Positions 1-64,000 of a DNA stretch of 64,000 nucleotides are shown here, in pieces. The stretch covers positions 1-64,000 of the forward strand of contig JALGPX010000027.1 in NCBI GenBank assembly GCA_023515795.1, given 5' to 3'. Below the pieces are notes generated by a model, which saw only the letters and a program-made list of their open reading frames with translations, was not told the origin of the DNA and made no database searches. Both the position numbers and the translations under genes were made by a program. How positions within the stretch are numbered: the first letter of the stretch is position 1; every line of letters begins with the position of its first letter. Source of the stretch: Amoeboaphelidium occidentale (lineage: Eukaryota).

Positions 1-779
1 TAGGAACAGGAAACTCCTCCGGGATTCCTGTGATATGATTCCACCTGACTATGCGTATCTTCCTATCGACATCAATATTGTAGTAATTAACAAAAAGGTA
101 TTCGCCTTCACAGGCCAAAATATTAGCATAACCAAGAGTTATTTCATAAGTTTTCAACAAGTTTCCGAACAAATCAAACTTCTTGACCAAACCATCAAAA
201 CCGGCTGTGTAAACGAAAGAGCCGTTCACTTGAACATTACAGTAACTGTCATGCGCATCAAATTCCATTTCTATCCTTTTCGTTGCCATGTTGACTTTCC
301 TTACAAAGCCGGTTATTAAGCTACAGAAGACAAGGTCTAATTCAAAATGCCATGCACACACGTGACTGGTAGTACTGCTCCTTGAAGGTTTGATTTCTCT
401 TGCGATTTCTCCAGTGTCAAGATCCCATTGTTGGATTACACTGTCTGAAAAGTAGATCATCAAGTACTTGTCAACCACTTCAGCTCCGGAGATCAAGCCA
501 GTGCCATCGATCAGAGTATAAGAGGCTACAATGTAAGCTGATGAAGAAAATGAGACCTGTTATGGTTTTGACCAGAGCACCTGTATCGACATCAATGAAA
601 TGTATGTCGCTGTCCCAATAGCTGATCGACCAATTCTTATACATTCCTACCATTCGCATAGGAATATATTCAAAAGATGATTTCTTTGCAGACAGATACT
701 TCATAAAGTCATTGTCGGTACTGGAAACTGAGACCGCTGCACATATGCACAATATGATGGAGCTTAACTGAAACTTCAT
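1..779 (-). CDS. Secreted divergent WD40/beta-propeller protein, 5' part (runs off the left edge); possible divergent member of the receptor-kinase family
   Basis: Signal peptide MKFQLSSIILCICAAVSVSS. Removing a 31-nt GT-AG intron (526-556) gives an open frame to position 1 with WD-like units (SVIQQWDLDTGE, FDAHDSY..VYTAGFDGLVKKFD). Confidence 0.7.
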
Positions 780-1015
780 GATTGTTTGAACAAGTTTGAG
801 ATTTGCTACGGATTGTCGCTATCACAACTGCTAAGAATATCAGCAGAATATCGTCGCAATTGATATTGGTAATGAGTGAAGTTATTCAATGTGGAACCAG
901 GTTTAACTGTGATCGAACTATCACGATTTATCGACAGATGAGTGTCGCTGCTAATTTCGCCTCACAAAATCTTGCATAGAGAATCCATCCAGAGCGTATT
1001 CATGATCTATTTCAT

Positions 1016-1320
1016 TCAAGACATCTGATCATAACCACGAAACTTCCTGATTAAAACTTCATATGTCACGCAAGCGAAGGAGTACATATCATACTTCTTG
1101 AAATCAGTTCTAGTATAGTTCTTTGTCCAGAAGGCGGTAAATGCGTCGGGTGCGGCGCAATGAACAGAGAGTCCTCTCAAGTTGATAATATTGAACATGC
1201 GTGCAGCAACAATCGTTAAATTAAGAATTGTTACTTTATTATGATTGATTCTAGCTGTGCTTAAAAACTCAGAGTTTACAGATACAGTTTCCGATACTGT
1301 TCCACTTTTGGCTGTGTAAG
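1016..1320 (-). pseudogene. Remnant of a WD40-receptor kinase gene (kinase subdomains VIII-IX only)
   Basis: FNIINLRGLSVHCAAPDAF..TDFKKYDMYSFACVTYEVL closely matches the kinase ends of the intact paralogs. HCD/DFG are absent, and S/T-rich sequence is joined directly upstream. Confidence 0.75.
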
Positions 1321-1839
1321 ATTGTGCAGTTTAGGAGCTGCTTCTTGTGATGGCTATCCTAGTAGAGGTTGAAATTCAATCACTCTCGAACAAAGTAAAA
1401 CACTAGACTTTTGATCTGTTCTCTATCAACATTCATTTCAAGGCAGAGTTGAATCTTAATTGTACATAAGAACGACGAGAAGTCTTGTCTCGATGAAACA
1501 CAGCAACCCGTCTGTCTTTGTATCCAAATGGTGGAATGATCGTGACAACTCTAGATTTCACTTTAGACGAGCAATGTCGTTAAAACTTGCCTTGTTTCTT
1601 TTATACCGTTAAGCGAAATATCGTGATAATATCTTAAGTTTATGCGACTGAAGGTGATCTGACTCGCGAGATAATCAATTTATTGAGCGATGAAGTACAA
1701 CGCCATTCCCTTTGAACCAAATTTAGTCAAGGTACTACAAAAAGGTTTCAATATCTGTAAGACACAACATTTCACTAGGCTCGAATGAACTGTTGATCTC
1801 TATGACTCCAAGAGTCTGTTTCATTTCTATAACTCTTAT

Positions 1840-2392
1840 CAACTTGTCATGATTGAACTTTAATGGTTCAAGATTCTTAAGTAAGAGCAAGTCTCTCACT
1901 TAGGAAAAGTCTTTACTGCCAAGCAAAAATAAAAGTAGTTTACGGGGAGGTTCTTTTTAACTACTGTTCTTTCCCTTCACCCTCTGTGATCCAAATGATC
2001 AAATAGAGGTACCGTATCATACTACTACTATTCGATAGTTATTTATTTCAGCTACTCAAAGAGTAAGATCTGTCTTTTTTCTATCACCCTTATCCTAAGT
2101 AAAGGACGCGTTAGTGCACAACACAGTTGGGAGTGATTTTCGATATTTTACACTCTCCTCCAACGAGGTTCCAATCTGTGTCTTCACAGTCGTTGAGCTG
2201 GACGATGACTGAGGTAAAGCTGGAGGTGTTTAACGGTTGTTACAAGAAGTTTTTTACTCGGACAACTTAAGTTTTTTACTCCAGACCCGATATACTGGCC
2301 AGATCAAACATCTGGTTTCTGTGTTCGCAGCCTGTTGGAATTGTTACTTATGTACAAGCATATTTATTCAATAAACAACCTTACGCCCCTAA
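1840..2392 (+). mobile_element. Copy 1 of a structured element ending in CCCTAA; probable 5'-truncated 3' end of a telomere-targeting retroelement
   Basis: Colinear similarity to 10585-11147, with shared blocks acggggaggtt, gaggtaccgt, ctgtgtcttcacagt, ctgaggt, tactccag, gtgttcgcagc, tgttggaattg, tatttattcaata and tacgcccctaa. The retroelement identity is inferred. Confidence 0.55.
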
Positions 2393-2494
2393 TTGGTAAA
2401 TAATTTATGAACAGATTGCTTTCAGTTTTCGAGAAAAATCAAAGCTGTGTCGCAATGGTAAAGAATGTGCATGCAATCCGTCTCATCTAAACAA

Positions 2495-3754
2495 TTATTG
2501 TCTCAATTTCATTGCTGCATAAGAAACGGTAAGCTCTTCAACAGCGTCAGGTTCTGCTCGGTTATTATTTTTTTCCAAGAACTTTCTAAACACTGGTATA
2601 AGGTAACTGTGGCTTACCCATTTGAAGTACCATTCAATAGATTCTTTCTCTTCAACACTAAAATTTACTCCATTAGGGAAGAAAACTTTAAGCACATCAT
2701 CGTCAAACATGGACAGTGTAATTCTGGGGTTAAAGGGGATCCTTCGCCTCCATTTACTATCGCTAAACACATGAGTCCACGTAAGCACCATTTTAAAAAC
2801 ATGAGCAATCTCTTGAAAGTCGTAGCGGAATCCATCCCGGAACTCTAACCTTGCGCAGGCTGCAATAAGCGACCACAAAACAATATTCTTTAGATCATTT
2901 TTTCTGTGCTCAGAGAAAAAGTCCAACATGTGCTTCCAAATTATCCACCAATCGGTTTTATACTCCGTAGACCAGTAAACAATGTTATCCAATGATTTTC
3001 CCAGCGCTTCAATATCTGTCACACGAGTCAGAACCAAATCAAGGAAATAAAACCCCTTTTCGATAGACATGACGGCCTTCGCGATGTAACGCATTACTTT
3101 TGCAGCCAGAAGAGGGCTGCAGAATTTTAAAGACTTTTCGTAGTGCATAGATTTTAAAAAGTCTAATATGTCGATATAAGGCTGGAAATCAAAGTTGTCG
3201 TTATAGTCCCATGTATTTTTTAACAATTTGCTACACCATGTATGAAATAATTCGTCCTCTAAAGAATGCCAAAACCTTGGTTTCATCAAATCAGGTAGTC
3301 CTTGCTTAAACTCCTCTATGTGTTTGTTCAAGAATTTGATCGTTTCTGGGTTTGAAAATATATCGCCTTGAAAAATTCGCCGCCAAAAAGATAGGAAACA
3401 AAGTCCGGCTCCCTCTTGTGCACAACTTGAGGTCATTTCGCCCTGTTTCCAATTGAACCACCAATCGGACCAAACCTTCACTCTAAAATATGCCGCAAAT
3501 TCTTTTTCGTCTTCCAATAGACGCTTCCAAGTTTTCTCCCAATTATCAAACTCCGACTTATGCTTAAGAAGATAAATTATACAATCATCTTGTACAAAAT
3601 TTTTCAGCCATAAAATTTCAAACGTGGTGCCTTTTAGCATGGCAGAAATAGCCGAAGAAGTATCCTTAAAACACTGCACATCCTACTCGTCAAGAAATGA
3701 ACCAATTATTTGTATAATTCCTGGTGGAAGGTCAAGAAGATTTTTTCGAGTCAT
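2495..3754 (-). pseudogene. F-box protein pseudogene 2 (N-terminal F-box plus helical body)
   Basis: ATG at 3754 gives MTRKNLLDLPPGIIQIIGSFLDE*DVQCFKDTSSAI, an F-box motif with an in-frame TAG at 3683-3685, in frame with the 394-aa ORF. Confidence 0.65.
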
Positions 3755-3849
3755 CAAGAAGAATTTTAAAGATCATTCTGTATGTGCTGACTCACTGCAT
3801 TCAGCTAAGGTGAAAGCAGGAATAAATTTTCATGATCTTTCTTTTTATA

Positions 3850-5152
3850 ATTCTAAGCGTGCCGTCGGTATCACAAAATGTATTCAGTTGGGCCTCCTCG
3901 AGATTATTTCTGCCACTTCTGGTAAGGTTTATCTCTCAAGTTTTAAAAGCTCTTCATTGTTGTAAAGTTCATCACTCGATAATAAAAACCGCTCACAAGA
4001 CCCTTAAAAATCATTTGAGCATTTCATTAAAATCTCTTTTTTCGAGAAGATAAAGGCAGTGTTTATCCAAGTAAAGCCATTCTTCGCAATATTTTTTGTG
4101 ATTGTTTCGTCCACAAGGCATAAGACAAAAATGCAATCATACGTAAGTAAATGTTTCCTCTCTAAACCTGGGATGAATGATCTCCATTTATGGGAAGACT
4201 TCAAAATATCTAAATATATCTCAATAGATTCTTCTTTAATCACAATTTCAGAGAAATTCTTGAGAAACCAAGGCATAAAACAGTCATAAAATCTCAATAC
4301 TTGTATCTTCGTTTGCCGATTATCTCTTTCAGTAAAGCGTTGTATAATTTAGCAATAGTAAAGACTGTTTAAGGTGTTGTATTTTCAATTTGCCTGCCAA
4401 TGATTCCAAGTCTTGCACTATCGTGTAAATGTGATATAAAGTAATTGAGGCGCTGAAGAACTTCGTCACAATCAATTACAACCGTGGAAACATTTCTAAA
4501 CATGAAGATAACCATTTTATACACTACTTCTTCATGAATACGTAAATAACTGTTCTTTTTCGCGAACTCCAATACTTCTAGCCAGCTTTTTAACTCTTCT
4601 ACATTCTAAAATGAATAGCAACTCATACTCAAAAAATGTATAAAATCACAGGACAAAAGATCCTCAAAAGAGTGCTATTAATTTGTTTTTGCTAAGTCTA
4701 GATTATCCGCTCTTAGTTTGAAGATTTCTTTTTCTACATAGCCGATTGTGTTTGTTTCGCGAGTCTTAAAAAGTTTCCGGCAAAGCTCAGTAAATATTCT
4801 CCTCTGCTGTAAAACGGGCCGTTCTTTGTCGCATCCCGTCAAAGGATAATTGAAGATATCTTTTTCATAAAGATTATACTCCTTTTTCTCATAGAATCTC
4901 TGGGCAAATACATAGTTATCATCGTACAATCTCGAGATAAGCTCTTTCCAGCATGGAATCTGTTCGCGATGATAGTAAATCATCCTTATGGCGTTATAAT
5001 TATAGTATTTTTAAGTAATCATAATAGAACGAAATATCTGAGGTTATCGTGTTTATCACAGCGTTTGATTTCTGAAAGAGACACAGATAATCAAAGTCAA
5101 GATTCTGAGCAATAATTCGTATGATCTCCGGAGAAAGACTCAAGAGGGACAT
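3850..5152 (-). pseudogene. F-box protein pseudogene 1
   Basis: MSLLSLSPEIIRIIAQNLDFDYLCLFQKSN F-box motif, then a frameshift near 5005 into ...CWKELISRLY, several in-frame TAA/TAG stops (4675-4680, ~4607, 4369) and further frameshifts. The 3' end is approximate. Confidence 0.65.
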
Positions 5153-5220
5153 ATTCTGAAATGCTACTGGAAAGAAAAAGGTTTGAAATCGGTGAATCAT
5201 TGTTCTAATTGACCTTAATT

Positions 5221-8200
5221 TTAGTTCCATGGCATTCTTTGCTTAAGAAGTTCATAAATGACGCAAGCATATGAGTAGATATCGTATTTCTTGAAGTCCG
5301 CGCCAACATAGTTCTTTCTCCTGAAGTTCACAAATGATTCTGGCGCTGCGTAATGAACAGATAGACCACGAATGTTAATAACATTAAACGCCGTTGTCGC
5401 AATGATCTGGTCGGACAGTATCTGCGTGATTCCAAAATCAGTCAGGTAGCAAAAGAGAAGGTTTCCTTCGAGACGGATCAGAATATTTTGAGGCTTCAGA
5501 TCACAGTGAGCCAGGTAAAGACTGTGCATCACTTTCAATGCTTCGGAGATGTCCTTCATAGCCTTCAAAACAGCTCCCGATCCAAAACTATTCGCTTTTA
5601 TCCAGTCATGTAACGAGCCATCGGGATAATATTTTAGGATAATCGATAAAGGTTTCTCTGTGTAACCAACTATTGAGCAAAAATGAGGAAACGTGTTCAA
5701 CATAATCATGATTCCAACTTCTTGATAGAATGCGTCTTCTAATGACTTTGAGGTAGTTAAGATAATTTTCTGAACTACAACTTCTCCAAACTTTGCCCGA
5801 AGCGAAGCGTCCATTATCTTTGCAATATATAACTCGCCTCCTCCACCTTGAGTAATTTTTTTGACTTTGGCTATGAACGAAGCGTCAATCAAGTATGCAG
5901 CATGTTTTGATATTCCGATTACGGTATTAATGACAGTTTCTAGGTCAGAAATCATGTTGGTCTGACTCGCCTGTGAGCTTGCAATCAAAGAATCGGCCAT
6001 CCCCTTGTCTTTCGATCTGTTCAAAAGAAAGTAACATACAAGACTACCGGCAATCACTGCAGACAGAGCGATGATAATATATGTAATGATCAAGCCAATG
6101 CTGGAGTTAGTATTATCAAAAAGCAGCCTTTTTACCGCCTTCGTCCTTTTAGTAGCGGCATTTCGTAGGGTTGATTTAGTAACTAACCCAAACGAGAAGG
6201 GTTCTGAGGGAAGATTTGGGTTGAACACAAGAACCGAAAAATCTTCACTTCCAGCAAAAACAGAGTTGTTGTAGCATAGAACAGATGTTACAGGTTTTGA
6301 GAAGCCAAAATAAACATCTTCGTGTTTTCCTGTTGGAATGTTCCAACGTCGCACGGATAAGTCTGCACCAACGGAAAACAAAGTACCAGAACAAAAGGAG
6401 ACTGAATAAACACGACCTAAATGACCCAAAGCTGTAGCTGATATTCTTTTGTACACTTTAATTAAATTTCTTGTGTTCAAAGACCACTCAATGATCGTTT
6501 TGTCATCAGAAGTGGAGAAGAAGTGCTCATTAACAACCAACAGACTATTTACCTGAGAAACATGACCTTTTAGCTGAAAATACGGACGTTTGGTATCCAA
6601 ACTCCAAGTGTAAACAGCTCCCGATCTGGATCCTGCAATAATTTCATACTCTGTGACGGCAACACATGTTAAAGGAGCTTGTGAATCTGCGATTTTTGTC
6701 GGGATAAATTCATCATTCCAGGAAATAGAAATCAAAGTGCTTTCATCCTCGATAGCCACTAGAAAAATACTATTCAAAGCAAATCCTCTTATAGTTCCTG
6801 ATCTCGATTTCTGCAAAAGAGAGAAATCTTCTGTATTGTTGAGGGAAAACTCCATAATCAATCCATCAAGTCCAGAAGAAATTATGGAATCCTCGGTGAC
6901 TTGCAAAGTTGTCACATCCTTTTCATGCGCATTCAAAGTCTTCGTGAGTAGTGCAGATTCAATATTATAGATCAAAATCGTTCCTCTCCGTACTCCGACG
7001 AAGAGAAGATTTCCGTGGGCAGCCAATGTTGTCACAGAACTGTTTCTGTCCTCAAACGAAAAGGCTATCTTTCTGGTGGCTAAATTCCATTTCTTGATAG
7101 AACCATCGAAACCTGTTGAGTACATTACAAATAACTCATCAAAACATATAGAGTAGATAATGTCTAGATGGCCCTGATATGTTTCAAGAATTTGAAGTGT
7201 CGTGGGGTCTCTTGATCTGATTATGCTATCCGAATGCCCAGAAACAACACGATTCCTATTTGCAGTAATACAGAGGCAGGATATCGGCTCTAGATATTAA
7301 TCATGCAAAGTGAAAGCTTACCTCTAAGATAACCTATTTTTTCTTGAGATTCAACCGAGAATGCCTCCAAACCGCCACCAGTACATGAGATGATTGAATT
7401 TTGTTTTATCAGAATCGCAAAGACGTTATACAAAGCTGAGAGTTTAACGGATACAAAAAAACTTACTGTTGAAAACACCAATACTATCCTGAGTGGTGAC
7501 CTTCCAAGCTCGAATTGATTTATCGTTCGATCCAGAGTATAAAGTCTCCTCATTTAGAAAAACGGATTCCACAAAACTGGTATGTCCTTCAAAAACCATA
7601 TTTTGACTGCCAGAAACGATGTCCCATTGATAAATTGTTTCTTCATAACCACCAGCGTACAAGAATAATTGATCTGCTGCAATGCTTAGTATTGCACTCT
7701 TTGGACCTAAACGTCAATATCAAATGAATCTAGTACAGTACCTGTATACTTTCGGACAAACTGGAAATTGGGAAGCTCCCACTGATCTGCTGTTAAATCA
7801 GCACTTCCAGAGAAAAGACTGTTATTATACACAAAAAGACAACTTATTGGCCGAGATGCATTTGCAATTGTTGTTATGGGGTTCACACTGTCAAACGAAG
7901 CATCCCACATTCTGATTTCAGCATCTTCGCCTCCACTAATGACAAAGTTTGTCCAAGTAACAACTGCTCTGTTTTTCCTGCTGCGTCCAGAGTAAGTGAA
8001 CAACGGCTCTCCTGTGACTATATCCCATCTTATAGCAGTAGTATCAAAGGATCCCGAGAATAGTTCTCGCCCCACAACTGTAAGACTTTTTATGGCATTG
8101 TTATGAACATCAGGAAAACGGGTAAGTATCTGACCATTACTTATATTCCACTTCAAAATTCCTCGTTGTGCTCCTGCAGAATAAAGTTCTTCTCCGACAA

Positions 8201-8969
8201 CTAGAACCGCATAGATTCCGCCTTCGTGTCCTATGAAAATTCTGATTATGTCACCAGTGTTCACATTCCAGTAGATAATTGTAGCATCAGCAGAGCCAGA
8301 GAAGAGCATATATTGGTAAACATCGATTGCAACCACAGTATTTGTGTGCCCAACAAACGATAAATCAATTTCGCCAGTTGTAGCGACAAGTTTCAAAGCA
8401 TGTGGCGAATTTTGCTTTCCAATGTACAAGAAGTCTCCTCTTGCTACAATGCTTGAAATTTTACCATTGATATCTTTATCAAGTAAATGATCGATAAAAG
8501 CAGTGTGGTTACCTATTCGTTGGACAATTCGTCCCGAGACTAAGTCGACTTGCCTCACATTTGTATCTTCACCAGCGGTAAATAATTGATCATCTCGCAC
8601 AGAAATGCTTTGGACATAAGTACCTGATGATCTCAACCAGATCCTCTTCAAGATCGAGCCATAGTCTAGACTCCAAACGATGATCATATCATCATAGGCG
8701 GACGTTATCATTCTGGAATCATTAGTTACCACAAATGAGTTAACTATGTTCTCATGCGCTCTAAATGTTCTTTGTACCATTCCAGTTGAGATATCTTTCT
8801 GAATAATATCGTTTGAAGCTGTCAAGAGTAGCGAATCCTTGTAGACCACAACTGTATACACATTAGAAGCTCCATCTGGTAGAAGAAAGCTTTTATCATG
8901 CTCAAGGCCCAGGACCATGCATCCAAAGATAGCAGCCAACAGACATGTAAGTAGGTCGATAAGATTCAT
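5221..8969 (-). CDS. WD40-ectodomain receptor-like kinase A (~1203 aa; SP-WD40xn-TM-non-RD kinase)
   Basis: Signal peptide MNLIDLLTCLLAAIFGCMVLG, many GH..WD units, TM IGLIITYIIIALSAVIAGSLVCYFLL, and kinase motifs GGGG/VQK/FYQE/HCDLKPQN/DFG/APE. GT-AG introns at 8474-8512, 7707-7741, 7436-7466 and 7290-7321 give a 3612-nt CDS. Confidence 0.9.
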
Positions 8970-9241
8970 AACAAAGTTGTAAAGTTGAAACAAGAGCTGT
9001 TTGGCCGCAATCCGTTTAAAAGTTCGCCGAGGCCATCGCATCAACACAAAATAAATAAACCGTGTATTTAATTCAAAGTGCTTTGATGATCAGTACAAGT
9101 GGCTTACCGCGTCTGAGCTTTATCAAGAGGTTTTGGTAACGAAATGGGACAGACGAGTAGATCTCACTGATAAAGTTCGTCATATAAAGATACTAAAATT
9201 TATTCACTAACTCATAAAACATTCAGTTTAAACAGAGCTGA

Positions 9242-9761
9242 TTAACGGTGAGTCCAAACCCAGCCGTTAGTTGAAGCTTTTCTTGCCAAAATACTGTACT
9301 TGCCTTCCTTGTCTGGACACTTTTCCATGACTTCTCTTCCTGGAGGCACAGGTCTTCCTTCTAGCTTTCTCAAGCGCTCAAAGAAATCATAGGCACAATA
9401 ATAAACTTCGCTCTTAGCACCCTGGTATCCACCTTTATTTTCCAACAAGTTCATGAGAGCACGTGGAGTGAATCTTAATTCTTTCGCGAACGCAGTTCTA
9501 GTTGTAACATTTAGATGCTTGTGCAGAAAATCAAAAATCAATTTACGAACATCATCGCAGTTTAAATAAAACATCATTTGACTCTCGTCATATAATTCAT
9601 CCTCTGGCCAACTTGGTTCCTGAGCAGCAATCTGATCCAATAACTTTGTATAAGCAGCCTTTGCAGCAGGATCATTCTTTTTTTGGTTGTGCCGTTGAGG
9701 ATGAACCATTGCCACTCTCAACAGGACCACCAAGCGACGACTTTAAATTCTTCTTTGCCAT
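9242..9761 (-). CDS. DUF7726-like protein of unknown function, with an apparent 1-nt frameshift near the 5' end
   Basis: Motif series YLNCDDVRKLI..T.TAFAKEL..LLENKG..GAKSEVYYCAYDFFERLR.LEG.P. A natural-looking start MAKKNLKSS at 9761 joins the ORF only through an indel in an A7 run (9678-9684). Confidence 0.55.
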
Positions 9762-10584
9762 CTACCAACGCATGAAGAACGGAGCACCTTTTTCATACAC
9801 GCCATTCTCAACACCCCGCTTTGCACCGCGATAAGACATGAAACGACCGTATGAATTAGAATTGACACTAAGAAATGTTGGAGGTTCATTCAAAAATCTC
9901 TCATGGTGATACTAATAAATAAGTCAAGGAATCCTCTATTGAACCCGCGAGGCGACGAATCTGATATTTTACCGAGAGTTACACGAAGATCTGCTGAACG
10001 GGTATAAAAGACCAGCAGCTTAAATAATTTACTAAATAACCTGAGAATTATGTTGAAGATAATAAGATTTAACTGTTTCTGGGTCCCGTATCACTATTGT
10101 CGCAATGCAATTGGTTGTTATATTGTGTAATTAAAGTTTCAATTACTGGACATATTCCAGCAGGATGATCGCGTATTGGCGTTCATGGAAGATGCTGCCT
10201 TGTTTGAACCGTTATCGATGGTTGATCTTGCGGCATCATCTTCTTAAATCAGTGAAGTAACAGTTGTGAGAGGTCTGAACCGTTTGGGTACATGAAGGAT
10301 TGTACATCAGATCAAGGTTGACAACTTCTTTTAGATAAGCTTGAACCTTGTGCTTGACGACTAGTTGATAATAGAAACCTTTAACAGTATTAAGAACTAT
10401 TAAAGTCAGTTTGAGGACTAGCATCTTAACTTTTGAGAGCTGAAACACCTCCCAAAGTATACTGTCCTAGACCAAGCGCTTAATGACGGTGATTATAGTC
10501 TTTTTGACAACGCTGTGAGCGGTCTCGGATGGGTCAGCGACTTAACAGACCCAGAGGAAGAGCATGAAGAACTTTTTGATCCTC

Positions 10585-11147
10585 AATTACTTGTTACGCC
10601 AGAACTTCAAGAAGTTTTAGATTCTGAAATAAGCGACAACCCTTATTTAGAAGACACTTTACTCTGAAATGAAGACAACAGAGTAGCTCACGGGGAGGTT
10701 TCATCAACTACAGATCTTTCCCTCCATCCTCCATGATCCAACTGATCGGACGAGGTACCGTGATACACTGCTCAACCATAGTGTTTTAGTGCGGTGGTCT
10801 CAAGAGATACACCGATTTTTCACTATACCCTTTAATCCTCAATGGACGCCAATGTGGCACCACACAGATAGGGGAGTTTTTCGATATTTATCTCCCTCCT
10901 CCAATCGAGGTTCTATACTGTGTCTTCACAGTAGTCGCGCTGGACGGTTACTGAGGTGAAGCTGTGAGAGGTTTACAGTTGTCTAAAGCGATCTATAGGA
11001 CGCATTCAATTTGGTTTTTACTCCAGGACTGATATGGTGAACCGGACCAAAGGACGGCCATCGTGTTCGCAGCAATGTTGGAATTGGCACTTATTCATAA
11101 TGTATATTTATTCAATAGACAACTATACGCCCCTAAACCCTAACCCT
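10585..11147 (+). mobile_element. Copy 2 of the structured element, ending CCCTAAACCCTAACCCT
   Basis: Homologous to 1840-2392. It is preceded by a decayed plus-strand frame ending ...NPYLEDTLL* at 10667, and terminates in telomeric C-strand repeats at 11131-11147. Confidence 0.6.
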
Positions 11148-12256
11148 TTCACGATGTTTGTGCATCTAATCTCATGGTACACCTCCATTGTCGCTCATTC
11201 AGGCTGTTCTAAGCGATGAAACTCTTAAGAACCACTTGATTGACTTGTTTCAACGTCTTTCAACGCGTTTGAGGCATCATCACAGATGCAAGGATAGTCT
11301 AAGCCTCCTGCCGTTTTGCGCCATGCGTTAAAACTTGCTCAAATTAGAATGATTTTGAGATGGTATGCTTTCGATTCTATTTAACCGTGTGTCTCCATTA
11401 TCGGTATCCAATTTTACACTCTTTGACCTTCTGCGTATAATTATAGCTTTCAACTTTCTCTTAACTATGACGGTCATGTTGAGTGCTTTATCGAACTTTA
11501 ATGTTTGTTTCAGCTTCATTAGTCTGATCTTTTGTGTAAACCGTAAATCATAGTTTGGCTGAGGTTGTGAAACTATTCAGAATAGAAGAGATTCTCAGCG
11601 AAATCCCATGAACAGTTGCTGGCTAGATATTATTCAATTCGCCGGAAGTACTAATGTGATATCGGCACCCGATAAAGAGTTATTCTTTTAATGCTACGAT
11701 TCCGGCATATAATTTCAATCCAGTTCGGACCAGTCAGGACTTGGTTTTGATTATTAATCTCCCACTTCCTAGAAGAGCCTCGATCAAGCCTTTATCTAAA
11801 TATTCGACTTTAAGAATCCGCGTGAAAAGAGAAGTATATGAGAATACTGTCTAAAGATAATGAAACTATGGCATTCTTGCTCGTTTTAATCTAGAACAAG
11901 GATTGAAAAACGGCAACTACATGCTCATCAATTGTATTAAGCATAAAAACGTCAAAAGAGACCAGAACAGATGTATTTTGAGTCAAATCAATGGTAGTAG
12001 TGGTCTGTGGTGTATCTGAGTCAATTATAATGATATATGACATTATTTAATATATAATGACTAATTTTTGTTTTCTGACGGGAAGAAAACCAACTTTTAC
12101 AACCAAAGTTTTCATGTCATATCCAACAGGTTCTCGCTAAGATATAGTTGCAGGCTCTTCATTAACATGTGAGAAATAAACCCTATTTACTTCTTTGAGG
12201 TATAAATACGGAGCCACATCCATTTTATTGTAATTAAACCACCGAATAACATCTTT

Positions 12257-15200
12257 CTAGTCCCATGGCGATCGTTTAGCCAAGACTTCAAACATAATGC
12301 AAGATAGAGAGTAGATATCATACTTCTTGAAATCAGCTCTACCAAACTTTTTTGACCTAAAGTTTTCGAAAGCTTCTGGTGAGGCGTAATGAACAGAGAG
12401 ACCCCTCAGATTGATCACATGGAACGACTTTGTTGCAATGATCTTCTCAGAAAGAACTTGTGTTATTCCAAAGTCAGTCATGAAACATGTTGGAACACCC
12501 CTTTCAATCTGCACTAAAACATTTTGACTCTTTATATCGCAGTGAGCCAAATAATGGGAATGCATTGTGTTCAGAGCTGAAGATATTTCTCTCAAGATTT
12601 TGACAGTTGTTCTCAAGCTTAAGTGATTCTTACGCAACCATTCATTCAAGGAACCATCGGGATAGTATGCCAATATCATGGACAGAGGGTTTTCTGTGTA
12701 TCCGAGTATTTTGCAAAAGTTTGGAAACGTAGACAGCATGATCATGATTCCGACTTCTTGATAAAATGCATCTTCAAAGGGCTTACTCTTTGCAAATATA
12801 ACCTTTTGTACAACAATATCTCCCAATTTTGCTCTTAAAGCGGCATCCATGGTCTTGGCAAGATAAATTTCTCCTCCGCCGCCTGCTGCCAACTTCTTGA
12901 TCTTTGCAATGTATGAGCTGTCTATGAGATAAGCGGCGTGCATTGAGATTCCCATGACACTGTTGATAATGGTTTCCAAGTCAGTGACTGTCTGACTTGA
13001 ATCAGTTTTATGAGCAAAAACTGCTGGCGATGACTTATCACCGCTCCTTTTCTTTCTGCTAAAAAAGAACAAGGTCACGCAACATGAAATCAAAATTGCG
13101 ACTGAAACAGTGATGTATATGATCGCTTGACGATTCTGCATCAACGATTCTGTTGACAGAAAGCTGGCACGTATCACTGTCCTTCTTTGCCTTTGACCCA
13201 ACTTAGATGTTGTTAAAGTACCACGAGAAACAATGTTTACGTCTTTGAGGTCGGTTTTGAACAAAAATACAGTAGAATCTTCACTCCCTGTCAGAACTGA
13301 ATCATTATAGCAAAGAACGGATGTAACTGGTTTGAAATGACCGACCATTATGTCTTGGTGTCTTCCTGTCTCTATGTTCCATCTACGCGTAACCAGATCT
13401 GAACCTCCAGAAAACAGAGCCCCTCTACAAATTGCCAAAGAATTAACAGGGCCCAGATGACCAAGGTTAAAATTCGAGGTTCTTTGGAACGCTCTCACAA
13501 ATTGTCTCCCAGGAAGCGACCATTGCATAATTGTCATATCTTCTGATGCAGAGAATAACATGTCATTATAAGCAATCAAATGATTAACCTGGAACGTGTG
13601 TTTGTTCAAAACAAAAGCCAAAGTGTATGTCCTAAGATCCCAAGCAAAAATATTTCCGGATTTTGATCCTGAAATAATAAGGGCCTCGGTAGCAGTAAGG
13701 GTTTTTAACGGCTCAGATGCGTAAATTGTGTTTTGTGATGTCAAGTTTCCGTCTCGAGGCCAAATTACAACTTCAGTATCCCTAGTCAGCGAAATCAAAC
13801 TATTGGAAGCCAACGTGAGGCTTTGAAGCGGAGATGCTGAATCAAACAGAACTCTAGAATTCATGATTTCATTTCCTGCAAACCTTAACAACTTGCCGTC
13901 CATTCCAGAAGAAAAGACAATATCGTCCTTGATGGCTATGGAAGAAACAGCACCACGATGTAAATCAATAGTGCCAAATAGAGTCGTGTCATTTAAATTG
14001 AAGCATCTGATATCACCAACCATCGTACCGACAAGAAGAAAGCTTTTGTGAAGCGCAAGTGTAGTTACTGAACTATTTCGGTCTTCGAAGGAGAAAGCCA
14101 CTGTTCGAGATGCCATATTCCATTTCTTGATAACACCGTCATAACTGCATGAGAACAAAATAAAGTTTTCATCGAAGGCTATCGAATGTACACCATCTTC
14201 ATGACCTGAATACGTCTCCAAGATTTCCAGAGTTGCGGAATCTCTGGATCTGATCTGATGATTGACATGACCGCTAAACAAGCGAGTTCCTCTTATAGCC
14301 ACGCAATTGCACCCAGCGCTTTCTGCACAATTAAAGAAAAGCTTAATGAGAAATACCTCCTCGATTTACAACCGTCGCACCTGTAAATACATCGAACATG
14401 GCTATTCCGCGGCTTGTTCCGACAACCAAGAAATTTTCAAACGTTACCGTTGAGAAGATGAGATCGATTGCTAAACTTTAGATCATAACAAATCAGGTAC
14501 CGTCAACTGATCGTACAAACTGAAGATCATCTTTAGACCAAAGCTGTACGATCCCATCCTCTGATCCGGAAAAAATAAAGTCGTTATTATGTTTGATCTC
14601 AACGATGGTGCCTTGATGGACACCGAATCTTGCTGCAATAACACCGGTTGATATATTCCAGCTCACAAGGATTCCATCATATCCGCCAGAGTAAAGAACA
14701 CCATCAGTAAATAGAAGCGCACGTATGGTATCTAGATTACCTAAACCTTAAGCCGTATTAAAGACAAACGCTTACTTCTAAAAATCATTGTACAGATCAA
14801 TTGTGTCAGGTTCCATTGTCGGATTGTTTGGTCACTGCTTCCCGAGAACAACAGGTTTTCGTGAAGATGTAAACTTTCTATCTCTGAAACATGATCAGTT
14901 AGAACGGCGTATGGGAGATAATTGTTCGAGGAAATATCCAAGAGCCGAATAGTGGATTCTTCTCCGCTGCTAATCATTGTGTTTTTCCACAAAACGGAAT
15001 TTAATGTTCTTTTTAAGCGGCTCCTATATGTAAAGTCCGGGAAATGGCCTGTCAAAGGCGTTCGTTTGATAACTGTATCGCTTGAACCAGAAAAAAGCGT
15101 ATCAGAATTCACTGCCAAACTAATTACAATATCAAGATGAGAAGGCAGAAATATTTTCCACTTAAGCCCATTTTCAGTTCTCCAGGAGTAAATATTTTTA

Positions 15201-15967
15201 TCTGTACCAGCAACGAATAGAATGTCATTCGCCACCAGCATAAAGTAAGCAAATCCAAAGTAATCTAAGTACCGAGTAATAATTTCACCAGTGTCTACGT
15301 TCCAGGAAAAAATATTTTTGTCAGTTGAAGCAGAATACAATGAGTTTTTGTAGAACTCCAATGCGTTGATTGCACCGGTATGGCCATCAAAGTTCATATC
15401 CAGCAACATGTTTGAGGTTCGATATTTCTCTAATTGTCTTGTCCTGGAAGCTTTCCCAACATACAGAAAGTTCCTATTCACAATAACCTTTTGAACTTCA
15501 ACTCCCAGAGCAATTGTTCTAGCTGTGCTTGCTCCAGAGAGATCAATTTTTCTTAGCTTCTGATCTGTTCCACCAGCAAAGACAAAATCATTCTGGTAAG
15601 AAATACTTATGATCGCATTCGAAGAAGTTTCAAGTTTAATTCTTCTGATCACAGAGCCAGTCTTTACGTTCCACACAATCAAGGTGCAATCCAGTGAGAC
15701 AGTGATCATTCTGTCATCGTTGGTCAACAGAATTGAAGTCACAATCGACGAATGCGCTCTAAAGTTTCTTTGAACAGCACCTGTAGCAATATCTTTCTGA
15801 ACAATATCATTTGCTGATGTCAGCAACAAAGAGTTTTGGTACAGTGCGATGTAGAACGCAGAGGCAGCAGTTTCTTTCAGCAAGAAGCTCTTTTCATGTT
15901 CAAGACCAAAGGGAGTGAGAGACAGAAGTGTGGTGAATAGACAAATGGTCCAGGGTAAAAGATTCAT
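12257..15967 (-). CDS. WD40-ectodomain receptor-like kinase B (~1203 aa)
   Basis: SP MNLLPWTICLFTTLLSLTPFG followed by LEHEKSF, WD40 repeats, TM AIIYITVSVAILISCCVTLFFF, and HCDIKSQN/DFG/SPE. Introns at 14741-14775, 14471-14500 and 14323-14356 give a 3612-nt CDS. Confidence 0.9.
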
Positions 15968-16547
15968 GTCAGCAGGTTGAATATGAAACAAGAGTAGCAA
16001 TAGCCTTGTTTGATGCTGTCTCGGAGCAATGTTCAAACTAACCATCACGAGTTTGCCAGCAATAATATTGTTGATTTTATCGCGCAGAGCTCCAGCTCAA
16101 GCGTCTACATGCTGCGAGCTGGAGTGCGAATGGGCTTTCTTAAAGGGGGTATATCTAGCTCGCTCTGAACCCTGCAATCTTATGTTCCTTCTGTTTACAT
16201 GAGTTGAAACAGACAAAGTTTTGGGTGCTTAAAGTCTGTAATTTAGATTGCTTAACTGTTTGGAACAGGGACATTAACGCTGTACGAAATATCAGACACG
16301 TTTTCTTGGATTTGAATGCAAATGGTGGTAAAAGGCCTCTTGCGTTCTCCAGGAAGAATCGTGCATGATGTTTCGTCAGCTAACTGCAAATTTAATTGGT
16401 GGAGAAAGGTGATTATGCTTCCACAGTCTCCGCCAGCGTAGCCGAGAAATCGGCGATTCGTGTAACGCTCTTCTAAGTAAGATTTGGTTTTATTTGAAAT
16501 AATCCTGTAGCGAAGGGCCAGTTATTATAAAGAAGTACAAATAACGT

Positions 16548-19500
16548 TTAGCTCCATGGAGTTTTCTTTGCGAGTACTTCAAAAGCAACACAACCAAGCG
16601 AGTAGAGATCATGCGCCTTGTAATTGACCCTTCCGTGCGATTTTGAAGCGAAATATTTAAACGACTCTGGTGCAGCGTAGTATATAGATAAACCTCTCAG
16701 GTTAACGACATTGAACAACTTGGAAGCCAAAACTCGATCAGATAAAACTTGAGTAATACCAAAATCTGTCAAGAAGCAGGAAAGTACTCCATTAGAGTTC
16801 TTTACCAAAACATTCTGCGTTTTCAAGTCACAATGAGCCAAGTGATGATTGTGCATGGTCTCTATAGCTTTTGCGATTTCTTTTAAACATTTTAAACCAT
16901 TAGGAGTGCTAACTTGTTTCGACCTAAGCCATTCATAAAGTGATCCATCGGCATAGTACTTAAGAACAATCGAAAGCGGTTTCTCAGTATACCCGATAAT
17001 CTGACAGAAATGAGAAAATGTCGATAGCATAATCATTATTCCGACTTCTTGATAGAAAGCGTCTTGTGCGCTTTTGCTTTTGACGAAGACAACCTTTTGT
17101 ATTACCAACAAACCCGCTTTCTTGGCTAACAGTGGATCCATAATTTTAACCAGAAAAAGCTCACCTCCACCGCCAGTTGCGATTTTCTTAACCGTCGCCA
17201 ATACGGAACCGTCAAGAAGAAACGCTGCATGCTTAGAAATTCCCATTATAGAATTGACAACAGTATCCAAGTCAGTGAAAGTCGTGCTGCTATATTTCTC
17301 TGATGTTAAAGCGGTTGGGCTTGATGACCCTGATATTCTGATTCTGAAGAACAGGCAGCCAAAAAGGATCAAAATAATAACAAATGCAGTCCCTGCAAGA
17401 GCTACAACTAAACCAATACTCACAGTGAAATTTGCAACTGACACTTGTTTGACTTTAATAACTTTTTTTCTGATGTTACCGTCGGTACCAATGAGTGTTC
17501 TAGTTAAGCTGTAAGAATTGGATTGTTCCGGAAGAAAAGGCTTGAAAGACAGGACGCTAAAGTCTTCACTTCCTGCATAAACAGAGCCATTGTAGCAAAC
17601 GACTGCGGTGAAAGGTTTTGAGGCGCCAAAGTAGACGTCTTCATGATTACCAGAAGTTGGGTTCCATCTTCGAATAGTTCTATCAGCACCAGCAGAGAAA
17701 AGAACATCTTGACACATTGATAGTGAATTAACTGGACCTAAGTGCCCAAGAGCCGTTGATGAATATCGCTTGAATACTTTGACTGATTCTCTGTCTTTCA
17801 ATGACCATTTTACAATTGTATTATCATCTGATGCAGAAAAAACTCCATCGTTTTCAGCTAAAATCATATTGACCTCCGCATTGTGTCCGTCAAGTTGAAA
17901 ATCAAACTCAAGCGAGACGAGGCTCCAGACAATTATTTTGCCTGTTTTAGAACCAGCCATTAGGTACACGTCATTGGAGGTAATGCAAGACAAAGGTTCA
18001 ACTGCAGAGACGCTTTTGACAATTTCATATGTGAACAAATTGATAATTTCAATTACTTCTTTGCCATTCAAAACAAACAAACTATTATTGCGAATTGCTA
18101 AATCTAGTAATGGATGATTAGCAGAAACTAACGGACTAGAAATCTGAATATTATTTTGAAGCTCTGACCGAAAGAGCATTCCATCAGAGCCAGTTGAATA
18201 AATCCAATCCCTTTCAACAAGCAGTCTTGAAACTGTCTTGTTGTGGATTTGACTGGACGATATTACTCTCGATGTCGACATGTCAAAAACATTAATGATC
18301 CCATCTCGTTGACCCACAAAAAGTGTTTTCCCTAAAGATATCATTGAAGTAACAGAGCTTCTCCTATTCTCAAAAGAATATGCTGTTCTTCTGGTTGCCA
18401 TGTTCCATTTGATTATAGAACCGTCAAAACTTGCGGAAAATAAGATTTCTTTTTCGTCATAAAAAAGGGAATATACGACATTAGAATGCCCCCTAAAAAT
18501 CTCTATCGTACTTAAATAGTTTAGATCTCTTGCTCTAATCAGACCATCTAAATGCCCACTGTAAACGCGAGAGGAACCTGCTGCTAAGCAAAGGCAGATG
18601 TAATCCTCTCTAATATCAGCGATGGTTGAGCCACTATATGTTGAAAACAGTTGGAGTCCTACTTGTGAGCAAGAAACAAGTGAGTCTTCTCGAAGCAGTA
18701 GAGCTGCAGTTGATTCCGGAACTAGAATGTTAATGCTTTCTGCTGAAGAAAAAACCGTCATAGAAACGTGTCAGTTGCGCTGAAGATTTTGACCATTGAA
18801 GAATTGCAAGATCATCGGAACCAGAAAAAACGAAATCTCGAGATGCTACAAGGGCGTTGATCCGATACTGCGCACCTTCAAATGTCCCAACTTGTTCTCC
18901 TGACGTGATGATCCATTGCCTAATGATCAGGTCTGGACCTCCCGAGTAAAGGAAATCATCACTAGCCACTAAAGCAGTTACAATATTTGTGTGCCCTAAA
19001 ATTCAGTCAGGCTAATGAACGATGATGAAAATACCGCTTAATGCTCTAATTCTTGTGACATCTGTCAAATTCCATTGAGCTATCGTGGTATCAGAGCTGG
19101 AAGAAAAGAGGTAATCTTGATGAACCAGAAGGTTAGTAATAGAACTTTGATGACCGAGGAGTACTCTAACAGGTTCTAAGCTGTTAATTGAAACATCCCA
19201 AATTCGGATTTCTGAATCATCACTGCCGCTCATAGCGTAGCTTTTCCAAACAACCACAGATCTGAGTTTTGTATTAATACCTTTGAAAGACTTCATCGGC
19301 AGACCGGATGATATGTTCCACTGAAGCACAGTGGTATCATCCGATCCGGAGAAAAGAGCTTGTCCTCCGAACCACAAGCATTGAATCCTATTCGAATGTG
19401 ATTTTGAAAACACTTTCATGATCTGCCCATCATTGATGTTCCACTTGATAATTCTTAGATCCCAGCCACCAGAATAGAGTTCACCCTCATGATCGATAAT

Positions 19501-20260
19501 TGCAAGCACACTCAAAGAATGGCCTTGATATCTTTTCATGATTTCGCCAGTATCAGTGTTCCAGCTTATAATATCCATTACACTACATGATGCCAATAGA
19601 ATGTTACCAATTAAGTGCATAGCAGTAACAGAGCTTTCACAACCGCCAAACGCCATAATTTGTCTAAATGATGAAGTTGCGATCTTTTCCAATGGAGCGA
19701 CTGAAGCCCATTTCCCTACGTATACACTATCGCCACTTACTAAAATCTTTGAAACTCTAACGGAAAAATCTATAGAATTTAACCCAAGTTATTTGTAAAA
19801 TACCTCTTGACCTAACAACCCTTCCTGTAACCAAGTCTAAATGCCTGATTTTGCCATCGTCACCTCCTGAGTAAACTTGGCCACCTTGTAAAGATAATCC
19901 TTTGACCAAAGTACCCGTTGATCCCAACCAGATCCGCTTTAGGATCGCACCTGATTCCAAACTCCAAACGATAATCATATCATCCGACGCTGATGTTATC
20001 ATTCTGGAGTCATTTGTGACTACAAATGCCGAGATCAAATTTGTATGAGCCCTGAAAGTCCTCTGTATTGCACCTGTTTCAATGTCTTTCTCAACAATGT
20101 CGTTGGAAGATGTCAAGAGTAAGGATTCCCTATGCACACTGATCGAGTAAACTACAGCAGCAGCATCATGTACTAAGAAACTCTTCTCATGATCGAGCAA
20201 AGAGGATAGATGTAGCATCGTAGCTATCAGCAGCCATATTCCTAAGTCTGCATGAAACAT
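16548..20260 (-). CDS. WD40-ectodomain receptor-like kinase C (~1201 aa)
   Basis: SP MFHADLGIWLLIATMLHLSS followed by LDHEKSF, WD40 repeats, TM IGLVVALAGTAFVIILILFGCLFF, and HCDLKTQN/DFG/APE. Introns at 19770-19803, 18996-19034 and 18722-18755 give a 3606-nt CDS. Confidence 0.9.
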
Positions 20261-20587
20261 TCGGAAGAATTGATTGATCGCAAACGTAGTTTACACAATT
20301 TCAGATTAGTAAAATATGAAATTTCTTCTGTGAATATACCAACTGTCTTCATTCACCGTTACACGAGTGTAAGACACGTGCATAACTTTCTTCGGTTCAT
20401 GATAATGGTGATATGGAACTTTCGCGGTGAACCAAACTGATAAGTGTCAGATACTGCAATATTGATCGTCGTGAAACGACAGTTGTGATGGTGTTTCGTT
20501 TAATGGCTTATAGGCTTACTCCGGACACTATCTGTCATTGACTAGCTCGACATGATATACAATTAACCTGTCTTTATTGAAAGGTTA

Positions 20588-23362
20588 TTACAAGATTGGT
20601 ACACCATAGACTTTGAAATCATCAATTCTTCCATACAACATCGTATTAGTTCCCGAGTTAATAGCGCCAACGTAGAAATCATTATTGCCAGGATTAATTC
20701 CAGTTGCTATACGTTAAACAAGAAAGCTTCAAAATTTACCTGATATTGTTGTCTGCGCAACTACTACACAATTCCAAGCCAATTTAATCGTGGTTCCGGT
20801 CGTTGTCGGTGTATAAGAAGCAGTGATACGAACCCACTGGTCCAAGTAACAATCATCCGGAATATTGTAACTGATAGTTGTAATTGGTCTTGTTCCACTT
20901 GCAGACTTAATACTAAAGGACAATGTATTCTTGACAAATCTCAAATAAACTTGGTCATTTCCAGTCCATTTTGTGAATAATGCATCTTCTGCTGTAATAC
21001 CATATCTCATCACAAGCATATCGACTCCAAAACCGTTGGTGAATTGGAATGTCCCAGATCCTGGAACAGTAAAGAATGTATCTACGTCATTGAAATTCAG
21101 AGCAGTTCCAGTGAAACCAGAAACCAAACCACTCTTGAAGTTGATATTTCCTGATAACGAAGAACCCATCAAATTGGGAATTTTACCAAGAGCGTAAGCT
21201 GCTGCATCATTGAAGTCATATGAAATTATTGGAGCTGCTGCTGGAGTTGTTGTTAGAGCAAGACATGGACTAGATTTTGAACAAGGGCAGTTTGGACAAG
21301 CAGGTACTGTTGGACCGATATTAACTTGGAAGACCCCAACGTCATTTTTGATAGATACAGCAATAACTGAACCATAAATAACACCACTTGGATTATTCAA
21401 AACAGCATTTGGAGCAAATAAACCACCTCTTATACCGACATTCACCGCATTTACAACTGTAGCATCACAAGTCAACCATTCAACAGGAATATTAGCCAGG
21501 GCCTCCATGTCCATTCCGGAAAAGCTAACTGTTGCGCCACCAATCATAATTACAATTAACTTGTGGAAAGACGGTTTGTAATTCACAAGAGGTGAAATAG
21601 ACTTAACATAAGCCCAATCTGCCGGGTCGATAACAACAATCTCAATCGGATTAACGCCAGTTAGAGTAATAGTCAAGACACCACTGTAAGCTCCTGAGAT
21701 TGAATAGAAAGTTCCTGTTGGAGGGTACGATTTGAATAAGGCACACGTACCTTTCAATTTAACAAATACATTGGCAAAATCAAGGTATTTCGGAATAACT
21801 TTTACGGAACAAGATGGATTCAAAATACCACTGTTAATAGTACTCCCTGTTGCTCCAACAACAATATCACCATTATAATTATTTCCGCTTCCCCAAGTAA
21901 TGGTTTTGCCTGCCACAACATCAACAACAGAACACGGTGGATTAATACCAAGTTTATCCCCTACAGAAAATCCGTTGCCAAGCTTAACAGTCCCGCCTGC
22001 AGCAAGAGCTCCTTCAATGTCTCCTGTACCAGCAGTGTAATCACCAAAAAGGAACACGGAATAATTTAATGCAGGACCCTTGTCTATACATGGAGTTAGA
22101 TCAGTTGGTGGATAAACAGGCAATGTCTTGTTCATTGAAAAGCAAATGCCTGGGCAAGGTGGCAACGCTGGACTGACATTAATTTGAACGGAACCATTCA
22201 TGAAATGAGCGTAAACATTGCCAACAATCAAACCACTAGTATTAATAATATCAGCATCAGGAGCCAAGATGTTTCCATTCACTTGAATATCTTTTATCGT
22301 CATCAAAGTTGCATCGCATGCTAGCCAAACAACGTTATAACCCAAAAGAGCTGTCATTTCAACAGAAATAAAATCAACTTTTGTGCCACGTAGCTTAAAT
22401 ACAATAGTTTGAGGTGATGAACTAGGTATTAAAGAGATGGTGTCGATTGTCTTGACCAGCAACCAATCTGAGGGAGAAATATCAACTATTTGTACAGGAT
22501 CATTCGTAAAGAACTTCACTTGCAAAAGACCACCAGACGCAATAGAATAGGAAGTTGTAGCAGGCAATGAAAAGAATTGTGAACATGTGCTACGTAGACA
22601 ATTTCTGGCTTGAACAAAATCCAAGTAATCAGGGTCGTACACAATTTGGCAGCCAGGATCAATTCCTGTATAACGAGGATACGGCAACTTTTGGACAATA
22701 GCACTACCACCAAACGTTCTACCGTATTCCCAGCCAGAGATTTTTCCGCCAAAGACAATATCAAATACGGGTGCAGTTGGAGAGCATGGAGGAGTGATAC
22801 CAAGTTTGAAACCAACTGAAAAGTATGACATCAAATAAGCATCACCTCCAATTGCAACAGAACCTTCAACATCCGGACCACTGTAGTAATCTCCACTCAA
22901 AAACAAGTTGAACTCTCCAACATCACCAAAGCCAATACATGTTGGAACAGGTGTGCTGGTTGTTGTCGTAATTGCAGTAGTTGTGGTTACTTGAGTACTT
23001 GTTGTAATTGCCGTGGTGGTGGTCACTTGGGTACTTGTTGTAATTGTGGATGTAGTTGTGGGATCTGTACATGTATAACTGGTTAATGTGGTGAAAACGG
23101 TTGAAGTCGTAGGGCAGATAGTTGTAACAGTCGTTGTAACAGTTCCGGTGACAAAAACAGTTGATCTTGAAGAAGGAGTTGGGATAGCCTCTGGAGAATC
23201 CGGAGCAACAGTGGTAAAAAGCGCTGCGGATGTTTCATGTGGGCCAGCATGTCTTCTTTCTCTTTGAGTCAAATTATCACCAAAAGAGCCTTCATAATTC
23301 AAATAGAGCTGAAATAAAACCAAAACAGCTGCAACAAGAAAGGCTTGAGACACTAAAGACAT
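20588..23362 (-). CDS. Secreted/surface protein: Thr-rich linker, two choice-of-anchor-A (ice-binding-like) domains, C-terminal LamG-like domain
   Basis: Hydrophobic N-terminus and TTSTQVTTTTAI repeats. Two domains carry the F(N/S)xFxxGD..D(V/I)EG..A.GG..FSVG and G..(L/F)AP.A motifs. Intron 20707-20739 completes a LamG-type end, FYVGA..LYGRIDDFKVY. Confidence 0.75.
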
Positions 23363-23438
23363 TGTTAACTAAGTTTTAGTTTTTGCTTGGGAAAATGAAA
23401 CGGTCAGCGCCCGGCCAACAACATCTTTCTTGTTTGAC

Positions 23439-25014
23439 ATGCGAGCGTTATCAAGTACTTTCAGCATTTTGCTTGTTTCAAGTCTAATTCCACTCTGCTC
23501 TGCAATTGACTACCTTATTTACGGCGGCACAAGCTCTGTAGATTATGAAACCCTGTTGACTTCCCTTGGTAAGCTTAAATCATTGAAAAACTTGCTTAAC
23601 TAATGTTCCAACTGAAGGTAAAACATTCCAGGTCGCAACAGATGCACAATGGTCGGCCATGACTGCTGCTGATTTTCAGAAGTTCTCGGCAATTGTGCTT
23701 CCTGATCCAACTTGCAGTAGCAGTATTGCGACAAAGTTGGCAGTTCCGCTGGCAAACAGAAATATCTGGTCATCTCCTAGTGTTATAACAGGAAACGTTG
23801 TCATCATTGGAACAGATGAACACTATCATTGGAGAATCAGTGGTGTTGATAGAGGTCGAGCGTTGGCCAGGAATATGTTACTGTTTGCTGGTTCAGAAGT
23901 TGGTAAAACTGGTCTTTATGTTTCATTGGTTTGTATTACTTGGTTGAAGCTCTTTTATCTTTTAGAGTTGCTATTACAGTGGTACTACAACTCCGGTAGC
24001 TGTTGCGTTATTGGATCAGTTTACAACTGACAAGCCTTTTAGAGCTGTTCAGCCTCCTGGTTGTTTCGATAATGCGTAAGTCCAATTGTATGATGGTGAC
24101 TTATTACGCTGTCTATAGTCATATTGTTGCTACCCATCCTTCTTTGGTCGGTTTGACTGATGCACTTTTGGCCAATTGGGGTTGCTCAGTACACGAGATC
24201 TTCACTACCTTTCCCAAAGAATTCATTCCACTGGTTATTGCTAGATTGCCTACTGGTCTGACTTTTGCTGATGGTTCAGTTGGAACTCCGTACAGTAACT
24301 TACTTTGGCTGTCAACAATTGATCCTTTTAGTTCTTGCTCGTGGTGTATCTCTAAGTCCTCTTAAGTGTGGTGATGGAATTATTCAAGCACCAGAACAAT
24401 GTGATGGTACGTTACTTACTGGTATCATGATTTTTGCTAACTCTTTAGATGGAAATACCGTTCCTAATGACGGGTGTTCAGAAAAATGTAGGACTGAATT
24501 TTGTGGTGATGGCATAGTCCAAAAACCTAGAGAGCAGTGTGATAATGGTTCGAACTTACCTGGAAGTGGTTGTAACAATTGCAAGATTGAGACTGTTCCG
24601 CCAGTTTGCTCAAAAGTTGTTGCCAGTGTCGCTTCAGTATGGCCACCGGACGGAAGATTAGAAAAAATTGTCTTCAGTGGCGCTGTTACTTCACCTCCTG
24701 GTGGTATGGTAAACTATACAGTCCTCAGAATCAATCAAACGGAACCAACAATGCTTACACCGGCTGATACAAACTGTCCAGATGGTTTTATTACTACTTC
24801 TTCAATAAGAATCGAGCGTGAAAGCGCAGACGCAAGAAATACTTTAGGCCGTACATATTTTATTGATTATAAGGCTACGCAACCTGACGGTCAAAGTTGT
24901 ACAGGAAGAGCCACCATTTGTGTATCGCCAAATCAATGTGGTACTTGTGCAGTTCCTCCAGATGCTATTTTATACGATTCTACCACCTGTAACAAAGCTA
25001 TTGTATCGGCTTAG
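23439..25014 (+). CDS. Secreted protein (~455 aa): bacterial-type N-terminal domain, Myxococcus-type Cys-rich repeats (DUF4215-like), and a WPP..GR.Y C-terminal domain
   Basis: SP MRALSSTFSILLVSSLIPLCSA. Introns at 23569-23617, 23929-23965, 24076-24118, 24295-24331 and 24407-24448 give a 1368-nt frame. Two CGDGI.Q..EQCD.G repeats are present. Confidence 0.75.
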
Positions 25015-25126
25015 ATTAAAGTAGTAGAAATCGGGTCAGTAAGATACGAATAAACGGTTGAGTGGTATTTTCGGGATCGATTCGAGTAACGCGTTTGAAA
25101 ATTGAATATAACGGACTAAGCTTGCT

Positions 25127-25328
25127 CACCCTGTAAAGATAATTATTTGATCAAAGTACCAGTTGAGCTCAGCCGTATCCGCTTCTGGATCGAACCCTTG
25201 TGCACACTGATCGAGCAAACAACAGCAGCTGCATCATGTGCTACGAAGCTCTTTTAGTGATCGAGCAAGAAAGATAGGCGTGAAATTGTAGCTAACAGTA
25301 GCCGTGTATTAAAAGTTACCTGAAACAT
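25127..25328 (-). pseudogene. Internally deleted 5' fragment of a kinase-C-like gene
   Basis: 25200-25328 aligns with 20131-20260 and 25127-25197 aligns with ~19882-19952, so ~180 bp is deleted. HEKS is mutated to H*KS. Confidence 0.8.
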
Positions 25329-25589
25329 TTAGAAGATTTGATCAATGAAAAGCCCAATATTTCAAATCCTGTATCTGAAGTATGTGGTATGATACATCTT
25401 CAATGGCTTCATTTGCTTTTAAATACTGGTTATGACACGTTTTTGACGGGAATAGTTTAGCCTGCTACAACAAGAAACAGTTCCGTCTCCCATTTGCGCT
25501 GGATACATTGCCGGAGGAGATCCGCAGATCATCATGTGGCTTTAAACCTTTTTCACAAAAACTTTCTCTCACTTTTCTCAAAATCGATA

Positions 25590-26333
25590 ATGCTCTTCTC
25601 TGCATTTGTTGCCTTTCTCGCTGTCCCTGGAGCTTTCGCGCTTGACTTGAATAACGATAAGGTCGCCAACAAGATTGCTGAAGCCATGATTCGCTTTTCT
25701 GGCGCTAAAAATGGTGAATTGTCTCGCGAGCAATTCTATAATGCTATCAACATGGCTTCTGGTGGTGCATTTGGCTTGAAGGCTGTTGAAATCGACTTCG
25801 AAGAGTTGGACACTGATAAGAGTGGTTCCTTGAACAAGGAAGAAATTGTCGCGTTCTTGCAAACACCTGAAGGTGAAGGCGAAGTTGACATTGAATATTT
25901 GGAGAAACACGTCGATGAAGAAAAGTTGGCAAAGTTTGGTGAAAAGGCATTCAATGAAATGCACAAAGAAGCTTGTGTTGATGGTGAGGCTGCTCAGACT
26001 TTTGAAGAATACAAGAACTGCAAGGAAAGCTGTACTGTTCTTCAATGCAAGAAGGGATTCAACAAGACCAATTTCGCTCAGAAATCTAATAATGAACTTG
26101 AAGAATTGCAGAGAATGCAAACTGGTTTAATTATTGGTTCCGTCCTTTTGATCATCACTGCAGTTGGAAGCGTTTTTGTTACTTTCTGGACTTTTTTGGC
26201 GATGTTTGTTGCTCCTGTTTTCATCCCAGTGTTCTTGATTTCATTGGGAGTTTCATTTTTGGCTATTGTCGGCTCACACTTCATTTTGAAGCAGATCAGC
26301 ATCAATAGTCGTAAAATCCGCGCTTTGGAGTAA
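25590..26333 (+). CDS. Signal-peptide EF-hand protein with two C-terminal TM helices
   Basis: SP MLFSAFVAFLAVPGAFA, canonical EF loop DTDKSGSLNKEE, a Cys cluster and two hydrophobic C-terminal segments. Confidence 0.7.
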   Translation: MLFSAFVAFLAVPGAFALDLNNDKVANKIAEAMIRFSGAKNGELSREQFYNAINMASGGAFGLKAVEIDFEELDTDKSGSLNKEEIVAFLQTPEGEGEVDIEYLEKHVDEEKLAKFGEKAFNEMHKEACVDGEAAQTFEEYKNCKESCTVLQCKKGFNKTNFAQKSNNELEELQRMQTGLIIGSVLLIITAVGSVFVTFWTFLAMFVAPVFIPVFLISLGVSFLAIVGSHFILKQISINSRKIRALE

Positions 26334-26466
26334 GCTGAAAAGACATAAGATAATAAATAATTTTGTCGATGAATATCATTCCTTGAAATGTCATGAAAAT
26401 CGCAGAATGGTGGCGGTGGCGTTGCGTGTTTGTGATTGCTGTTGTTTGAAGTTCAACTCGGAGATC

Positions 26467-29400
26467 ATGTTCAAGTTCAGCCCAAAAGCGCCACCGGTCT
26501 CGGCTGCTGGACCACATCCAAAGAACTCAGCAAAGCAGAGATGGAAGAGGTTGCAGGAATACATACTTCAGAAAAAGTACAAGAACTTCATGACTGAGTA
26601 CCAGAATACTCAAAAGAGAAATGACTCCAGAAAAGCAGGAAGATTAAGAATACCATCTGGATTCTTATTTGATGACGAAGATACTGCTTCTGACAAGTTT
26701 ACTAAAGCTGTATTCTATCAGATCCAAAAATTGAGACTTGAGAATCCTTCAAACACAGTCGAAGAGAGTGATGAGCAGAAGCAATCCAAATCTACGGAGA
26801 AAAAGATTGAATTAGAAAAGGATAAAGAAGCATTTGAGTTTGCTTTGAGATCTATAGTGTATCCTTTACTTGATCATAGAAATCTTGTAAAGTCCTTTGA
26901 GAATGTTGCAGAGGCGAGGTCCAAACCAGATTCAAATCCGAATGAGTATTCGGCGCAGGTCATATCTCACTTGAACAAGTTGATTGGAAACAAGCATGAA
27001 GCTGAAGTAGTTGTTCCTTTAAAAGTATCGCCGTTGGTTTTTGGAGCTTTGAAGGAGAAAATCAAATCATTGCTGCAAAAGCTACAAGAGCAAAATGGCA
27101 GCGACCAGATCTACTTTAAATGCTTATTTCAATTCTTCAATGATGTGATTAAGAAGAGAGCTGGATATGTTATTGCTGCTGGTTCTACTTATGATGATCT
27201 TGTCTCTGTGTTCATGACTTTGGTGTCTACAGAGCTTAAAAGATCAATCAATGATCAAAGCTCAGAAGATGCTTTGAAACCGTACGCCTCTATCAATGAA
27301 GCGATTCTGGCTAGAATGATCCTGTTCTCCGATCTTATAAAAGAATCTGTAGAAGATGCTTGTACCCAAGAAATCGCAAAAAGACAAAAAGAAAAGAATC
27401 CACCGCCAAAGAGATATTTTGGTCTAGGGCACAAGCGTCAAAAGACTCAGCCAGCTGCAAGTATTGATCTTGGAAGAGGTCAAGGAAGAAGTAGATCAAT
27501 TGTAACGGGTAACGTTGGTGTCACTTCATTACAAGCAAACTTGGATGTCTTTCAGAATCTCACGGATAATAATTCTGATATGCCCCAAGATATCGTTATT
27601 ATGACTGAATGGTTAAAGGAGGCATTCTTCTACGGAAGATCATTGCACGAAGAACTTTTGAGAAGAGCTCGTGATTCCAATGAACCTGATGATATTGTTA
27701 CAGATTTTACCAACAGAATCCAACAAATAGAGGCGGACTTGAGAAACGACATCTCATCTCCGACTGTTTTCGAGACTTACGGGGTCTCTGAAAAGAACTT
27801 TACGCAATTGAATCCTGCTCTTTATTTGTACTGGAGAAAGAGAGAACGCCAAGAATTGCTGAAATTCAAGAGCAGAGCTATAAAACTGTATTGCAACGAG
27901 AATTTTGATAATGATGATCAAGATGTTGATAATGGCAATATTAAAAAGGTCTCGAATGATAATACCTCCATTTTGTCATCAAGTGAAGATATTTCAAAAA
28001 AGAAGAAGTGGTTCAATCTCAAGAAAGAAGTTGGAGAATCAGTTAAACTTCGTATAAGGATAATTGAAGCTAAAGGTCTTGCTGGAAAGGATGAAGGCGG
28101 GACAAGTGATCCTTATTGCGTCTTGGAGCATGGATCAAAGCAAAGATACGAAACTAATGTTGTCTCCAAGACAGTTTTCCCTCTTTGGGACCAGGAAGTT
28201 GTAATTGAAACGAAAACTACCTCTTCAAAGCCCATCAAAGTTACTGTTTGGGATAAGGACGAGGAGGAAAAACTAAGCTCGCCGTTGTCGGTAAAATTTT
28301 GGAAAGATGAAGCAGATGATTTTCTGGGTCAGCTTGTTCTATCTGTTCCAGAAGTTTTGAAGGATCTCAAAGAAGCGAGCGGTAAAAGGATTGACAAATG
28401 GTTTGTCCTTCAACGTCGAAGTAAGCGCAGTCACATAAGTGGTGAAATTAGACTTGCGATTGAAGAAGAAACAGAAAATAACGAGCAGAAAAATGAAACC
28501 GAGTCGGTCCCCGAGAGCCAAGAAGTTAAAGTGGTTATCAAGGAAAACGTCAGAACTCTTTCTGAGTTCACTTCTCATCGCGAACTTTATCGTTACTTGT
28601 TGGAAAAGCTTTTGACTTTTGACAGTATGAATACGGTTGGAGAAGACGGAGAAGGTAGTCTTAGTCTAGCAAGTAGAAGCATTTTGGACGAATTGGGTGA
28701 AAGATGGAGATTAAGCAAAGTTTGGCGTGAGCTCTGTTATTTTGAGATTATGTCGAAAAGGTACATGCATCCAACATCAACGAACTTGAAAGAAGATGCA
28801 AGTTTCTTCAACTCTTACGCAGCGACATCAATTGATACATTGGCCAGAGTTTACAAGAAATTAGACCAGATATTTTTCGAGGCTAGAGACTGCGGAAAGA
28901 GTATTGTTCTGATTTCAGATACAAAGATTGAGTATGCACAGGATGGAACGAAAATGGTGACTCCGCCAGTGCTGCAGGGACAAGGAGAGTACATTGCAAC
29001 TTGTGAAGATATCAATACTTATGATAAACTTCTGAAAGAGATAACAGAGTATCAAAAGTGGCAGATTCAAAGATACAAGGATTGCTTTCCATGTGACACA
29101 CCAAAAGGATCTTTGACAAGCACTCTTTCTATGTTGCATACAATTTTTGATAATGAGAAGTCAACTTCAACTAAGAAGAGCTCTGACTCGGGCTTGAACA
29201 TTCCTGATGAGAGCGCTTCCGCAACAAAATTTGTTGATGTTGTGGAAGATCTTATCAAGACAGGCGCTCTTGAAAGATTTCAAAGACTTTCAGAAATGGC
29301 TATGCCTTCTGTACATAATCCAGCAAAAAGACTTGTTCAGTTAGCATCTTTGATAATGGAAGAAATGGATAGTGATAAGATTTACTTTCAGGGAGCTTTT

Positions 29401-31691
29401 GCTGCTGATGCTGACATTCTTGCTATTGTTTCTTCAGTGTACTTCAAGTACTTTATTCTTGAAATCCAGGTTCTAGTTGCTGATATGTTACCATCCAAAT
29501 CTAGACCAGTTGTTCAAACACCTCCTGAACTGTTTGATTTGTATTATCGTGTTCAAGATATGCAAGAACGCTATGTTTCGTACTTGGAGAAAACTCCTGC
29601 TGGAAGAATAGTAAAAGCTGAATTCTCCTTGCATACTTGGTTTTCACCTTGTATACACAATTGGTTACTGAATAGTTCTGATAAACTTTTGAGCTGGGTT
29701 GATAATGCTATAGATGCAGATAAACTGGAACCAATTGACAAACATAGTGGTGTATTACATTCATCAAGTGTTCTTGACTTGTTTTCATATCTGAACCAAA
29801 TGTATGAGTTTTTGAACAAGTTGAATTGGAAGGAAGCAGGAGGATTAAGATTTAACAGTCTTACAGAAGTGGAGCTGGCAAATGAAAGAGACTCCAGAGA
29901 ATTCCATTGGTGTTTATTCTTGACTCGTTTCTCTAGAACAGTACAATATTGTTTGGCAAAGTACTGCGATATCATTTCTAAGCGCATTAGTGATGATAAA
30001 ATCAAGTATGAAAAGGAAGTTTTGAAATCAAAAAACTTCACTCTTGATGAAGCATTGGGAATTGGTAAAACCAAAGACAAACTAGCAAAATCAGCTCAAC
30101 ATTTGGTTGCACAAAAAGAATGGATTTCCTCGGGACACCATACGGAGAATGTTTGTACTCAAGTGAACAATATCGAAGCTTGTCGTGTTCAGTTGAATGA
30201 ATTGTATGACAAAATAGGAGTTGATAATATTCAAGAGTTCGTAGAGAAGTATAGACAGCAGAATGCAATGCTGTTAAAAAAGAGTCAACAAAAGCTGAAT
30301 GAAATCAAGAATAGTCGCTTGATGGATGGTTGTTTGACTATTTCCATTGTATCAGCTGAAAATTTGGTTGCTCTGGATTCTAATGGTGCTTCAGATCCAT
30401 ACTGTGTTGTCTATGTTTCTGAGAACAAAACGGAGCTAAAAGGAGGCTCTGCGTGGACTTCAATGAATCCATGGAAATCACAAACTGAAACAGAAAACTT
30501 GCGTCAACTAGCAAAGACCAGAATAATCTCTGAAACACTGAACCCAAAGTAAGCATTTCGTAGTTGTTGTTCTAAATGCTTTGTAGATGGGATGAAACTT
30601 TTACAGCGATTTTGACAAATGCTGAAGAATTAAACATTGCAGTTTATGATTATGATGTACTTTCTCGTGATGATGTTTGTGGAACATGTTCAATATCTCT
30701 AGAGAAATTGAGTCAACTGCTGCAGGATGGTTTAACACACGAGATTTGGCTCGATTTGAAACCACAAGGAAAACTATGTTTAAGGTTACAATTAGAAAAA
30801 TCTTATGCAAAATTGAATTCTTCTGATATGGCAGATATTGATTATTATTTCAGAAAGAGTCTACGTGAATTGAAACGTTGTTCTAGTGATTTAACTGATT
30901 TACTATCAGAATCAATGACAAGGACAATGACTAGAGAATTAGTCAAGATTCTAAAAGAAGCAGAAAAGACAGGAAAGCAAGGCCTTGGAGAACAAGAACA
31001 TTTCAGTATAATGAAAGTCTTCAATAACAATAACAATAACAACAACAAGAATAAGTCTCTACAAAACGAACATCATCATCACTTGAGAGAATCTTTGGTG
31101 CAAGAACATGAAGTAGCAAATGCAGTACAGAACCTTACAGAATACTTAAATGATACTCTATCTATTCTATCATCTAATCTGTATCCTCGTCTCTCCAAAG
31201 ATCTATTCAAAAAAGTCTGGAATCAATTATTGACAATTGTAGATAATTTACTACTACCATCCTTGTATGGCGACCAAGCAATAATCACAGTACTGAATCG
31301 TACCCGTCCTCTAACTGAACGCCAAATCGAAATGACTGCTTCTGTTGTACAAGTCTTGAAACTATTCTTTTACGCTGATGGCAGTCCTTTAGGTCTACCA
31401 TTACAAACTCTAGAAACACAAATGTATATGGATGTAAAAACACTAATGGAACTCTATTGGCTGGATTTGAATGATTTACTGAAAATGTACCCAGCAGTGC
31501 TACAAGACTATCAATCACGAAAGAAGGAATCTGAACATTCTACAATGAATCCAGACTATCTTCTGCGTCTAATAAGACTCAGAATGAACGAAACTAATAA
31601 CACTATCACTGCAAAAAGCTTCTTCTTGAAACAAATGCAAGAACGAGAGCAAAGACTAAGATGGAATCCGGAATTGAATGGTGGTGGGTGA
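26467..31691 (+). CDS. Munc13/BAIAP3-like C2-MUN(MHD1/MHD2)-C2 protein
   Basis: Two C2 domains (EAKGLAGKDEGGTSDPYC; SAENLVALDSNGASDPYC) and MHD-type motifs HSSSVLDLF and NNIEACRVQL. Intron 30549-30586 joins LNPK|WDETF. The start codon is uncertain. Confidence 0.85.
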
Positions 31692-31754
31692 ATAGAGAGA
31701 TTTTCGTTTTTTTTTCACAATCAATCAATCAATCAGTCAACACGGAACACTGAA

Positions 31755-32312
31755 ATGGATCCAATACCTCCAGATTTTCTACAATTACTTTTATCGTGTA
31801 ATAACAATAATAAAGACCTCCACTTCAAGTTGACTCTATTGAATACAACCATAAAAGAATTCAAAGATAAAAACACAAAGAAAGCAATACAATTATGTTC
31901 AGAAGTATTGTTGGGATTACAACAAATACAAGGACCTTCTTCCTTCTTCCTAAAAGATTTGATTTCAGTTAGTGGAGTAGAGTTTAATGACGCGAGAATA
32001 TTGTTGGAAGCATCTCTGCATCTTTACATTGCAAAACTTTATTCTTGCAGCAGCAGTAATCCATCATCAAAAGAATCGCATCTATTGCAGTGTCAGCAGC
32101 TGCTGCTACTACTACTACTACGAAAAAGCAATACTACTACTACTACTATTACTACTACTACTACTACTACTACTTCTGAAGAATCTTTATTAAAACAACA
32201 ACAACTTCGTAAAGAACTTCGTAAAGAATGCATTATGGAATTGGCTCAAGTTTATAAACTAAAAGGAAATGAACATTTATACAATCTTACAATGCGCCAA
32301 TTATTACAATAA
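31755..32312 (+). CDS. Hypothetical helical protein with poly-T/L/Q tracts
   Basis: 185-aa ORF with an ATG start, lying between neighbouring genes; no family recognised. Confidence 0.5.
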   Translation: MDPIPPDFLQLLLSCNNNNKDLHFKLTLLNTTIKEFKDKNTKKAIQLCSEVLLGLQQIQGPSSFFLKDLISVSGVEFNDARILLEASLHLYIAKLYSCSSSNPSSKESHLLQCQQLLLLLLLRKSNTTTTTITTTTTTTTSEESLLKQQQLRKELRKECIMELAQVYKLKGNEHLYNLTMRQLLQ

Positions 32313-32425
32313 TACTTGATAATATTTTGAAGAAGAATTGAATTTTAACCTCTTGAATGGTAACTTAGAGTCTAATTGTTGTTTGAAATAAATAACGTAT
32401 TCTCCTCCTGCCACCACTGAATCTC

Positions 32426-32462
<37 letters not shown>

Positions 32463-32982
32463 CGTTAGTTGTTCCAATAACTCTAATATACTCTTTACAT
32501 TCAACAATACACTACTCCCTTCTGTTTCTACACTTATTTGNCTTGAATGGTAACTTAGAGTCTAATTGTTGTTTGAAATAAATAACGTATTCTCCTCCTG
32601 CTACCACTGAATCTCTTGTTGTTGTTGTTGTCGTTAGTTGTTCCAATAACTCTAATATACTCTTTACATTCAACAATACACTACTCCCTTCTGTTTCTAC
32701 ACTTATTTGATACTCTTGACCATCATTAACATATCCTTCTTTATATTTACATTTAAAAACAGTAGCACCAACAAAGGGACAAGTAGCAATTAGTCTAGCA
32801 GCTTGATTGGATTGTAACTGGAGTAATTGTTTTCGAATGTACTCAATAACTACATCTCTTTCAATAGAACTCTCTATAGACCCTGATAATCCTAATCCTG
32901 ATAACCCTAATAATAATTTCCTTCTAATATAATCCTCACATTGTAACAACACCACTCCCATCACTTCTGCTGATTCATCAGA

Positions 32983-33027
<45 letters not shown>

Positions 33028-33320
33028 GAACAATACTTTAAAATCCTTTTGTACATAATAGAAGCGGGAAGTAGAAGTAGAAACCAAATCTTCAAACGAT
33101 TCATTTAAATTCTTAGCAGCAGTTCCAGTTCCAGTTCCAGTTCCAGTTGTTGTCGAATCATAGTAATACTCTCTTTTGTTCTGAAGTGTTTGAACCAATT
33201 GAGATAGAATACTCCTACTTGTTCCTTTACTAACAATTCTTAATTCTTCAACAAAAACCAAATCCAATAATTTCAAGAATTTCAAATCACCAAGAAGGAA
33301 TAGATGATCCTTGTAAGATA

Positions 33321-33353
<33 letters not shown>

Positions 33354-33476
33354 GTTTCTTCTTTTGATTCAAAGGATTGAATACATCTAATGAAACAACA
33401 TTAGAACTAGTCTTTGTAACAATATTCTTCTTTTTAAATAATGAATCCAATTTCATCCTCTTATAATTATTATTAT

Positions 33477-33512
<36 letters not shown>

Positions 33513-33644
33513 GCATAGACTGAGGTATTGAATCATCTTCTTCACTTTCAATCTGTAAATCTTCTTCAGTCTTATTGAGTATATCCCAATTACTCTTAAC
33601 TTCAGTATTAGAAGAAGAAGAAGTAAATGTATTAAACTTCTTTA

Positions 33645-33676
<32 letters not shown>

Positions 33677-33753
33677 GAGGAAGTAGAAGACAATTCTACT
33701 ATTCTTCCTCTTCTTTGAAACAGACTATTACTTCCTTGTAATCTTTGTCTCAA
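32304..33753 (-). CDS. DONSON-like protein (tentative); 3' end duplicated across the N at 32541
   Basis: Motifs SFEDL..RFYYVQKDFKVLF and LIATCPFVGAT..YQISVE resemble DONSON conserved blocks. There are many poly-N/T insertions and the start codon is unclear. Confidence 0.4.
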
Positions 33754-33840
33754 CTAAAATTCAAATTCAAATAAATTTATTATTACAACAACAACAACAA
33801 TAATAATAAAAAACCTTTAATTCTTTTAATGATGATCCAT

Positions 33841-34872
33841 TCATTTTAGAAAAAAAGAAAAGATTGATGAAACTCTTGATGATGATGTTGTTGTTGTTGT
33901 TGTTGTATCTGATGATGATGACTCATCTTCTGTTTTAGTAATAATAACTCCTCCAGCTGCATTAACCCTAATTAAAGAAGTTAAAGAAGAAGATGAGGGT
34001 GGATTCATTAGTTTATCTGAAGTAGACGATGATGACAGAGGAGATGAATTTCTTTCAATTGAAGAAGGATAAACAGGAATTGGTTTCAATATTTCTAATA
34101 ATGATAATAATGGTTGTTGTTGTTGTTGTAGTTGTTGCAACATTTTCTTTACACTCAATAAATCTCTTTCTACTTCTTCTTCTTCTTCATCTTCTTTTGT
34201 TGTAGTAGTAGTATTATTATTACAAAGGAGTAAATCATTCAAATAATCTTCAATTATATTCTTCTTCTTTTCTGTAGTAGTAGAAGTAGTAGTAGAAGTA
34301 GTAGTATTCTCAATAAGGATAAAATCTTGTGGGTTGAAATCAAATTCAGTCTGAGTAAACTTTTCCATCTTTGTAGTTTTAGAGTTATTAGTANCAATTG
34401 AAGAAGGATAAACAGGAATTGGTTTCAATATTTCTAATAATGATAATAATGGTTGTTGTTGTAGTTGTAGTTGTAGTTGTTGTTGTTGCAACATTTTCTT
34501 TACACTCAATAAATCTCTTTCTACTTCTTCTTCTTCTTCTTCTTCTTCTTTTGTTGTAGTAGTAGTATTATTATTACAAAGGAGTAAATCATTCAAATAA
34601 TCTTCAATTATATTCTTCTTCTTTTCTGTAGTACTAGAAGTAGAAGTAGTAGTAGAAGTAGTAGTATTCTCAATAAGGATAAAATCTTGTGGGTTGAAAT
34701 CAAATTCAGTCTGAGTAAACTTTTCCATCTTTGTAGTTTTAGAGTTATTAGTATCATCAGTATCAGTATCAGTATCAGTATCAGTATCAGTATCAGTAGA
34801 AAGAAGAAGTGGAGGTATTATTGAGACTGATTTCTTTGTTATTCGTTCTCTTTTGTTTAGAAATGTTGTCAT
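33841..34872 (-). CDS. Low-complexity hypothetical protein (internal ~340-nt duplication, probably from assembly)
   Basis: Open frame of T/E/Q/S homopolymers; segment 34055-34393 is repeated at 34395-34752 across an N. Confidence 0.45.
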   Translation of the reverse strand: MTTFLNKRERITKKSVSIIPPLLLSTDTDTDTDTDTDTDDTNNSKTTKMEKFTQTEFDFNPQDFILIENTTTSTTTSTSSTTEKKKNIIEDYLNDLLLCNNNTTTTTKEEEEEEEEVERDLLSVKKMLQQQQLQLQLQQQPLLSLLEILKPIPVYPSSIXTNNSKTTKMEKFTQTEFDFNPQDFILIENTTTSTTTSTTTEKKKNIIEDYLNDLLLCNNNTTTTTKEDEEEEEVERDLLSVKKMLQQLQQQQQPLLSLLEILKPIPVYPSSIERNSSPLSSSSTSDKLMNPPSSSSLTSLIRVNAAGGVIITKTEDESSSSDTTTTTTTSSSRVSSIFSFFLK

Positions 34873-34900
34873 TCTTTTTCTTTTTACAGAAATAACAGAA

Positions 34901-35183
34901 ATGATGATTCAAAGAAAAAAGAGAAGATTAAGGAATTTAAAACAAATACTTTTTCCTTCTACTACAACTACTACTACTACTACTACAACTACTACTACTG
35001 ATACTACTACTACTACTGATACTACTACTACTAATTCTAAGAAAGATTATAATTACTCTTTTTCTATTTATACTTTGAATAATACAGAAATTATTNNNNN
35101 NNNNNNNNNNNNNNNTGATTCAAAGAAAAAAGAGAAGATTAAGGAATTTAAAACAAATACTTTTTCCTTCTACTACAACTACA

Positions 35184-35214
<31 letters not shown>

Positions 35215-36880
35215 ATTCTAAGAAAGATTATAATTACTCTTTTTCTATTTATACTTTGAATAATACAGAAATTATTTCTGGTAATATTTTAAGTAATAAA
35301 GAAGAACAAGAATTGGATTTAAAGGATATTAGTAGTAAAGATACTTCATTTATATTAAGGATATACTCTTCTAATTCAAAATTAGGGTTAGGGTTGGGGT
35401 TATTACTGGTGGTGGAATTGTATGTTTACTCTTTTGATGGTTTATCTCTTTATCCTGATGAAAATGAAAATGAAGATGATTTGTTGTCTATTGGATTTGT
35501 GTTTGATGATGGCAAAGTATTGTATAGTAATCATAGTAATTATGATGATGTTGATGATGTTGATACTATTGATACTTCTACTTCTACTACTACTACTACT
35601 ACTACTACTAAATTGTCTTACGCTTTCACTAATGTTTCACAGATTATAAAGAAACAGTCTTTTTTATACTCTATTGATGATTCNGAAAATGAAAATGAAG
35701 ATGATTTGTTGTCTATTGGATTTGTGTTTGATGATGGCAAAGTATTGTATAGTAATCAAAGTAATTATGATGATGTTGATACTATTGATACTATTGATAC
35801 TACTACTACTACTTCTACTTCTACTACTACTTCTAAATTGTCTTACGCTTTCACTAATGTTTCACAGATTATAAAGAAACAGTCTTTTTTATACTCTATT
35901 GATGATTCTATTAGAGAATTAAAGGATTCTATTTGTTCTTTAGAAAAAGATTATGAAATGGTAAAGAGAGTGGAATTGATAAAACAGAGTGTAAATATGT
36001 TGAAAGAGAAGATTAACAAGAGATCTTTATCTTCTTTATCTTCTGTTGTTGTTGCTACTACTACTACTACTGCTACTACTACTAAATTACAACTTTCTAA
36101 CAACAACAACAACAACCTCCCAGTCCTCCCACTCATCAACTCTCTCAAATCTAAAGTAGCTAAATTGGATCTCTNAGATCTTTATCTTCTTCTTCTTCTG
36201 TTGTTGTTGCTACTACTACTGCTACTGCTACTACTACTAAATTACAACTTCCTAACAACAACAACAACAACCTCCCAGTCCTCCCACTCATCAACTCTCT
36301 CAAATCTAAAGTAGCTAAATTGGATCTCTTGAATTCAAGGTTGGATACTTTGGTTTTGGATAATGTTGTTTCTTTGCAGTTTATATATCCTTTATTGCAA
36401 CAAGATTCTAGTTTGTATACAATTAGAGGTTTTACTACTACTTCTACTTCTACTTCTACTTCTACTTATTCTAATAATTCGTCAAATGTTTCTTTTCTCT
36501 ATGTTGCTCATTTGGTTTCATTGATTGCAAAGTATTATTCTATACAATTACCATTTCCAATTCATAATACATCATATCTCTATGATTTCATATTTTCTTT
36601 CAATGCTACAACAACTGCTACTGCTACTACAACAACAACAACTGCTAATACAACTGCTTCATTACAAGAGTTCATTTTGGAGAGTAAAAAGTATTCCTTA
36701 CTTTCAACAACTTCTAATGTGTCGGATCGAGTGCTTTATGGTAGATTATTGTTGAGGAAGGATATTGAGTATCTTTATACACAACTAGGGTTTCCTTTAC
36801 CAGTGGAAAAAGTTGAAGATGATTTGGTGAGGTTAATGTATGAGTTTTACAAGATGTTGTATAAGCAACAGTCTTTTTGA
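34901..36880 (+). CDS. UVRAG/Vps38-like autophagy PI3K complex subunit (broken by assembly duplications)
   Basis: RRLRNLKQI N-terminus, a coiled coil, and VAHLVSLIAKYYSIQLPFPI and YGRLLLRKDIEYL motifs typical of the Atg14/UVRAG C-terminal region. Confidence 0.6.
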
Positions 36881-36937
36881 GATGAGATTTCCTAAAATAG
36901 ATTCTTTTTTTTTGTTTTTTTTTTAGAAAACAAGAAG

Positions 36938-37158
36938 ATGGTTGCTACGATATTATTGTTGTTGATTATTACAGCGCTTGTAGTGTTGGTGCCTGTGGTT
37001 CTGAGGTTTTGGAGTAATGCTGTTTGTAGAGAGTACTTGAGAGTTACAAGTAGATGGCCAGTCATGACTCTAATAGGGACAGTATCAGTGCTATTTCTGT
37101 ATATTGGGACTACAATTACGACAGTGATGATAACTTCTTCTAATAATAATAATAATGA

Positions 37159-37196
<38 letters not shown>

Positions 37197-39436
37197 TTGG
37201 TATACTTTTAATGTCAATGAAATGGACTGTGATGAGTAGTTTGGCACTGCTGCTACTTGGTTTGTTCATGTTGGTTCCTGCATCGTATAGATCCGTAAGA
37301 AGAGCATCAAGGATGAGTAGTGATGTGACACAACAGAAGGGTCAATTAGGTGGTGGTGGTGGTAGTGGTGGTGATGACGGCGGTAAAAGTACTACAAAGT
37401 ATGGATCACTTGTATTTTACGTTCTGGCAGTGGTTTACTTGTATGCTTCTTTTGGTTTGGGATATCTCCTCCTTGATCAAGAACAAAGCATTATAGAATC
37501 TGTGGTGGTTGCATTGAGTTATTGGACAGTTTGTAGAATTAGTCTAATGTTCTTTGAGTCTAATATACTAAAGAGTACAGAGTATTTGGTGGAAATTGAT
37601 CAAGAAGAAGTTTGTACAATGTCACAGCATTTGCAGCAATCTTTGTATTATACTACACGCTCTGAGGCTTGTATGGATTCACATTCTATTATATATCATT
37701 GTCCTTTGTGTTTGGTTGCGTTTGTGTATCAACAAGGTTGGTATCAATTAGTCTATACTGGTTCTTTTCTTATCGTAACAGTTTTGGTACTGAGTGGATG
37801 GATATTCATGATGGTGATGGATTACAAGGAAATTGAAAGAAATGGATCAAGTGCTGATAGTTTGGTTGGGTTATTTGGGTTCAGTATAGTAATGTTGGGT
37901 GTAGTTGTGGTGTATTGTTCGTTATTAATTAGAAATTTCTTGCTGAGAAAGATTGCAAGTAGTGGTACTTCTGTGAATGCAGAGAATGATTCTTATCGTG
38001 ACGAATTCATTAGGAATAACAAAAGCAATAGGAATCAAAAGACTGCTCGATTTGATACTGGTGATGCTGAAATAGTAAAATCTTCAGAGTCTATAGCGGA
38101 GAAGCCATACGGGGAAATGAAGAAGTTGGGAAAACAGAATATACAGAGTGATTCTGTGCTGACCATATCTACTGCAGCTAGTGCTAATGATTATTATTAT
38201 AATTCTGAATCTTCAATTACACAATTGAATGTTTCTCCTGTGAGGACATCGCAAAAAATCGGCTCAGCAGGTATAAAGAAGAATAACTTTAGTGCAAGTG
38301 TTGCAACATTAGTACCGCCACCTAATACTTCTTCTACACAACAAAATAACTCAAAAGATAGACAGTTGGATAAGCGGAGACCGTCGCCTGCAATAACTGA
38401 GGCTTCAAGCGAGTTGACGTTGAATAATAGCAGACCATTGAATACAAATACAAAGTACCAAGCACCTTTAGTCACAGCAAGCACATTTGATTATGTAGAA
38501 GCTTATGAACAAACAAAATCTGAGATTGAGAAGGAGCGTGAAGCTGGTCGTAATAATGCTCATAATGCATCAATTACTCTGGCTAAAACGCATACATCAA
38601 AGTATGATGCTGATGTTCCATCGATTTCGGCAAGTTCAACTTCATCTTCGTCGGTTGTTGGAGGAAAGAAGTCAAAACCTGACTTTGATGCACTGAAACT
38701 CGCAGTGTTGAGAAAAGGAGAACCAACAGGACCTCTCTCAACAACGGAACAAAAGCAAGTTCATTTCGCAGAAACTAAACCCGCCAAGAAGTCTTCTTTA
38801 AGAGTGTCATACAGAGCTTCAATGACTGGTGATATGGAATTATCAGAGTTGGATAGATTGCAGAGTACTTTATTGAGTGTATCATCAAAAGCTGATGTTC
38901 CTGTTTCAGCTCCTGTAAGACTAGAAAATTCAGCAAAGCAAGAGAAAGGATCAAGTGGATCTCTATCTGCAATACCTCCAAGTATGTTGGCAGATTCTTC
39001 TATTCTTACACCAACTATTACACTGAATCTTATTCGATGGTTGGAGTCACCTACTGTATTGAATGCTAAACAACCTCTGATACCTGCACTACCTAAAGAT
39101 GCACCATTAACAGTACCATTTTTGCTTCAGAGGTTACTTCCTTTATTTCAAAGATATCATCCAGTGCTCTTTCTGCACTTTCAAAGAGCAATCATACAAA
39201 ACCTCATATCAGCAAGAAAGAGAAGTTTGACCGCTATACTACCAAATGCATTTGACCGCGATAAGAGTTTATATTACGGTGATAGAAAAGCCGTGGACGA
39301 TTTCAAAATATTGGCAAAGGAAGTACTTCACGTTGACGATGATGATTTACGTTTCAGCCCAACATTTGAAACGACTGATGACGTCAAGAAGTGCTTATTT
39401 GTGCTTTTAAGATTCTACGTGGCATCAAGTAATTAA
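36938..39436 (+). CDS. Multi-pass membrane protein with a long S/T-rich cytoplasmic tail
   Basis: 832-aa ORF with about 7-8 hydrophobic segments in the first 340 aa; no family recognised. Confidence 0.7.
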
Positions 39437-39485
39437 TAGAGATAATAGATTGCGAAGTTTGACGCATCATTTCAGAGTTCTATAG

Positions 39486-41086
39486 ATGAAACGTCGTGGC
39501 GACAAATCTGCAGAAAAGACTACACAACAAGAACAACCTGAAAGCCACCAGCAATCTTTTAAGGAGAGAAGGAAGTCCAAATTCGAAGCCCGTCAGTCCA
39601 TTTTCGATGCCAAATTTTCCTCAGAGTTCAGAGGTTTCTTTGTGCTGTTCTGGATTGCTATTGGTACATCTTTGCCCTTTGCATCAAGCTCTGACACTTT
39701 AAAGGTATTCAAATATGCACAGCTTTTCTTGGTCACTACAGAAGAGAAGGTTCCCCGTTAAAGCTGTCTTTGCTTCCTGTCTTCACTCACGATCTGATAT
39801 ACTTTGCGATTACTGATGCTGTGATTGTCTTGGGATCTTTTGTGTGTGTTCCACTGCACAGTTTACTATTCAAAGGTTATGTATCCCCTACTGTTTCTGT
39901 GATTTTGAAACATGTTATTCAGGCATTGTACATGTTGGGAATGACTGCTTGGATTCTATTGAGAGAGTTTCAATGGCCTCAGGCGACTACACTTTGTCTT
40001 CACACGGTTGTCATGTACATGAAAATGCATTCGTATTTGACTTGTAATTATGAATTTGAACTGGGGCGAAGGGAACTTGAACGAGTACAGGATGATATTT
40101 CATTTTTATCAGGTCAAATAAGCTCTGGATCGAAGGAACGACCATATTCTTCGCCATCAAGGAATGGAAGATCTTTGCTTGGCTTTTTATTTGGGTCATC
40201 TAGTAATAATTCTGGCTCCAGTGTGGCATCAGATTTACGCAGCAAAGAAGAAAGAGAAGTAAAACTGTTGGAATTAAGAGAGCATGAGGAACGTCTTAAT
40301 TTGAACTTGAAATTAGGTCCTAATTCTTACCCTGAAACCTTCACCTTAGCCAATTTCTGTGATTTCCTTTTAGTTCCCACTCTTGTCTATGAATTGTATT
40401 ATCCCAGAGAAGAACGTCCTGTGAGAATCAGATATATTGTGGAGAAAGTTATGGGTGCTTTAGGGATTTTTGCTACTTTATACTTTATCTTGGAACATTA
40501 TATCTATCCAGTGTTATTGGAATCACATAACATTACTTTGGTTGAATGCATTTTGCAACTACTGATTCCAATGTTGATGTCTTGGCTACTAGTTTTTTAT
40601 ATCATCTTTGAATGTGTTTGCAATACTTTTGCTGAGATAACTGGTTTCGCAGATAGACAGTTTTATGATTATTGGTGGAACAGTTGCTCATTTGATGAGT
40701 TTGCTCGAACATGGAACAAACCAGTTCATGAGTTTTTGTTGAGACATATTTATTTGGAAGCAATTGATTCTTATAAGCTATCAAAACACAATGCAACTTT
40801 CTTGACATTCTTGTTCAGCTCCTGTCTGCATGAATTTGCAGTTGCTGTGGTTGCTAGGAAAGTGAAGATGTTTTTCTTTTTCCTTCAAATGACACAAATA
40901 CCGCTTATTTGGATAGGTAGAGCTACTTATATCAAGCAAAAACCTGTACTTGGTAATGTTGTGTTCTGGTTGTCACTTATAAGCGGGCTACCATTACTAG
41001 CAAGTTTGTATACGCGTGAAGAATTCTTGAGACAAAAAGGTTTGGTTGGAGATATTTGGTTCTGGCCGGAAGGTGTCAGGTTTTAA
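39486..41086 (+). CDS. Sterol O-acyltransferase (MBOAT, ARE/ACAT family)
   Basis: MKMHSY, PTLVYEL.YPR, FADRQFYDYWWN, WNKPVHEFLLRHIY and the catalytic HEF motif. Intron 39664-39704 joins the two ORFs. Confidence 0.92.
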
Positions 41087-41226
41087 TTCGAATGATGTTA
41101 AATAGACTGCTGCTGTAGTGGAAATTTTGAATCTTTTCACACGGTTCGATCAGAACTCTGATCAGGATTCAACCGAAACAATCACAGAATACACTTGACT
41201 CGTACAAGTAAAAACATTTCAGTAGA

Positions 41227-41874
41227 ATGAGTTCCGATATCAATGTCGTAGTTAGAAGTGTGCTTACTTACACTATTCTATTCTTCATCTATATCACTGC
41301 GTTCACGTCTGTAGTCGTGTTAATGAATCTCAATGGATCTCAAACAGATATCTTCTCATGGAAGTTCTTGAAGAACGAGCTGTTTGAAGACATTTCTCCA
41401 GTCTCTAATTGGAGATACGTGAACAAACAAAGCTTATCACTTGTGGCGCTTAGAGAAGAAGCCTGTGTGTTCATGGGTTCGTCCCGCGAAGATTGCAGTG
41501 TTCCAGCCATGAAAGTAGCTTGGACATCTCTTCTACCATGGAATGCACTCCGAATTTACAATGGAATTAATCCAAAGTATGCTCTTTACGATCATGTTTA
41601 TGACCAGAACAGAAATTTACACGAAGAAAGGAACATGATAGTTGATACAAGTGATCCTGAGTTGTATTCATTGTTTTCCAAGTCTATTATGATATCTAGA
41701 GGAACAAAGAGCGATCCAAGAGTACCAGAACGGAATAAGAACACCAAACCAGTCACAGCTTCACCAAAAACTTTGAAGTTGTACAGATATTCAAAACCTT
41801 TGCGTTCCATCGTGGATAGAAAACCAAAATTTGAAGTTCAGGAAATCAACTATGAGTTCAAAGCATCCAAATAG
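41227..41874 (+). CDS. Hypothetical protein with an N-terminal TM
   Basis: 215-aa ORF with a hydrophobic segment at aa 11-33. Confidence 0.6.
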   Translation: MSSDINVVVRSVLTYTILFFIYITAFTSVVVLMNLNGSQTDIFSWKFLKNELFEDISPVSNWRYVNKQSLSLVALREEACVFMGSSREDCSVPAMKVAWTSLLPWNALRIYNGINPKYALYDHVYDQNRNLHEERNMIVDTSDPELYSLFSKSIMISRGTKSDPRVPERNKNTKPVTASPKTLKLYRYSKPLRSIVDRKPKFEVQEINYEFKASK

Positions 41875-42067
41875 AGTTCTTTTTCTTATTGTTTGAGTTA
41901 CGATTGCAACATGCCAGAAAGCTTCACGAAACCTGATTGGTCTGATAGTTTCAACATCATTAACGAATGGAAGGGCAAGATCTTTGATCTAGATCTAGAT
42001 AATCAGTAAACGCTTTCGCATAAAAGCACGGACGTCCGTGCATAGGTTTAACTATCAATTAATATAA

Positions 42068-42802
42068 ATGTCTACTGCATCATACACAAAGATTCCAGAT
42101 CCAAAGCCTGTTGTAATTGAAAACTTGCCAACTTACGCTCCAACTGTAAGAAATGAAAGAAATACAAAGTTGCAAAGATTTGTAAATGTTTTGAATGTCG
42201 CGTCTAAAGCTGTGTTCCTTGGTGTTGGTGTATTAATGATTTTGATTCTTGGAAAGGGTTTGGCTAGCACGGAAATTGTAGAGGAAACATATATTATCGA
42301 AGATCCTATGTACACGCCACAAGGTTGGGGATTGCCTTGGTTTGCGCCTTCTAATTATGGTTTCGGATATCCACAAGACTACAATGATATGATGCCATGT
42401 GGTTGTCCATGCAGTGATGAAGGATTTCATTTGGATATCTGTCCTGGTGACACATTAGTAATTAACGCAGAAGACATGGATGGTGAAGATATGGTGTTGG
42501 TGTTGGAGCTTGATGTTGACCAAGTTCCCGGATTACAAAGTTCAAACAAGGGAAACAGAAGAGTTAGAGATGCATCAATGCCAAACATTTTGGATGCCAT
42601 TTACGATAGAAAGATCAAGGACTTCGCATATGTCTCACCCTATGAAGAGTTTGGTCTAGATGATGATGAAGAGTTCATTGTCAAGCCAATGTTCAACTAT
42701 GAAGCTTCGGAGTTGAGAAAAGCTGAAGATACCTTGAATGAGGCTTTGAAGAGGAAATCTCGCCAGATGTTTGATATTCCATGGATGCCAAACAATTTCT
42801 AA
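42068..42802 (+). CDS. Hypothetical type II membrane protein, acidic
   Basis: 244-aa ORF with a TM at ~aa 47-63. Confidence 0.6.
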   Translation: MSTASYTKIPDPKPVVIENLPTYAPTVRNERNTKLQRFVNVLNVASKAVFLGVGVLMILILGKGLASTEIVEETYIIEDPMYTPQGWGLPWFAPSNYGFGYPQDYNDMMPCGCPCSDEGFHLDICPGDTLVINAEDMDGEDMVLVLELDVDQVPGLQSSNKGNRRVRDASMPNILDAIYDRKIKDFAYVSPYEEFGLDDDEEFIVKPMFNYEASELRKAEDTLNEALKRKSRQMFDIPWMPNNF

Positions 42803-43029
42803 GAATGCTTACAATAATAGATTTTAGCTACAATGAATGCCATATTCCTTTGACTGTATTCTTTTTGTGATTTGTGATTTATGTGAAAATGCTGTCGTTC
42901 AATAAGCTTTTGGTGGCTCTATCTTTATCATCGTTTTTGGGTTCTTGTGCTCCTGAANNNNNNNNNNNNNNNAATGAATGCCATATTCCTTTGACTGTAT
43001 TCTTTTTGTGATTTGTGATTTGTGTGAAA

Positions 43030-44400
43030 ATGCTGTCGTTCAATAAGCTTTTGGTGGCTCTATCTTTATCATCGTTTTTGGGTTCTTGTGCTCCTGAACA
43101 ACGTGTTTTTCGTTCCGCGGAAGAAGTATTATCTCCCGAAAGCAGGAATTTGTTTGTGTATATTGCGGATGAACCTTCATTCTACCCAACAAGCTTTATG
43201 GGTGCAGATGATGGCATGTCAAGATTATCAATTAATTCGAATGCTGCTTCATTATTCACGCTTAAGAAGGGCGCATTACTTTATCATGGAGTGGAAACGC
43301 TGTCTGATAATGGCACAGAACGCTTCACGAAAACTGTGTGGTTTGCGCTAAATCCACGCTTTGCATCAATTTATGCGCGATCTAGGACGGAAGGGATTTA
43401 TCGCACATATCGTGCCAAAAAAGATATTGGTAATATTCTATTTGTTCCGGGATCTACCTCGTGGTTGGGTGCTAGTTCAGTATCACCACTCTTCGCTCTA
43501 GCATGTAACGGTTCAGCTCAAGAAACTGGAGGTCCTCGCAGTGCAATGAAATTTTGTGAATTTCCCAATATCCAGGGCTGGATAATACAGTCAGGTGATA
43601 TTGAATTCATGCTGTGCAATGACGATACTGGCGATCATGATAGTTTGATGGATTATTTGGAGCTCGTGTTTGAAAACAAGAATCCTGCTCCTGCGTATTC
43701 GAATTTCTTGAGTTCGGCGCCAGGATTACCTTTTGGAAGCCCTACTCTAAATTACTACAGAATGGCCCAGTTGCAAATACATTGGGAGTCTTTGGTGTTG
43801 CTTGACTCAAAGTATGATCCAAAAGCTGGGCAGCCTTTGCATTCGATTGCTCCTTCAGTAGAGGATTACAAGAGGTATGTGAAAACAATACGATCTTTTG
43901 CTTCTTCGAAACAGGTTTGCAAGGAGTTGGTTCAAGACGCTGAAAACATTGTCTCTGCAACGAGATTCTTGAATGACTATTTGCGTGAGTTGTTGATGCC
44001 TTTCGTAGATTTCATCAAAACAGGTAGACTGCAAGTGTTGCTCGAAAGGGCAGTCTACTCTCCAGCATTTTTGCCTCTTCTCAGTGTTGAAGGATCAAGA
44101 TATGGAACAAGACAACAGATGGCTAAAATCAAAGAAAAATGCATCAGTAACTTGCTAGCATTGGTTAAACCAGAGTCATTGGGCCTGAATGAATGTGTGC
44201 CTGATCACGTAGACAATGTAAATACGCTGAGAAGGTCTTTTGAAAATGTTGCACATTTTGTCTGTCCAAAATTGACTTTGATGCTGGTTAACTTTTATGA
44301 GTTGAATCTTCAAGGGGCGACAATTGAGAATGTTAACGAGTATTTCAAAAAAGCAGGCGGTGTTATCAATAAGATGGTTGATACGTTTCAATGGGTTTGA
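43030..44400 (+). CDS. Secreted protein with an ADP-ribosyltransferase-like (H-Y-E) N-terminal domain
   Basis: SP MLSFNKLLVALSLSSFLGSC; TLKKGALLYHG..WFA..ASIYA..YRAKKDI..IQGW..DIEFMLC. Confidence 0.5.
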   Translation: MLSFNKLLVALSLSSFLGSCAPEQRVFRSAEEVLSPESRNLFVYIADEPSFYPTSFMGADDGMSRLSINSNAASLFTLKKGALLYHGVETLSDNGTERFTKTVWFALNPRFASIYARSRTEGIYRTYRAKKDIGNILFVPGSTSWLGASSVSPLFALACNGSAQETGGPRSAMKFCEFPNIQGWIIQSGDIEFMLCNDDTGDHDSLMDYLELVFENKNPAPAYSNFLSSAPGLPFGSPTLNYYRMAQLQIHWESLVLLDSKYDPKAGQPLHSIAPSVEDYKRYVKTIRSFASSKQVCKELVQDAENIVSATRFLNDYLRELLMPFVDFIKTGRLQVLLERAVYSPAFLPLLSVEGSRYGTRQQMAKIKEKCISNLLALVKPESLGLNECVPDHVDNVNTLRRSFENVAHFVCPKLTLMLVNFYELNLQGATIENVNEYFKKAGGVINKMVDTFQWV

Positions 44401-46427
44401 ACATTCAGAGCACGAGAAATTTGAGACAAGATGAGAATTTGTTAACCAACGAAGCAATAAACTCTCTTTTTTCGATGACGATTGCCGATTCTGTCAACAG
44501 TGATGAGTTGGAGGTTCAAACTTCAAAGTTATCGGTGAATGGGTCTAGCCCAAAGTCATCAACTTCATCGAATTTGGTTTCTGAAACAGGGACGTCCTGT
44601 CTGGAATGGAGAGACAAATGGATAATTAGAGGAGAAGAAGCTCACGAAACAGAAGTTGAATCTTACTTTGCGCAGCGACAGATTTATCTTGACAGGTACC
44701 GAAAAGCATTCTTGGAGAGCTCATGTGGAAAGCGCCTTCTTACTTTTCCTAATGGGAAAATGTACGGACAAGAATCGAATTTTCTTCTGTTGGGCGTTCA
44801 TGGCGTCGGGAAATCTCAATTCTTATTGGATCTCGGGCGTTTTCTCGTTCATTGTGGAGGTCCATCCTACTTCTTTGTGTATGTTTCAATGGCTTCAGCC
44901 AATGTTCCCAGCTCTGTTTGCGAATTAGTGCTTGATGCTCTGAAGGATTTCAAAGATGTAAATATTCCAACCGATATCAAACGTGTTGCAATGTTGCACA
45001 ATTGGTTACGAAAGAAAGGCTATTACGTAGTCATTGTTCTGGATTAGTTTCAAAATGTTTACACAAAAGCCGACATTGGACTCTTGTTGGATGACTTGTC
45101 GCATATTGGTAGTATGAACAAAGAGCGTCACTTGATTGTATTTCTGTCTGGATCTCGGGCTTTGCTGCGTCCGCTTGTTTTTGTTAAGAACGAACATCTT
45201 CCTGTACATGTGGGAAATTCTTAACCGGGGTTTAAAGATTGTGCAGTAAATTTAAATTCGCAAAAGTTTATCCCCATTGAATTTGGACCTATATCATCTC
45301 TTTCTGATATGAAAAACGTTTGGAATTGCCTGTCTCTCCCTGAAGTAGACGAGGATGAGTTGGTTGCTATATGTTATAAAACAAGAGGAAGAATTAGATC
45401 TATACTTGCTAAAGATTATGAGAATGTCGTTAAAACCTCTTTTTCGTCAGCAGGCATTAGAAAAGATGCTCTCAAGGCTATTTTCGAGCATTATTTGAGG
45501 AACAATTCCATTGCTGATTTAAAGGATGAGGTTAATCTGATAAAATGCGATGATGAATTGACAAATATATGCACCTTTGAGGAGTTACAAAGCGAAATTG
45601 AGACCTTAGATCGAAGCTTATTGTATCAAATGGCCGACGATGGAATTATTTATTATTCTGGTGGGTACACTGTTGGATTAAGTCATCCTAGTGATATAAG
45701 CACACTCTCTAAACTTTTCGACAAAAGTATCCCATCTAAAAGTCTCTCAACTGTTGAGCAACTTAGTATGCTAGGGCCTAATCAAAGCGGAATGGCTGAT
45801 GTAAATGAAAATTTGGTAGCTAAATCACTGGTTTCCTCTAGCTTCGATGTTAATGGATTCAACAAACTTCGTTTTATCAACAGTTACTCCGTTCATCTCA
45901 ACAATGGAATAACAAAACTTGCCGACAACAAAACTTCTTATTCAGATGAGTCTTTTTCAAGTGAAGAAAGAAACAAGTTTGGACATTTGTCAAAATGGTT
46001 CTTTAAATGTAGAAGGGCGCATCTGATGAAAGAAGTTCCTGATGAAGGAGGCAGCGATTTGGTTGCGATTTTCGAGATTAACGAAGATCTTAAAAAGGGA
46101 ACACTGAAATGGTTGGTTTTTCGTGTGAAAATTAAAATGGGGATATCTCAAAACACTTACACGAAAAATAGCAAGACTGGAATGAATGTCATTGATCGTA
46201 TGAAATCTTATGAAGTGGCATTCTGTAAAATATTGAAGGCAAATAGTGAAGAAGTGCAGTTTGTTAGAGTATTATGAACTGCGCAAAAGACCAGCATTAA
46301 ACATTCACCTGAAGACCATGTGTATGTGATAGATTCTTCGAAAATGTTGCCTTTGTGGTCGCCGCGCATTCGTAAATTTGTAAATGATGCAAAGCTAGAT
46401 TCATACGGCTTTGTTAAGAAACTATAG
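44391..46427 (+). pseudogene. Crinkler-type P-loop NTPase plus PD-(D/E)xK nuclease module, inactivated
   Basis: Walker A GVHGVGKS, Walker B VIVLD*F, NLNSQKF, and PDEGGSDLV..RVKIKMG. One continuous frame with stops at 45045, 45222 and 46275. Confidence 0.65.
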
Positions 46428-46591
46428 TATTCTTCTCTTTGGTTGTCTTTAATTGTGCTGCTTTCTAAATATATACCTTGCTTAGTAGCATGGTCTAGTA
46501 TTCCTGCCTAAAACGAACTTTAAACAAACTAGCAGTTGTTTAACGCCACTTTGGCATCAACGCCACCTGATCGAGCTTTCCATTTCCTGCA

Positions 46592-48156
46592 ATGAGGTCA
46601 CAGAGTATAAACGTAAAGTTGGAAGGAGGCTATGAATTCCAAGGCTTCGGGACTTCATTGGCCTGGTGGTAAGTCTTTCTTGCGTTGAAACCATGTTTAA
46701 CGTTTAAAGGGCGCATTATTTGGCTACACACGCGAATAATCGAAGATTAGTTGAGCAAGTTTGTCGTATTCTATACGATCCTTTACATCCTTTTGGGCTG
46801 CATTTCAACATTGTCCGTTATAATATTGGTGGCGGTAAAGATCCTTCTCGAAACGAAGAATTAAGACTTGGCGCTGATGTTCCTGGTTACAAAACTTCCC
46901 CTGATGGCGAATACAAGTTCCAGGAAGCCGATGCAGGACAACGCTGGATACTGAAATACATTATGCACCTGAGACCTGATGTTTACATTGAAGCCTTCTC
47001 CAATTCTCCTCCGTATTACATGACAGTAAGTGGACTTGTTTCAGGCCACGAAGAGAGCGGTTTCAAATGCAACATAAGAGATGACAAAGTAGAAGATTTT
47101 GCAATTTATCTGGCAGATGTTGTGGAGTACCTTGTAAAAACAGAAGGAATTCCTATTAAATCTCTGTCGCCAATGAACGAAGCTAGTGCGTTTTGGCAAG
47201 CCGGAGTCACGAAACAAGAAGGCTGTAATTGGAGCATTAGTGCACGTAGAAGAATGATTAATTATTTGCATGAACAGCTAAAATCAAAGAATTTGGCCGA
47301 AGATGTTATCATCAGTGCATGTGATGAAAATAATATGCTTCAAGGATTCTTTGGCCTATTCGCAATGCCGTGGAAATGCGTTGAGCGCGTGAATGTTCAT
47401 TCTTATCATATAGCGCAATTCACTAAAGGCGTCAAGACTTTTGGTATTGAAGACTGGGATTTGTTTCGAGTTTTGATAAGTTGGGTCACAAAGGATATCA
47501 AGAATAAGGACTTGTGGATGAGTGAGTGGGGTATGGGTATGTGGTTGGAAGGTCAAGTCGATTTTATGCATATCATGAATGGCGTATACTTGGCTCAACA
47601 AGTTATAAGAGACTTAGTGATTTTGAAACCAACTGCATGGGTTTATTGGCAAGCGGTTGAGAACATAAGCGATTCAGGATGGGGTTTAGTCCAGACACAA
47701 TTCGCTGACGGAGGACCGTCTATTTACTTGTATGACTTTGCCTTCCAGTCTTCTTCGATGTTGCGGGAAAACGTGGTTAGTGATCAATTGAGACTTGGAA
47801 GACAATTCTATGCGATGAGTCATTTTTCTCGTTTTATTAAACCAAGCTACACTTTACTTGGTGGTAGATATCATAATGGTAATATCTCGTATGTTTCAGC
47901 ATGTTCTCCCACCGAGAACGAATTTGTATTTGTTCTTGTATCTGGTCGCTCAGAGGCAACTATGATCAACTTGAATGTTGAAACGAGCAAGGAATCTTCT
48001 GGAGTACCGCAAGGAACAATTTACGAAACACACGGTGCATCAGCCAATTTGGAAGTTTCAAGAAATATCTCTGTTTCGCGACAGGGAACTGCTGTAAAGA
48101 TCTCGTTCCAATGTAAGCCACAATGCATCGTAACATTGGTTGTGTCACTGTTTTAA
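46592..48156 (+). CDS. Glycoside hydrolase family 30 (endo-beta-1,6-galactanase-like)
   Basis: FQGFGTSLAW|WA (intron 46669-46709), RYNIGGG, EAFSNSPPYYMT.SG, PMNE (acid/base), LWMSE (nucleophile) and WVYWQ. Confidence 0.85.
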
Positions 48157-48214
48157 GTTCTCATTAAAAGCAAATTGTTCTCAGCCGATTTTTTTGTCAT
48201 AGTCTGACGACACA

Positions 48215-50342
48215 ATGTTTGAGACGCAAAACGACAGCGTCCCAGCAAATGGCCTTCCAATGGAAGAGCAGTTGCTGGGGAGACAAAGGGAGCCAAGTGC
48301 TTTATTGAGGCTCACAAAATTGACCGATAATGATTATAATTCAATGCAGTGGAAGAATGGTTTGGGAAGAACGCAAGAAATCTGGGTTGCACCAGAGGGA
48401 GCCGATTTTAAAGAATTGAATTTCAGATGGAGACTCAGCAAGGCGCATATCTCAAGCTCATGCTCGTTTTCATACTTTCCCGGTTACCAGAATACCATCG
48501 TTTTGCTGCCTTTTTCGAGCAAGTCAAGTGGAAATTTGGAACAGAGACAGTCATCGAATCCAGGGATATCACCCGTTCTGAATGCACAAAAGCTATCAAA
48601 GGACAGTTTGAACCAAATGTCAAGTACGATCAAGTTACGCCACTCTGAGGAATGTGTTACACATGTTTTAAAACCACTCGTTCCTTACACGTATCTCGGA
48701 AATTGGGCTACAAGCTGTGATATACCTCAACCTTGTTGGGATGTGACTTTTATGGCAAAGAAAGATTCTGTGCGCGGCGAAGTTTCAGTTGAGACAATTG
48801 AACATGAATTATCATTTCGTCGCCTCTGTCTTGTCAGTCAAGCAGTTATTTATGTGGTTCATGGCAAAATCAAGGTCATCATTGACGAGAAAGACGTTAT
48901 TGTTTCAGAAGGAGAAACTTTACTTATTGAGAAGAGCGGCTTAGCCTCGCCTCGTTGGATTGTAATTGATCATGTTCCGGAAAAGAGTTCTGTTTCAAGT
49001 AAGATTGTATTCATACAGGTACACGAGAATATCGATGATGAGAACTTTAAGAAGGTTACAAAGAGAGGGAGCATTATTTTGGATAAGGCTGAACCACTCC
49101 TTACTTTATTGCCAACTCTCAAAATTGAGGATATCTTGCCAGAAGGACAGCATGAATCTGTGTACTCTTTTCATGAGATACCAGCAACATCGTTTTACCA
49201 GCCTCCTCCATGGTCAATGAGATATCAGTCCGAGTCTGTTGTGCCTCCTGCTTCCGTTACAGATAGATTAGATATTGAAAAGTTTCCAAGAGGTACTGTG
49301 AGCTGTGTTTGGATCAGAATGATGAAGCAAGGTTTGAGCGACTGGATTTCTGTGCCATGTATCATAGCTAGAGGACAGCCAATGGGAGAGGAAGACGAAG
49401 TGGTTGGTATCACAGCCGCATTACACGGCAACGAAGTAAATGGTGTCAATAGTTTACAGAGACTTATGTCTGACTTGGACGTTTCGAAATTGAAAGGAAC
49501 TGTTGTAGCTGTTTTGTGTTTGAACATCCCTGGTTATTTGAATTTCAAAAGAGAATTCAGTGATGGAAGAGATTTGAATAGGCATTTCCCTGGTCGTCCT
49601 GAAGGATATACAAGTCAAGTTTACTGTCATTTAGTCATGGAAAAAATCATTCAACACTTCACTTATTTAATTGATTTGCATACAGCATCATTCGGTAGAG
49701 AAAACTCTTACTACGTTCGCGCAGATTTGAATCAGCCAAGATCAGCTTTAATGGCTCGTTTACAGCAACCTCAGATCATCTTACACAATAGTGGACAGGA
49801 TGGAACAATGAGATCTGCAGCAGCTGAAAAGGGTGTTCATGCTATAACAGTTGAAATTGGAAATCCTCAAACGTTTCAAGCGAAATTGATTCAATGGACT
49901 CAAGCTGGTATTTTGAATGTTTTGAACTCTCTTGGAATGTATCCATTAGATCACCCGATAATTGTTTCACCTGAAACAACTCCAGGAATTTTAACATCAC
50001 CTCCACATGACTCTAGCCAACCTAATGCTCCAGTTTTGTGCTCAAAAGGTTTTTGGGTTTACACAAGAACTGGAGGTGTTTTGGAAGTTTACCCAACTGT
50101 CAACACATTTGTTAAGAAGGGTCAACTTGTTGCTAGAGTAATGAATATTTTTGGTAACACTGTTGATGAATACACGGCTGCTTGCGACGCAATGGTTATT
50201 GGCAAGAGCTCAAACCCAGTAGCATCTTCAGGAGATAGGTAATCATTTCATTTTAACATTCTTACTTTGTAGAATTTTGCATTTAGGCATACCAATGCGC
50301 AGAGGAGAAGTACTGCCTCATGTCGCCAAAGAAAATTATTGA
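48215..50342 (+). CDS. HutD-like domain fused to an AstE/AspA (M14-type succinylglutamate desuccinylase-like) domain
   Basis: WKNGLGRTQEI..WRLS.A..FS.FPGY (HutD); AALHGNE, RDLNRHFPG, IDLHT and TVEIG. Intron 50239-50272. Confidence 0.85.
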
Positions 50343-50398
50343 AGTTTCTGTGAATAGATTTTCGTTGTGTCAAGTTCTTGTTTTAGAACGCAATTAGA

Positions 50399-51129
50399 AT
50401 GCCCACTCTTTTCATTACGGTTGGCTCAACGAAATTTGATAAACTTTCACTCTATGTGACCAGCAAAGAATTTTTATGCAGTTTGGCAGCTTATAATTTT
50501 GATGAGATTTGTATTCAGTATGGAAATGGAAATCTCTCTGACATTAAACAGTCCTGTGTGTTGGATGTGAATAGTAAAGAGGTGCTTTCAGACAGCTATA
50601 AGCAAGACGATTCTAATTCTAAGTATTTACGTGTTGAAATGTTCGACTATAAATCTTCAATTGAGTCTTACTTTGCTGAAGCAGATTTGATAATGTCACA
50701 CNNNNNNNNNNNNTCTCTGACATTGAACAGTCCTGTGTGTTGGATGTGAATAGTAAAGAGGTGCTTTCAGAGAGCTATAAGCAAGACGATTCTAATTCTA
50801 AGCATTTACGTGTTGAAATGTTCGACTATAAATCTTCAATTGAGTCTTACTTTGCTGAAGCAGATTTGATAATGTCACACGCCGGAAGCGGAACAATACT
50901 GGAAGCTTTGCGACTACGGAAAAGACTGTTAGTTATTGTTAATGATACTTTAATGGATAATCATCAAATAGAATTAGCCCAAGCAATGGAATCAGAAGGC
51001 TACTTGGTTAGCGCCACGGTTGATACGATACCTCTTAAACTCAAAGAGATTATCTCTGCAGCACTTAAAGATTTCCCTCAAATGGATGAGAATAAGTTTA
51101 CTCGGATTCTAGATGACATTTTCAAGTGA
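50399..51129 (+). CDS. ALG13: UDP-GlcNAc transferase catalytic subunit ALG13 (internal assembly duplication)
   Basis: FITVGSTKFD, IQYG, ADLIMSHAGSGTILEAL and VNDTLMDNHQ.ELA. Confidence 0.92.
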
Positions 51130-51185
51130 AGGTAATGAAGTTTCTGTGATAAAAATAGAGAATCATGACCGTTTGAGTTAGCAAA

Positions 51186-51848
51186 ATGAAACAATTCCTT
51201 CTTGCTGTAATCCTACCTTTACTTCTACTCTGTGGAATAGTATCTGGTCTGTCAAATACTGATACTGAATCGTCTTCTTCAAGTGTAGAGTCAAGCTCTT
51301 CATCATCAAGCACTTCATCAAGCAGCAGCAGTAGTGTCAGCGCATCAAAGACCACAACTGCAAATCCCAGCCCAATAGCAACAGGGGTTACTTGTATCGA
51401 TGATGATCACACTCTTCCTGATCTACTACCCAATATGACATTAAAGGCTGATGCTGATTGTGATCCTGGATGTTCTTCAATGGAATTCTGTGAAGCAAGA
51501 TGTTGGAACGGAAAAGGAGGAGAGTTTTGCTATTGTGCTAAATGTTACGAGAATTCTTTATACAGGAAACAGTGTGAATATCTCAAATCGAAATCTGAGT
51601 CTTACGATGACAGTGATTCTCAGATTTGCGTTTGCGATTACGCTGATAAGGACGATTCCAGACCACAGTGCTACACTATTGTTACATGGACAGGTGTTTA
51701 TAATCAAGCTGTTACATACGCTGTTCCAGTAAGTTTCTGGGCTTTAGTTGCAGGTGCTGTATATTATTTCTGTAAGAGGCGACAAGTAAATCGTGAGTAC
51801 AGAGAACTTCGTAATGAAACAATTCCATTGACAAATCAAAGGCGATGA
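51186..51848 (+). CDS. Type I membrane protein with a Ser-rich and Cys-rich ectodomain
   Basis: SP, poly-Ser, about 11 Cys, TM AVPVSFWALVAGAVYYFC and a basic tail. Confidence 0.75.
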   Translation: MKQFLLAVILPLLLLCGIVSGLSNTDTESSSSSVESSSSSSSTSSSSSSSVSASKTTTANPSPIATGVTCIDDDHTLPDLLPNMTLKADADCDPGCSSMEFCEARCWNGKGGEFCYCAKCYENSLYRKQCEYLKSKSESYDDSDSQICVCDYADKDDSRPQCYTIVTWTGVYNQAVTYAVPVSFWALVAGAVYYFCKRRQVNREYRELRNETIPLTNQRR

Positions 51849-51886
51849 TAGACAGCATATATTGCAATAGAAATAAAAGTAAAGCT

Positions 51887-54305
51887 CTACTTCCTGTTGC
51901 GAGCTACTTTTGCTTGTAAGACCTGAATTGCCAAGTGATCAGTTTTTGCGTATGGAACATTCTGTGCAGGCAAGACAAACTGGTAACCAGGTGGTAAAGT
52001 TCGAGGTCCAAATCTCTTACTCATCTCGTTTGCAATCCATTTTTCAATTTTAAGTTCCAGTGTCCTCTGCTTATCAAAGCGAGATGCGGCAAAGTAATTT
52101 TTGTCAGCGTATAAAAGTCTTCCAAGATGAGTAGTAGTTCTCGCATGAGTCAGGCATGCTTCTAATATTTCTTTAGCTGTTGGAATTTGTTTGGAAGGCC
52201 AGCCTCCATCTTGAATCGAATGCGATACAACTGGAGCTAGTGGATTTGGAGATCTTGGTAAACTCTCATCATCTGACAATTCTTCGGCTAGGTATGGCGT
52301 CATTGTAGAGGACAGAGCTTTATCCAATGCTTGTTCTTTGAGTTTCCTTGCAACAACAGCAGGCTGTGCAGACTTATTCTTTGCAAAGTCCTGCCAATTA
52401 CTATAATCTTCTAATCCATGAATAAGTTTCGGCCTCGGAAATACTTGAACAGGATCAAGAGTGTCACCTAGAACAATGAGCTTACATACAAAAAAACAGC
52501 TTACCTAAGCCATCAGTAGTGAATATCACAAAATCATTTGCATTCATCAATAATTGACCGAAATGAATATTGTTCATATGAGAGTAGAATTCTGAAAATT
52601 CATCTCTTGTTGGTTCAAAGTCTTCACTCTTGGCTTCCACAGCTTTCTTTGCCATGTACTCTTTTCTTTGTTTCACATACTCTGGCCATAAACAAGCACC
52701 CCAAATTCTTTTCGTATCACCATGAGACCTTCCTATTCCGCCAGGTGTGTAAGAACTATTCAGTCTGATAGAGTCAGATGCGGATGGAGGATGCACCATC
52801 GACTGCCATTGCTCAGTGCGAGGCGAATAATGAAACCCCTCAGCATCGCCGGCAATTAAATAGTTACAAACGAATATATCACTACCAGGAGGAAATCTGT
52901 CATTAAAATGCGAGGATTCTCGCAATTTATCGAAGCTTGTTCTAAACGATTGATCCAACGTCGTAATGGCATAAAGAGCAACAGTTGAAGCACCAGCTTC
53001 ATCGCAATCTGATATCAATTCTTGTGAAAACTTGCAGACTTTCTTCAGAAACATCATCGCATCATGACTAGATCGCCATGGCCTATTACTCAAATAGAAA
53101 GGAGTGTATTTGCCTGATAATTCATGATCAGCTACTTCTTGCGAAGGCGATTGAGTAGCCATTTCATATAAAACACTAAGAATAATATTAGCAGCAAGTC
53201 TAGCATGAAGCCCGGCTCCACTTCCATCAACTGTGCCTCCGATAACAAAACCATTTCCAATAATACAAAGATATCCATCATTATTAGGATCATTCAATAA
53301 TTCAAATTCCTCAAATTCTTCCAGTTTCTCTGGTACAGGCTCTGTATCGTTTATGACTTTGACTTCGCCATTCAACTTGTTCTTAATAAGCAAAGGATAT
53401 GTAGCAGTCAAACAACCAGAATAAAGGCCATTGTAGTCATCAATTACAATTGTCCCATAGTTCGTGTCGTTAGAACTCAAGTTTACAAACTGTCGAAAGA
53501 TTCTGTTGAGTTCAGATAAAACATTTCCGTCTTTATGCAAAGTTCGAACATCATACCGTGAATCCTTAGGATGCCTCTTAACAATGAATTCATTAACAAC
53601 TTCTTCAGTGACTCGAATCTCCAATAAATCCAACGAAGGAAGATAATCCAAAGCTGGCGATGTAACAATCAAACGCTGCGAGAATATCAAATCAGCGAAT
53701 TGTGGTATCAATTTCAACTGTAAATCCGTCATTAGAAACTCGCAATGCATTCTGTACTCAAAGCACAGTAGAACGAGTAATTGGTAAATCATAAATACTT
53801 GTTGTTCCAGCTGGATTCGATACTTCAATCTCTTTTGATCTTGAGTGCTAGGCTGTCCTACTGCTCCAACAGATGCCCTGGTGTTTGGAAAGTTAATAGG
53901 TTCACCTGTAGTAGAATGCACAGTAGAGAATCTCTGCAGTGCCAATTCTGGACCTGTAAAAGGCCTGAATCCAGAACCTGAAGCAAGATCTTTGTAAAGC
54001 ACTCTGTACTCTGTCAAATACTCATCCAATAAAGATTCCAGTTCCTTAAGAATCTGCTTACACCGCTGCTCCGGAGAATTAAAGAGATTTGTCAGAGGAT
54101 TAATGATAATCTTTTGCAACAGATTCTGTTCAGCAGCTTTACTTGGTGGACTTAGAAGAGCCGGGACTTTAATATGAAACTTGTGCTTATCCAATTCCTT
54201 TGCAGCAGAAGATGCCACATAAATCGTTGAGTTGATTTTCTTGTTTAATTGGATAAGTTTGTTCATTTTGTGAAAGAATTTGATTTTTGTTTGAGCAAGC
54301 CACAT
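51887..54305 (-). CDS. PP2C/PPM-like phosphatase-domain protein
   Basis: VDGSG.G..ARLAA, GAST, AGDAE, TTDGL|GDTLDP (intron 52468-52504) and KTDH. The start codon is uncertain. Confidence 0.7.
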
Positions 54306-54385
54306 GGATCCGTGCTTTCTCACAATGAATTGTTTCAACAGAGATACATAAAAACTTTGTGTGATATTTAGAAATTATATTGTAA

Positions 54386-54580
54386 TTATTCTTCCTCTTC
54401 ACCACCATCATCTCCTTCATCTTCACCTCCGTCGTCATCACCGCCATCATCACCATCCTCGTCATTGATTGCGCCTCCACCATCTTGTCTCTTGTTCAAG
54501 CGTTTGCGTTTTGGATAAGGCGCAGCAGAAGCAATTGCAATTAATAAAGCTATAAGTAAAAGTATCAAAGAAATTCTCAT
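54386..54580 (-). CDS. Small secreted acidic peptide precursor
   Basis: SP, dibasic KR sites, and a D/E/G-rich C-terminus. Confidence 0.6.
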   Translation of the reverse strand: MRISLILLLIALLIAIASAAPYPKRKRLNKRQDGGGAINDEDGDDGGDDDGGEDEGDDGGEEEE

Positions 54581-54765
54581 TTTGTTGAAGCTAAGAGGGG
54601 AATCTCTAGCAATTGGAACATGATCGCATTGATTTGTTTAAACTCCAAATCTTGGATCAATCAGATTCCAGCATCTAGGTTGCGGCTAGAAAACATCGAA
54701 ACAGCTCAGAAGAAGTTGGTAAGTATACATCCTGATTAACAGGTTTGGCATTTTAATTCTCCGCA

Positions 54766-55849
54766 ATGACACAGATTGAAACTGTCGTATCTGCTCCAGG
54801 AAAAGTTTTACTGACTGGAGCATATTTAATTCTGGACCCGCAGTACCGTGGCCTGGTGCTTCCATTATCTGCAAGAATTAAAGTCACTGTTAAGCCGAGA
54901 TCTGATGGAACATCTACAATAGTAAGAACGCGGTATGGAGATCGAGAATACGAGCAAGGCACTTTAAGTAATATCTCGCCCTCCAAGGAACCAAATCCTT
55001 TTGTGGATACTTGTATGAAGTATCTTTACCAGAAAGCTTTAGATGTTACAATTGAAGGTGATGAATTGTTTTACAGAAAGGGCAAGACTGGATTAGGAAG
55101 TTCTGCTGCTGTTACGACTGCATTGTGTGCCGCGTTAATGATACACTCTGGTTGCGAAGATTACGATGAAATACATCGAATGTCTCAGTTTGTTCATTTC
55201 AAAGCACAGGGCGTAGGTTCTGGTTTTGATGTTGCATCCGCTGTTTACGGTTCGATTCTTTACAGACGCGGCGCATGGACAAAAGAAACTGAACTAGAAG
55301 ATTTCAACTGCGATTGTGAAACGCAGCAGATACAACTGGATGGAGTTTCTGTCATAATGATCACTCAAAGTGGAGGGACAAGTACTCCGCATATGGTAAA
55401 GAAGGTTCTAGAATGGAAATCTCAGAATCCTTCAAAAGCACAGGAATTATGGTCTCAGTTGAATGCAGCAAATGACCGTATCTCTGAGCTTTTGATAAGC
55501 AACAAGAATTCTGTTGAAGAAGTTCGTGCAGAATACGCCAAAGTCAGAAGAGCGTTTCAAGTTATCGGCGATCTTGCTGGAGTTGGTATCGAACCACAAG
55601 AAATAAGAGACACATTAGACAATCTGAACAAACACGATGGTGTTCTTATGGCAGGAGTTCCAGGCGCAGGAGGAAGTGTAAGTCTACTTGATCCTCATGT
55701 ATGTTTACTTTTAGGATGCGTTGTTTTGCTTGGTGTTAACACAATACAAGAATCAGTTACTAGATCATATCAAAAGTCTTGGATTGTCTGTATTGCTTGT
55801 GAATGATTACGATAAGAATACAAATTACGGACTTCTAATAAAGAAATAA
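54766..55849 (+). CDS. ERG8: Phosphomevalonate kinase
   Basis: SAPGKVLLTGAYLILD, KTGLGSSAA, GSGFDVASAVYGS, STPHMVKKV and GVPGAGGS|DA (intron 55678-55714). Confidence 0.92.
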
Positions 55850-55877
55850 CTGATCTTTTCCAGCTTGTTTCGTAAGA

Positions 55878-56714
55878 ATGAGGAAGTCAAAGAAGGATTG
55901 GACCATAAAGCGAACTGATAACAACACTCTTATCTCTCGTTCTGATAATTCTGACTTATTGAAAGCGGAAGTACAAGAAAGATTTTATAATGATCTACTA
56001 AAGGAATACACTTCGGAGTTAAAAAGCCCTTCCAGTTCGATTCCTTCTAAAATTCTATTAAACAGCCGGAAGTTAAGAGAAGCTCTGATAGCCACAAGAA
56101 GATGCGATCATGTCGCATTGAACGGGTTCGTGCTTTGCGTTGATATTTACTTGACTTCTGTTAAAAGAGGTTGCGCAATAGTTTCCAAAGGAAATATGGA
56201 AAATGACGGAAGAGTGTTTTACACTTTAATCGAATACTTTTACTTTGAAGTTGCTTTGGGCTCAGCTGGAGTTGACAATGAAGGTACTTTGAAAGATGCT
56301 AGATGGTCACAGTATTTGGAATTGTACTTTCTGTTTCTACTGAATCGCTGCATATTGGGACAGTTGAGTTTTGCTGCAGTAATTGAGTTTGCGATCAAAC
56401 TGAAAGTACTAAATAGTCCGCATAATCTGCAGCCATGTTGGGCATTGTTGAAGTGCTATCTCAGGAATGATCATGTCAAGTTTTACGTGCATCTATCCAA
56501 ATTTGAAGGAAGATATCTTCTGGAAGACAGCCTTACTCAAATAAGATCGAAGCAGTTGGGTAATTACAAGAAGAGCTATATGAAATTAGAAATTTCTGTT
56601 TTGAAAAAGTTTATGGGTTTTGCTTCTGACAGCGAGACTGAATCATTTGCCACAGAACACGGGATAACTGTAGAAGATGGCACTGCAGTATTCAAGCAAA
56701 TGAAGAAGACGTGA
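55878..56714 (+). CDS. PCI (SAC3/GANP/THP3-like) domain protein
   Basis: RKLREALIATRR.D and a C-terminal winged-helix-like KSY.KL....LKKFMGF.S..E...F. Confidence 0.55.
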   Translation: MRKSKKDWTIKRTDNNTLISRSDNSDLLKAEVQERFYNDLLKEYTSELKSPSSSIPSKILLNSRKLREALIATRRCDHVALNGFVLCVDIYLTSVKRGCAIVSKGNMENDGRVFYTLIEYFYFEVALGSAGVDNEGTLKDARWSQYLELYFLFLLNRCILGQLSFAAVIEFAIKLKVLNSPHNLQPCWALLKCYLRNDHVKFYVHLSKFEGRYLLEDSLTQIRSKQLGNYKKSYMKLEISVLKKFMGFASDSETESFATEHGITVEDGTAVFKQMKKT

Positions 56715-56907
56715 CATCTTGCATTTCTATATGCCATGTGATGTCTGATTTTATGATGTACTACTAGAGGTTTCAGAAAATCACAAATTGTCACATGATG
56801 CTCAATCACCATTGGTCAGGTGGCGAAACACCAAACGATAAGGGGTTACATTCAGTTTTGGCCATATAAAAGCCGATTGGTTTTTAGTTTTTCTCGTTAC
56901 TGACTGA

Positions 56908-57492
56908 ATGCATACCGAGATTCAAGCTGCTATATCTTTCCTAACGCTTCTTATTAAACCTCTTAGTCTTTCTGAAGCAAAGCTGAATCTGTTTCAAGAG
57001 ACATTGAGGCAGAGCTTAGAAACACGCTATTCAATTTGCTGGTATCCTGAAGATCCACTAAGAGGCAGTGCATATCGTGCTCTGACAACATTTCATGGAG
57101 AATTGGATCAGTCTATTCAAGAGGCTGTCACAGCTGTTGATCATTCGCGAAAAGCCGTAGAACGCTGTTTGCCGCGTGACTTTGTAATATGGGTAGATCA
57201 CGGGGAAGTATCGTACAGATTAGGGGACAAGGGCTCTGTTTGTGTGATTTACGATGCAAACAAGAATGTTGTCGAACTGAAAGAACCAAAAGTAAAGAAT
57301 GGCGGTAACAACTCGGGAAATTCTTTATCAAACAATATCACAAGCAGAAAAGTATCTATTCAAGAAGCAAATGGAAACAATAGGAAGGGACAGAAGACAC
57401 CAGAGAAGGCTGCAGTTAAGATGGCGAAGAAGAAGAAGGTTCAGATCACTTCGCCTGTCGCGCATAATGTCACAGCAGCAGTTGTATGCTAA
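56908..57492 (+). CDS. BTG/Tob family protein
   Basis: MHTEIQAAISFL, WYPEDPLRGSAYR (box A) and LPRDFVIWVDHGEVSYRLG (box B). Confidence 0.9.
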   Translation: MHTEIQAAISFLTLLIKPLSLSEAKLNLFQETLRQSLETRYSICWYPEDPLRGSAYRALTTFHGELDQSIQEAVTAVDHSRKAVERCLPRDFVIWVDHGEVSYRLGDKGSVCVIYDANKNVVELKEPKVKNGGNNSGNSLSNNITSRKVSIQEANGNNRKGQKTPEKAAVKMAKKKKVQITSPVAHNVTAAVVC

Positions 57493-57760
57493 GGCACAGG
57501 TGTTGAGCCCTAATAAAGTTTTTAAGATAACCTGTTTCAATCACCACAATCTGAGTTCGATCGGCGGAGGCGTGCATGAGCTAAGCCACATTCGCCATCT
57601 GAAAATTGGCACGTTTTGTTCGTCACGATTACTTAACTATGCGGATATTTTGGNNNNNNNNNNNNNNNNNNNNNGAGTTCGATCGGCGGAGGCGTGCAGG
57701 AGCTAAGCCACATTCGCCATCTGAAAATTGGCACGTTTTGTTCGTCACGATTACTTAACT

Positions 57761-58996
57761 ATGCGGATATTTTGGCTGCTGGCCTGCCTTTTATCTGCAT
57801 CTGCGACTGCTCAGAATTTCATTTTCTCTCAGAGGGTGTTTCTTGGGACAGAGAACCGAGTTCTTGTCTGCTTTCCACTAAAGAAACATTACGCAGGCGC
57901 GACTTTGCGACTCCAATACTCCGATGGCACTTTTATTGTCTTGAAGAAGTATCCGGCTGTTAACTTGAGGAGCTTGAAGGAGTTTGAGATTGATTATGTT
58001 GTCACTGAAGAAGAACTTTGTTACAGGTCCTTGTTCTTAATGGATCGCGTTGGAAGGTACAATTTCATGTTCACTCTGGAACCGCCGGATGAAATGGCGT
58101 ATGCCTCAGACGTATTTGAAGTGATAAATTACGCTTCACCTTTGTATGATATACCTCCCGCAAAGTTCCGGAATGTTGAAGCATCGCAATCTCAAGATGT
58201 TCTTGAAGTGAATGATATTTTGGCCTCAACAGCCGCAGTTGATATGGAGGTGCTTAAGGTGGATAAGAATGTCGAAATAGTTCGTGTGCGTGTTAAATCT
58301 TTGATAGAAGACATTTATCGCTTGCAAATTGAAACATTGGCGAATTCTAATCATTTGACAGCATATCCCTTCTTCCTAGATGTAGATTTTCTCAGGCGAA
58401 AGGTGAAAGAGTACTCTTCATACAGTTGGTATGTGAAGATGGCTGAGTTTATCAAGTTCAGAGAATTTGTCATGGCTGAAATAGTGTTGAGCAGAACTCT
58501 AAGTTTTAGGTTAGACGAACTTTCCATCACGCGGGAACAAAAGCTCATACACAGGGCTACATTATCATCTTCTTTCTTTTCTATTGCTTTCAGTCAAGTA
58601 TCTGTGCTTTCATCTCTGAAACCTTCAGATTGTTTACGTTCAAACAGTTTCGCTCATGGAAGTATAAGACAGAGGGGCAGCTCAACATATCAAGATAAAT
58701 TGGTTCTAACTGGGAATGAAAGTCAGTCCGTCTCAAATTACATCTTGCTAAGCAAAGATCAAGTTCAGTTGGTATGGCCCTCAGCAGAGTATGAGTGTGA
58801 TTTGTTTGTGACTTCAGCATCGAATACCAAAGAAAGAATGCTGAAGCGGAAAGGCTTGTATCCCGCAAAATTGGAAGGCAAGCATCTTGTTACAATCAGT
58901 TCCATGAATCCTAATGAACTGTCTGGAACAGTTCTTCGACGCTTGGTCTGTTTGAAAGATGGACAAGTAACTTTGATGGTAATTTTTGCTATTTGA
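57761..58996 (+). CDS. Secreted hypothetical protein
   Basis: SP MRIFWLLACLLSASATA; ~411-aa ORF. Confidence 0.65.
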   Translation: MRIFWLLACLLSASATAQNFIFSQRVFLGTENRVLVCFPLKKHYAGATLRLQYSDGTFIVLKKYPAVNLRSLKEFEIDYVVTEEELCYRSLFLMDRVGRYNFMFTLEPPDEMAYASDVFEVINYASPLYDIPPAKFRNVEASQSQDVLEVNDILASTAAVDMEVLKVDKNVEIVRVRVKSLIEDIYRLQIETLANSNHLTAYPFFLDVDFLRRKVKEYSSYSWYVKMAEFIKFREFVMAEIVLSRTLSFRLDELSITREQKLIHRATLSSSFFSIAFSQVSVLSSLKPSDCLRSNSFAHGSIRQRGSSTYQDKLVLTGNESQSVSNYILLSKDQVQLVWPSAEYECDLFVTSASNTKERMLKRKGLYPAKLEGKHLVTISSMNPNELSGTVLRRLVCLKDGQVTLMVIFAI

Positions 58997-59145
58997 AATC
59001 TCTCATAACTATTTAGTCTGCTCCATTTATTCTAGCCAATGATAGAAGCTTCTTCCCTGAAGATCTTTGTTTTTATGAGGAAATGGTGTCTCGTTCCAAG
59101 TTGGAGGTCAGAAAGGCGGAATAGAATTGAATTTTCATAATGCGT

Positions 59146-60027
59146 CTATTTATTGAACTTCAATGAAACGATCTTGTCATTGAGCCTTCCGAGCTGATAG
59201 TCAAATATGTGTTTGTGATAGCCAAAAACAACTTTTCTTAAATCAATACGTTTCTCAGCAGCTTCGCGTAATGCATATTTTAGAAAATCGAACAACTCAA
59301 ACGCTGACTGGTCAAAATCTTCATAATCAAAGAAGAACTTTGGGTGGGTAGTCATAATATCAATATACTCGTTTGCATCGAAAGGTGTAATTTCGATTCC
59401 ATTGCTACCGTGCTTGAAAGTACTGCCGTGTGCAGTTGTGATTGTCATGGTGTTTGCGTTGAAATTGTCCTTTTGATCATCAATGAGGATTATTTGACTA
59501 AGATCTACACAGAACACAGACAAGTCTTTGCCCTTCATATCAGGATAAGTCTCACGGTATATCCTACGATCTTCAGGAAAATACTTGTCGAGTTTCAATG
59601 CTGAAATCGCTCTATCTGCAAACGTTTTCGTGGCCATTGTGAATGCAGCGAGATCGTAGTATTCAACCATACTGTCCAAGAAATTTTGAATACCAGGTCT
59701 CAACACCAACATGCACTTAAAAACATCTTCGTCTTCTTCATCATCATCTTCATCTTTTTCCTTATCTTCTTTTGCAGGGGGAAACGATAACTCAATTGCA
59801 TTACCTAAGAACTTCTTGTACGTTTTAATACTGTATTTGGGCTTTGCACAGTCATAAACAGTGTTGTCCAAATCCATCACCAAGATAGGTTTCTTAATAG
59901 CAGGATTACTATCAAGAGCTGATCTTTCAAAGAGAGGTTCGCATTCAACCTTGTTCACGCGAGTAGGGACAGCACATATCGAAGAACCGAAAATGAGAAC
60001 TAAAGTGTAAATAGTAGAAGCAAGCAT
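59146..60027 (-). CDS. Secreted FCP1/NIF-family HAD phosphatase
   Basis: SP MLASTIYTLVLIFGSSICA; LVMDLDNT, LRPG..FL, FTMA, KDLS and IILIDD. Confidence 0.8.
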   Translation of the reverse strand: MLASTIYTLVLIFGSSICAVPTRVNKVECEPLFERSALDSNPAIKKPILVMDLDNTVYDCAKPKYSIKTYKKFLGNAIELSFPPAKEDKEKDEDDDEEDEDVFKCMLVLRPGIQNFLDSMVEYYDLAAFTMATKTFADRAISALKLDKYFPEDRRIYRETYPDMKGKDLSVFCVDLSQIILIDDQKDNFNANTMTITTAHGSTFKHGSNGIEITPFDANEYIDIMTTHPKFFFDYEDFDQSAFELFDFLKYALREAAEKRIDLRKVVFGYHKHIFDYQLGRLNDKIVSLKFNK

Positions 60028-60169
60028 TTGTGAAAAACGCGTGTGAAATTATTGTGCTTTGCTAGGGGTCAAAATTTGAAACTCAGCCCGATCGGCAAGA
60101 AAGGGGCAGATCTTGGTAAAGTTTCTCATGACGCAAAGTTTCAAAGGATTCTATAATCAAAATTTCAAT

Positions 60170-61231
60170 TTAATAATCAAAGTCGGATTCAAGATCAGAT
60201 TCAGAGAAATACTCTGCTTGTCCGTCAATATCTACATAAGAGAAATCTCCAATTTTTTGTCTTTCCTTGTTGCGCTGTTTCTCCAGTTTCCTCAAATAGG
60301 GAGCAACATCGATATTCGGGTCCAACTCGTGACCACCATCGTAAGCTTCCTTATAGTAAACTGAATGACCCAGTTCTGTCAATTCCTTAGCAAATGCTTT
60401 CATTCTGCTGGTATCAACCAAAGTATCACGATCTCCGTGAATGATGAATATATCGTCAACGCGTAGGCTTTCAATCTTACTTATGGGATCAAACCAAAAC
60501 TTTTCTTTTACCATTTTTCCGATCCTGTTCCCCAACCTTGTAACGTTTAGGAAATAATCGATCGCTTTCGAATTAAGTTCTGCTTTCTCAAAATTAAAGT
60601 CCATTTTCGACGAATACCCTGCAATTATATACGAGTTAATCTTAAATCCTTTCTTTGTATTGGTAAAGTTGTTTTCGCTCAGAGTTTCCAGTACTGGGCC
60701 AGCCCCGAAACAAACGCCATAGAGATTAATAATATCGTAGTTTTGAGCCATATCATTAATTAAAGCCACGAGACTAGCCTTAATGTAATTAGGATCGAAC
60801 TTTCCACTTTTCCTGTTCATATTCTTGCCAGGATAATCCCAAATAACGTAGTCTGATTGCAAAGACGGCCTTTCGCGAGCAGTTAAGTTGCCCATATATT
60901 CAACAATACGAGGAGACATGAAAGTTTTTGCGCCGCCAACCAAAATTGAAACCGCCTTTTTTCTTACAGGATCATTTGTTTCAGGATCGCGTTCTGATGA
61001 AAGATGGTAAGACAACGTGAATGAGTCCTTCTTCGGCTTCATCTCAACCTGTACATAATCCAAAGAATCGACTGGTAGCTTGTCGAGCTTAGAATGAGGA
61101 GTTATAGTACTATCAATGGCTTGGTTTGCGGTGATTTGTGCAGAGTACGAAAATACCGGTTTTGCCCATACACGCAGCTGGAGAACTAAGAAAGGCATCG
61201 ACAGCAATAATGCAAAAGAGGGATATTTCAT
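60170..61231 (-). CDS. Secreted alpha/beta hydrolase with a Cys nucleophile elbow
   Basis: SP; WDYPG, GVCFG, IIHGDRDTLV and GGH. Confidence 0.7.
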   Translation of the reverse strand: MKYPSFALLLSMPFLVLQLRVWAKPVFSYSAQITANQAIDSTITPHSKLDKLPVDSLDYVQVEMKPKKDSFTLSYHLSSERDPETNDPVRKKAVSILVGGAKTFMSPRIVEYMGNLTARERPSLQSDYVIWDYPGKNMNRKSGKFDPNYIKASLVALINDMAQNYDIINLYGVCFGAGPVLETLSENNFTNTKKGFKINSYIIAGYSSKMDFNFEKAELNSKAIDYFLNVTRLGNRIGKMVKEKFWFDPISKIESLRVDDIFIIHGDRDTLVDTSRMKAFAKELTELGHSVYYKEAYDGGHELDPNIDVAPYLRKLEKQRNKERQKIGDFSYVDIDGQAEYFSESDLESDFDY

Positions 61232-61292
61232 TTTCTGAAAAAAATTGAGGGGTTCAAACGAGGGGTTTATGGTTTTGATGGATTTGCTTGAA

Positions 61293-62675
61293 TCATGTGC
61301 TCCTTTCCTCCTGGAATTGCTTATCCATTTTCAAAATCATTTCGCGCAAGACCAAGTCAAACACCACTCGGTATATCAGCCACCGCCGTATTTTTTCTCG
61401 GTCATCATCCAATAAAAACCTCAGGTGCACATCAACGGCTTTTGCAACCCTTTCGCTTCCGAATGCTGATGTTGATAAAGTAAAGAATGCTTGGACAAAA
61501 TTAGAATATCCCCCTAAAACAAGTTCTTTCATCTTTTCATAAAGTTCTTCATTTGTTATTTCGTCTGTAAAAGTAGGAGCCTCCGATGAGGCTGCAGTGG
61601 AAACCCATATGGTTTCTCTTAAGGCCTTCAAGATAGCCAGAACAATGTTTGCATTAGTAATATAAGCATCAAGTAATGCATTCAATGCTTCCCCCAATGT
61701 GCGCTGATCTGAAGAAGAGAATACAACGTGTATAAATGGTCTAAACAGAAAAGAAACGATGATCCACATGAAAGTTGGTTTGATATCAAGGAAAAACAAG
61801 GTTTGCAGTAGAAGCAATATGTGTCCATCCGGTGCATCGGTATAATTTGAGTCCGAAGCTTTAAATGATTTCGATACTAGTGAAAAACAACGTCGCCACA
61901 TATCAACATCAGCTAATAAAGAAACTACATCAAATCGACTTGAGGAAGAAGATGCCTGCGACGATAGATGATGAAGAAAATTGGTCACTGCTATGCACAG
62001 TGTCTTCCCATTAGAAAATCTGTCAATCAGCGAAAGAATAGCAGCCGTAAGGATTTCGGTGATTACCAGACGAACAGCCTCGCTCTCGTACTCTTGTCCC
62101 CTTAATACCATGCCTCGAAGCAATAGATCAACGTAATGTTCAATATAAAGACGCTCAATATCCCTGCTTTTAAGAGCTTCGTGTGGATTCCGCAATAGAA
62201 ACATCTCTTCTGTATCAATGTCATTGAGATCCCGGAATAGATGCCGTAAAACAACGGGTAAATCTTTAAGTATTAGTCCATGGAAATCAACTTGTAAGAA
62301 TCCAGCCTCAATCGACTGCATTCCAGATGACAGAGTCTCGAACACAACACTGACAAACTCATCAGCAGTGTTCTTTCCTGAGTCACTGGCTATCTGACTT
62401 CCATACCAACTAACGACGTAGTCCTGCACAAAAAGTAAAGCAATCTTTCGTAGTTCCTCGTCTAATGAATCCTCTGAAGCGAATTTGATTCTGTTGGCCG
62501 TTTCTTCCAAAGTGGCTTTTCTGGCTGGCGAAGGAGATGATGGTTGAGCATCTATTGTGAGCGATAGTGTCCGACTGTGCGAGGGAGGATGACCGGGTGA
62601 GCCGTTGGATAATCGCAGTAGTCCTCCTTTGCTGCGATTTTTGATGGCGAGCGATTTCACGGGCGATGCAGACAT
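61293..62675 (-). CDS. PXA-domain protein
   Basis: LDEEL..I....VQDYVVSWY..I, PHEAL...E..Y and AVRLVITEIL motifs. Confidence 0.7.
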   Translation of the reverse strand: MSASPVKSLAIKNRSKGGLLRLSNGSPGHPPSHSRTLSLTIDAQPSSPSPARKATLEETANRIKFASEDSLDEELRKIALLFVQDYVVSWYGSQIASDSGKNTADEFVSVVFETLSSGMQSIEAGFLQVDFHGLILKDLPVVLRHLFRDLNDIDTEEMFLLRNPHEALKSRDIERLYIEHYVDLLLRGMVLRGQEYESEAVRLVITEILTAAILSLIDRFSNGKTLCIAVTNFLHHLSSQASSSSSRFDVVSLLADVDMWRRCFSLVSKSFKASDSNYTDAPDGHILLLLQTLFFLDIKPTFMWIIVSFLFRPFIHVVFSSSDQRTLGEALNALLDAYITNANIVLAILKALRETIWVSTAASSEAPTFTDEITNEELYEKMKELVLGGYSNFVQAFFTLSTSAFGSERVAKAVDVHLRFLLDDDREKIRRWLIYRVVFDLVLREMILKMDKQFQEERST

Positions 62676-62775
62676 CTTGATAAAAGATTTGCATTTCACG
62701 TGCAACTAGACGTGTAACCGATATTATTCCAATTTATTATCGCGTCTCCACTTTAGACGCATTCTTTTAGTTTAC

Positions 62776-64000
62776 TTAATCGATCTCTTCCATCTTAGAC
62801 TCAACAGCAACTTCTTCCAAAGCTGGCATGTCAGCTGGAGCTGGAGTAGCAGCTGATTCACCTTCTGCTTCAGATTCATCTAGACCCAAACCTAAGCTCA
62901 AGATTCTGTAGATTCTTGATGCATATTGTTGTGGGTTCTCCAAAGAGAATCCGCTAGTCAACATTGCTGTTTCAAACATCATGTTGATCAAATCCTTGAC
63001 AGTCTTGTCATTCTTGTCAGCTTCAACCTTTTCCTTCAATGCAACAACAATAGGGTGCTTTGGGTTGATTTCCATGTTCTTCTTGCTCTGCATGTAAGTG
63101 CTCATGCCTTGGTTGGACAAACTCTGAGCCTTCATGATTCTCTCCATGTTTGCAGACCAGCCAAAGGTTGAAGTAGACAAGATAGCTGGAGACTGGTCCA
63201 AAAGGTGAGAAACAACAACCTTCTCAACCTTTGATCCAAGAACTTCCTGAATAACAGTGCACAAGTTTGTGAACTTGGTCTTTTCTTCTTCAAGTCTCTT
63301 CTTCTCTTCTTCGTCCTCTTCCAATTCAATACCTTCCTTGGTGACACAGACCAACTTCTTTCCTTCGTATTCACGCAATTGCTGAACAGAGTATTCATCA
63401 ATAGGGTCAGTCATCAACAAAACTTCGTAGTTCTTCTTCTTCAAAGTTTCCAAGAAAGGAGAGTTCTCAATAGCAGCTCTTGATTCACCGGTAATGTAGT
63501 AAATATCCTTCTGCTTCTCGTTCATACGAGTGACATAGTCCTTCAAGGAGACCATTTCTTCACCGCTCTTGGTTGAGTGGAAACGCAAGAATTCAGCCAA
63601 CTTCTGACGGTTGTTTGAATCTTCGTGAATGCCCAACTTGATGTTCTTGGAGAATGCTTCGTAGAACTTCTTGAAGTTTTCCTTGTCTTCTGCAATCTCA
63701 GAGAACAATTCCAGTACCTTCTTGACCAAGTTCTTCTTGATGACCTTCAAGATCTTGTTCTGTTGCAACATTTCACGAGAAATGTTCAAAGGCAAATCTT
63801 CAGAGTCAACAACACCCTTAACAAAAGACAACCAGTCAGGGATCAATTCTTCACAGTCATCCATGATGAAGACACGACGGACATACAACTTGATGTTGTT
63901 GCGCTTCTTTCTCTGTTCAAACATGTCGAATGGAGCACGACGTGGAATGAACAAGATTGCACGGAATTCCAATTGACCTTCAACAGAAAAGTGCTTGACA
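62776..64000 (-). CDS. HSP90: Cytosolic Hsp90, 3' part
   Basis: [51 protein letters not shown] and C-terminal MEEID. Confidence 0.98.

Follow-up and report, generated by a model that had tools for sequence, protein, structure and literature searches.

Predicted folded 3' ends of a probable LINE-type retrotransposon, with a telomere-like terminus, in the aphelid Amoeboaphelidium occidentale

The stretch of DNA analysed here (the window, 64,000 nt of contig JALGPX010000027.1) contains two diverged copies of a repeat in the same orientation, which blastn aligns from 1934-2392 to 10682-11136 with 72.3% identity over 470 columns (E 1e-50), the last 11 nt being identical. The two-copy repeat proposed by the first-pass annotation is thus real, and nhmmer (--max) finds no further copies in the window, but the extent of copy 2, which had been drawn to 11147, needs trimming since homology stops at 11136 and the rest is telomere-like tail. 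Covariance models matched no family of Rfam 15 to either copy, with no match in the whole window at gathering score and none of the five matches at E<=10 within 1500-11600 overlapping a copy. The second copy, a 3' UTR at 10668-11136 (+ strand) whose conserved, predicted-structured part is 10682-11124, lies behind the last 76 codons of an ORF (10437-10664, + strand), with a TGA stop at 10665-10667 that was read from the sequence and agrees with P0010, a protein annotated in A. occidentale that ends on the same residue. The block conserved between copies begins 14 nt past this stop. Upstream, homology to the family breaks off at 10437, which makes this a 5'-truncated copy with a junction at about 10436/10437. 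Copy 1 (1934-2392, + strand) ends in TACGCCCCTAA (2382-2392), followed by unrelated sequence, and has the highest contig depth in sequencing run X1. It is preceded by multi-copy sequence (1525-1933, + strand, with a putative 5' junction near 1525) that may be a non-autonomous derivative or may stem from an ORF tail by decay, and in which 1653-1703 weakly matches the family ORF (score 40 against 27±3 for shuffled sequence, maximum 32 in 12 shuffles), X1 depth in the bin 1500-1830 is about 3,900 compared to 113 for single-copy DNA, and a loose end is seen at 1525.

What does the ORF encode? Over 76 aa, its tail has the exact C-terminal sequence of P0010 (100% identity), while identity to P0017 is 76%, and a chain of overlaps leads from P0010 to P0017 (77%), and from P0017 to P0011 (73%) and P0013 (93%). 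The overlapping relatives carry YKYVG, FKTFALPxPMYG and C-x2-C-x7-H-x2-C, which we take to be reverse transcriptase (RT) motif 7, the thumb and the C-terminal CCHC knuckle of LINE ORFs, respectively. The knuckle is present in six of the eight family proteins scanned, the other two stopping before it. In Atlas, the first matches of P0011 score 0.96-0.97, and seven of its 30 matches fall in a set of which 20% of the members carry RVT_1 (0.93). Pfam, NCBIfam and PDB gave no match for any family protein, two AlphaFold models had too little confidence for use (pLDDT 34 and 38) and Foldseek returned nothing at E<=0.001, so that the RT assignment comes from the reading of these motifs and the Atlas lead, in proteins that cover the C-terminal part of the ORF only. 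On these motifs, the ORF is likely to be a non-LTR (LINE-type) retrotransposon gene. None of the eight proteins matches RH[DN] or [RK][PA]D..[DE] after the knuckle, the motifs of the REL nuclease, which PMC12857005 defines as CCHC, then RHD/N, E, and R/KPD or RAD.

Contig depth over the copies is very high. In X1, contig depth – which is no copy number, in a run that may share its source with the window – is 15,500-17,600 on the bins of copy 1 and 8,500 on the main bin of copy 2, against 113.6 in flanking unique DNA, i.e. 75-155 times the single-copy level, and it drops from the UTR toward the ORF side. Two metagenomes from other studies, X2 and X3, peak on the copies too (875-2034 and 140-160, read against about 9-14 on unique stretches). 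One X1 contig (depth 3637) fuses ORF-tail sequence (10534) to the start of a copy-1-type RNA (1930), and two X2 contigs, matched at 80% likeness, jump from 2392 back to 2334/2335 with CCTAAA or CCCTGA in between. In X1, single-copy DNA flanks both copies on the 3' side, while copy 2 has a multi-copy flank on its 5' side. The copies combine 5' truncation, multi-copy occurrence, a 3' end that is the most abundant part and a fixed 3' terminus, as LINEs do.

That terminus is distinctive. Both copies end in TACGCCCCTAA (11126-11136 in copy 2), and copy 2 runs on into ACCCTAACCC, which gives a telomere-like run CCCTAAA CCCTAA CCC at 11131-11146 (+ strand), 'telomere-like' assuming that TTAGGG-type repeats are the telomere of this host. 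Copy 1 has one partial CCCTAA unit only. The repeats past the end are irregular (CCCTAAA, CCTAAA and CCCTGA in copy 2 and the X2 contigs), and two matches to the motif CCCTAAMCCCT are reached in 10 of 100 shuffles. There is no poly(A) at the end of either copy (the longest A run is 2-3 nt) and no junction-adjacent target-site duplication at either. Since an ORF tail, high depth and a shared end without poly(A) come together, the two copies are best seen as 5'-truncated non-LTR retrotransposon copies, with the block as 3' UTR. The first of the two options put forward by the first-pass annotation, a retroelement's recognition structure in its 3' UTR, has support, because the block follows the stop of a LINE-like ORF tail, forms part of a repeat at high depth and has an end like that of a telomere-associated retrotransposon; the second, a stand-alone ribozyme or ncRNA, is unsupported for this locus. 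That annotation had overlooked the CCCTAA end, the tail of the ORF and how abundant the copies are.

How might this 3' UTR fold? Three domains are predicted, all on the + strand. Domain I (1934-2029; 10682-10772 in copy 2) is a multi-helix junction, P1-P5, into which both copies fold alike independently (z -2.74 and -2.47), with one compensatory and two one-sided changes. Domain II (2034-2085; 10778-10826; z -0.92 and -3.16) is a hairpin with a U-rich internal loop that adjoins a G-C pair in both copies, is A-interrupted in copy 1 and is partly paired in the minimum free energy (MFE) fold of copy 2. Domain III (2121-2211; 10862-10953) combines a three-way junction (P10-P12) with hairpin P13, whose loop bears CTGGA, its folds being near-identical between copies with five compensatory pairs. 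In addition, a hand-built model places three mutually crossing long-range pairings in 2198-2380 (+ strand): CTGGA 2198/TCCAG 2280 and GCTG 2219/CAGC 2328, both invariant, and GGTTGTT 2235/AACAACC 2374, which is seen in the MFE folds of both copies. The whole model has 17 helices and 81 pairs, 67 of them unchanged, four with one-sided changes, 10 compensatory and none broken, a tally that is circular and follows the removal of an 18th helix, P7a, in the wrong register (one compensatory and two broken pairs).

The helices singled out by the first-pass annotation can be revisited in this light. Compensatory pairs are indeed found in TACGG 1941/CCGTA 2012 (CACGG 10689/CCGTG 10758 in copy 2; one pair), in GAGTG/CACTC versus GGGAG/CTCCC (two pairs) and in the long-range GGTTGTT 2235/AACAACC 2374 versus AGTTGTCTA 10977/TAGACAACT 11116 (two pairs). 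CTGGA/TCCAG is present but shows no covariation, because both of its strands are invariant. As for GATAG/CTATC versus ATAGTG/CACTAT, the helix is there but the compensation is not: its ATAG/CTAT core is invariant in both copies, and the helix is therefore shifted. The CTGTG-TCTT-CACAG hairpin is invariant as claimed, but it competes with ACACAG(2121)/CTGTGT(2176), a helix that each copy adopts when folded separately and that continues into TTGG/CCAA versus ATAG/CTAT with two compensatory pairs; of the two, the hairpin is probably the less favourable. The absence of a hammerhead also holds: CTGANGA occurs on neither strand, and with one mismatch plus GAAA allowed neither copy has a core on its + strand.

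Are these pairings more than chance? The consensus folding energy is lower than that of position-matched nulls (-71.9 versus about -59±4.8; z -2.66 and -2.82). Among + strand nulls 1 of 200 gets this far and among - strand nulls 3 of 120, and coding-paralogue controls show no excess in four of four runs; the - strand scores as well (z -1.9 and -2.4). Both-sided changes at predicted pairs are also in excess (13 versus 6.4 and 11 versus 3.8 expected under independence), which coding controls do not reproduce. It is nonetheless conceivable, if unlikely, that the pairings are mostly chance, the block being kept as sequence only or the subfamilies having split recently. This would suit the ordinary stability of the full copies taken singly (MFE z -0.77 and -1.19, not significant), an RNAalifold count of 11 compensatory pairs that equals its null (10.5±2.6), a non-circular pair-level covariation test on the two copies that is not significant (P 0.07-0.80, + strand) and an indel distribution (one of 10 inside helix strands, whose share is 0.28) that is not significant either (P about 0.18 by hand), but it sits poorly with the consensus energy, its flat controls, the excess of both-sided changes and the like folds that domains I and III adopt in each copy separately. 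The covariation argument is thus weaker than first claimed, since there are two copies, but the energy excess holds, and conserved structure has moderate support on these two copies.

We consider it probable that the blocks are ~470-nt folded LINE-type 3' ends, in which the RT binds the fold and a CCCCUAA end primes on telomeric-type DNA. The ORF protein would bind its own RNA through the predicted folded 3' UTR, in the manner of R2, and CCCCUAA would anneal to a 3'-OH on a TTAGGG-like strand, provided either by an N-terminal APE-type endonuclease (presumed rather than seen) or by a chromosome end or break. Target-primed reverse transcription would then start at the 3' end and often halt early, and such early stops would make the 3' UTR the most abundant part and leave relics like these two. 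Purifying selection on the fold may preserve helices while subfamilies drift to 72% identity, and the U-rich loop of domain II might form a triple helix that makes the RNA more stable, which is a lead only.

Much of this has parallels in known systems. The closest are MoTeR1/MoTeR2 in Magnaporthe and FoTeR in Fusarium, which, as is probable for the element here, are non-LTR elements of the fungal lineage with CCCTAA/TAACCC repeats past the 3' end, a 3' UTR of 340-410 bp (336-409 bp, then TAACCC repeats, in FoTeR; PMC12857005), many 5'-truncated copies and no clear target-site duplication. MoTeR relics at internal sites likewise consist of 3' termini plus at least a partial telomere repeat, and 12 of 19 show a single-copy 3' flank with a multi-copy 5' flank (10.1101/845669). 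However, MoTeR and FoTeR have a C-terminal REL nuclease, whereas the protein here ends after the knuckle without REL motifs, FoTeR is found in 4-55 copies per Fusarium genome, compared with a far higher depth here, and no folded 3' UTR is described for either in the material compared. In Bombyx, TRAS1 and SART1, which have an N-terminal endonuclease, target telomeric repeats (the putative target here); TRAS inserts into the (CCTAA)n strand, an orientation that matches, the telomere-like UTR sequence of such LINEs can anneal to the target, and the SART1 3' UTR is a stem-loop of several hundred nt (PMC7265360), but SART1 requires a long poly(A) tail, none being seen here, and the hosts are insects. 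R2 proteins bind folded 3' UTRs including a pseudoknot (10.1101/2024.11.11.623112), which share an architecture despite divergent sequence, are RT-bound and have a tail that pairs with the primer; R2 differs by its 28S rDNA target, its RLE domain and a shorter fold (210-292 nt versus about 460 nt here, with more predicted domains). Domain II recalls the ENE, a stem-loop whose internal loop is rich in U, with flanking G-C pairs (PMC7583470, PMC12501189) in retroelement 3' UTRs, although ENEs are mostly from LTR elements and their third strand has to be poly(A) or A-rich, neither of which is evident here. Finally, endonuclease-free (EN-) Penelope-like elements (Athena/Coprina/Terminon) carry reverse-complement telomeric repeats directly past a 3'-terminal RNA fold and form 5'-truncated head-to-tail chains (PMC6431247, PMC8557442), but their fold is a hammerhead, absent here, and the protein here looks non-LTR.

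The same LINE 3' UTR might belong to an element that inserts genome-wide through an APE endonuclease and encodes the CCCTAA-like run as a short tandem tail made by RT slippage, which we regard as a serious possibility, if rather less than an even one. Such tails are made by CR1/L2/RTE/I-type elements. Very high depth is hard to fit in few chromosome ends and suits genome-wide dispersal equally well, the irregular repeats and the lack of an extra repeat in copy 1 point the same way, and so does the missing REL domain, unlike in fungal telomere-targeting elements. Against this, target-site duplications are absent at both copies, which share their orientation, and the single-copy 3' flanks with a multi-copy 5' flank at copy 2 match the pattern of MoTeR relics.

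A new self-cleaving or processing ribozyme within the fold, making the precise non-polyadenylated 3' end or splitting tandem units, seems improbable to us: long invariant single-stranded motifs and three predicted crossing pairings would be in keeping with it, as would the restart of two X2 contigs immediately 3' of CAGC 2328-2331, but RT stalling at a helix accounts equally for a common restart, and both copies are free of Rfam matches at E<=10. Least probable, and by our estimate very much so, is an EN- Penelope-like element acting on G-rich overhangs with this fold in place of the hammerhead. The X2 joints do resemble the head-to-tail chains described for known ones, which also have a 3'-terminal fold and telomeric repeats, but the + strand has no hammerhead core, and a thumb-like motif with a C-terminal CCHC knuckle is a trait of non-LTR ORFs rather than of Penelope-like RTs. 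A more radical reading, which also strikes us as improbable, is a LINE-type element of an early-branching relative of fungi that can do without its own nuclease: its 460-nt, multiply pseudoknotted RNA would hold the RT, present a CCCCUAA template end for pairing with G-rich DNA at chromosome ends or breaks, and either serve as a template boundary, with the repeated stop near 2334 as candidate, or cut itself. If true, evolution inside a non-LTR retrotransposon would have produced either a new ribozyme or a scaffold akin to telomerase RNA.

Since folded 3' UTRs that direct the RT (R2, SART1) and fungal retrotransposons with telomeric ends (MoTeR, FoTeR) are known already, the category is familiar. 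What differs here is the combination of a telomere-like end without poly(A), a REL-less protein and an unusually long multi-domain predicted fold across subfamilies of 72% identity, in a host lineage that sits near the root of fungi. Our search of the literature, subscription journals aside, found nothing on Amoeboaphelidium retrotransposons and no paper on aphelid telomeres with this subject in its title. Covariation can solve the fold directly, given how many diverged copies a single small genome contains, and these elements could thereby – with a bearing on RNA-templated gene-insertion tools – reveal how recognition of RNA by RT is coupled to telomeric priming, beyond R2 and telomerase.

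The blocks at 1934-2392 (copy 1) and 10682-11136 (copy 2), in gene-dense eukaryotic DNA with HSP90, Munc13-like MUN/C2 and WD40-kinase genes, align at 72.3% identity over 470 columns (E 1e-50), which bears out the two diverged ~460-nt copies described in the first-pass annotation, and there is no third copy within the window. They are also non-coding, as had been claimed, with stops in every one of the six frames of each copy. The comparison with Rfam that had been proposed returned no family matching either copy, whether at gathering score or at E<=10, where none of five weak hits overlaps a copy. Exact-pattern scans found no further copy of the RNA in the viral or metagenome collections, and 17 viral loci from a looser pattern were all attributed to chance by nhmmer (best E 0.046). 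Protein-based locus scans yielded none from 36 viral and 49 prokaryote-genome candidates, and the one of 59 candidates that emerged from metagenomes was a bacterial chance hit. Because the scans for more RNA copies gave none, covariation could be assessed only between the two full copies.

What these blocks belong to is best seen from the sequence upstream. When 1.84 billion proteins were scanned by HMMER for the frame preceding copy 2, four hits emerged, in two of which the match is confined to the last ~80 residues of the query frame; these two and their cluster mates are incomplete hypothetical proteins in the annotation of Amoeboaphelidium occidentale, encoded mostly on short contigs, together with unnamed JGI/IMG proteins, and the other two (P0005 and P0006, repeat proteins) are chance. 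Translated, positions 10437-10664 match the 76 C-terminal residues of P0010, one of several overlapping family proteins, at 100% identity, and a TGA stop codon follows at 10665-10667, 14 nt before the conserved block of copy 2; a single decayed ORF with eight stops over 10017-10664 was ruled out, the family match being confined to 10437-10664. In the public sequencing run X1, one contig joins the ORF-tail sequence to the start of a copy-1-type block (10534 to 1930, depth 3637), and both RNA types therefore lie behind this ORF family. The overlapping proteins extend the ORF by ~320 residues upstream and carry YKYVG, FKTFALPxPMYG and C-x2-C-x7-H-x2-C, which we equate with three features of non-LTR retrotransposon ORFs: the final RT motif, the thumb and the C-terminal knuckle. 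Family proteins had no match in Pfam, NCBIfam or PDB, AlphaFold models with Foldseek gave nothing informative, and no longer homologues of the proteins P0001 and P0008 were found, the two homologue searches being weak negatives according to the search method's own caveat. The first Atlas hits (0.96-0.97) are clusters without names, and of the 30 hits 7 fall in a set with RVT_1 on 20% of its members, which is only a lead to an RT; for another protein, P0003, the Atlas was uninformative, recognition being low. REL motifs are absent after the knuckle in all eight family proteins, whereas MoTeR, FoTeR, SLACS and CRE carry them there (PMC12857005, in excerpt), and the nuclease of the element would therefore be an N-terminal APE, as in L1 (PMC12503042, in excerpt), or there would be none.

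Public contigs were compared over 1500-11400, X1, which holds 0.91 of the sampled words, being possibly the window's own source. Depth in X1 rises from 113.6 on unique DNA to 15,500-17,600 across copy 1 and to 8,500 in the main bin of copy 2, and just upstream of each copy it lies in between; X2 and X3, metagenomes that other studies produced, likewise have their maxima over the copies, and a relative is present at low depth in X4. This marks an abundant repeat, most abundant in its 3' part, depth not being equivalent to copy number. The multi-copy stretch upstream of copy 1 (1525-1933) is weakly ORF-like (score 40 vs 27+-3 when shuffled) and may be a decayed ORF tail or a non-autonomous derivative with a common 3' end. 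The retroelement 3' UTR that had been offered as one alternative is thus upheld by a high-depth repeat lying just past an ORF stop, and we hold with confidence that the block is a LINE 3' UTR.

Both copies share the terminus TACGCCCCTAA, which is not followed by poly(A), and no target-site duplication adjoins the junction at either. Copy 2 runs on into ACCCTAACCC, giving CCCTAAA-CCCTAA-CCC, a continuation that copy 1 lacks. In two X2 contigs, 2392 is followed by CCTAAA or CCCTGA and then by a return to 2334/2335, which is weakly suggestive of 3' ends arranged head to tail with a variant repeat between them, the metagenome having been compared at 80% likeness. From these two window copies and two contigs, and assuming a host telomere repeat of TTAGGG type, we find priming of a telomeric type somewhat more likely than a slippage tail. 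The orientation of the element agrees with insertion into the (CCTAA)n strand, the site used by TRAS, and telomere-like UTR sequence has been proposed to anneal to the target in SART1 (both PMC7265360, in excerpt). The anatomy of the 3' end likewise matches MoTeR relics, which lie at internal sites and consist of a 3' terminus with a telomere repeat that may be partial, 12 of 19 having duplicated 5' flanks (10.1101/845669, in excerpt); in the same way, copy 2 has a multi-copy 5' flank, and the 3' flanks of both copies are single-copy. Endonuclease-free Penelope-like elements have a similar anatomy (PMC8557442 and PMC6431247, in excerpt), but their hammerhead is absent from the element.

Whether the fold exceeds chance has a mixed answer. 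In favour of the fold is a consensus energy of -71.9, which, when substitutions were drawn afresh without moving them to other positions, only 1/100 and 0/100 nulls reached (z -2.66, -2.82); the signal is weaker on the reverse strand (3/60, 0/60), and four control runs with pairs of coding paralogues taken from the window gave no excess. Both sides of a predicted pair changed together about twice as often as expected under independence (13 vs 6.4 and 11 vs 3.8), an excess not seen in the coding controls. Against this, RNAalifold counted 11 compensatory pairs, which is at the null (10.5+-2.6; reached by 28/60), changed pairs of one folded copy were still paired in the other in 12/42 (P 0.80) and 13/26 (P 0.07) cases, and full-copy stability is not unusual (z -0.77, -1.19). 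Among the 12 of 47 indel rows listed, ten are on copy 1, nine of these outside helix strands (P about 0.18, not significant); one is upstream and one, on copy 2 (10934), is inside helix P13. A conserved fold is, from two copies, likely but not proven, and we judge it probable that such a fold is functional.

The individual pairings reported earlier are all present at the coordinates given for them, with two qualifications: the GATAG/ATAGTG helix exists but has an invariant, shifted core, and CTGTG, which can form the proposed hairpin, more likely pairs with an upstream ACACAG, because this helix is prolonged by two compensatory pairs and is the one that each copy forms when folded independently. 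A hand-built model, circular by construction, has 17 helices and 81 pairs (67 unchanged, 4 one-sided, 10 compensatory, none broken), an 18th helix in the wrong register having been left out. Similar folds are predicted in both copies for domain I (z -2.74, -2.47) and domain III (z -1.60, -1.46); domain II gives z -0.92 and -3.16. The long-range pairings CTGGA/TCCAG, GCTG/CAGC and GGTTGTT/AACAACC are mutually crossing, which suggests a compact tertiary fold in the model, and covariation is confined to GGTTGTT/AACAACC.

Several features surround the copies. Directly 3' of copy 1 is a 394-aa ORF (2495-3679, minus strand) with no Pfam match, single-copy in X1 and not covered in X2-X4; directly 5' of the copy-2 junction, 10106-10436 is itself present in many copies (in X1 a bin depth of about 930, compared with 113; seen in X2-X4 as well), has no match to the element's ORF and would be some other repeat or gene family. 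Tandem WD40-propeller and protein-kinase genes, some broken, occupy 5221-20260 (minus strand), the region of both retroelement relics, and are read as a receptor-like kinase expansion; the ORF at 7707-9047 begins, by eye, with a hydrophobic signal-peptide-like stretch, and the three kinase ORFs (ends 5221, 12257, 16548) all stop at position 198 of 263 of the Pkinase profile, suggesting a shared intron or truncation. A DUF7726 gene (9242-9840, minus strand), with a close paralogue in the contigs, seems to continue in frame upstream past a stop near 9765. Further along, 31755-39436 has low GC, strong skews, long low-complexity ORFs and a weak match to 'New glue' repeats. Near-exact adjacent duplications of 100-360 nt (83-99% identical) occur at 42832-43098, 50535-50880, 57553-57775 and 32352-36329; those of 98-99% lying 12-21 nt apart may be assembly joins and not real duplications. 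Two genes encode domains more typical of bacteria and were possibly acquired horizontally: one (20729-23362, minus strand) for a protein with a pair of putative ice-binding-like adhesive domains (PF20597), the other (48215-50242, plus strand) for a HutD + AstE/AspA fusion.

As for function, the ORF protein would most likely attach to its own RNA by way of the folded 3' UTR, in the manner of R2 proteins, which bind a pseudoknot-hinge-stem fold of divergent sequence (10.1101/2024.11.11.623112, in excerpt), the terminal CCCCUAA would pair with a G-rich 3' end from a nick, a break or a chromosome end, and reverse transcription would frequently end early, leaving 3'-end relics like copies 1 and 2. 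Any ribozyme activity of the fold is putative. Fanzor/TnpB omegaRNA, group I/II intron, RNase P/MRP and dicistrovirus IRES, judged by their motifs, were dropped for want of Rfam support and also because the upstream protein has, by eye, no RuvC-like C-terminus. The U-rich internal loop of domain II recalls ENE stability elements (PMC7583470 and PMC12501189, in excerpt), although their third strand is not evident here, and an ENE-like role is by analogy a lead. The element belongs to a class that is already known, but nothing in the open-access literature searched combines the lack of a REL motif and of poly(A) with a telomere-like end, a ~460-nt multi-domain fold and an aphelid-related host.

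Follow-up and report, generated by a model that had tools for sequence, protein, structure and literature searches.

Gene Organization

The genes described here as g1, g2, and g3 belong to the aphelid Amoeboaphelidium occidentale, and not to a dikaryan fungus; aphelids are the sister group of fungi and are parasitoids of algae. They are found as neighboring intact paralogs on the minus strand of a 64-kb stretch of DNA, the whole of which was analyzed and is referred to as the window (Table 1). Each is an open frame from ATG to stop once its GT..AG introns are removed, and the encoded proteins of 1203, 1203, and 1201 aa share pairwise identities of 40-43%, in agreement with an earlier note on this DNA that had described three co-oriented intact paralogs of near-equal length. 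The order of parts is the same in all three, with a hydrophobic leader followed by a WD40 ectodomain, a single transmembrane (TM) helix, and a kinase. The ten introns are all of phase 1 and only 30-39 nt long, and they occupy four homologous positions, at aa 152, 396/397, 476/477, and 514/515.

Two of the genes are annotated by NCBI as hypothetical proteins. The g2 model is identical to the NCBI protein over 1203/1203 aa, the NCBI version starting 26 aa earlier at an upstream ATG, and the g1 model differs only in its first intron, an in-frame segment of 39 nt that is retained by NCBI. This intron is probably spliced out, since the corresponding 13-aa insert is absent from 15/15 other aligned full-length proteins and g3 is also interrupted by an intron there. 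An annotated copy of g3 was not found in database searches. In all three genes, the Pfam matches and gene models place the C-terminal WD40 repeats, the TM helix, and the Pkinase domain in a shared last exon, and the WD40 and kinase parts are therefore not separate genes. The NCBI models concur, as the earlier note had it, that both parts reside in one protein.

Table 1. Positions of the receptor genes, their parts, and related copies in the window (all on the minus strand)
Feature	Position	Strand	Remarks
g1 (MP638_005392)	5221..8969	-	1203 aa; introns 8512-8474, 7741-7707, 7466-7436, 7321-7290
g1 predicted signal peptide (aa 1-21)	8907..8969	-	from hydropathy and shared mature start; cleavage presumed
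g1 WD40 ectodomain (aa 22-870)	6223..8906	-	21 predicted blades; conserved Cys814/Cys853, sequon N855
g1 TM helix (aa 912-937)	6022..6099	-	
g1 kinase (aa 984-1203)	5224..5883	-	VVQK, QE, HCDLKPQN, DFG, APE, Arg1171 at APE+6, helix F, PW, stop; GHI-less
g2 (MP638_005391)	12257..15967	-	1203 aa; introns 14775-14741, 14500-14471, 14356-14323
g2 ectodomain	15904-13259	-	
g2 TM helix	13123-13061	-	
g2 GHI-less non-RD kinase	12260..12919	-	HCDIKSQN; ends PWD
g3	16548..20260	-	1201 aa; introns 19803-19770, 19034-18996, 18755-18722
g3 ectodomain	20197-17544	-	
g3 TM helix	17417-17349	-	
g3 GHI-less non-RD kinase	16551..17210	-	HCDLKTQN; ends PWS; Ala, not Arg, at APE+6
Probable fourth receptor, 5' part, divergent WD40 subfamily	1..779	-	40-53% to MP638_001374 and relatives
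Orphan family-kinase tail remnant	1019..1285	-	activation segment to helix F, without upstream part
Decayed remnant of g3-like 5' end	25114..25342	-	about 78% nucleotide identity; stops and deletion

Leader, Ectodomain, and Membrane Anchor

The hydrophobic N-terminal leader of g1-g3 is 19-22 aa long and ends just ahead of a conserved L[ED]H[ED]KSF start. Intact homologues also carry a hydrophobic leader with this shared mature start, and in the predicted structure model the leader contains a helix at residues 3-16. The leader is thus a predicted signal peptide: of the signal peptide that had been proposed earlier, the leader and the shared mature start are found in the sequences, and its cleavage is presumed from them.

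Matches to Pfam WD40 families run along the N-terminal part of all three proteins. The AlphaFold2 model of a full-length homologue, P0054 (pLDDT 84.8, pTM 0.58), has 84 strands in the ectodomain, equivalent to 21 blades, which bears out the previous estimate of about 21 WD40 repeats; from the model, these blades would close as three seven-bladed rings. Conservation is uneven along the ectodomain, with mean identities of 0.47-0.70 in blades 1-2, 14, and 19-21 and of 0.21-0.25 in blades 4, 12, and 17, so that the first and membrane-proximal blades are kept and the middle is divergent, as had been noted. When the full-length model is compared with known structures using Foldseek, the top matches are Trm734, Utp12/WDR3, Gemin5, and Nostoc 2ymu (E 1e-33 to 1e-26), at low TM-scores (0.15-0.27 of the query), and the propeller arrangement is unmatched. 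The closest WD40 matches outside the aphelids include NB-ARC/NACHT-type proteins at 21-29% identity, which may reflect repeat similarity only. Enrichment of N-glycosylation sequons was not found, with 93 observed against the higher number of 126 in shuffles, a point that counts against the receptor interpretation given below.

The proposal that the family is a diversifying one stands in part. The middle blades do diverge between old paralogs, but in the closest pairs the ectodomain has changed about as fast as the kinase; synonymous sites are saturated or dS is undefined in 15/15 comparisons between paralogs, and positive selection was not shown.

A single TM helix is found at aa about 912-937 in g1-g3, with basic residues on its C-terminal side. 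One TM helix between ectodomain and kinase is present in 16/16 full-length proteins, and Lys/Arg residues are more numerous after it than before it in 15 of these and equal in one. A type I topology is predicted. Both the single TM helix and the conserved juxtamembrane block of the earlier description are confirmed in g1-g3.

A Kinase That Ends after Helix F

The kinase of g1-g3 matches Pfam Pkinase with E values of 1e-25 to 4e-24, over positions 1-198 only of a 263-position model. The kinase assignment made previously is supported, but a family-wide absence of the GHI subdomain, a set of three helices, had been overlooked, and this loss is the most unusual feature of these proteins. In g1, g2, and g3 the stop codon (TAA, TAG, and TAA, respectively) falls one residue past a PW motif that follows helix F, and the proteins of 70/70 aligned close members terminate 0-6 residues past that column. 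In a wide search, 125 of 130 complete single-kinase matches end after helix F; many of the 125 are metagenomic gene calls, in which an intron might account for the endpoint. An endpoint at this helix, or shortly beyond it, is also found in six Paraphelidium proteins taken from a transcriptome set. A GHI profile, which does pick up five close relatives that retain the subdomain, gave no match in a six-frame search of the window and of L001 (best E 0.83).

Helix F is the final helix of the kinase model, which superposes on BRAF 448-657, Src 257-464, and EGFR 696-916, part-chains only, with Z of 21-22 and rmsd of 1.9-2.7. The top structural matches, BRAF, KIT, Lyn, and CTR1, are tied within 1 Z unit. 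Since these kinases retain a long, APE-containing activation segment and find their best structural matches among TK/TKL kinases, the absence of GHI is a secondary loss within a eukaryotic protein kinase.

The catalytic residues are retained. The Lys, Glu, HxD-K-N, DFG, and APE elements are all present in g1-g3, with a loop that is of the Ser/Thr type (DxKxxN) and non-RD. Across 122 GHI-less representatives, taken as clusters differing by >50%, the alphaC Glu, the HxD His and Asp, the catalytic-loop Lys, and the DFG Asp are found in 122/122, the beta3 Lys and the catalytic-loop Asn in 121/122, and the APE Glu in 114/122. The activation segment is fixed at 26 residues in 104/112. These frequencies point to a catalytic machinery under constraint. 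The residue before the catalytic Asp is Cys in 67 and Ser in 3 of 70 close members, and Cys in 92, Ser in 10, Asn in 9, and Ala in 6 of the 122, making nearly all of them non-RD.

Positions that pack on GHI are, by comparison, relaxed in the GHI-less kinases, the helix F Gly being present in 48/116 of them versus 31/34 GHI-bearing kinases. Six residues past the APE Glu (APE+6), an Arg or Lys marks the GHI-less members (104/122 versus 0/5 GHI-bearing; Fisher p 1.3e-4, the best of 876 tests on rows that are not independent). There are exceptions, as g3 has Ala, and the site is basic also in the L001 type and in some of the AT-rich relatives that bear GHI (L007, L008, and L014).

The glycine loop has an unusual GGGG sequence, and a Val or Ile replaces Ala at the second residue ahead of the beta3 Lys. 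The register of beta3 depends on the alignment, as for 64 main-clade rows two alignments place Gln and two place Lys in the Lys column. Flank scoring prefers Lys in 55/63, by a margin of only 1.7-4.0 bits for g1-g3. An apparent replacement of the Lys by Gln is more probably a register shift of one residue, the Lys reading being favored rather than proven.

Family Distribution and Relationships

The wide search recovers the GHI-less kinase module joined to WD40, Kelch, NHL, or cysteine-rich ectodomains. Exchange of ectodomains on one kinase module is what sensor families show. An expanded receptor family with the architecture described earlier is borne out. The paralogs are old, and pairs resembling orthologues are still recognizable between A. 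occidentale and metagenome sequences. The trees require three changes in GHI, with the five GHI-bearing relatives nested inside; grouping all GHI-less members in one clade is also compatible with the data (p-AU 0.153, 39 rows). Three to four plant kinases fall outside the starred aphelid clade, in trees with thin sampling and long branches. Neither ELKs nor minimal kinases are among the best 50 matches of a wide structure search, and a search of the ESM Atlas returned generic kinase clusters only.

Comparison with Known Systems

Mikhailov et al. 2022 (doi 10.1016/j.cub.2022.08.071) reportedly described a 'conspicuous expansion' of aphelid receptor-like kinases, in the same organism and very probably including the same genes as g1-g3. 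Aphelids and fungi differ in their receptor-like kinase sets, for which that work is cited in PMC10608142. The family as such is thus probably already known, and since aphelid receptor-like kinases are already in print, the term 'undescribed system' that had been applied to it was too strong. In the literature searched, the scope of which did not extend to Mikhailov et al. 2022 itself, neither WD40 receptor kinases of aphelids nor a GHI-less receptor kinase family was found.

A close parallel is provided by the plant RLK/Pelle kinases, especially the non-RD FLS2, EFR, and XA21, which like g1-g3 combine a variable ectodomain, one TM helix, and a non-RD kinase of the Ser/Thr type, which have a signal peptide where one is predicted in g1-g3, and which have undergone large expansions as well. 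Plant non-RD receptors generally depend on partner proteins such as BAK1 (PMC3426755). The plant kinases keep GHI (P0083, P0084, and P0090), however, have LRR rather than WD40 ectodomains, and fall outside the aphelid clade in the thinly sampled trees. A precedent for an extracellular seven-bladed WD40 propeller on a receptor kinase is CRINKLY4/ACR4 (bioRxiv 10.1101/2020.08.10.245050), where a single disulfide-stabilized propeller is accompanied by a cysteine-rich domain; the aphelid ectodomain has 21 canonical WD40 blades and few cysteines. The multi-propeller WD40 proteins Trm734, Utp12/WDR3, Gemin5, and Nostoc 2ymu, by contrast, are intracellular and have neither TM helix nor kinase.

Minimal kinases such as Bud32/PRPK, NleH, and OspG also lack GHI. 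The eukaryotic-like kinases (ELKs) are likewise without it (PMC3415842) but have a short activation segment, whereas that of the aphelid kinases is long and includes APE. GHI is said to be one of two elements that define eukaryotic protein kinases; together with its Glu-Arg ion pair it is described as common to all of them and as needed for efficient catalysis, and PKA is strongly impaired when either Glu208 or Arg280 is lost (PMC3415842).

Proposed Function and Alternatives

We consider the chances about even that g1-g3 are ligand-sensing single-pass receptors with a minimal non-RD kinase that is likely to be active only when ligand brings a partner kinase. The predicted triple WD40 propeller would bind an extracellular cue, which would most likely be located on the algal host, with specificity carried by the variable blades and with the conserved blades 1-2, 14, and 19-21 acting as a core for structural or receptor-receptor contacts. 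The GHI-less kinase would still bind ATP and transfer phosphate, though only once paired. Substrate docking is normally a task of GHI, which also keeps the activation segment in place by way of the APE Glu-Arg pair, and for this reason a partner would be needed: another receptor chain, or else a co-receptor with a full-length kinase, would cover the exposed helix E/F face and supply substrate docking, much as BAK1 serves plant non-RD receptors, and the Arg/Lys at APE+6 may be a compensating contact. A host-sensing role is proposed by analogy and from the aphelid life style. A bolder version, which is only tentative, is that these proteins represent a large, ancient, and undescribed class of GHI-less aphelid receptors that are still active, in which a new Arg at APE+6 and ligand-driven pairing would stand in for the missing helices. 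The surfaces of algal hosts would then be read by exchangeable propeller ectodomains (triple WD40, Kelch, and NHL).

It is hardly credible that the kinase only looks short because a final exon was overlooked, the stop is read through, or the genetic code is a deviant one. In AT-rich relatives (L004 and L006-L014) an intron does lie just past PW and GHI is on a separate exon, the three stops are TAA/TAG, and another aphelid reads these codons as Gln. Against this, the last 12 nt before each stop contain no GT donor, only GC; the frames downstream are neither kinase-like nor conserved; the longest frames in the window free of TAA/TAG reach 1420 codons; AATAAA follows two of the three stops; and the NCBI models and Paraphelidium transcript-derived proteins share the endpoint. 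A split kinase, in which another gene supplies a GHI-like polypeptide that completes the C-lobe in trans in every receptor, is improbable. The APE Glu, the hydrophobic face of helix F, and PW are largely retained, as if something packs there, but no GHI-like frame exists within the 64 kb around the three receptors and the helix F Gly, the packing site of helix H, is relaxed. A possible but less favored alternative is a pseudokinase, a nucleotide-binding switch that acts by allostery or scaffolding on an active partner and carries out no phosphotransfer of its own. Without GHI there is no equivalent of Arg280, and from the effect of losing its ion pair in PKA the kinase may be inactive; the Val/Ile before the beta3 Lys, the possible Lys-to-Gln reading in the main clade, and the GGGG loop point the same way. 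Pseudokinases usually lose at least one of the catalytic Asp, Lys, Asn, DFG Asp, and alphaC Glu, however, and all of these are near-invariant over the 122 clusters.

The ligand is a separate matter. That the receptors are not host sensors, and instead act as immune-like or self/non-self sensors or as adhesion or nutrient sensors of the feeding stage, is rather unlikely. This reading draws on the non-RD loop, which resembles that of plant pattern-recognition receptors, on signs of birth and death in the form of two remnants in the window, and on the NB-ARC/NACHT-type WD40 matches with the reservation already attached to them; the age of the paralogs, the persistence of orthologue-like pairs, and the lack of fast ectodomain change in close pairs speak against it. 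If the receptors do sense hosts, as is preferred here, the family offers concrete candidates for how aphelids recognize them. With >100 divergent clusters that have no GHI and keep their catalytic residues, it also provides a natural test of the minimal working eukaryotic kinase, and it constitutes a repertoire of propeller-ectodomain receptor kinases distinct from both the RLKs of plants and the receptor tyrosine kinases of animals.

Two further sequences may be mentioned. The tandem kinase apparent in MP638_005364 is an exact internal duplication and probably reflects an assembly error. The probable fourth receptor runs off the window, with its kinase part lying beyond it.

A truncated but conserved kinase

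In the predicted receptor-like kinase genes g1, g2 and g3, the WD40 ectodomain is outweighed as a point of interest by a kinase that is truncated yet catalytically conserved. All three frames stay open after exons are joined at GT..AG introns of 30-39 nt, which bears out the earlier note's description of three intact, co-oriented paralogs. The proteins share 40-43% pairwise identity, and their introns (10/10 phase 1) occupy four homologous positions. Gene g1 is MP638_005392 (100% match) of the aphelid Amoeboaphelidium occidentale and g2 is MP638_005391, for which our splicing and the NCBI model agree at 1203/1203 residues; the NCBI model of g1 retains an in-frame first intron, whose insert is absent from 15/15 other full-length proteins. 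Pfam places WD40 families over the first 870 residues and the kinase at the C-terminus, and the last WD40 repeats, transmembrane segment and kinase lie in a single exon.

Features of the window and their positions
Feature	Positions	Strand	Length	Remarks
Start of probable fourth receptor	779-1
Kinase-tail remnant	1019-1285
Degenerate repeat, two copies	1934-2392; 10682-11136			72% identical
Several frames	2498-5200	minus		395 aa at 2498-3682
g1	8969-5221	minus	1203 aa	GT..AG splicing
DUF7726 gene	9242-9742	minus		PF24852; between g1 and g2
g2	15967-12257	minus	1203 aa	GT..AG splicing
g3	20260-16548	minus	1201 aa	GT..AG splicing
Adhesin-like gene	20732-23368	minus	879 aa	directly upstream of g3
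DUF4215 gene	23587-25011	plus		cysteine-rich repeat
Decayed g3-like 5' end	25114-25342
AT-rich stretch	about 31700-37300

Each kinase matches positions 1-198 of 263 in the Pfam Pkinase model, and each stop codon falls one residue past the Pro-Trp (PW) after helix F, ahead of the C-lobe helices of the GHI subdomain. When g1-g3 were aligned with 67 of 78 family hits (the other 11 being duplicates, partial or misassembled), the C-terminus lay 0-6 residues past the PW-stop column in 70/70 kinases. An AlphaFold2 kinase model (pLDDT 83.1) has helix F as its final element and superposes on BRAF 448-657 (Z 22.1, rmsd 1.9, 199 aligned of 270), and also on Src 257-464 and EGFR 696-916.

Among 122 GHI-less representatives, the alphaC Glu, the DFG Asp and the HxD His and Asp are each present in 122/122, the catalytic-loop Lys in 122/122 and Asn in 121/122, the beta3 Lys in 121/122 and the APE Glu in 114/122; the catalytic loop is non-RD in nearly all. 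The beta3 motif of the window clade is V[IV]QK, and the Lys column is filled by Gln in two alignments and by Lys in two; flank-only scoring favours Lys in 55/63, and the pattern is consistent with a one-residue insertion ahead of the conserved Gly. The helix F Gly, which contacts helix H in ordinary kinases, is retained in 48/116 GHI-less kinases versus 31/34 GHI-bearing ones. One column sets GHI-less kinases apart from close GHI-bearing relatives: the sixth residue after the APE Glu, which is Arg or Lys in 104/122 against 0/5 (the best of 876 tests, on related rows). Since this residue is Ala in g3 and Lys in three more distant, AT-rich GHI-bearing loci, it is no more than a candidate marker.

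Distribution of the truncated form

When 1.84 billion cluster representatives were searched with a profile, 853 matched at E up to 1e-30. The best 150 of these comprised 9 multi-kinase proteins, 11 fragments and 130 others; among the last, 5 carry GHI and 125 show none, a figure that may be an overcount because some matches are metagenome gene calls that might stop at an intron. Within 15 residues 114 of the 125 terminate. Seven of 20 representatives looked up are transcriptome-derived proteins of Paraphelidium tribonemae, of which six terminate at or shortly past helix F and one inside it; of seven further isoforms, five end at or shortly past helix F and two are shorter. An intronless locus (L001, P0097) encodes a 1739-aa receptor with a GHI-less kinase like those of g1-g3 and a repetitive, beta-rich ectodomain without a Pfam match. 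Across 39 long proteins, Pfam found Kelch ectodomains in 13, WD40-like in 8 (2 of them also with cysteine-rich repeats), NHL in 2 and no match in 16.

Ten further loci (L004, L006-L014) come from an AT-rich (26% GC), intron-rich eukaryote in which related receptor kinases of RD type have expanded; EGF-like cysteine patterns occur in some of them. These kinases have a full GHI, encoded on an exon past PW, with an intron directly after PW. Such genes possibly picture the ancestral state, with last-exon loss as a possible route to GHI loss.

Proposed function and its alternatives

We consider it an even proposition that these genes encode ligand-sensing receptors with a catalytically competent but partner-dependent, minimal non-RD kinase. 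As partner, either another receptor chain or a full-length co-receptor would stand in for GHI, offering the surface that it ordinarily provides and docking the substrate; partner proteins are generally required by plant non-RD receptors, according to an excerpt of PMC3426755. A role in host recognition is inferred from the parasitoid life style of aphelids on algae (excerpt of PMC10608142).

The main rival, a nucleotide-binding pseudokinase, is a weaker possibility. According to an excerpt of PMC3415842, eukaryotic protein kinases are defined in part by their GHI subdomain and by a Glu208-Arg280 pair, and PKA is impaired when either residue of the pair is lost; set beside this is the near-invariance of the catalytic residues. 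It is improbable that a separate gene encodes the GHI piece: a GHI-segment profile had no match in six frames of the 64-kb window or of L001 (best E 0.83). Least likely by far is an artefactual truncation; no GT donor occurs within 12 nt before the stops of g1, g2 and g3, and AATAAA lies downstream of 2/3 stops.

Ectodomain and topology

The window ectodomains are represented by a homologue, P0054 (MP638_005244, 41% identical to g2), modelled from a 63-row alignment (mean pLDDT 84.8, pTM 0.58). From leader to stalk the model holds 84 strands, or 21 four-stranded blades, in agreement with the predicted ~21 repeats; these we infer to close as three seven-bladed rings. The best Foldseek matches are multi-propeller WD40 proteins, at low TM-scores. 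Mean identity among 16 full-length proteins is 0.63 and 0.55 for blades 1-2, 0.54 for blade 14, 0.47-0.70 for blades 19-21, 0.21-0.25 for blades 4, 12 and 17, and 0.60 for the kinase; conservation of the first and membrane-proximal blades thus holds as originally read. Cys 814 and 853 are both present in 49/60 rows spanning both columns. A sequon at N855 occurs in 15/16 full-length proteins, and sequons overall are rarer than in shuffles (93 observed versus 126), so heavy glycosylation gets no support. Transmembrane flanks are positive-inside in 15/16, and a signal peptide is predicted, as judged by hydropathy and a common mature start.

Family history and precedent

Searching from the kinase side yielded 90 proteins, of which 78 were family-like, and the MP638 gene models include at least 33 of WD40 type and at least 3 of Kelch type, some partial or fused. 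In a quick tree g1, g2 and g3 fall in different subclades amid other A. occidentale genes, so the array is made of old paralogs. Birth and death at this locus are seen in the kinase-tail remnant, the decayed g3-like 5' end and what is probably the beginning of a fourth receptor. The diversifying family of the earlier note stands in part: the (partial) ectodomain outpaces the kinase in 13/15 pairs, but the closest pairs are about equal and dS is saturated.

The proposal of an undescribed system is likewise qualified. Receptor-like kinases of aphelids are already in print (Mikhailov et al. 2022, cited in an excerpt of PMC10608142), and that paper may describe these genes; a literature search with Mikhailov et al. 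2022 outside its scope returned nothing on aphelid WD40 receptor kinases or a GHI-less receptor kinase family, and WD40 goes without mention in an excerpt of PMC10406608. CRINKLY4, a receptor kinase with an extracellular WD40 domain, is a precedent (excerpt of bioRxiv 10.1101/2020.08.10.245050).

Neighbouring features

The AT-rich stretch, with low-complexity poly-Thr and poly-Asn frames, N gaps and local duplications, is probably misassembled. The degenerate repeat, each copy near a receptor gene, is possibly a transposon remnant, and the several minus-strand frames at 2498-5200, with no Pfam match where scanned, are possibly degenerate paralogs. The secreted protein encoded upstream of g3 is a possible adhesin: it combines a stalk rich in Thr with a pair of adhesive domains of ice-binding-like type (PF20597, E 2.5e-62); the DUF4215 gene lies head to head with it.

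Follow-up and report, generated by a model that had tools for sequence, protein, structure and literature searches.

Three neighbouring kinase genes of Amoeboaphelidium occidentale raise the question of how a eukaryotic protein kinase (ePK) manages when its chain ends before helices alphaG-alphaI (GHI). We studied these genes in a window of 64,000 nucleotides, which is the whole stretch of DNA analysed here, and compared their products with relatives and with known kinases.

Three tandem receptor-like kinase genes end after helix alphaF

Translation and Pfam searches revealed that the genes, here called K1, K2 and K3, lie in tandem on the minus strand, each encoding WD40 repeats, a transmembrane segment and a kinase (Table 1). 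K1 has a hydrophobic N-terminus, likely a signal peptide, followed by WD40 repeats, a single transmembrane helix and a kinase that extends to the end of alphaF, and K2 and K3 are built alike; the leader (judged by eye in all three), ectodomain, single transmembrane helix and cytoplasmic kinase of a receptor-like kinase are all present. The genes reach upstream of the interval 5221..16620, the start of K3 lying near 20260. An orphan fragment of a fourth copy carries APD in place of APE, lacks the PW motif and meets a stop shortly past alphaF. Residue numbers used below (e.g., 145, 157, 231) are those of the 263-residue cytoplasmic part of K1.

Table 1. Coordinates of the kinase genes and neighbouring features in the window.
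Feature	Position	Strand	Basis or remark
K1 gene	5221..8969	-	tblastn with NCBI models, Pfam
K1 inferred GT-AG introns	7741-7707, 7466-7436, 7321-7290	-	
K1 transmembrane helix	6037..6099	-	hydropathy 2.49 over 21 residues
K1 cytoplasmic part	5224..6012	-	263 aa; starts with juxtamembrane segment
K1 kinase landmarks	Gly loop 5847, HCD 5508, DFG 5439, alphaF Asp 5283, PW 5232	-	
K1 stop codon TAA	5221..5223	-	second codon past W
K2 gene	12257..15967	-	tblastn with NCBI models, Pfam; K1-like architecture
K2 landmarks	TM 13123-13061, HCD 12544, DFG 12475, PW 12268	-	
K2 inferred intron	14775-14741	-	remaining introns unsettled
K2 stop codon TAG	12257..12259	-	
K3 gene	16548..20260	-	tblastn with NCBI models, Pfam; K1-like architecture
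K3 landmarks	TM 17411-17349, HCD 16835, DFG 16766, PW 16559	-	
K3 inferred introns	19803-19770, 19034-18996	-	remaining introns unsettled
K3 stop codon TAA	16548..16550	-	
Orphan fragment of fourth copy	1016..1285	-	activation segment to alphaF
ORF 68 nt past K1 stop	5000..5152	-	weakly F-box-like (Pfam F-box E 0.049, below cut-off)

The original prediction held that all three reading frames stop at the same position, that helices G-I are missing and that no GT donor lies just before the stop, and each of these points was borne out. Past alphaF, every chain carries PW, one further residue and the stop (ELLKQRMPWN then TAA in K1; EVLAKRSPWD then TAG in K2; EVLAKKTPWS then TAA in K3), and in K1, K2 and K3 alike the Pfam Pkinase match breaks off at position 198 of the 263-position model. 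The nearest upstream GT is 39, 27 and 27 nt away, respectively, and none of the late GTs is common to all three genes. In the AlphaFold monomer of K1 the final helix, 240-257, is alphaF (mean pLDDT 80.4), and TK/TKL kinases match the model with Z scores of 21-22, the aligned region running to residue 916 of EGFR and 657 of BRAF. The GHI helical subdomain, present in the relative P0227, is absent from K1-K3, as is the buried ion pair between the APE Glu and the alphaH-alphaI Arg, the segment with the Arg not being encoded.

No downstream alphaG-alphaI exon in the window or in transcript-derived relatives

Splicing to a downstream exon encoding subdomains X-XI, considered at the outset as the finding that would overturn the truncation, was found neither in the window nor in transcript-derived relatives. 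A GHI profile had no match in any of the window's six reading frames (top score -2.7 bits, versus 13.6-57.2 in held-out relatives) or among 620 one-intron splice forms (best 0.8 bits, versus 20-39 in four unrelated control kinases), and no GHI piece was present elsewhere in the chain in 245 truncated proteins scanned whole. Eleven of the 12 transcript-derived Paraphelidium gene clusters identified end 14-35 residues past the alphaF Asp; the twelfth has GHI, indicating that the pipeline recovers this segment where it is present. The DNA downstream of the three stops is mutually unalignable, and the tails that follow PW in relatives differ in length and bear no resemblance to GHI. These results argue against a chain completed via a distant exon, trans-splicing, read-through or a variant genetic code, and against alphaG-alphaI being supplied by a small gene of its own; we regard all of these as very unlikely, on evidence that covers the DNA of the window and the sequences of relatives.

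Several specific candidates were also rejected: an intron just before the stop by the GT positions and the splice-form scan; read-through, or TAA/TAG read as Gln, by the use of CAA/CAG for Gln here (51 codons); circular permutation of GHI by the profile scan of whole proteins; and the juxtamembrane helix as a GHI replacement by its alignment with juxtamembrane segments of KIT and EGFR. Downstream of the K1 stop, a second in-frame TAA lies two codons on, with a TGA soon after. The ORF past K1 (Table 1) is likely the next gene rather than a kinase exon, and an ORF after K3 (16252-16521) that looks subdomain XI-like by eye gave no score with the GHI profile.

The truncation is shared across an aphelid family

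Among close homologues, 61 of 66 end 17-22 residues past the alphaF Asp (19 in K1-K3), indicating that the stop position of K1-K3 is not due to chance. More distant representatives of the family (n = 147) comprised 134 without alphaG-alphaI, 5 with it and 8 fragments; the family without GHI spans at least 134 sequence clusters. The named relatives are aphelids (Amoeboaphelidium and Paraphelidium), the closest being A. occidentale MP638_ models (kinase regions about 45-65% identical), with further matches to A. protococcarum and Paraphelidium proteins. The family is very likely that of the aphelid receptor-like protein kinases of Mikhailov et al. (2022), as cited in PMC10608142. Its truncated members bear WD40, Kelch, NHL or cysteine-rich ectodomains. 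Full-length members occur alongside truncated ones in the same organisms (1 of 12 identified in Paraphelidium; 2 of 3 found in A. protococcarum), and none was seen among 32 NCBI A. occidentale models in searches seeded with truncated members. A run-on past alphaF in P0030 was set aside, since it leads into the WD40 start of another receptor and is likely a fused gene model. A metagenome locus scan returned 23 loci, none of them family DNA, each encoding only a distant kinase (26-34% identity); an ESM Atlas search returned generic kinase clusters only.

Since it is a minority subfamily that keeps alphaG-alphaI, the loss of GHI is derived. Free trees needed 4-5 changes of GHI state, and forcing a single loss gave p-AU values of 0.07 with mostly bacterial outgroups, 0.26 without outgroups and 0.63 with eukaryotic outgroups, the constrained tree in this last case exceeding the free one by 8.4 likelihood units; none of these tests rejects a single loss. 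In a tree with a small outgroup sample, six plant kinases grouped together (SH-aLRT 97), separate from the 55 family rows (98), and the kinase domain did not nest within plant RLK/Pelle. The proposal of an ancestral, selected truncation is thus supported by its family-wide occurrence in two aphelid genera, its derivation from full-length relatives and the purifying selection described below.

Catalytic residues are retained under purifying selection

As predicted, K1-K3 keep the Gly loop, beta3 Lys, alphaC Glu, HxD.K..N and DFG, and they also keep the extended activation segment to APE and the alphaF Asp. Across 148 GHI-less rows, a set whose most distant members share about 35% of their residues with K1, we counted beta3 Lys in 137/139, alphaC Glu in 144/144, catalytic Asp in 148/148, Lys in 148/148, Asn in 147/148, DFG Asp in 148/148, APE Glu in 139/147 (plus 7 Asp) and alphaF Asp in 145/145. 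The catalytic loop of K1-K3 reads HCD and is of the non-RD type, and in the close family Ala or Thr takes the place of the initial Gly in the Gly loop. Comparison of the K1-K3 kinase parts gave pS of 0.52-1.06 (about saturation) versus pN of 0.16-0.33, the WD40 part being less conserved (pN 0.39-0.41). K1-K3 are under purifying selection.

Pseudokinase families usually erode the catalytic Asp, Lys, Asn and DFG Asp, and loss of the beta3 Lys, catalytic Asp or DFG Asp is not seen in K1-K3. The near-invariance of the catalytic residues together with saturated synonymous sites argues against pseudogenes or pseudokinases, making ATP-binding switches without phosphate transfer, one of the mechanisms originally offered, improbable. 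The replaced Gly would fit such switches, as would the impairment of ordinary kinases by loss of the Glu-Arg pair, mutation of either Glu208-Arg280 partner in PKA strongly impairing catalysis (PMC3415842, excerpt); a Raf-like kinase allele without subdomains X-XI, recessive like other catalytic-domain mutants (PMC4892718, excerpt), likewise speaks against activity. On the other side, OspG still autophosphorylates without subdomains VIII-XI (PMC12756638, excerpt). Since every catalytic residue is kept, K1-K3 are likely working minimal kinases, the mechanism favoured among those first proposed. Our preferred reading, at a probability of roughly 0.55, is that K1-K3 are single-pass receptor Ser/Thr kinases that fold and would be catalytically active without GHI.

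Candidate compensation for the lost helices

Arg occupies position 231, in the lengthened alphaEF helix, in 104/146 GHI-less sequences versus 1/14 GHI-keeping relatives, 9/14 of which have Lys there. In alphaE, a large hydrophobic residue at 157 is found in 23/147 versus 11/15, and Lys at 145 in 75/145 versus 0/15; the contrast draws on 15 GHI-keeping relatives and its residue differences are not independent of descent. These patterns suggest that Arg231 and the polar alphaE positions compensate for GHI loss. The predicted Arg231-Glu225 pair has i+6 spacing and is not an ordinary intrahelical bridge; the lengthened alphaEF helix already occurs in full-length relatives. Covariation, computed from 134 effective sequences with many lower pairs being noise, placed 167-196 on top (z 9.1), which we take to be the beta6-beta9 pairing of active kinases, and weaker pairs (217-230, 219-227) connect alphaEF with the P+1 loop.

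If K1-K3 are active without GHI, the WD40 ectodomain would bind an outside ligand, probably from the host or the environment, and cluster the receptors, whereupon the non-RD kinase would phosphorylate Thr/Ser in its juxtamembrane segment as well as targets further down the pathway. The lengthened alphaEF helix would brace the P+1 loop instead of alphaG, its Arg (APE-Glu+6) would stand in for the lost alphaH-alphaI Arg, and the alphaE face formerly packed on alphaI would now be polar.

The main alternative, which we hold to be less likely and which takes up the partner or dimer among the mechanisms first proposed, is that the active site is intact yet activity depends on assembly into a complex, in which another copy, or one of the few full-length family members serving as a shared co-receptor, covers the bare alphaF. 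AlphaF positions 246, 250 and 253, presumably those facing GHI in ordinary kinases, stay mostly hydrophobic in the GHI-less set, so something may still cover alphaF. The sharing of organisms between full-length and truncated members fits as well, and many truncated sensors with varied ectodomains beside few full-length kinases resemble receptor/co-receptor systems. Signalling may then be partly allosteric, by analogy with EFR, an active non-RD kinase that still activates BAK1 when kinase-dead (PMC11259431, abstract). However, the polar residues at 145 and 157 fit a solvent-exposed alphaE face, the monomer is modelled with confidence as far as alphaF, and A. occidentale yielded no full-length member in the truncated-seed searches mentioned above.

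Comparison with known kinases

The aphelid family shares with TK/TKL kinases (EGFR, BRAF, CTR1, Src) the N-lobe, catalytic loop, DFG, long activation segment with APE and alphaF, and differs from them in lacking alphaG-alphaI and the alphaH-alphaI Arg. Its alphaEF-alphaF link counts 19 residues, about 7 more than the 12 of PKA. Plant non-RD receptor kinases (EFR; G-type lectin S-receptor kinases) likewise combine a variable ectodomain, one transmembrane helix and a non-RD loop, are expanded in tandem copies, and the plant matches share the HCDIK catalytic loop; they keep the full C-lobe, however, and fall outside the aphelid clade with its WD40, Kelch, NHL and cysteine-rich ectodomains. The bacterial effectors OspG and NleH1/2 also have a shortened C-lobe, OspG being active, but they are soluble secreted proteins without VIII-XI, including the APE segment (PMC12756638, excerpt), whereas VIII and IX are conserved in the aphelid kinases. 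Choline kinase and aminoglycoside kinase are ePK-conserved only through alphaF and have no GHI (PMC3415842, excerpt). In such eukaryote-like kinases the activation segment is short and alphaF is followed by other helices, whereas the aphelid family has a long ePK activation segment and nothing past alphaF, and derives from full-length ePKs.

Activation segment and GHI, joined by the Glu-Arg pair, are described as co-evolved defining features of ePKs (PMC3415842, excerpt). No account of the truncation turned up in the literature searched, the text of Mikhailov et al. (2022) apart. We tentatively propose, at less than even odds, a large, old and undescribed aphelid family of active receptor kinases in which GHI was lost while activation segment and APE were kept, the two hallmarks being uncoupled and an alphaEF Arg replacing the salt bridge. 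Because the family keeps the activation segment, has lost GHI and has full-length sisters, the role of GHI becomes directly testable, that is, whether it is needed in folding, catalysis, substrate docking or regulation and how a kinase manages without it. Aphelids, which stand next to Fungi, parasitise algae and cause algal cultures to crash, and this family is likely a main sensing system of theirs.

Kinase domains of the K1-K3 family end after helix alphaF

The receptor kinase genes K1, K2 and K3 are paralogues in tandem, each encoding, in order, a hydrophobic start, WD40 repeats, a single transmembrane helix and a kinase domain. In all three the Pfam Pkinase match ended at model position 198/263, and in the AlphaFold prediction for the cytoplasmic part of K1 (mean pLDDT 80.4) the final helix was alphaF. 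By structure comparison, this model superposed on tyrosine and Raf-like kinases as far as EGFR 916, BRAF 657 and Src 464, presumably the loop directly past alphaF; the predicted model of P0227, a full-length relative with the alphaG-alphaH-alphaI subdomain (GHI; subdomains X-XI), had four more helices past alphaF. Frame comparison with NCBI models pointed to short GT-AG introns (about 31-39 nt, from frame switches) in the WD40 part and revealed none in the kinase part. K2 was identical to one metagenome protein at 629/681 positions.

Features of the window (minus-strand genes are listed in the direction of transcription)
Feature	Window position	Strand	Observation
K1	8969-5221	minus	end PWN-TAA
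K2	15967-12257	minus	end PWD-TAG
K3	about 20260-16548	minus	end PWS-TAA
Juxtamembrane motif with Thr26 and Ser35	5913-5949 (K1 residues 22-38)	minus	64/64 close relatives
Isolated fragment of another receptor kinase, the fourth	1016-1285	minus	activation segment to alphaF; tblastn detected no kinase sequence upstream; probably a remnant of tandem duplication
Multi-exon gene	2495-5152	minus	weak F-box match at start; 395-aa ORF without Pfam match
879-aa ORF	20729-23368	minus	Thr-rich stretch and a pair of adhesive domains of the ice-binding-like type (PF20597, E 2.5e-62); candidate for attachment to the host
ORF	24262-25014	plus	two DUF4215 cysteine-rich repeats (E 2e-10)
Two ORFs	44382-46277	plus	weak NB-ARC/AAA matches in the first (E 0.044, 0.099); possibly a single P-loop gene
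Low-GC region (27-35%)	32000-37400		local assembly duplication suggested, because N gaps have repeated blocks alongside, with low GC and poly-Thr/Asn runs

A first homologue search returned 81 matches, 66 of them family members; 61/66 end 17-22 residues past the alphaF Asp (19 in K1-K3), four stop short of alphaF, and one probably comes from a fused gene model. Searching 1.84 billion representatives with a profile gave 309 at E <=1e-30, of which we examined the best 150 and set three aside as unrelated multi-kinase proteins. Among the 147 thus classified, 122 end <=35 residues from the alphaF Asp (106 within 14-24; contig edges may account for a few of these 122 ends), 12 carry on into longer tails that lack a GHI motif, eight stop short of alphaF and five keep GHI. 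The majority of family members are metagenome proteins, and those with names were aphelids throughout (A. occidentale, A. protococcarum, Paraphelidium; labels checked for 30 chosen proteins). Ectodomains ahead of the GHI-less module were WD40, Kelch, NHL and cysteine-rich in the 32 proteins scanned. A Ser/Gln/Pro-rich low-complexity tail, <=130 residues past the alphaF Asp, takes the place of GHI in P0163, P0175, P0179, P0190, P0192, P0208 and P0256. The NCBI gene models of P0030 and P0325 continue from alphaF into the adjoining gene, and gene callers may mis-join kinases of this family.

Pairwise pS among K1-K3 was 0.52-1.06, with synonymous sites near saturation, and pN was 0.16-0.33 in the kinase parts vs 0.39-0.41 in the WD40 part. 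The original prediction read the shared stop after the PW past alphaF as an ancestral, selected truncation, and we conclude that this end is indeed real, selected and family-wide.

Search for hidden GHI-coding sequence

Splicing to a downstream exon encoding subdomains X-XI would have contradicted the truncation, and we found no such exon in the window. A GHI profile built from seven GHI-keeping relatives (held-out members: 13.6-57.2 bits) reached at best -2.7 bits in the six frames of the window. A second version from 15 relatives, which gave four unrelated control kinases 20-39 bits, scored at most 0.8 bits on 620 one-intron forms of K1-K3 that skip a stop, add >=35 residues and use an acceptor <=2.5 kb away. 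The last 300 coding nt of K1-K3 aligned better than shuffles, whereas the 300 nt past their stops did not; an ORF weakly matching F-box begins 68 nt past the K1 stop. A GHI exon outside the window is excluded for K1-K3 only by way of relatives. Paraphelidium proteins derive from a Trinity/TransDecoder transcriptome (available text of PMC6299283), and 11 of the 12 gene clusters identified there (no census; at about 35% identity, relatives rather than K1-K3 themselves) end 14-35 residues past the alphaF Asp, the twelfth having full GHI. We are highly confident that proteins of the K1-K3 type truly lack GHI, and consider it very improbable that the chain is completed through RNA processing or a separate gene.

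Catalytic residues and compensation

With residues counted from window 6012 in K1, the catalytic set was near-invariant across 148 GHI-less rows (Lys82 137/139, Glu98 144/144, Asp171 148/148, Lys173 148/148, Asn176 147/148, Asp192 148/148, Glu225 139/147, Asp244 145/145), and a pseudokinase seems improbable. The catalytic loop is non-RD, with Cys in 113/148 rows (HCD, not HRD). Position 218 is Ser/Thr in 147/148 rows, which together with Lys173 presumably points to Ser/Thr specificity. Juxtamembrane Thr26 and Ser35, invariant in 64/64 of the close WD40 subfamily, are candidate regulatory sites on this conservation, in a motif that we take to resemble the GS box, a phospho-regulated element of TGF-beta type I receptors.

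In ordinary ePKs, GHI is anchored on alphaF and Arg280 pairs with APE Glu208, mutation of either impairing PKA (available text of PMC3415842); a Raf-like kinase allele cut ahead of subdomains X-XI is recessive, according to the accessible part of PMC4892718. Across 206 columns compared, position 231, in helix 224-232 past APE, was Arg in 104/146 truncated vs 1/14 full-length rows (Lys in 9/14 of the latter), alphaE position 157 was a large hydrophobic residue in 23/147 vs 11/15, and position 145 was Lys in 75/145 vs 0/15. These alignment contrasts suggest compensation for the lost GHI; however, columns 116, 168 and 170, away from the GHI face, differ equally strongly, and therefore descent alone can yield such contrasts. 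The top covariation pairs (134 effective sequences) were 167-196, 229-243, 105-167 and 172-251; the weaker pairs 217-230 and 219-227 would bring the long alphaEF next to the P+1 loop.

We consider it most likely, at a probability of about 0.55, that these are active minimal receptor kinases, in which ligand-driven clustering would act as the switch and alphaEF would assume part of the GHI role. Positions 246, 250 and 253 of alphaF are still mostly hydrophobic in truncated rows, which speaks against a self-sufficient domain. Next, and less likely, a GHI-less kinase may need a partner to be competent, either another copy or a full-length co-receptor, for which EFR with BAK1 offers a possible analogue (available text of PMC11259431).

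Full-length relatives and origin of the loss

Fifteen relatives keep alphaG-alphaI with a C(W)...R(P) motif, 10/15 having HND instead of HCD. The full-length proteins P0154, P0198, P0220, P0227, P0287-P0289, P0291, P0292 and P0295 mostly have a catalytic loop with HND; such relatives are possible shared co-receptors. Truncated and full-length rows formed one branch (55 rows, with 40/148 truncated rows sampled; SH-aLRT 98) apart from nine plant, fungal and Entamoeba kinases, and since these outgroups have GHI, its loss is derived. Full-length rows were scattered in free trees, requiring 4-5 changes, and one branch (SH-aLRT 96) grouped two full-length rows with three truncated ones. A tree that keeps every truncated row in one group was not rejected in either of two tests (p-AU 0.07 and 0.63), and in the second its likelihood was above that of the free tree. 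The simplest reading is a single old loss before the Amoeboaphelidium/Paraphelidium split; several losses are possible.

Discussion

Aphelid receptor-like kinases are mentioned in the available text of PMC10608142, which cites Mikhailov et al. 2022. In the literature searched we found no description of their truncation, although the text or supplement of Mikhailov et al. 2022 may note it; the accessible portions of PMC10406608 and PMC8657485 contain nothing on GHI-less aphelid kinases. Known short kinases differ: as far as the available texts describe them, OspG and NleH lack subdomains VIII-XI (PMC12756638) and the long activation segment is missing from eukaryote-like kinases (PMC3415842), unlike in the K1-K3 family. 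The family represents a receptor-like ePK variant in which the APE activation segment is uncoupled from GHI.
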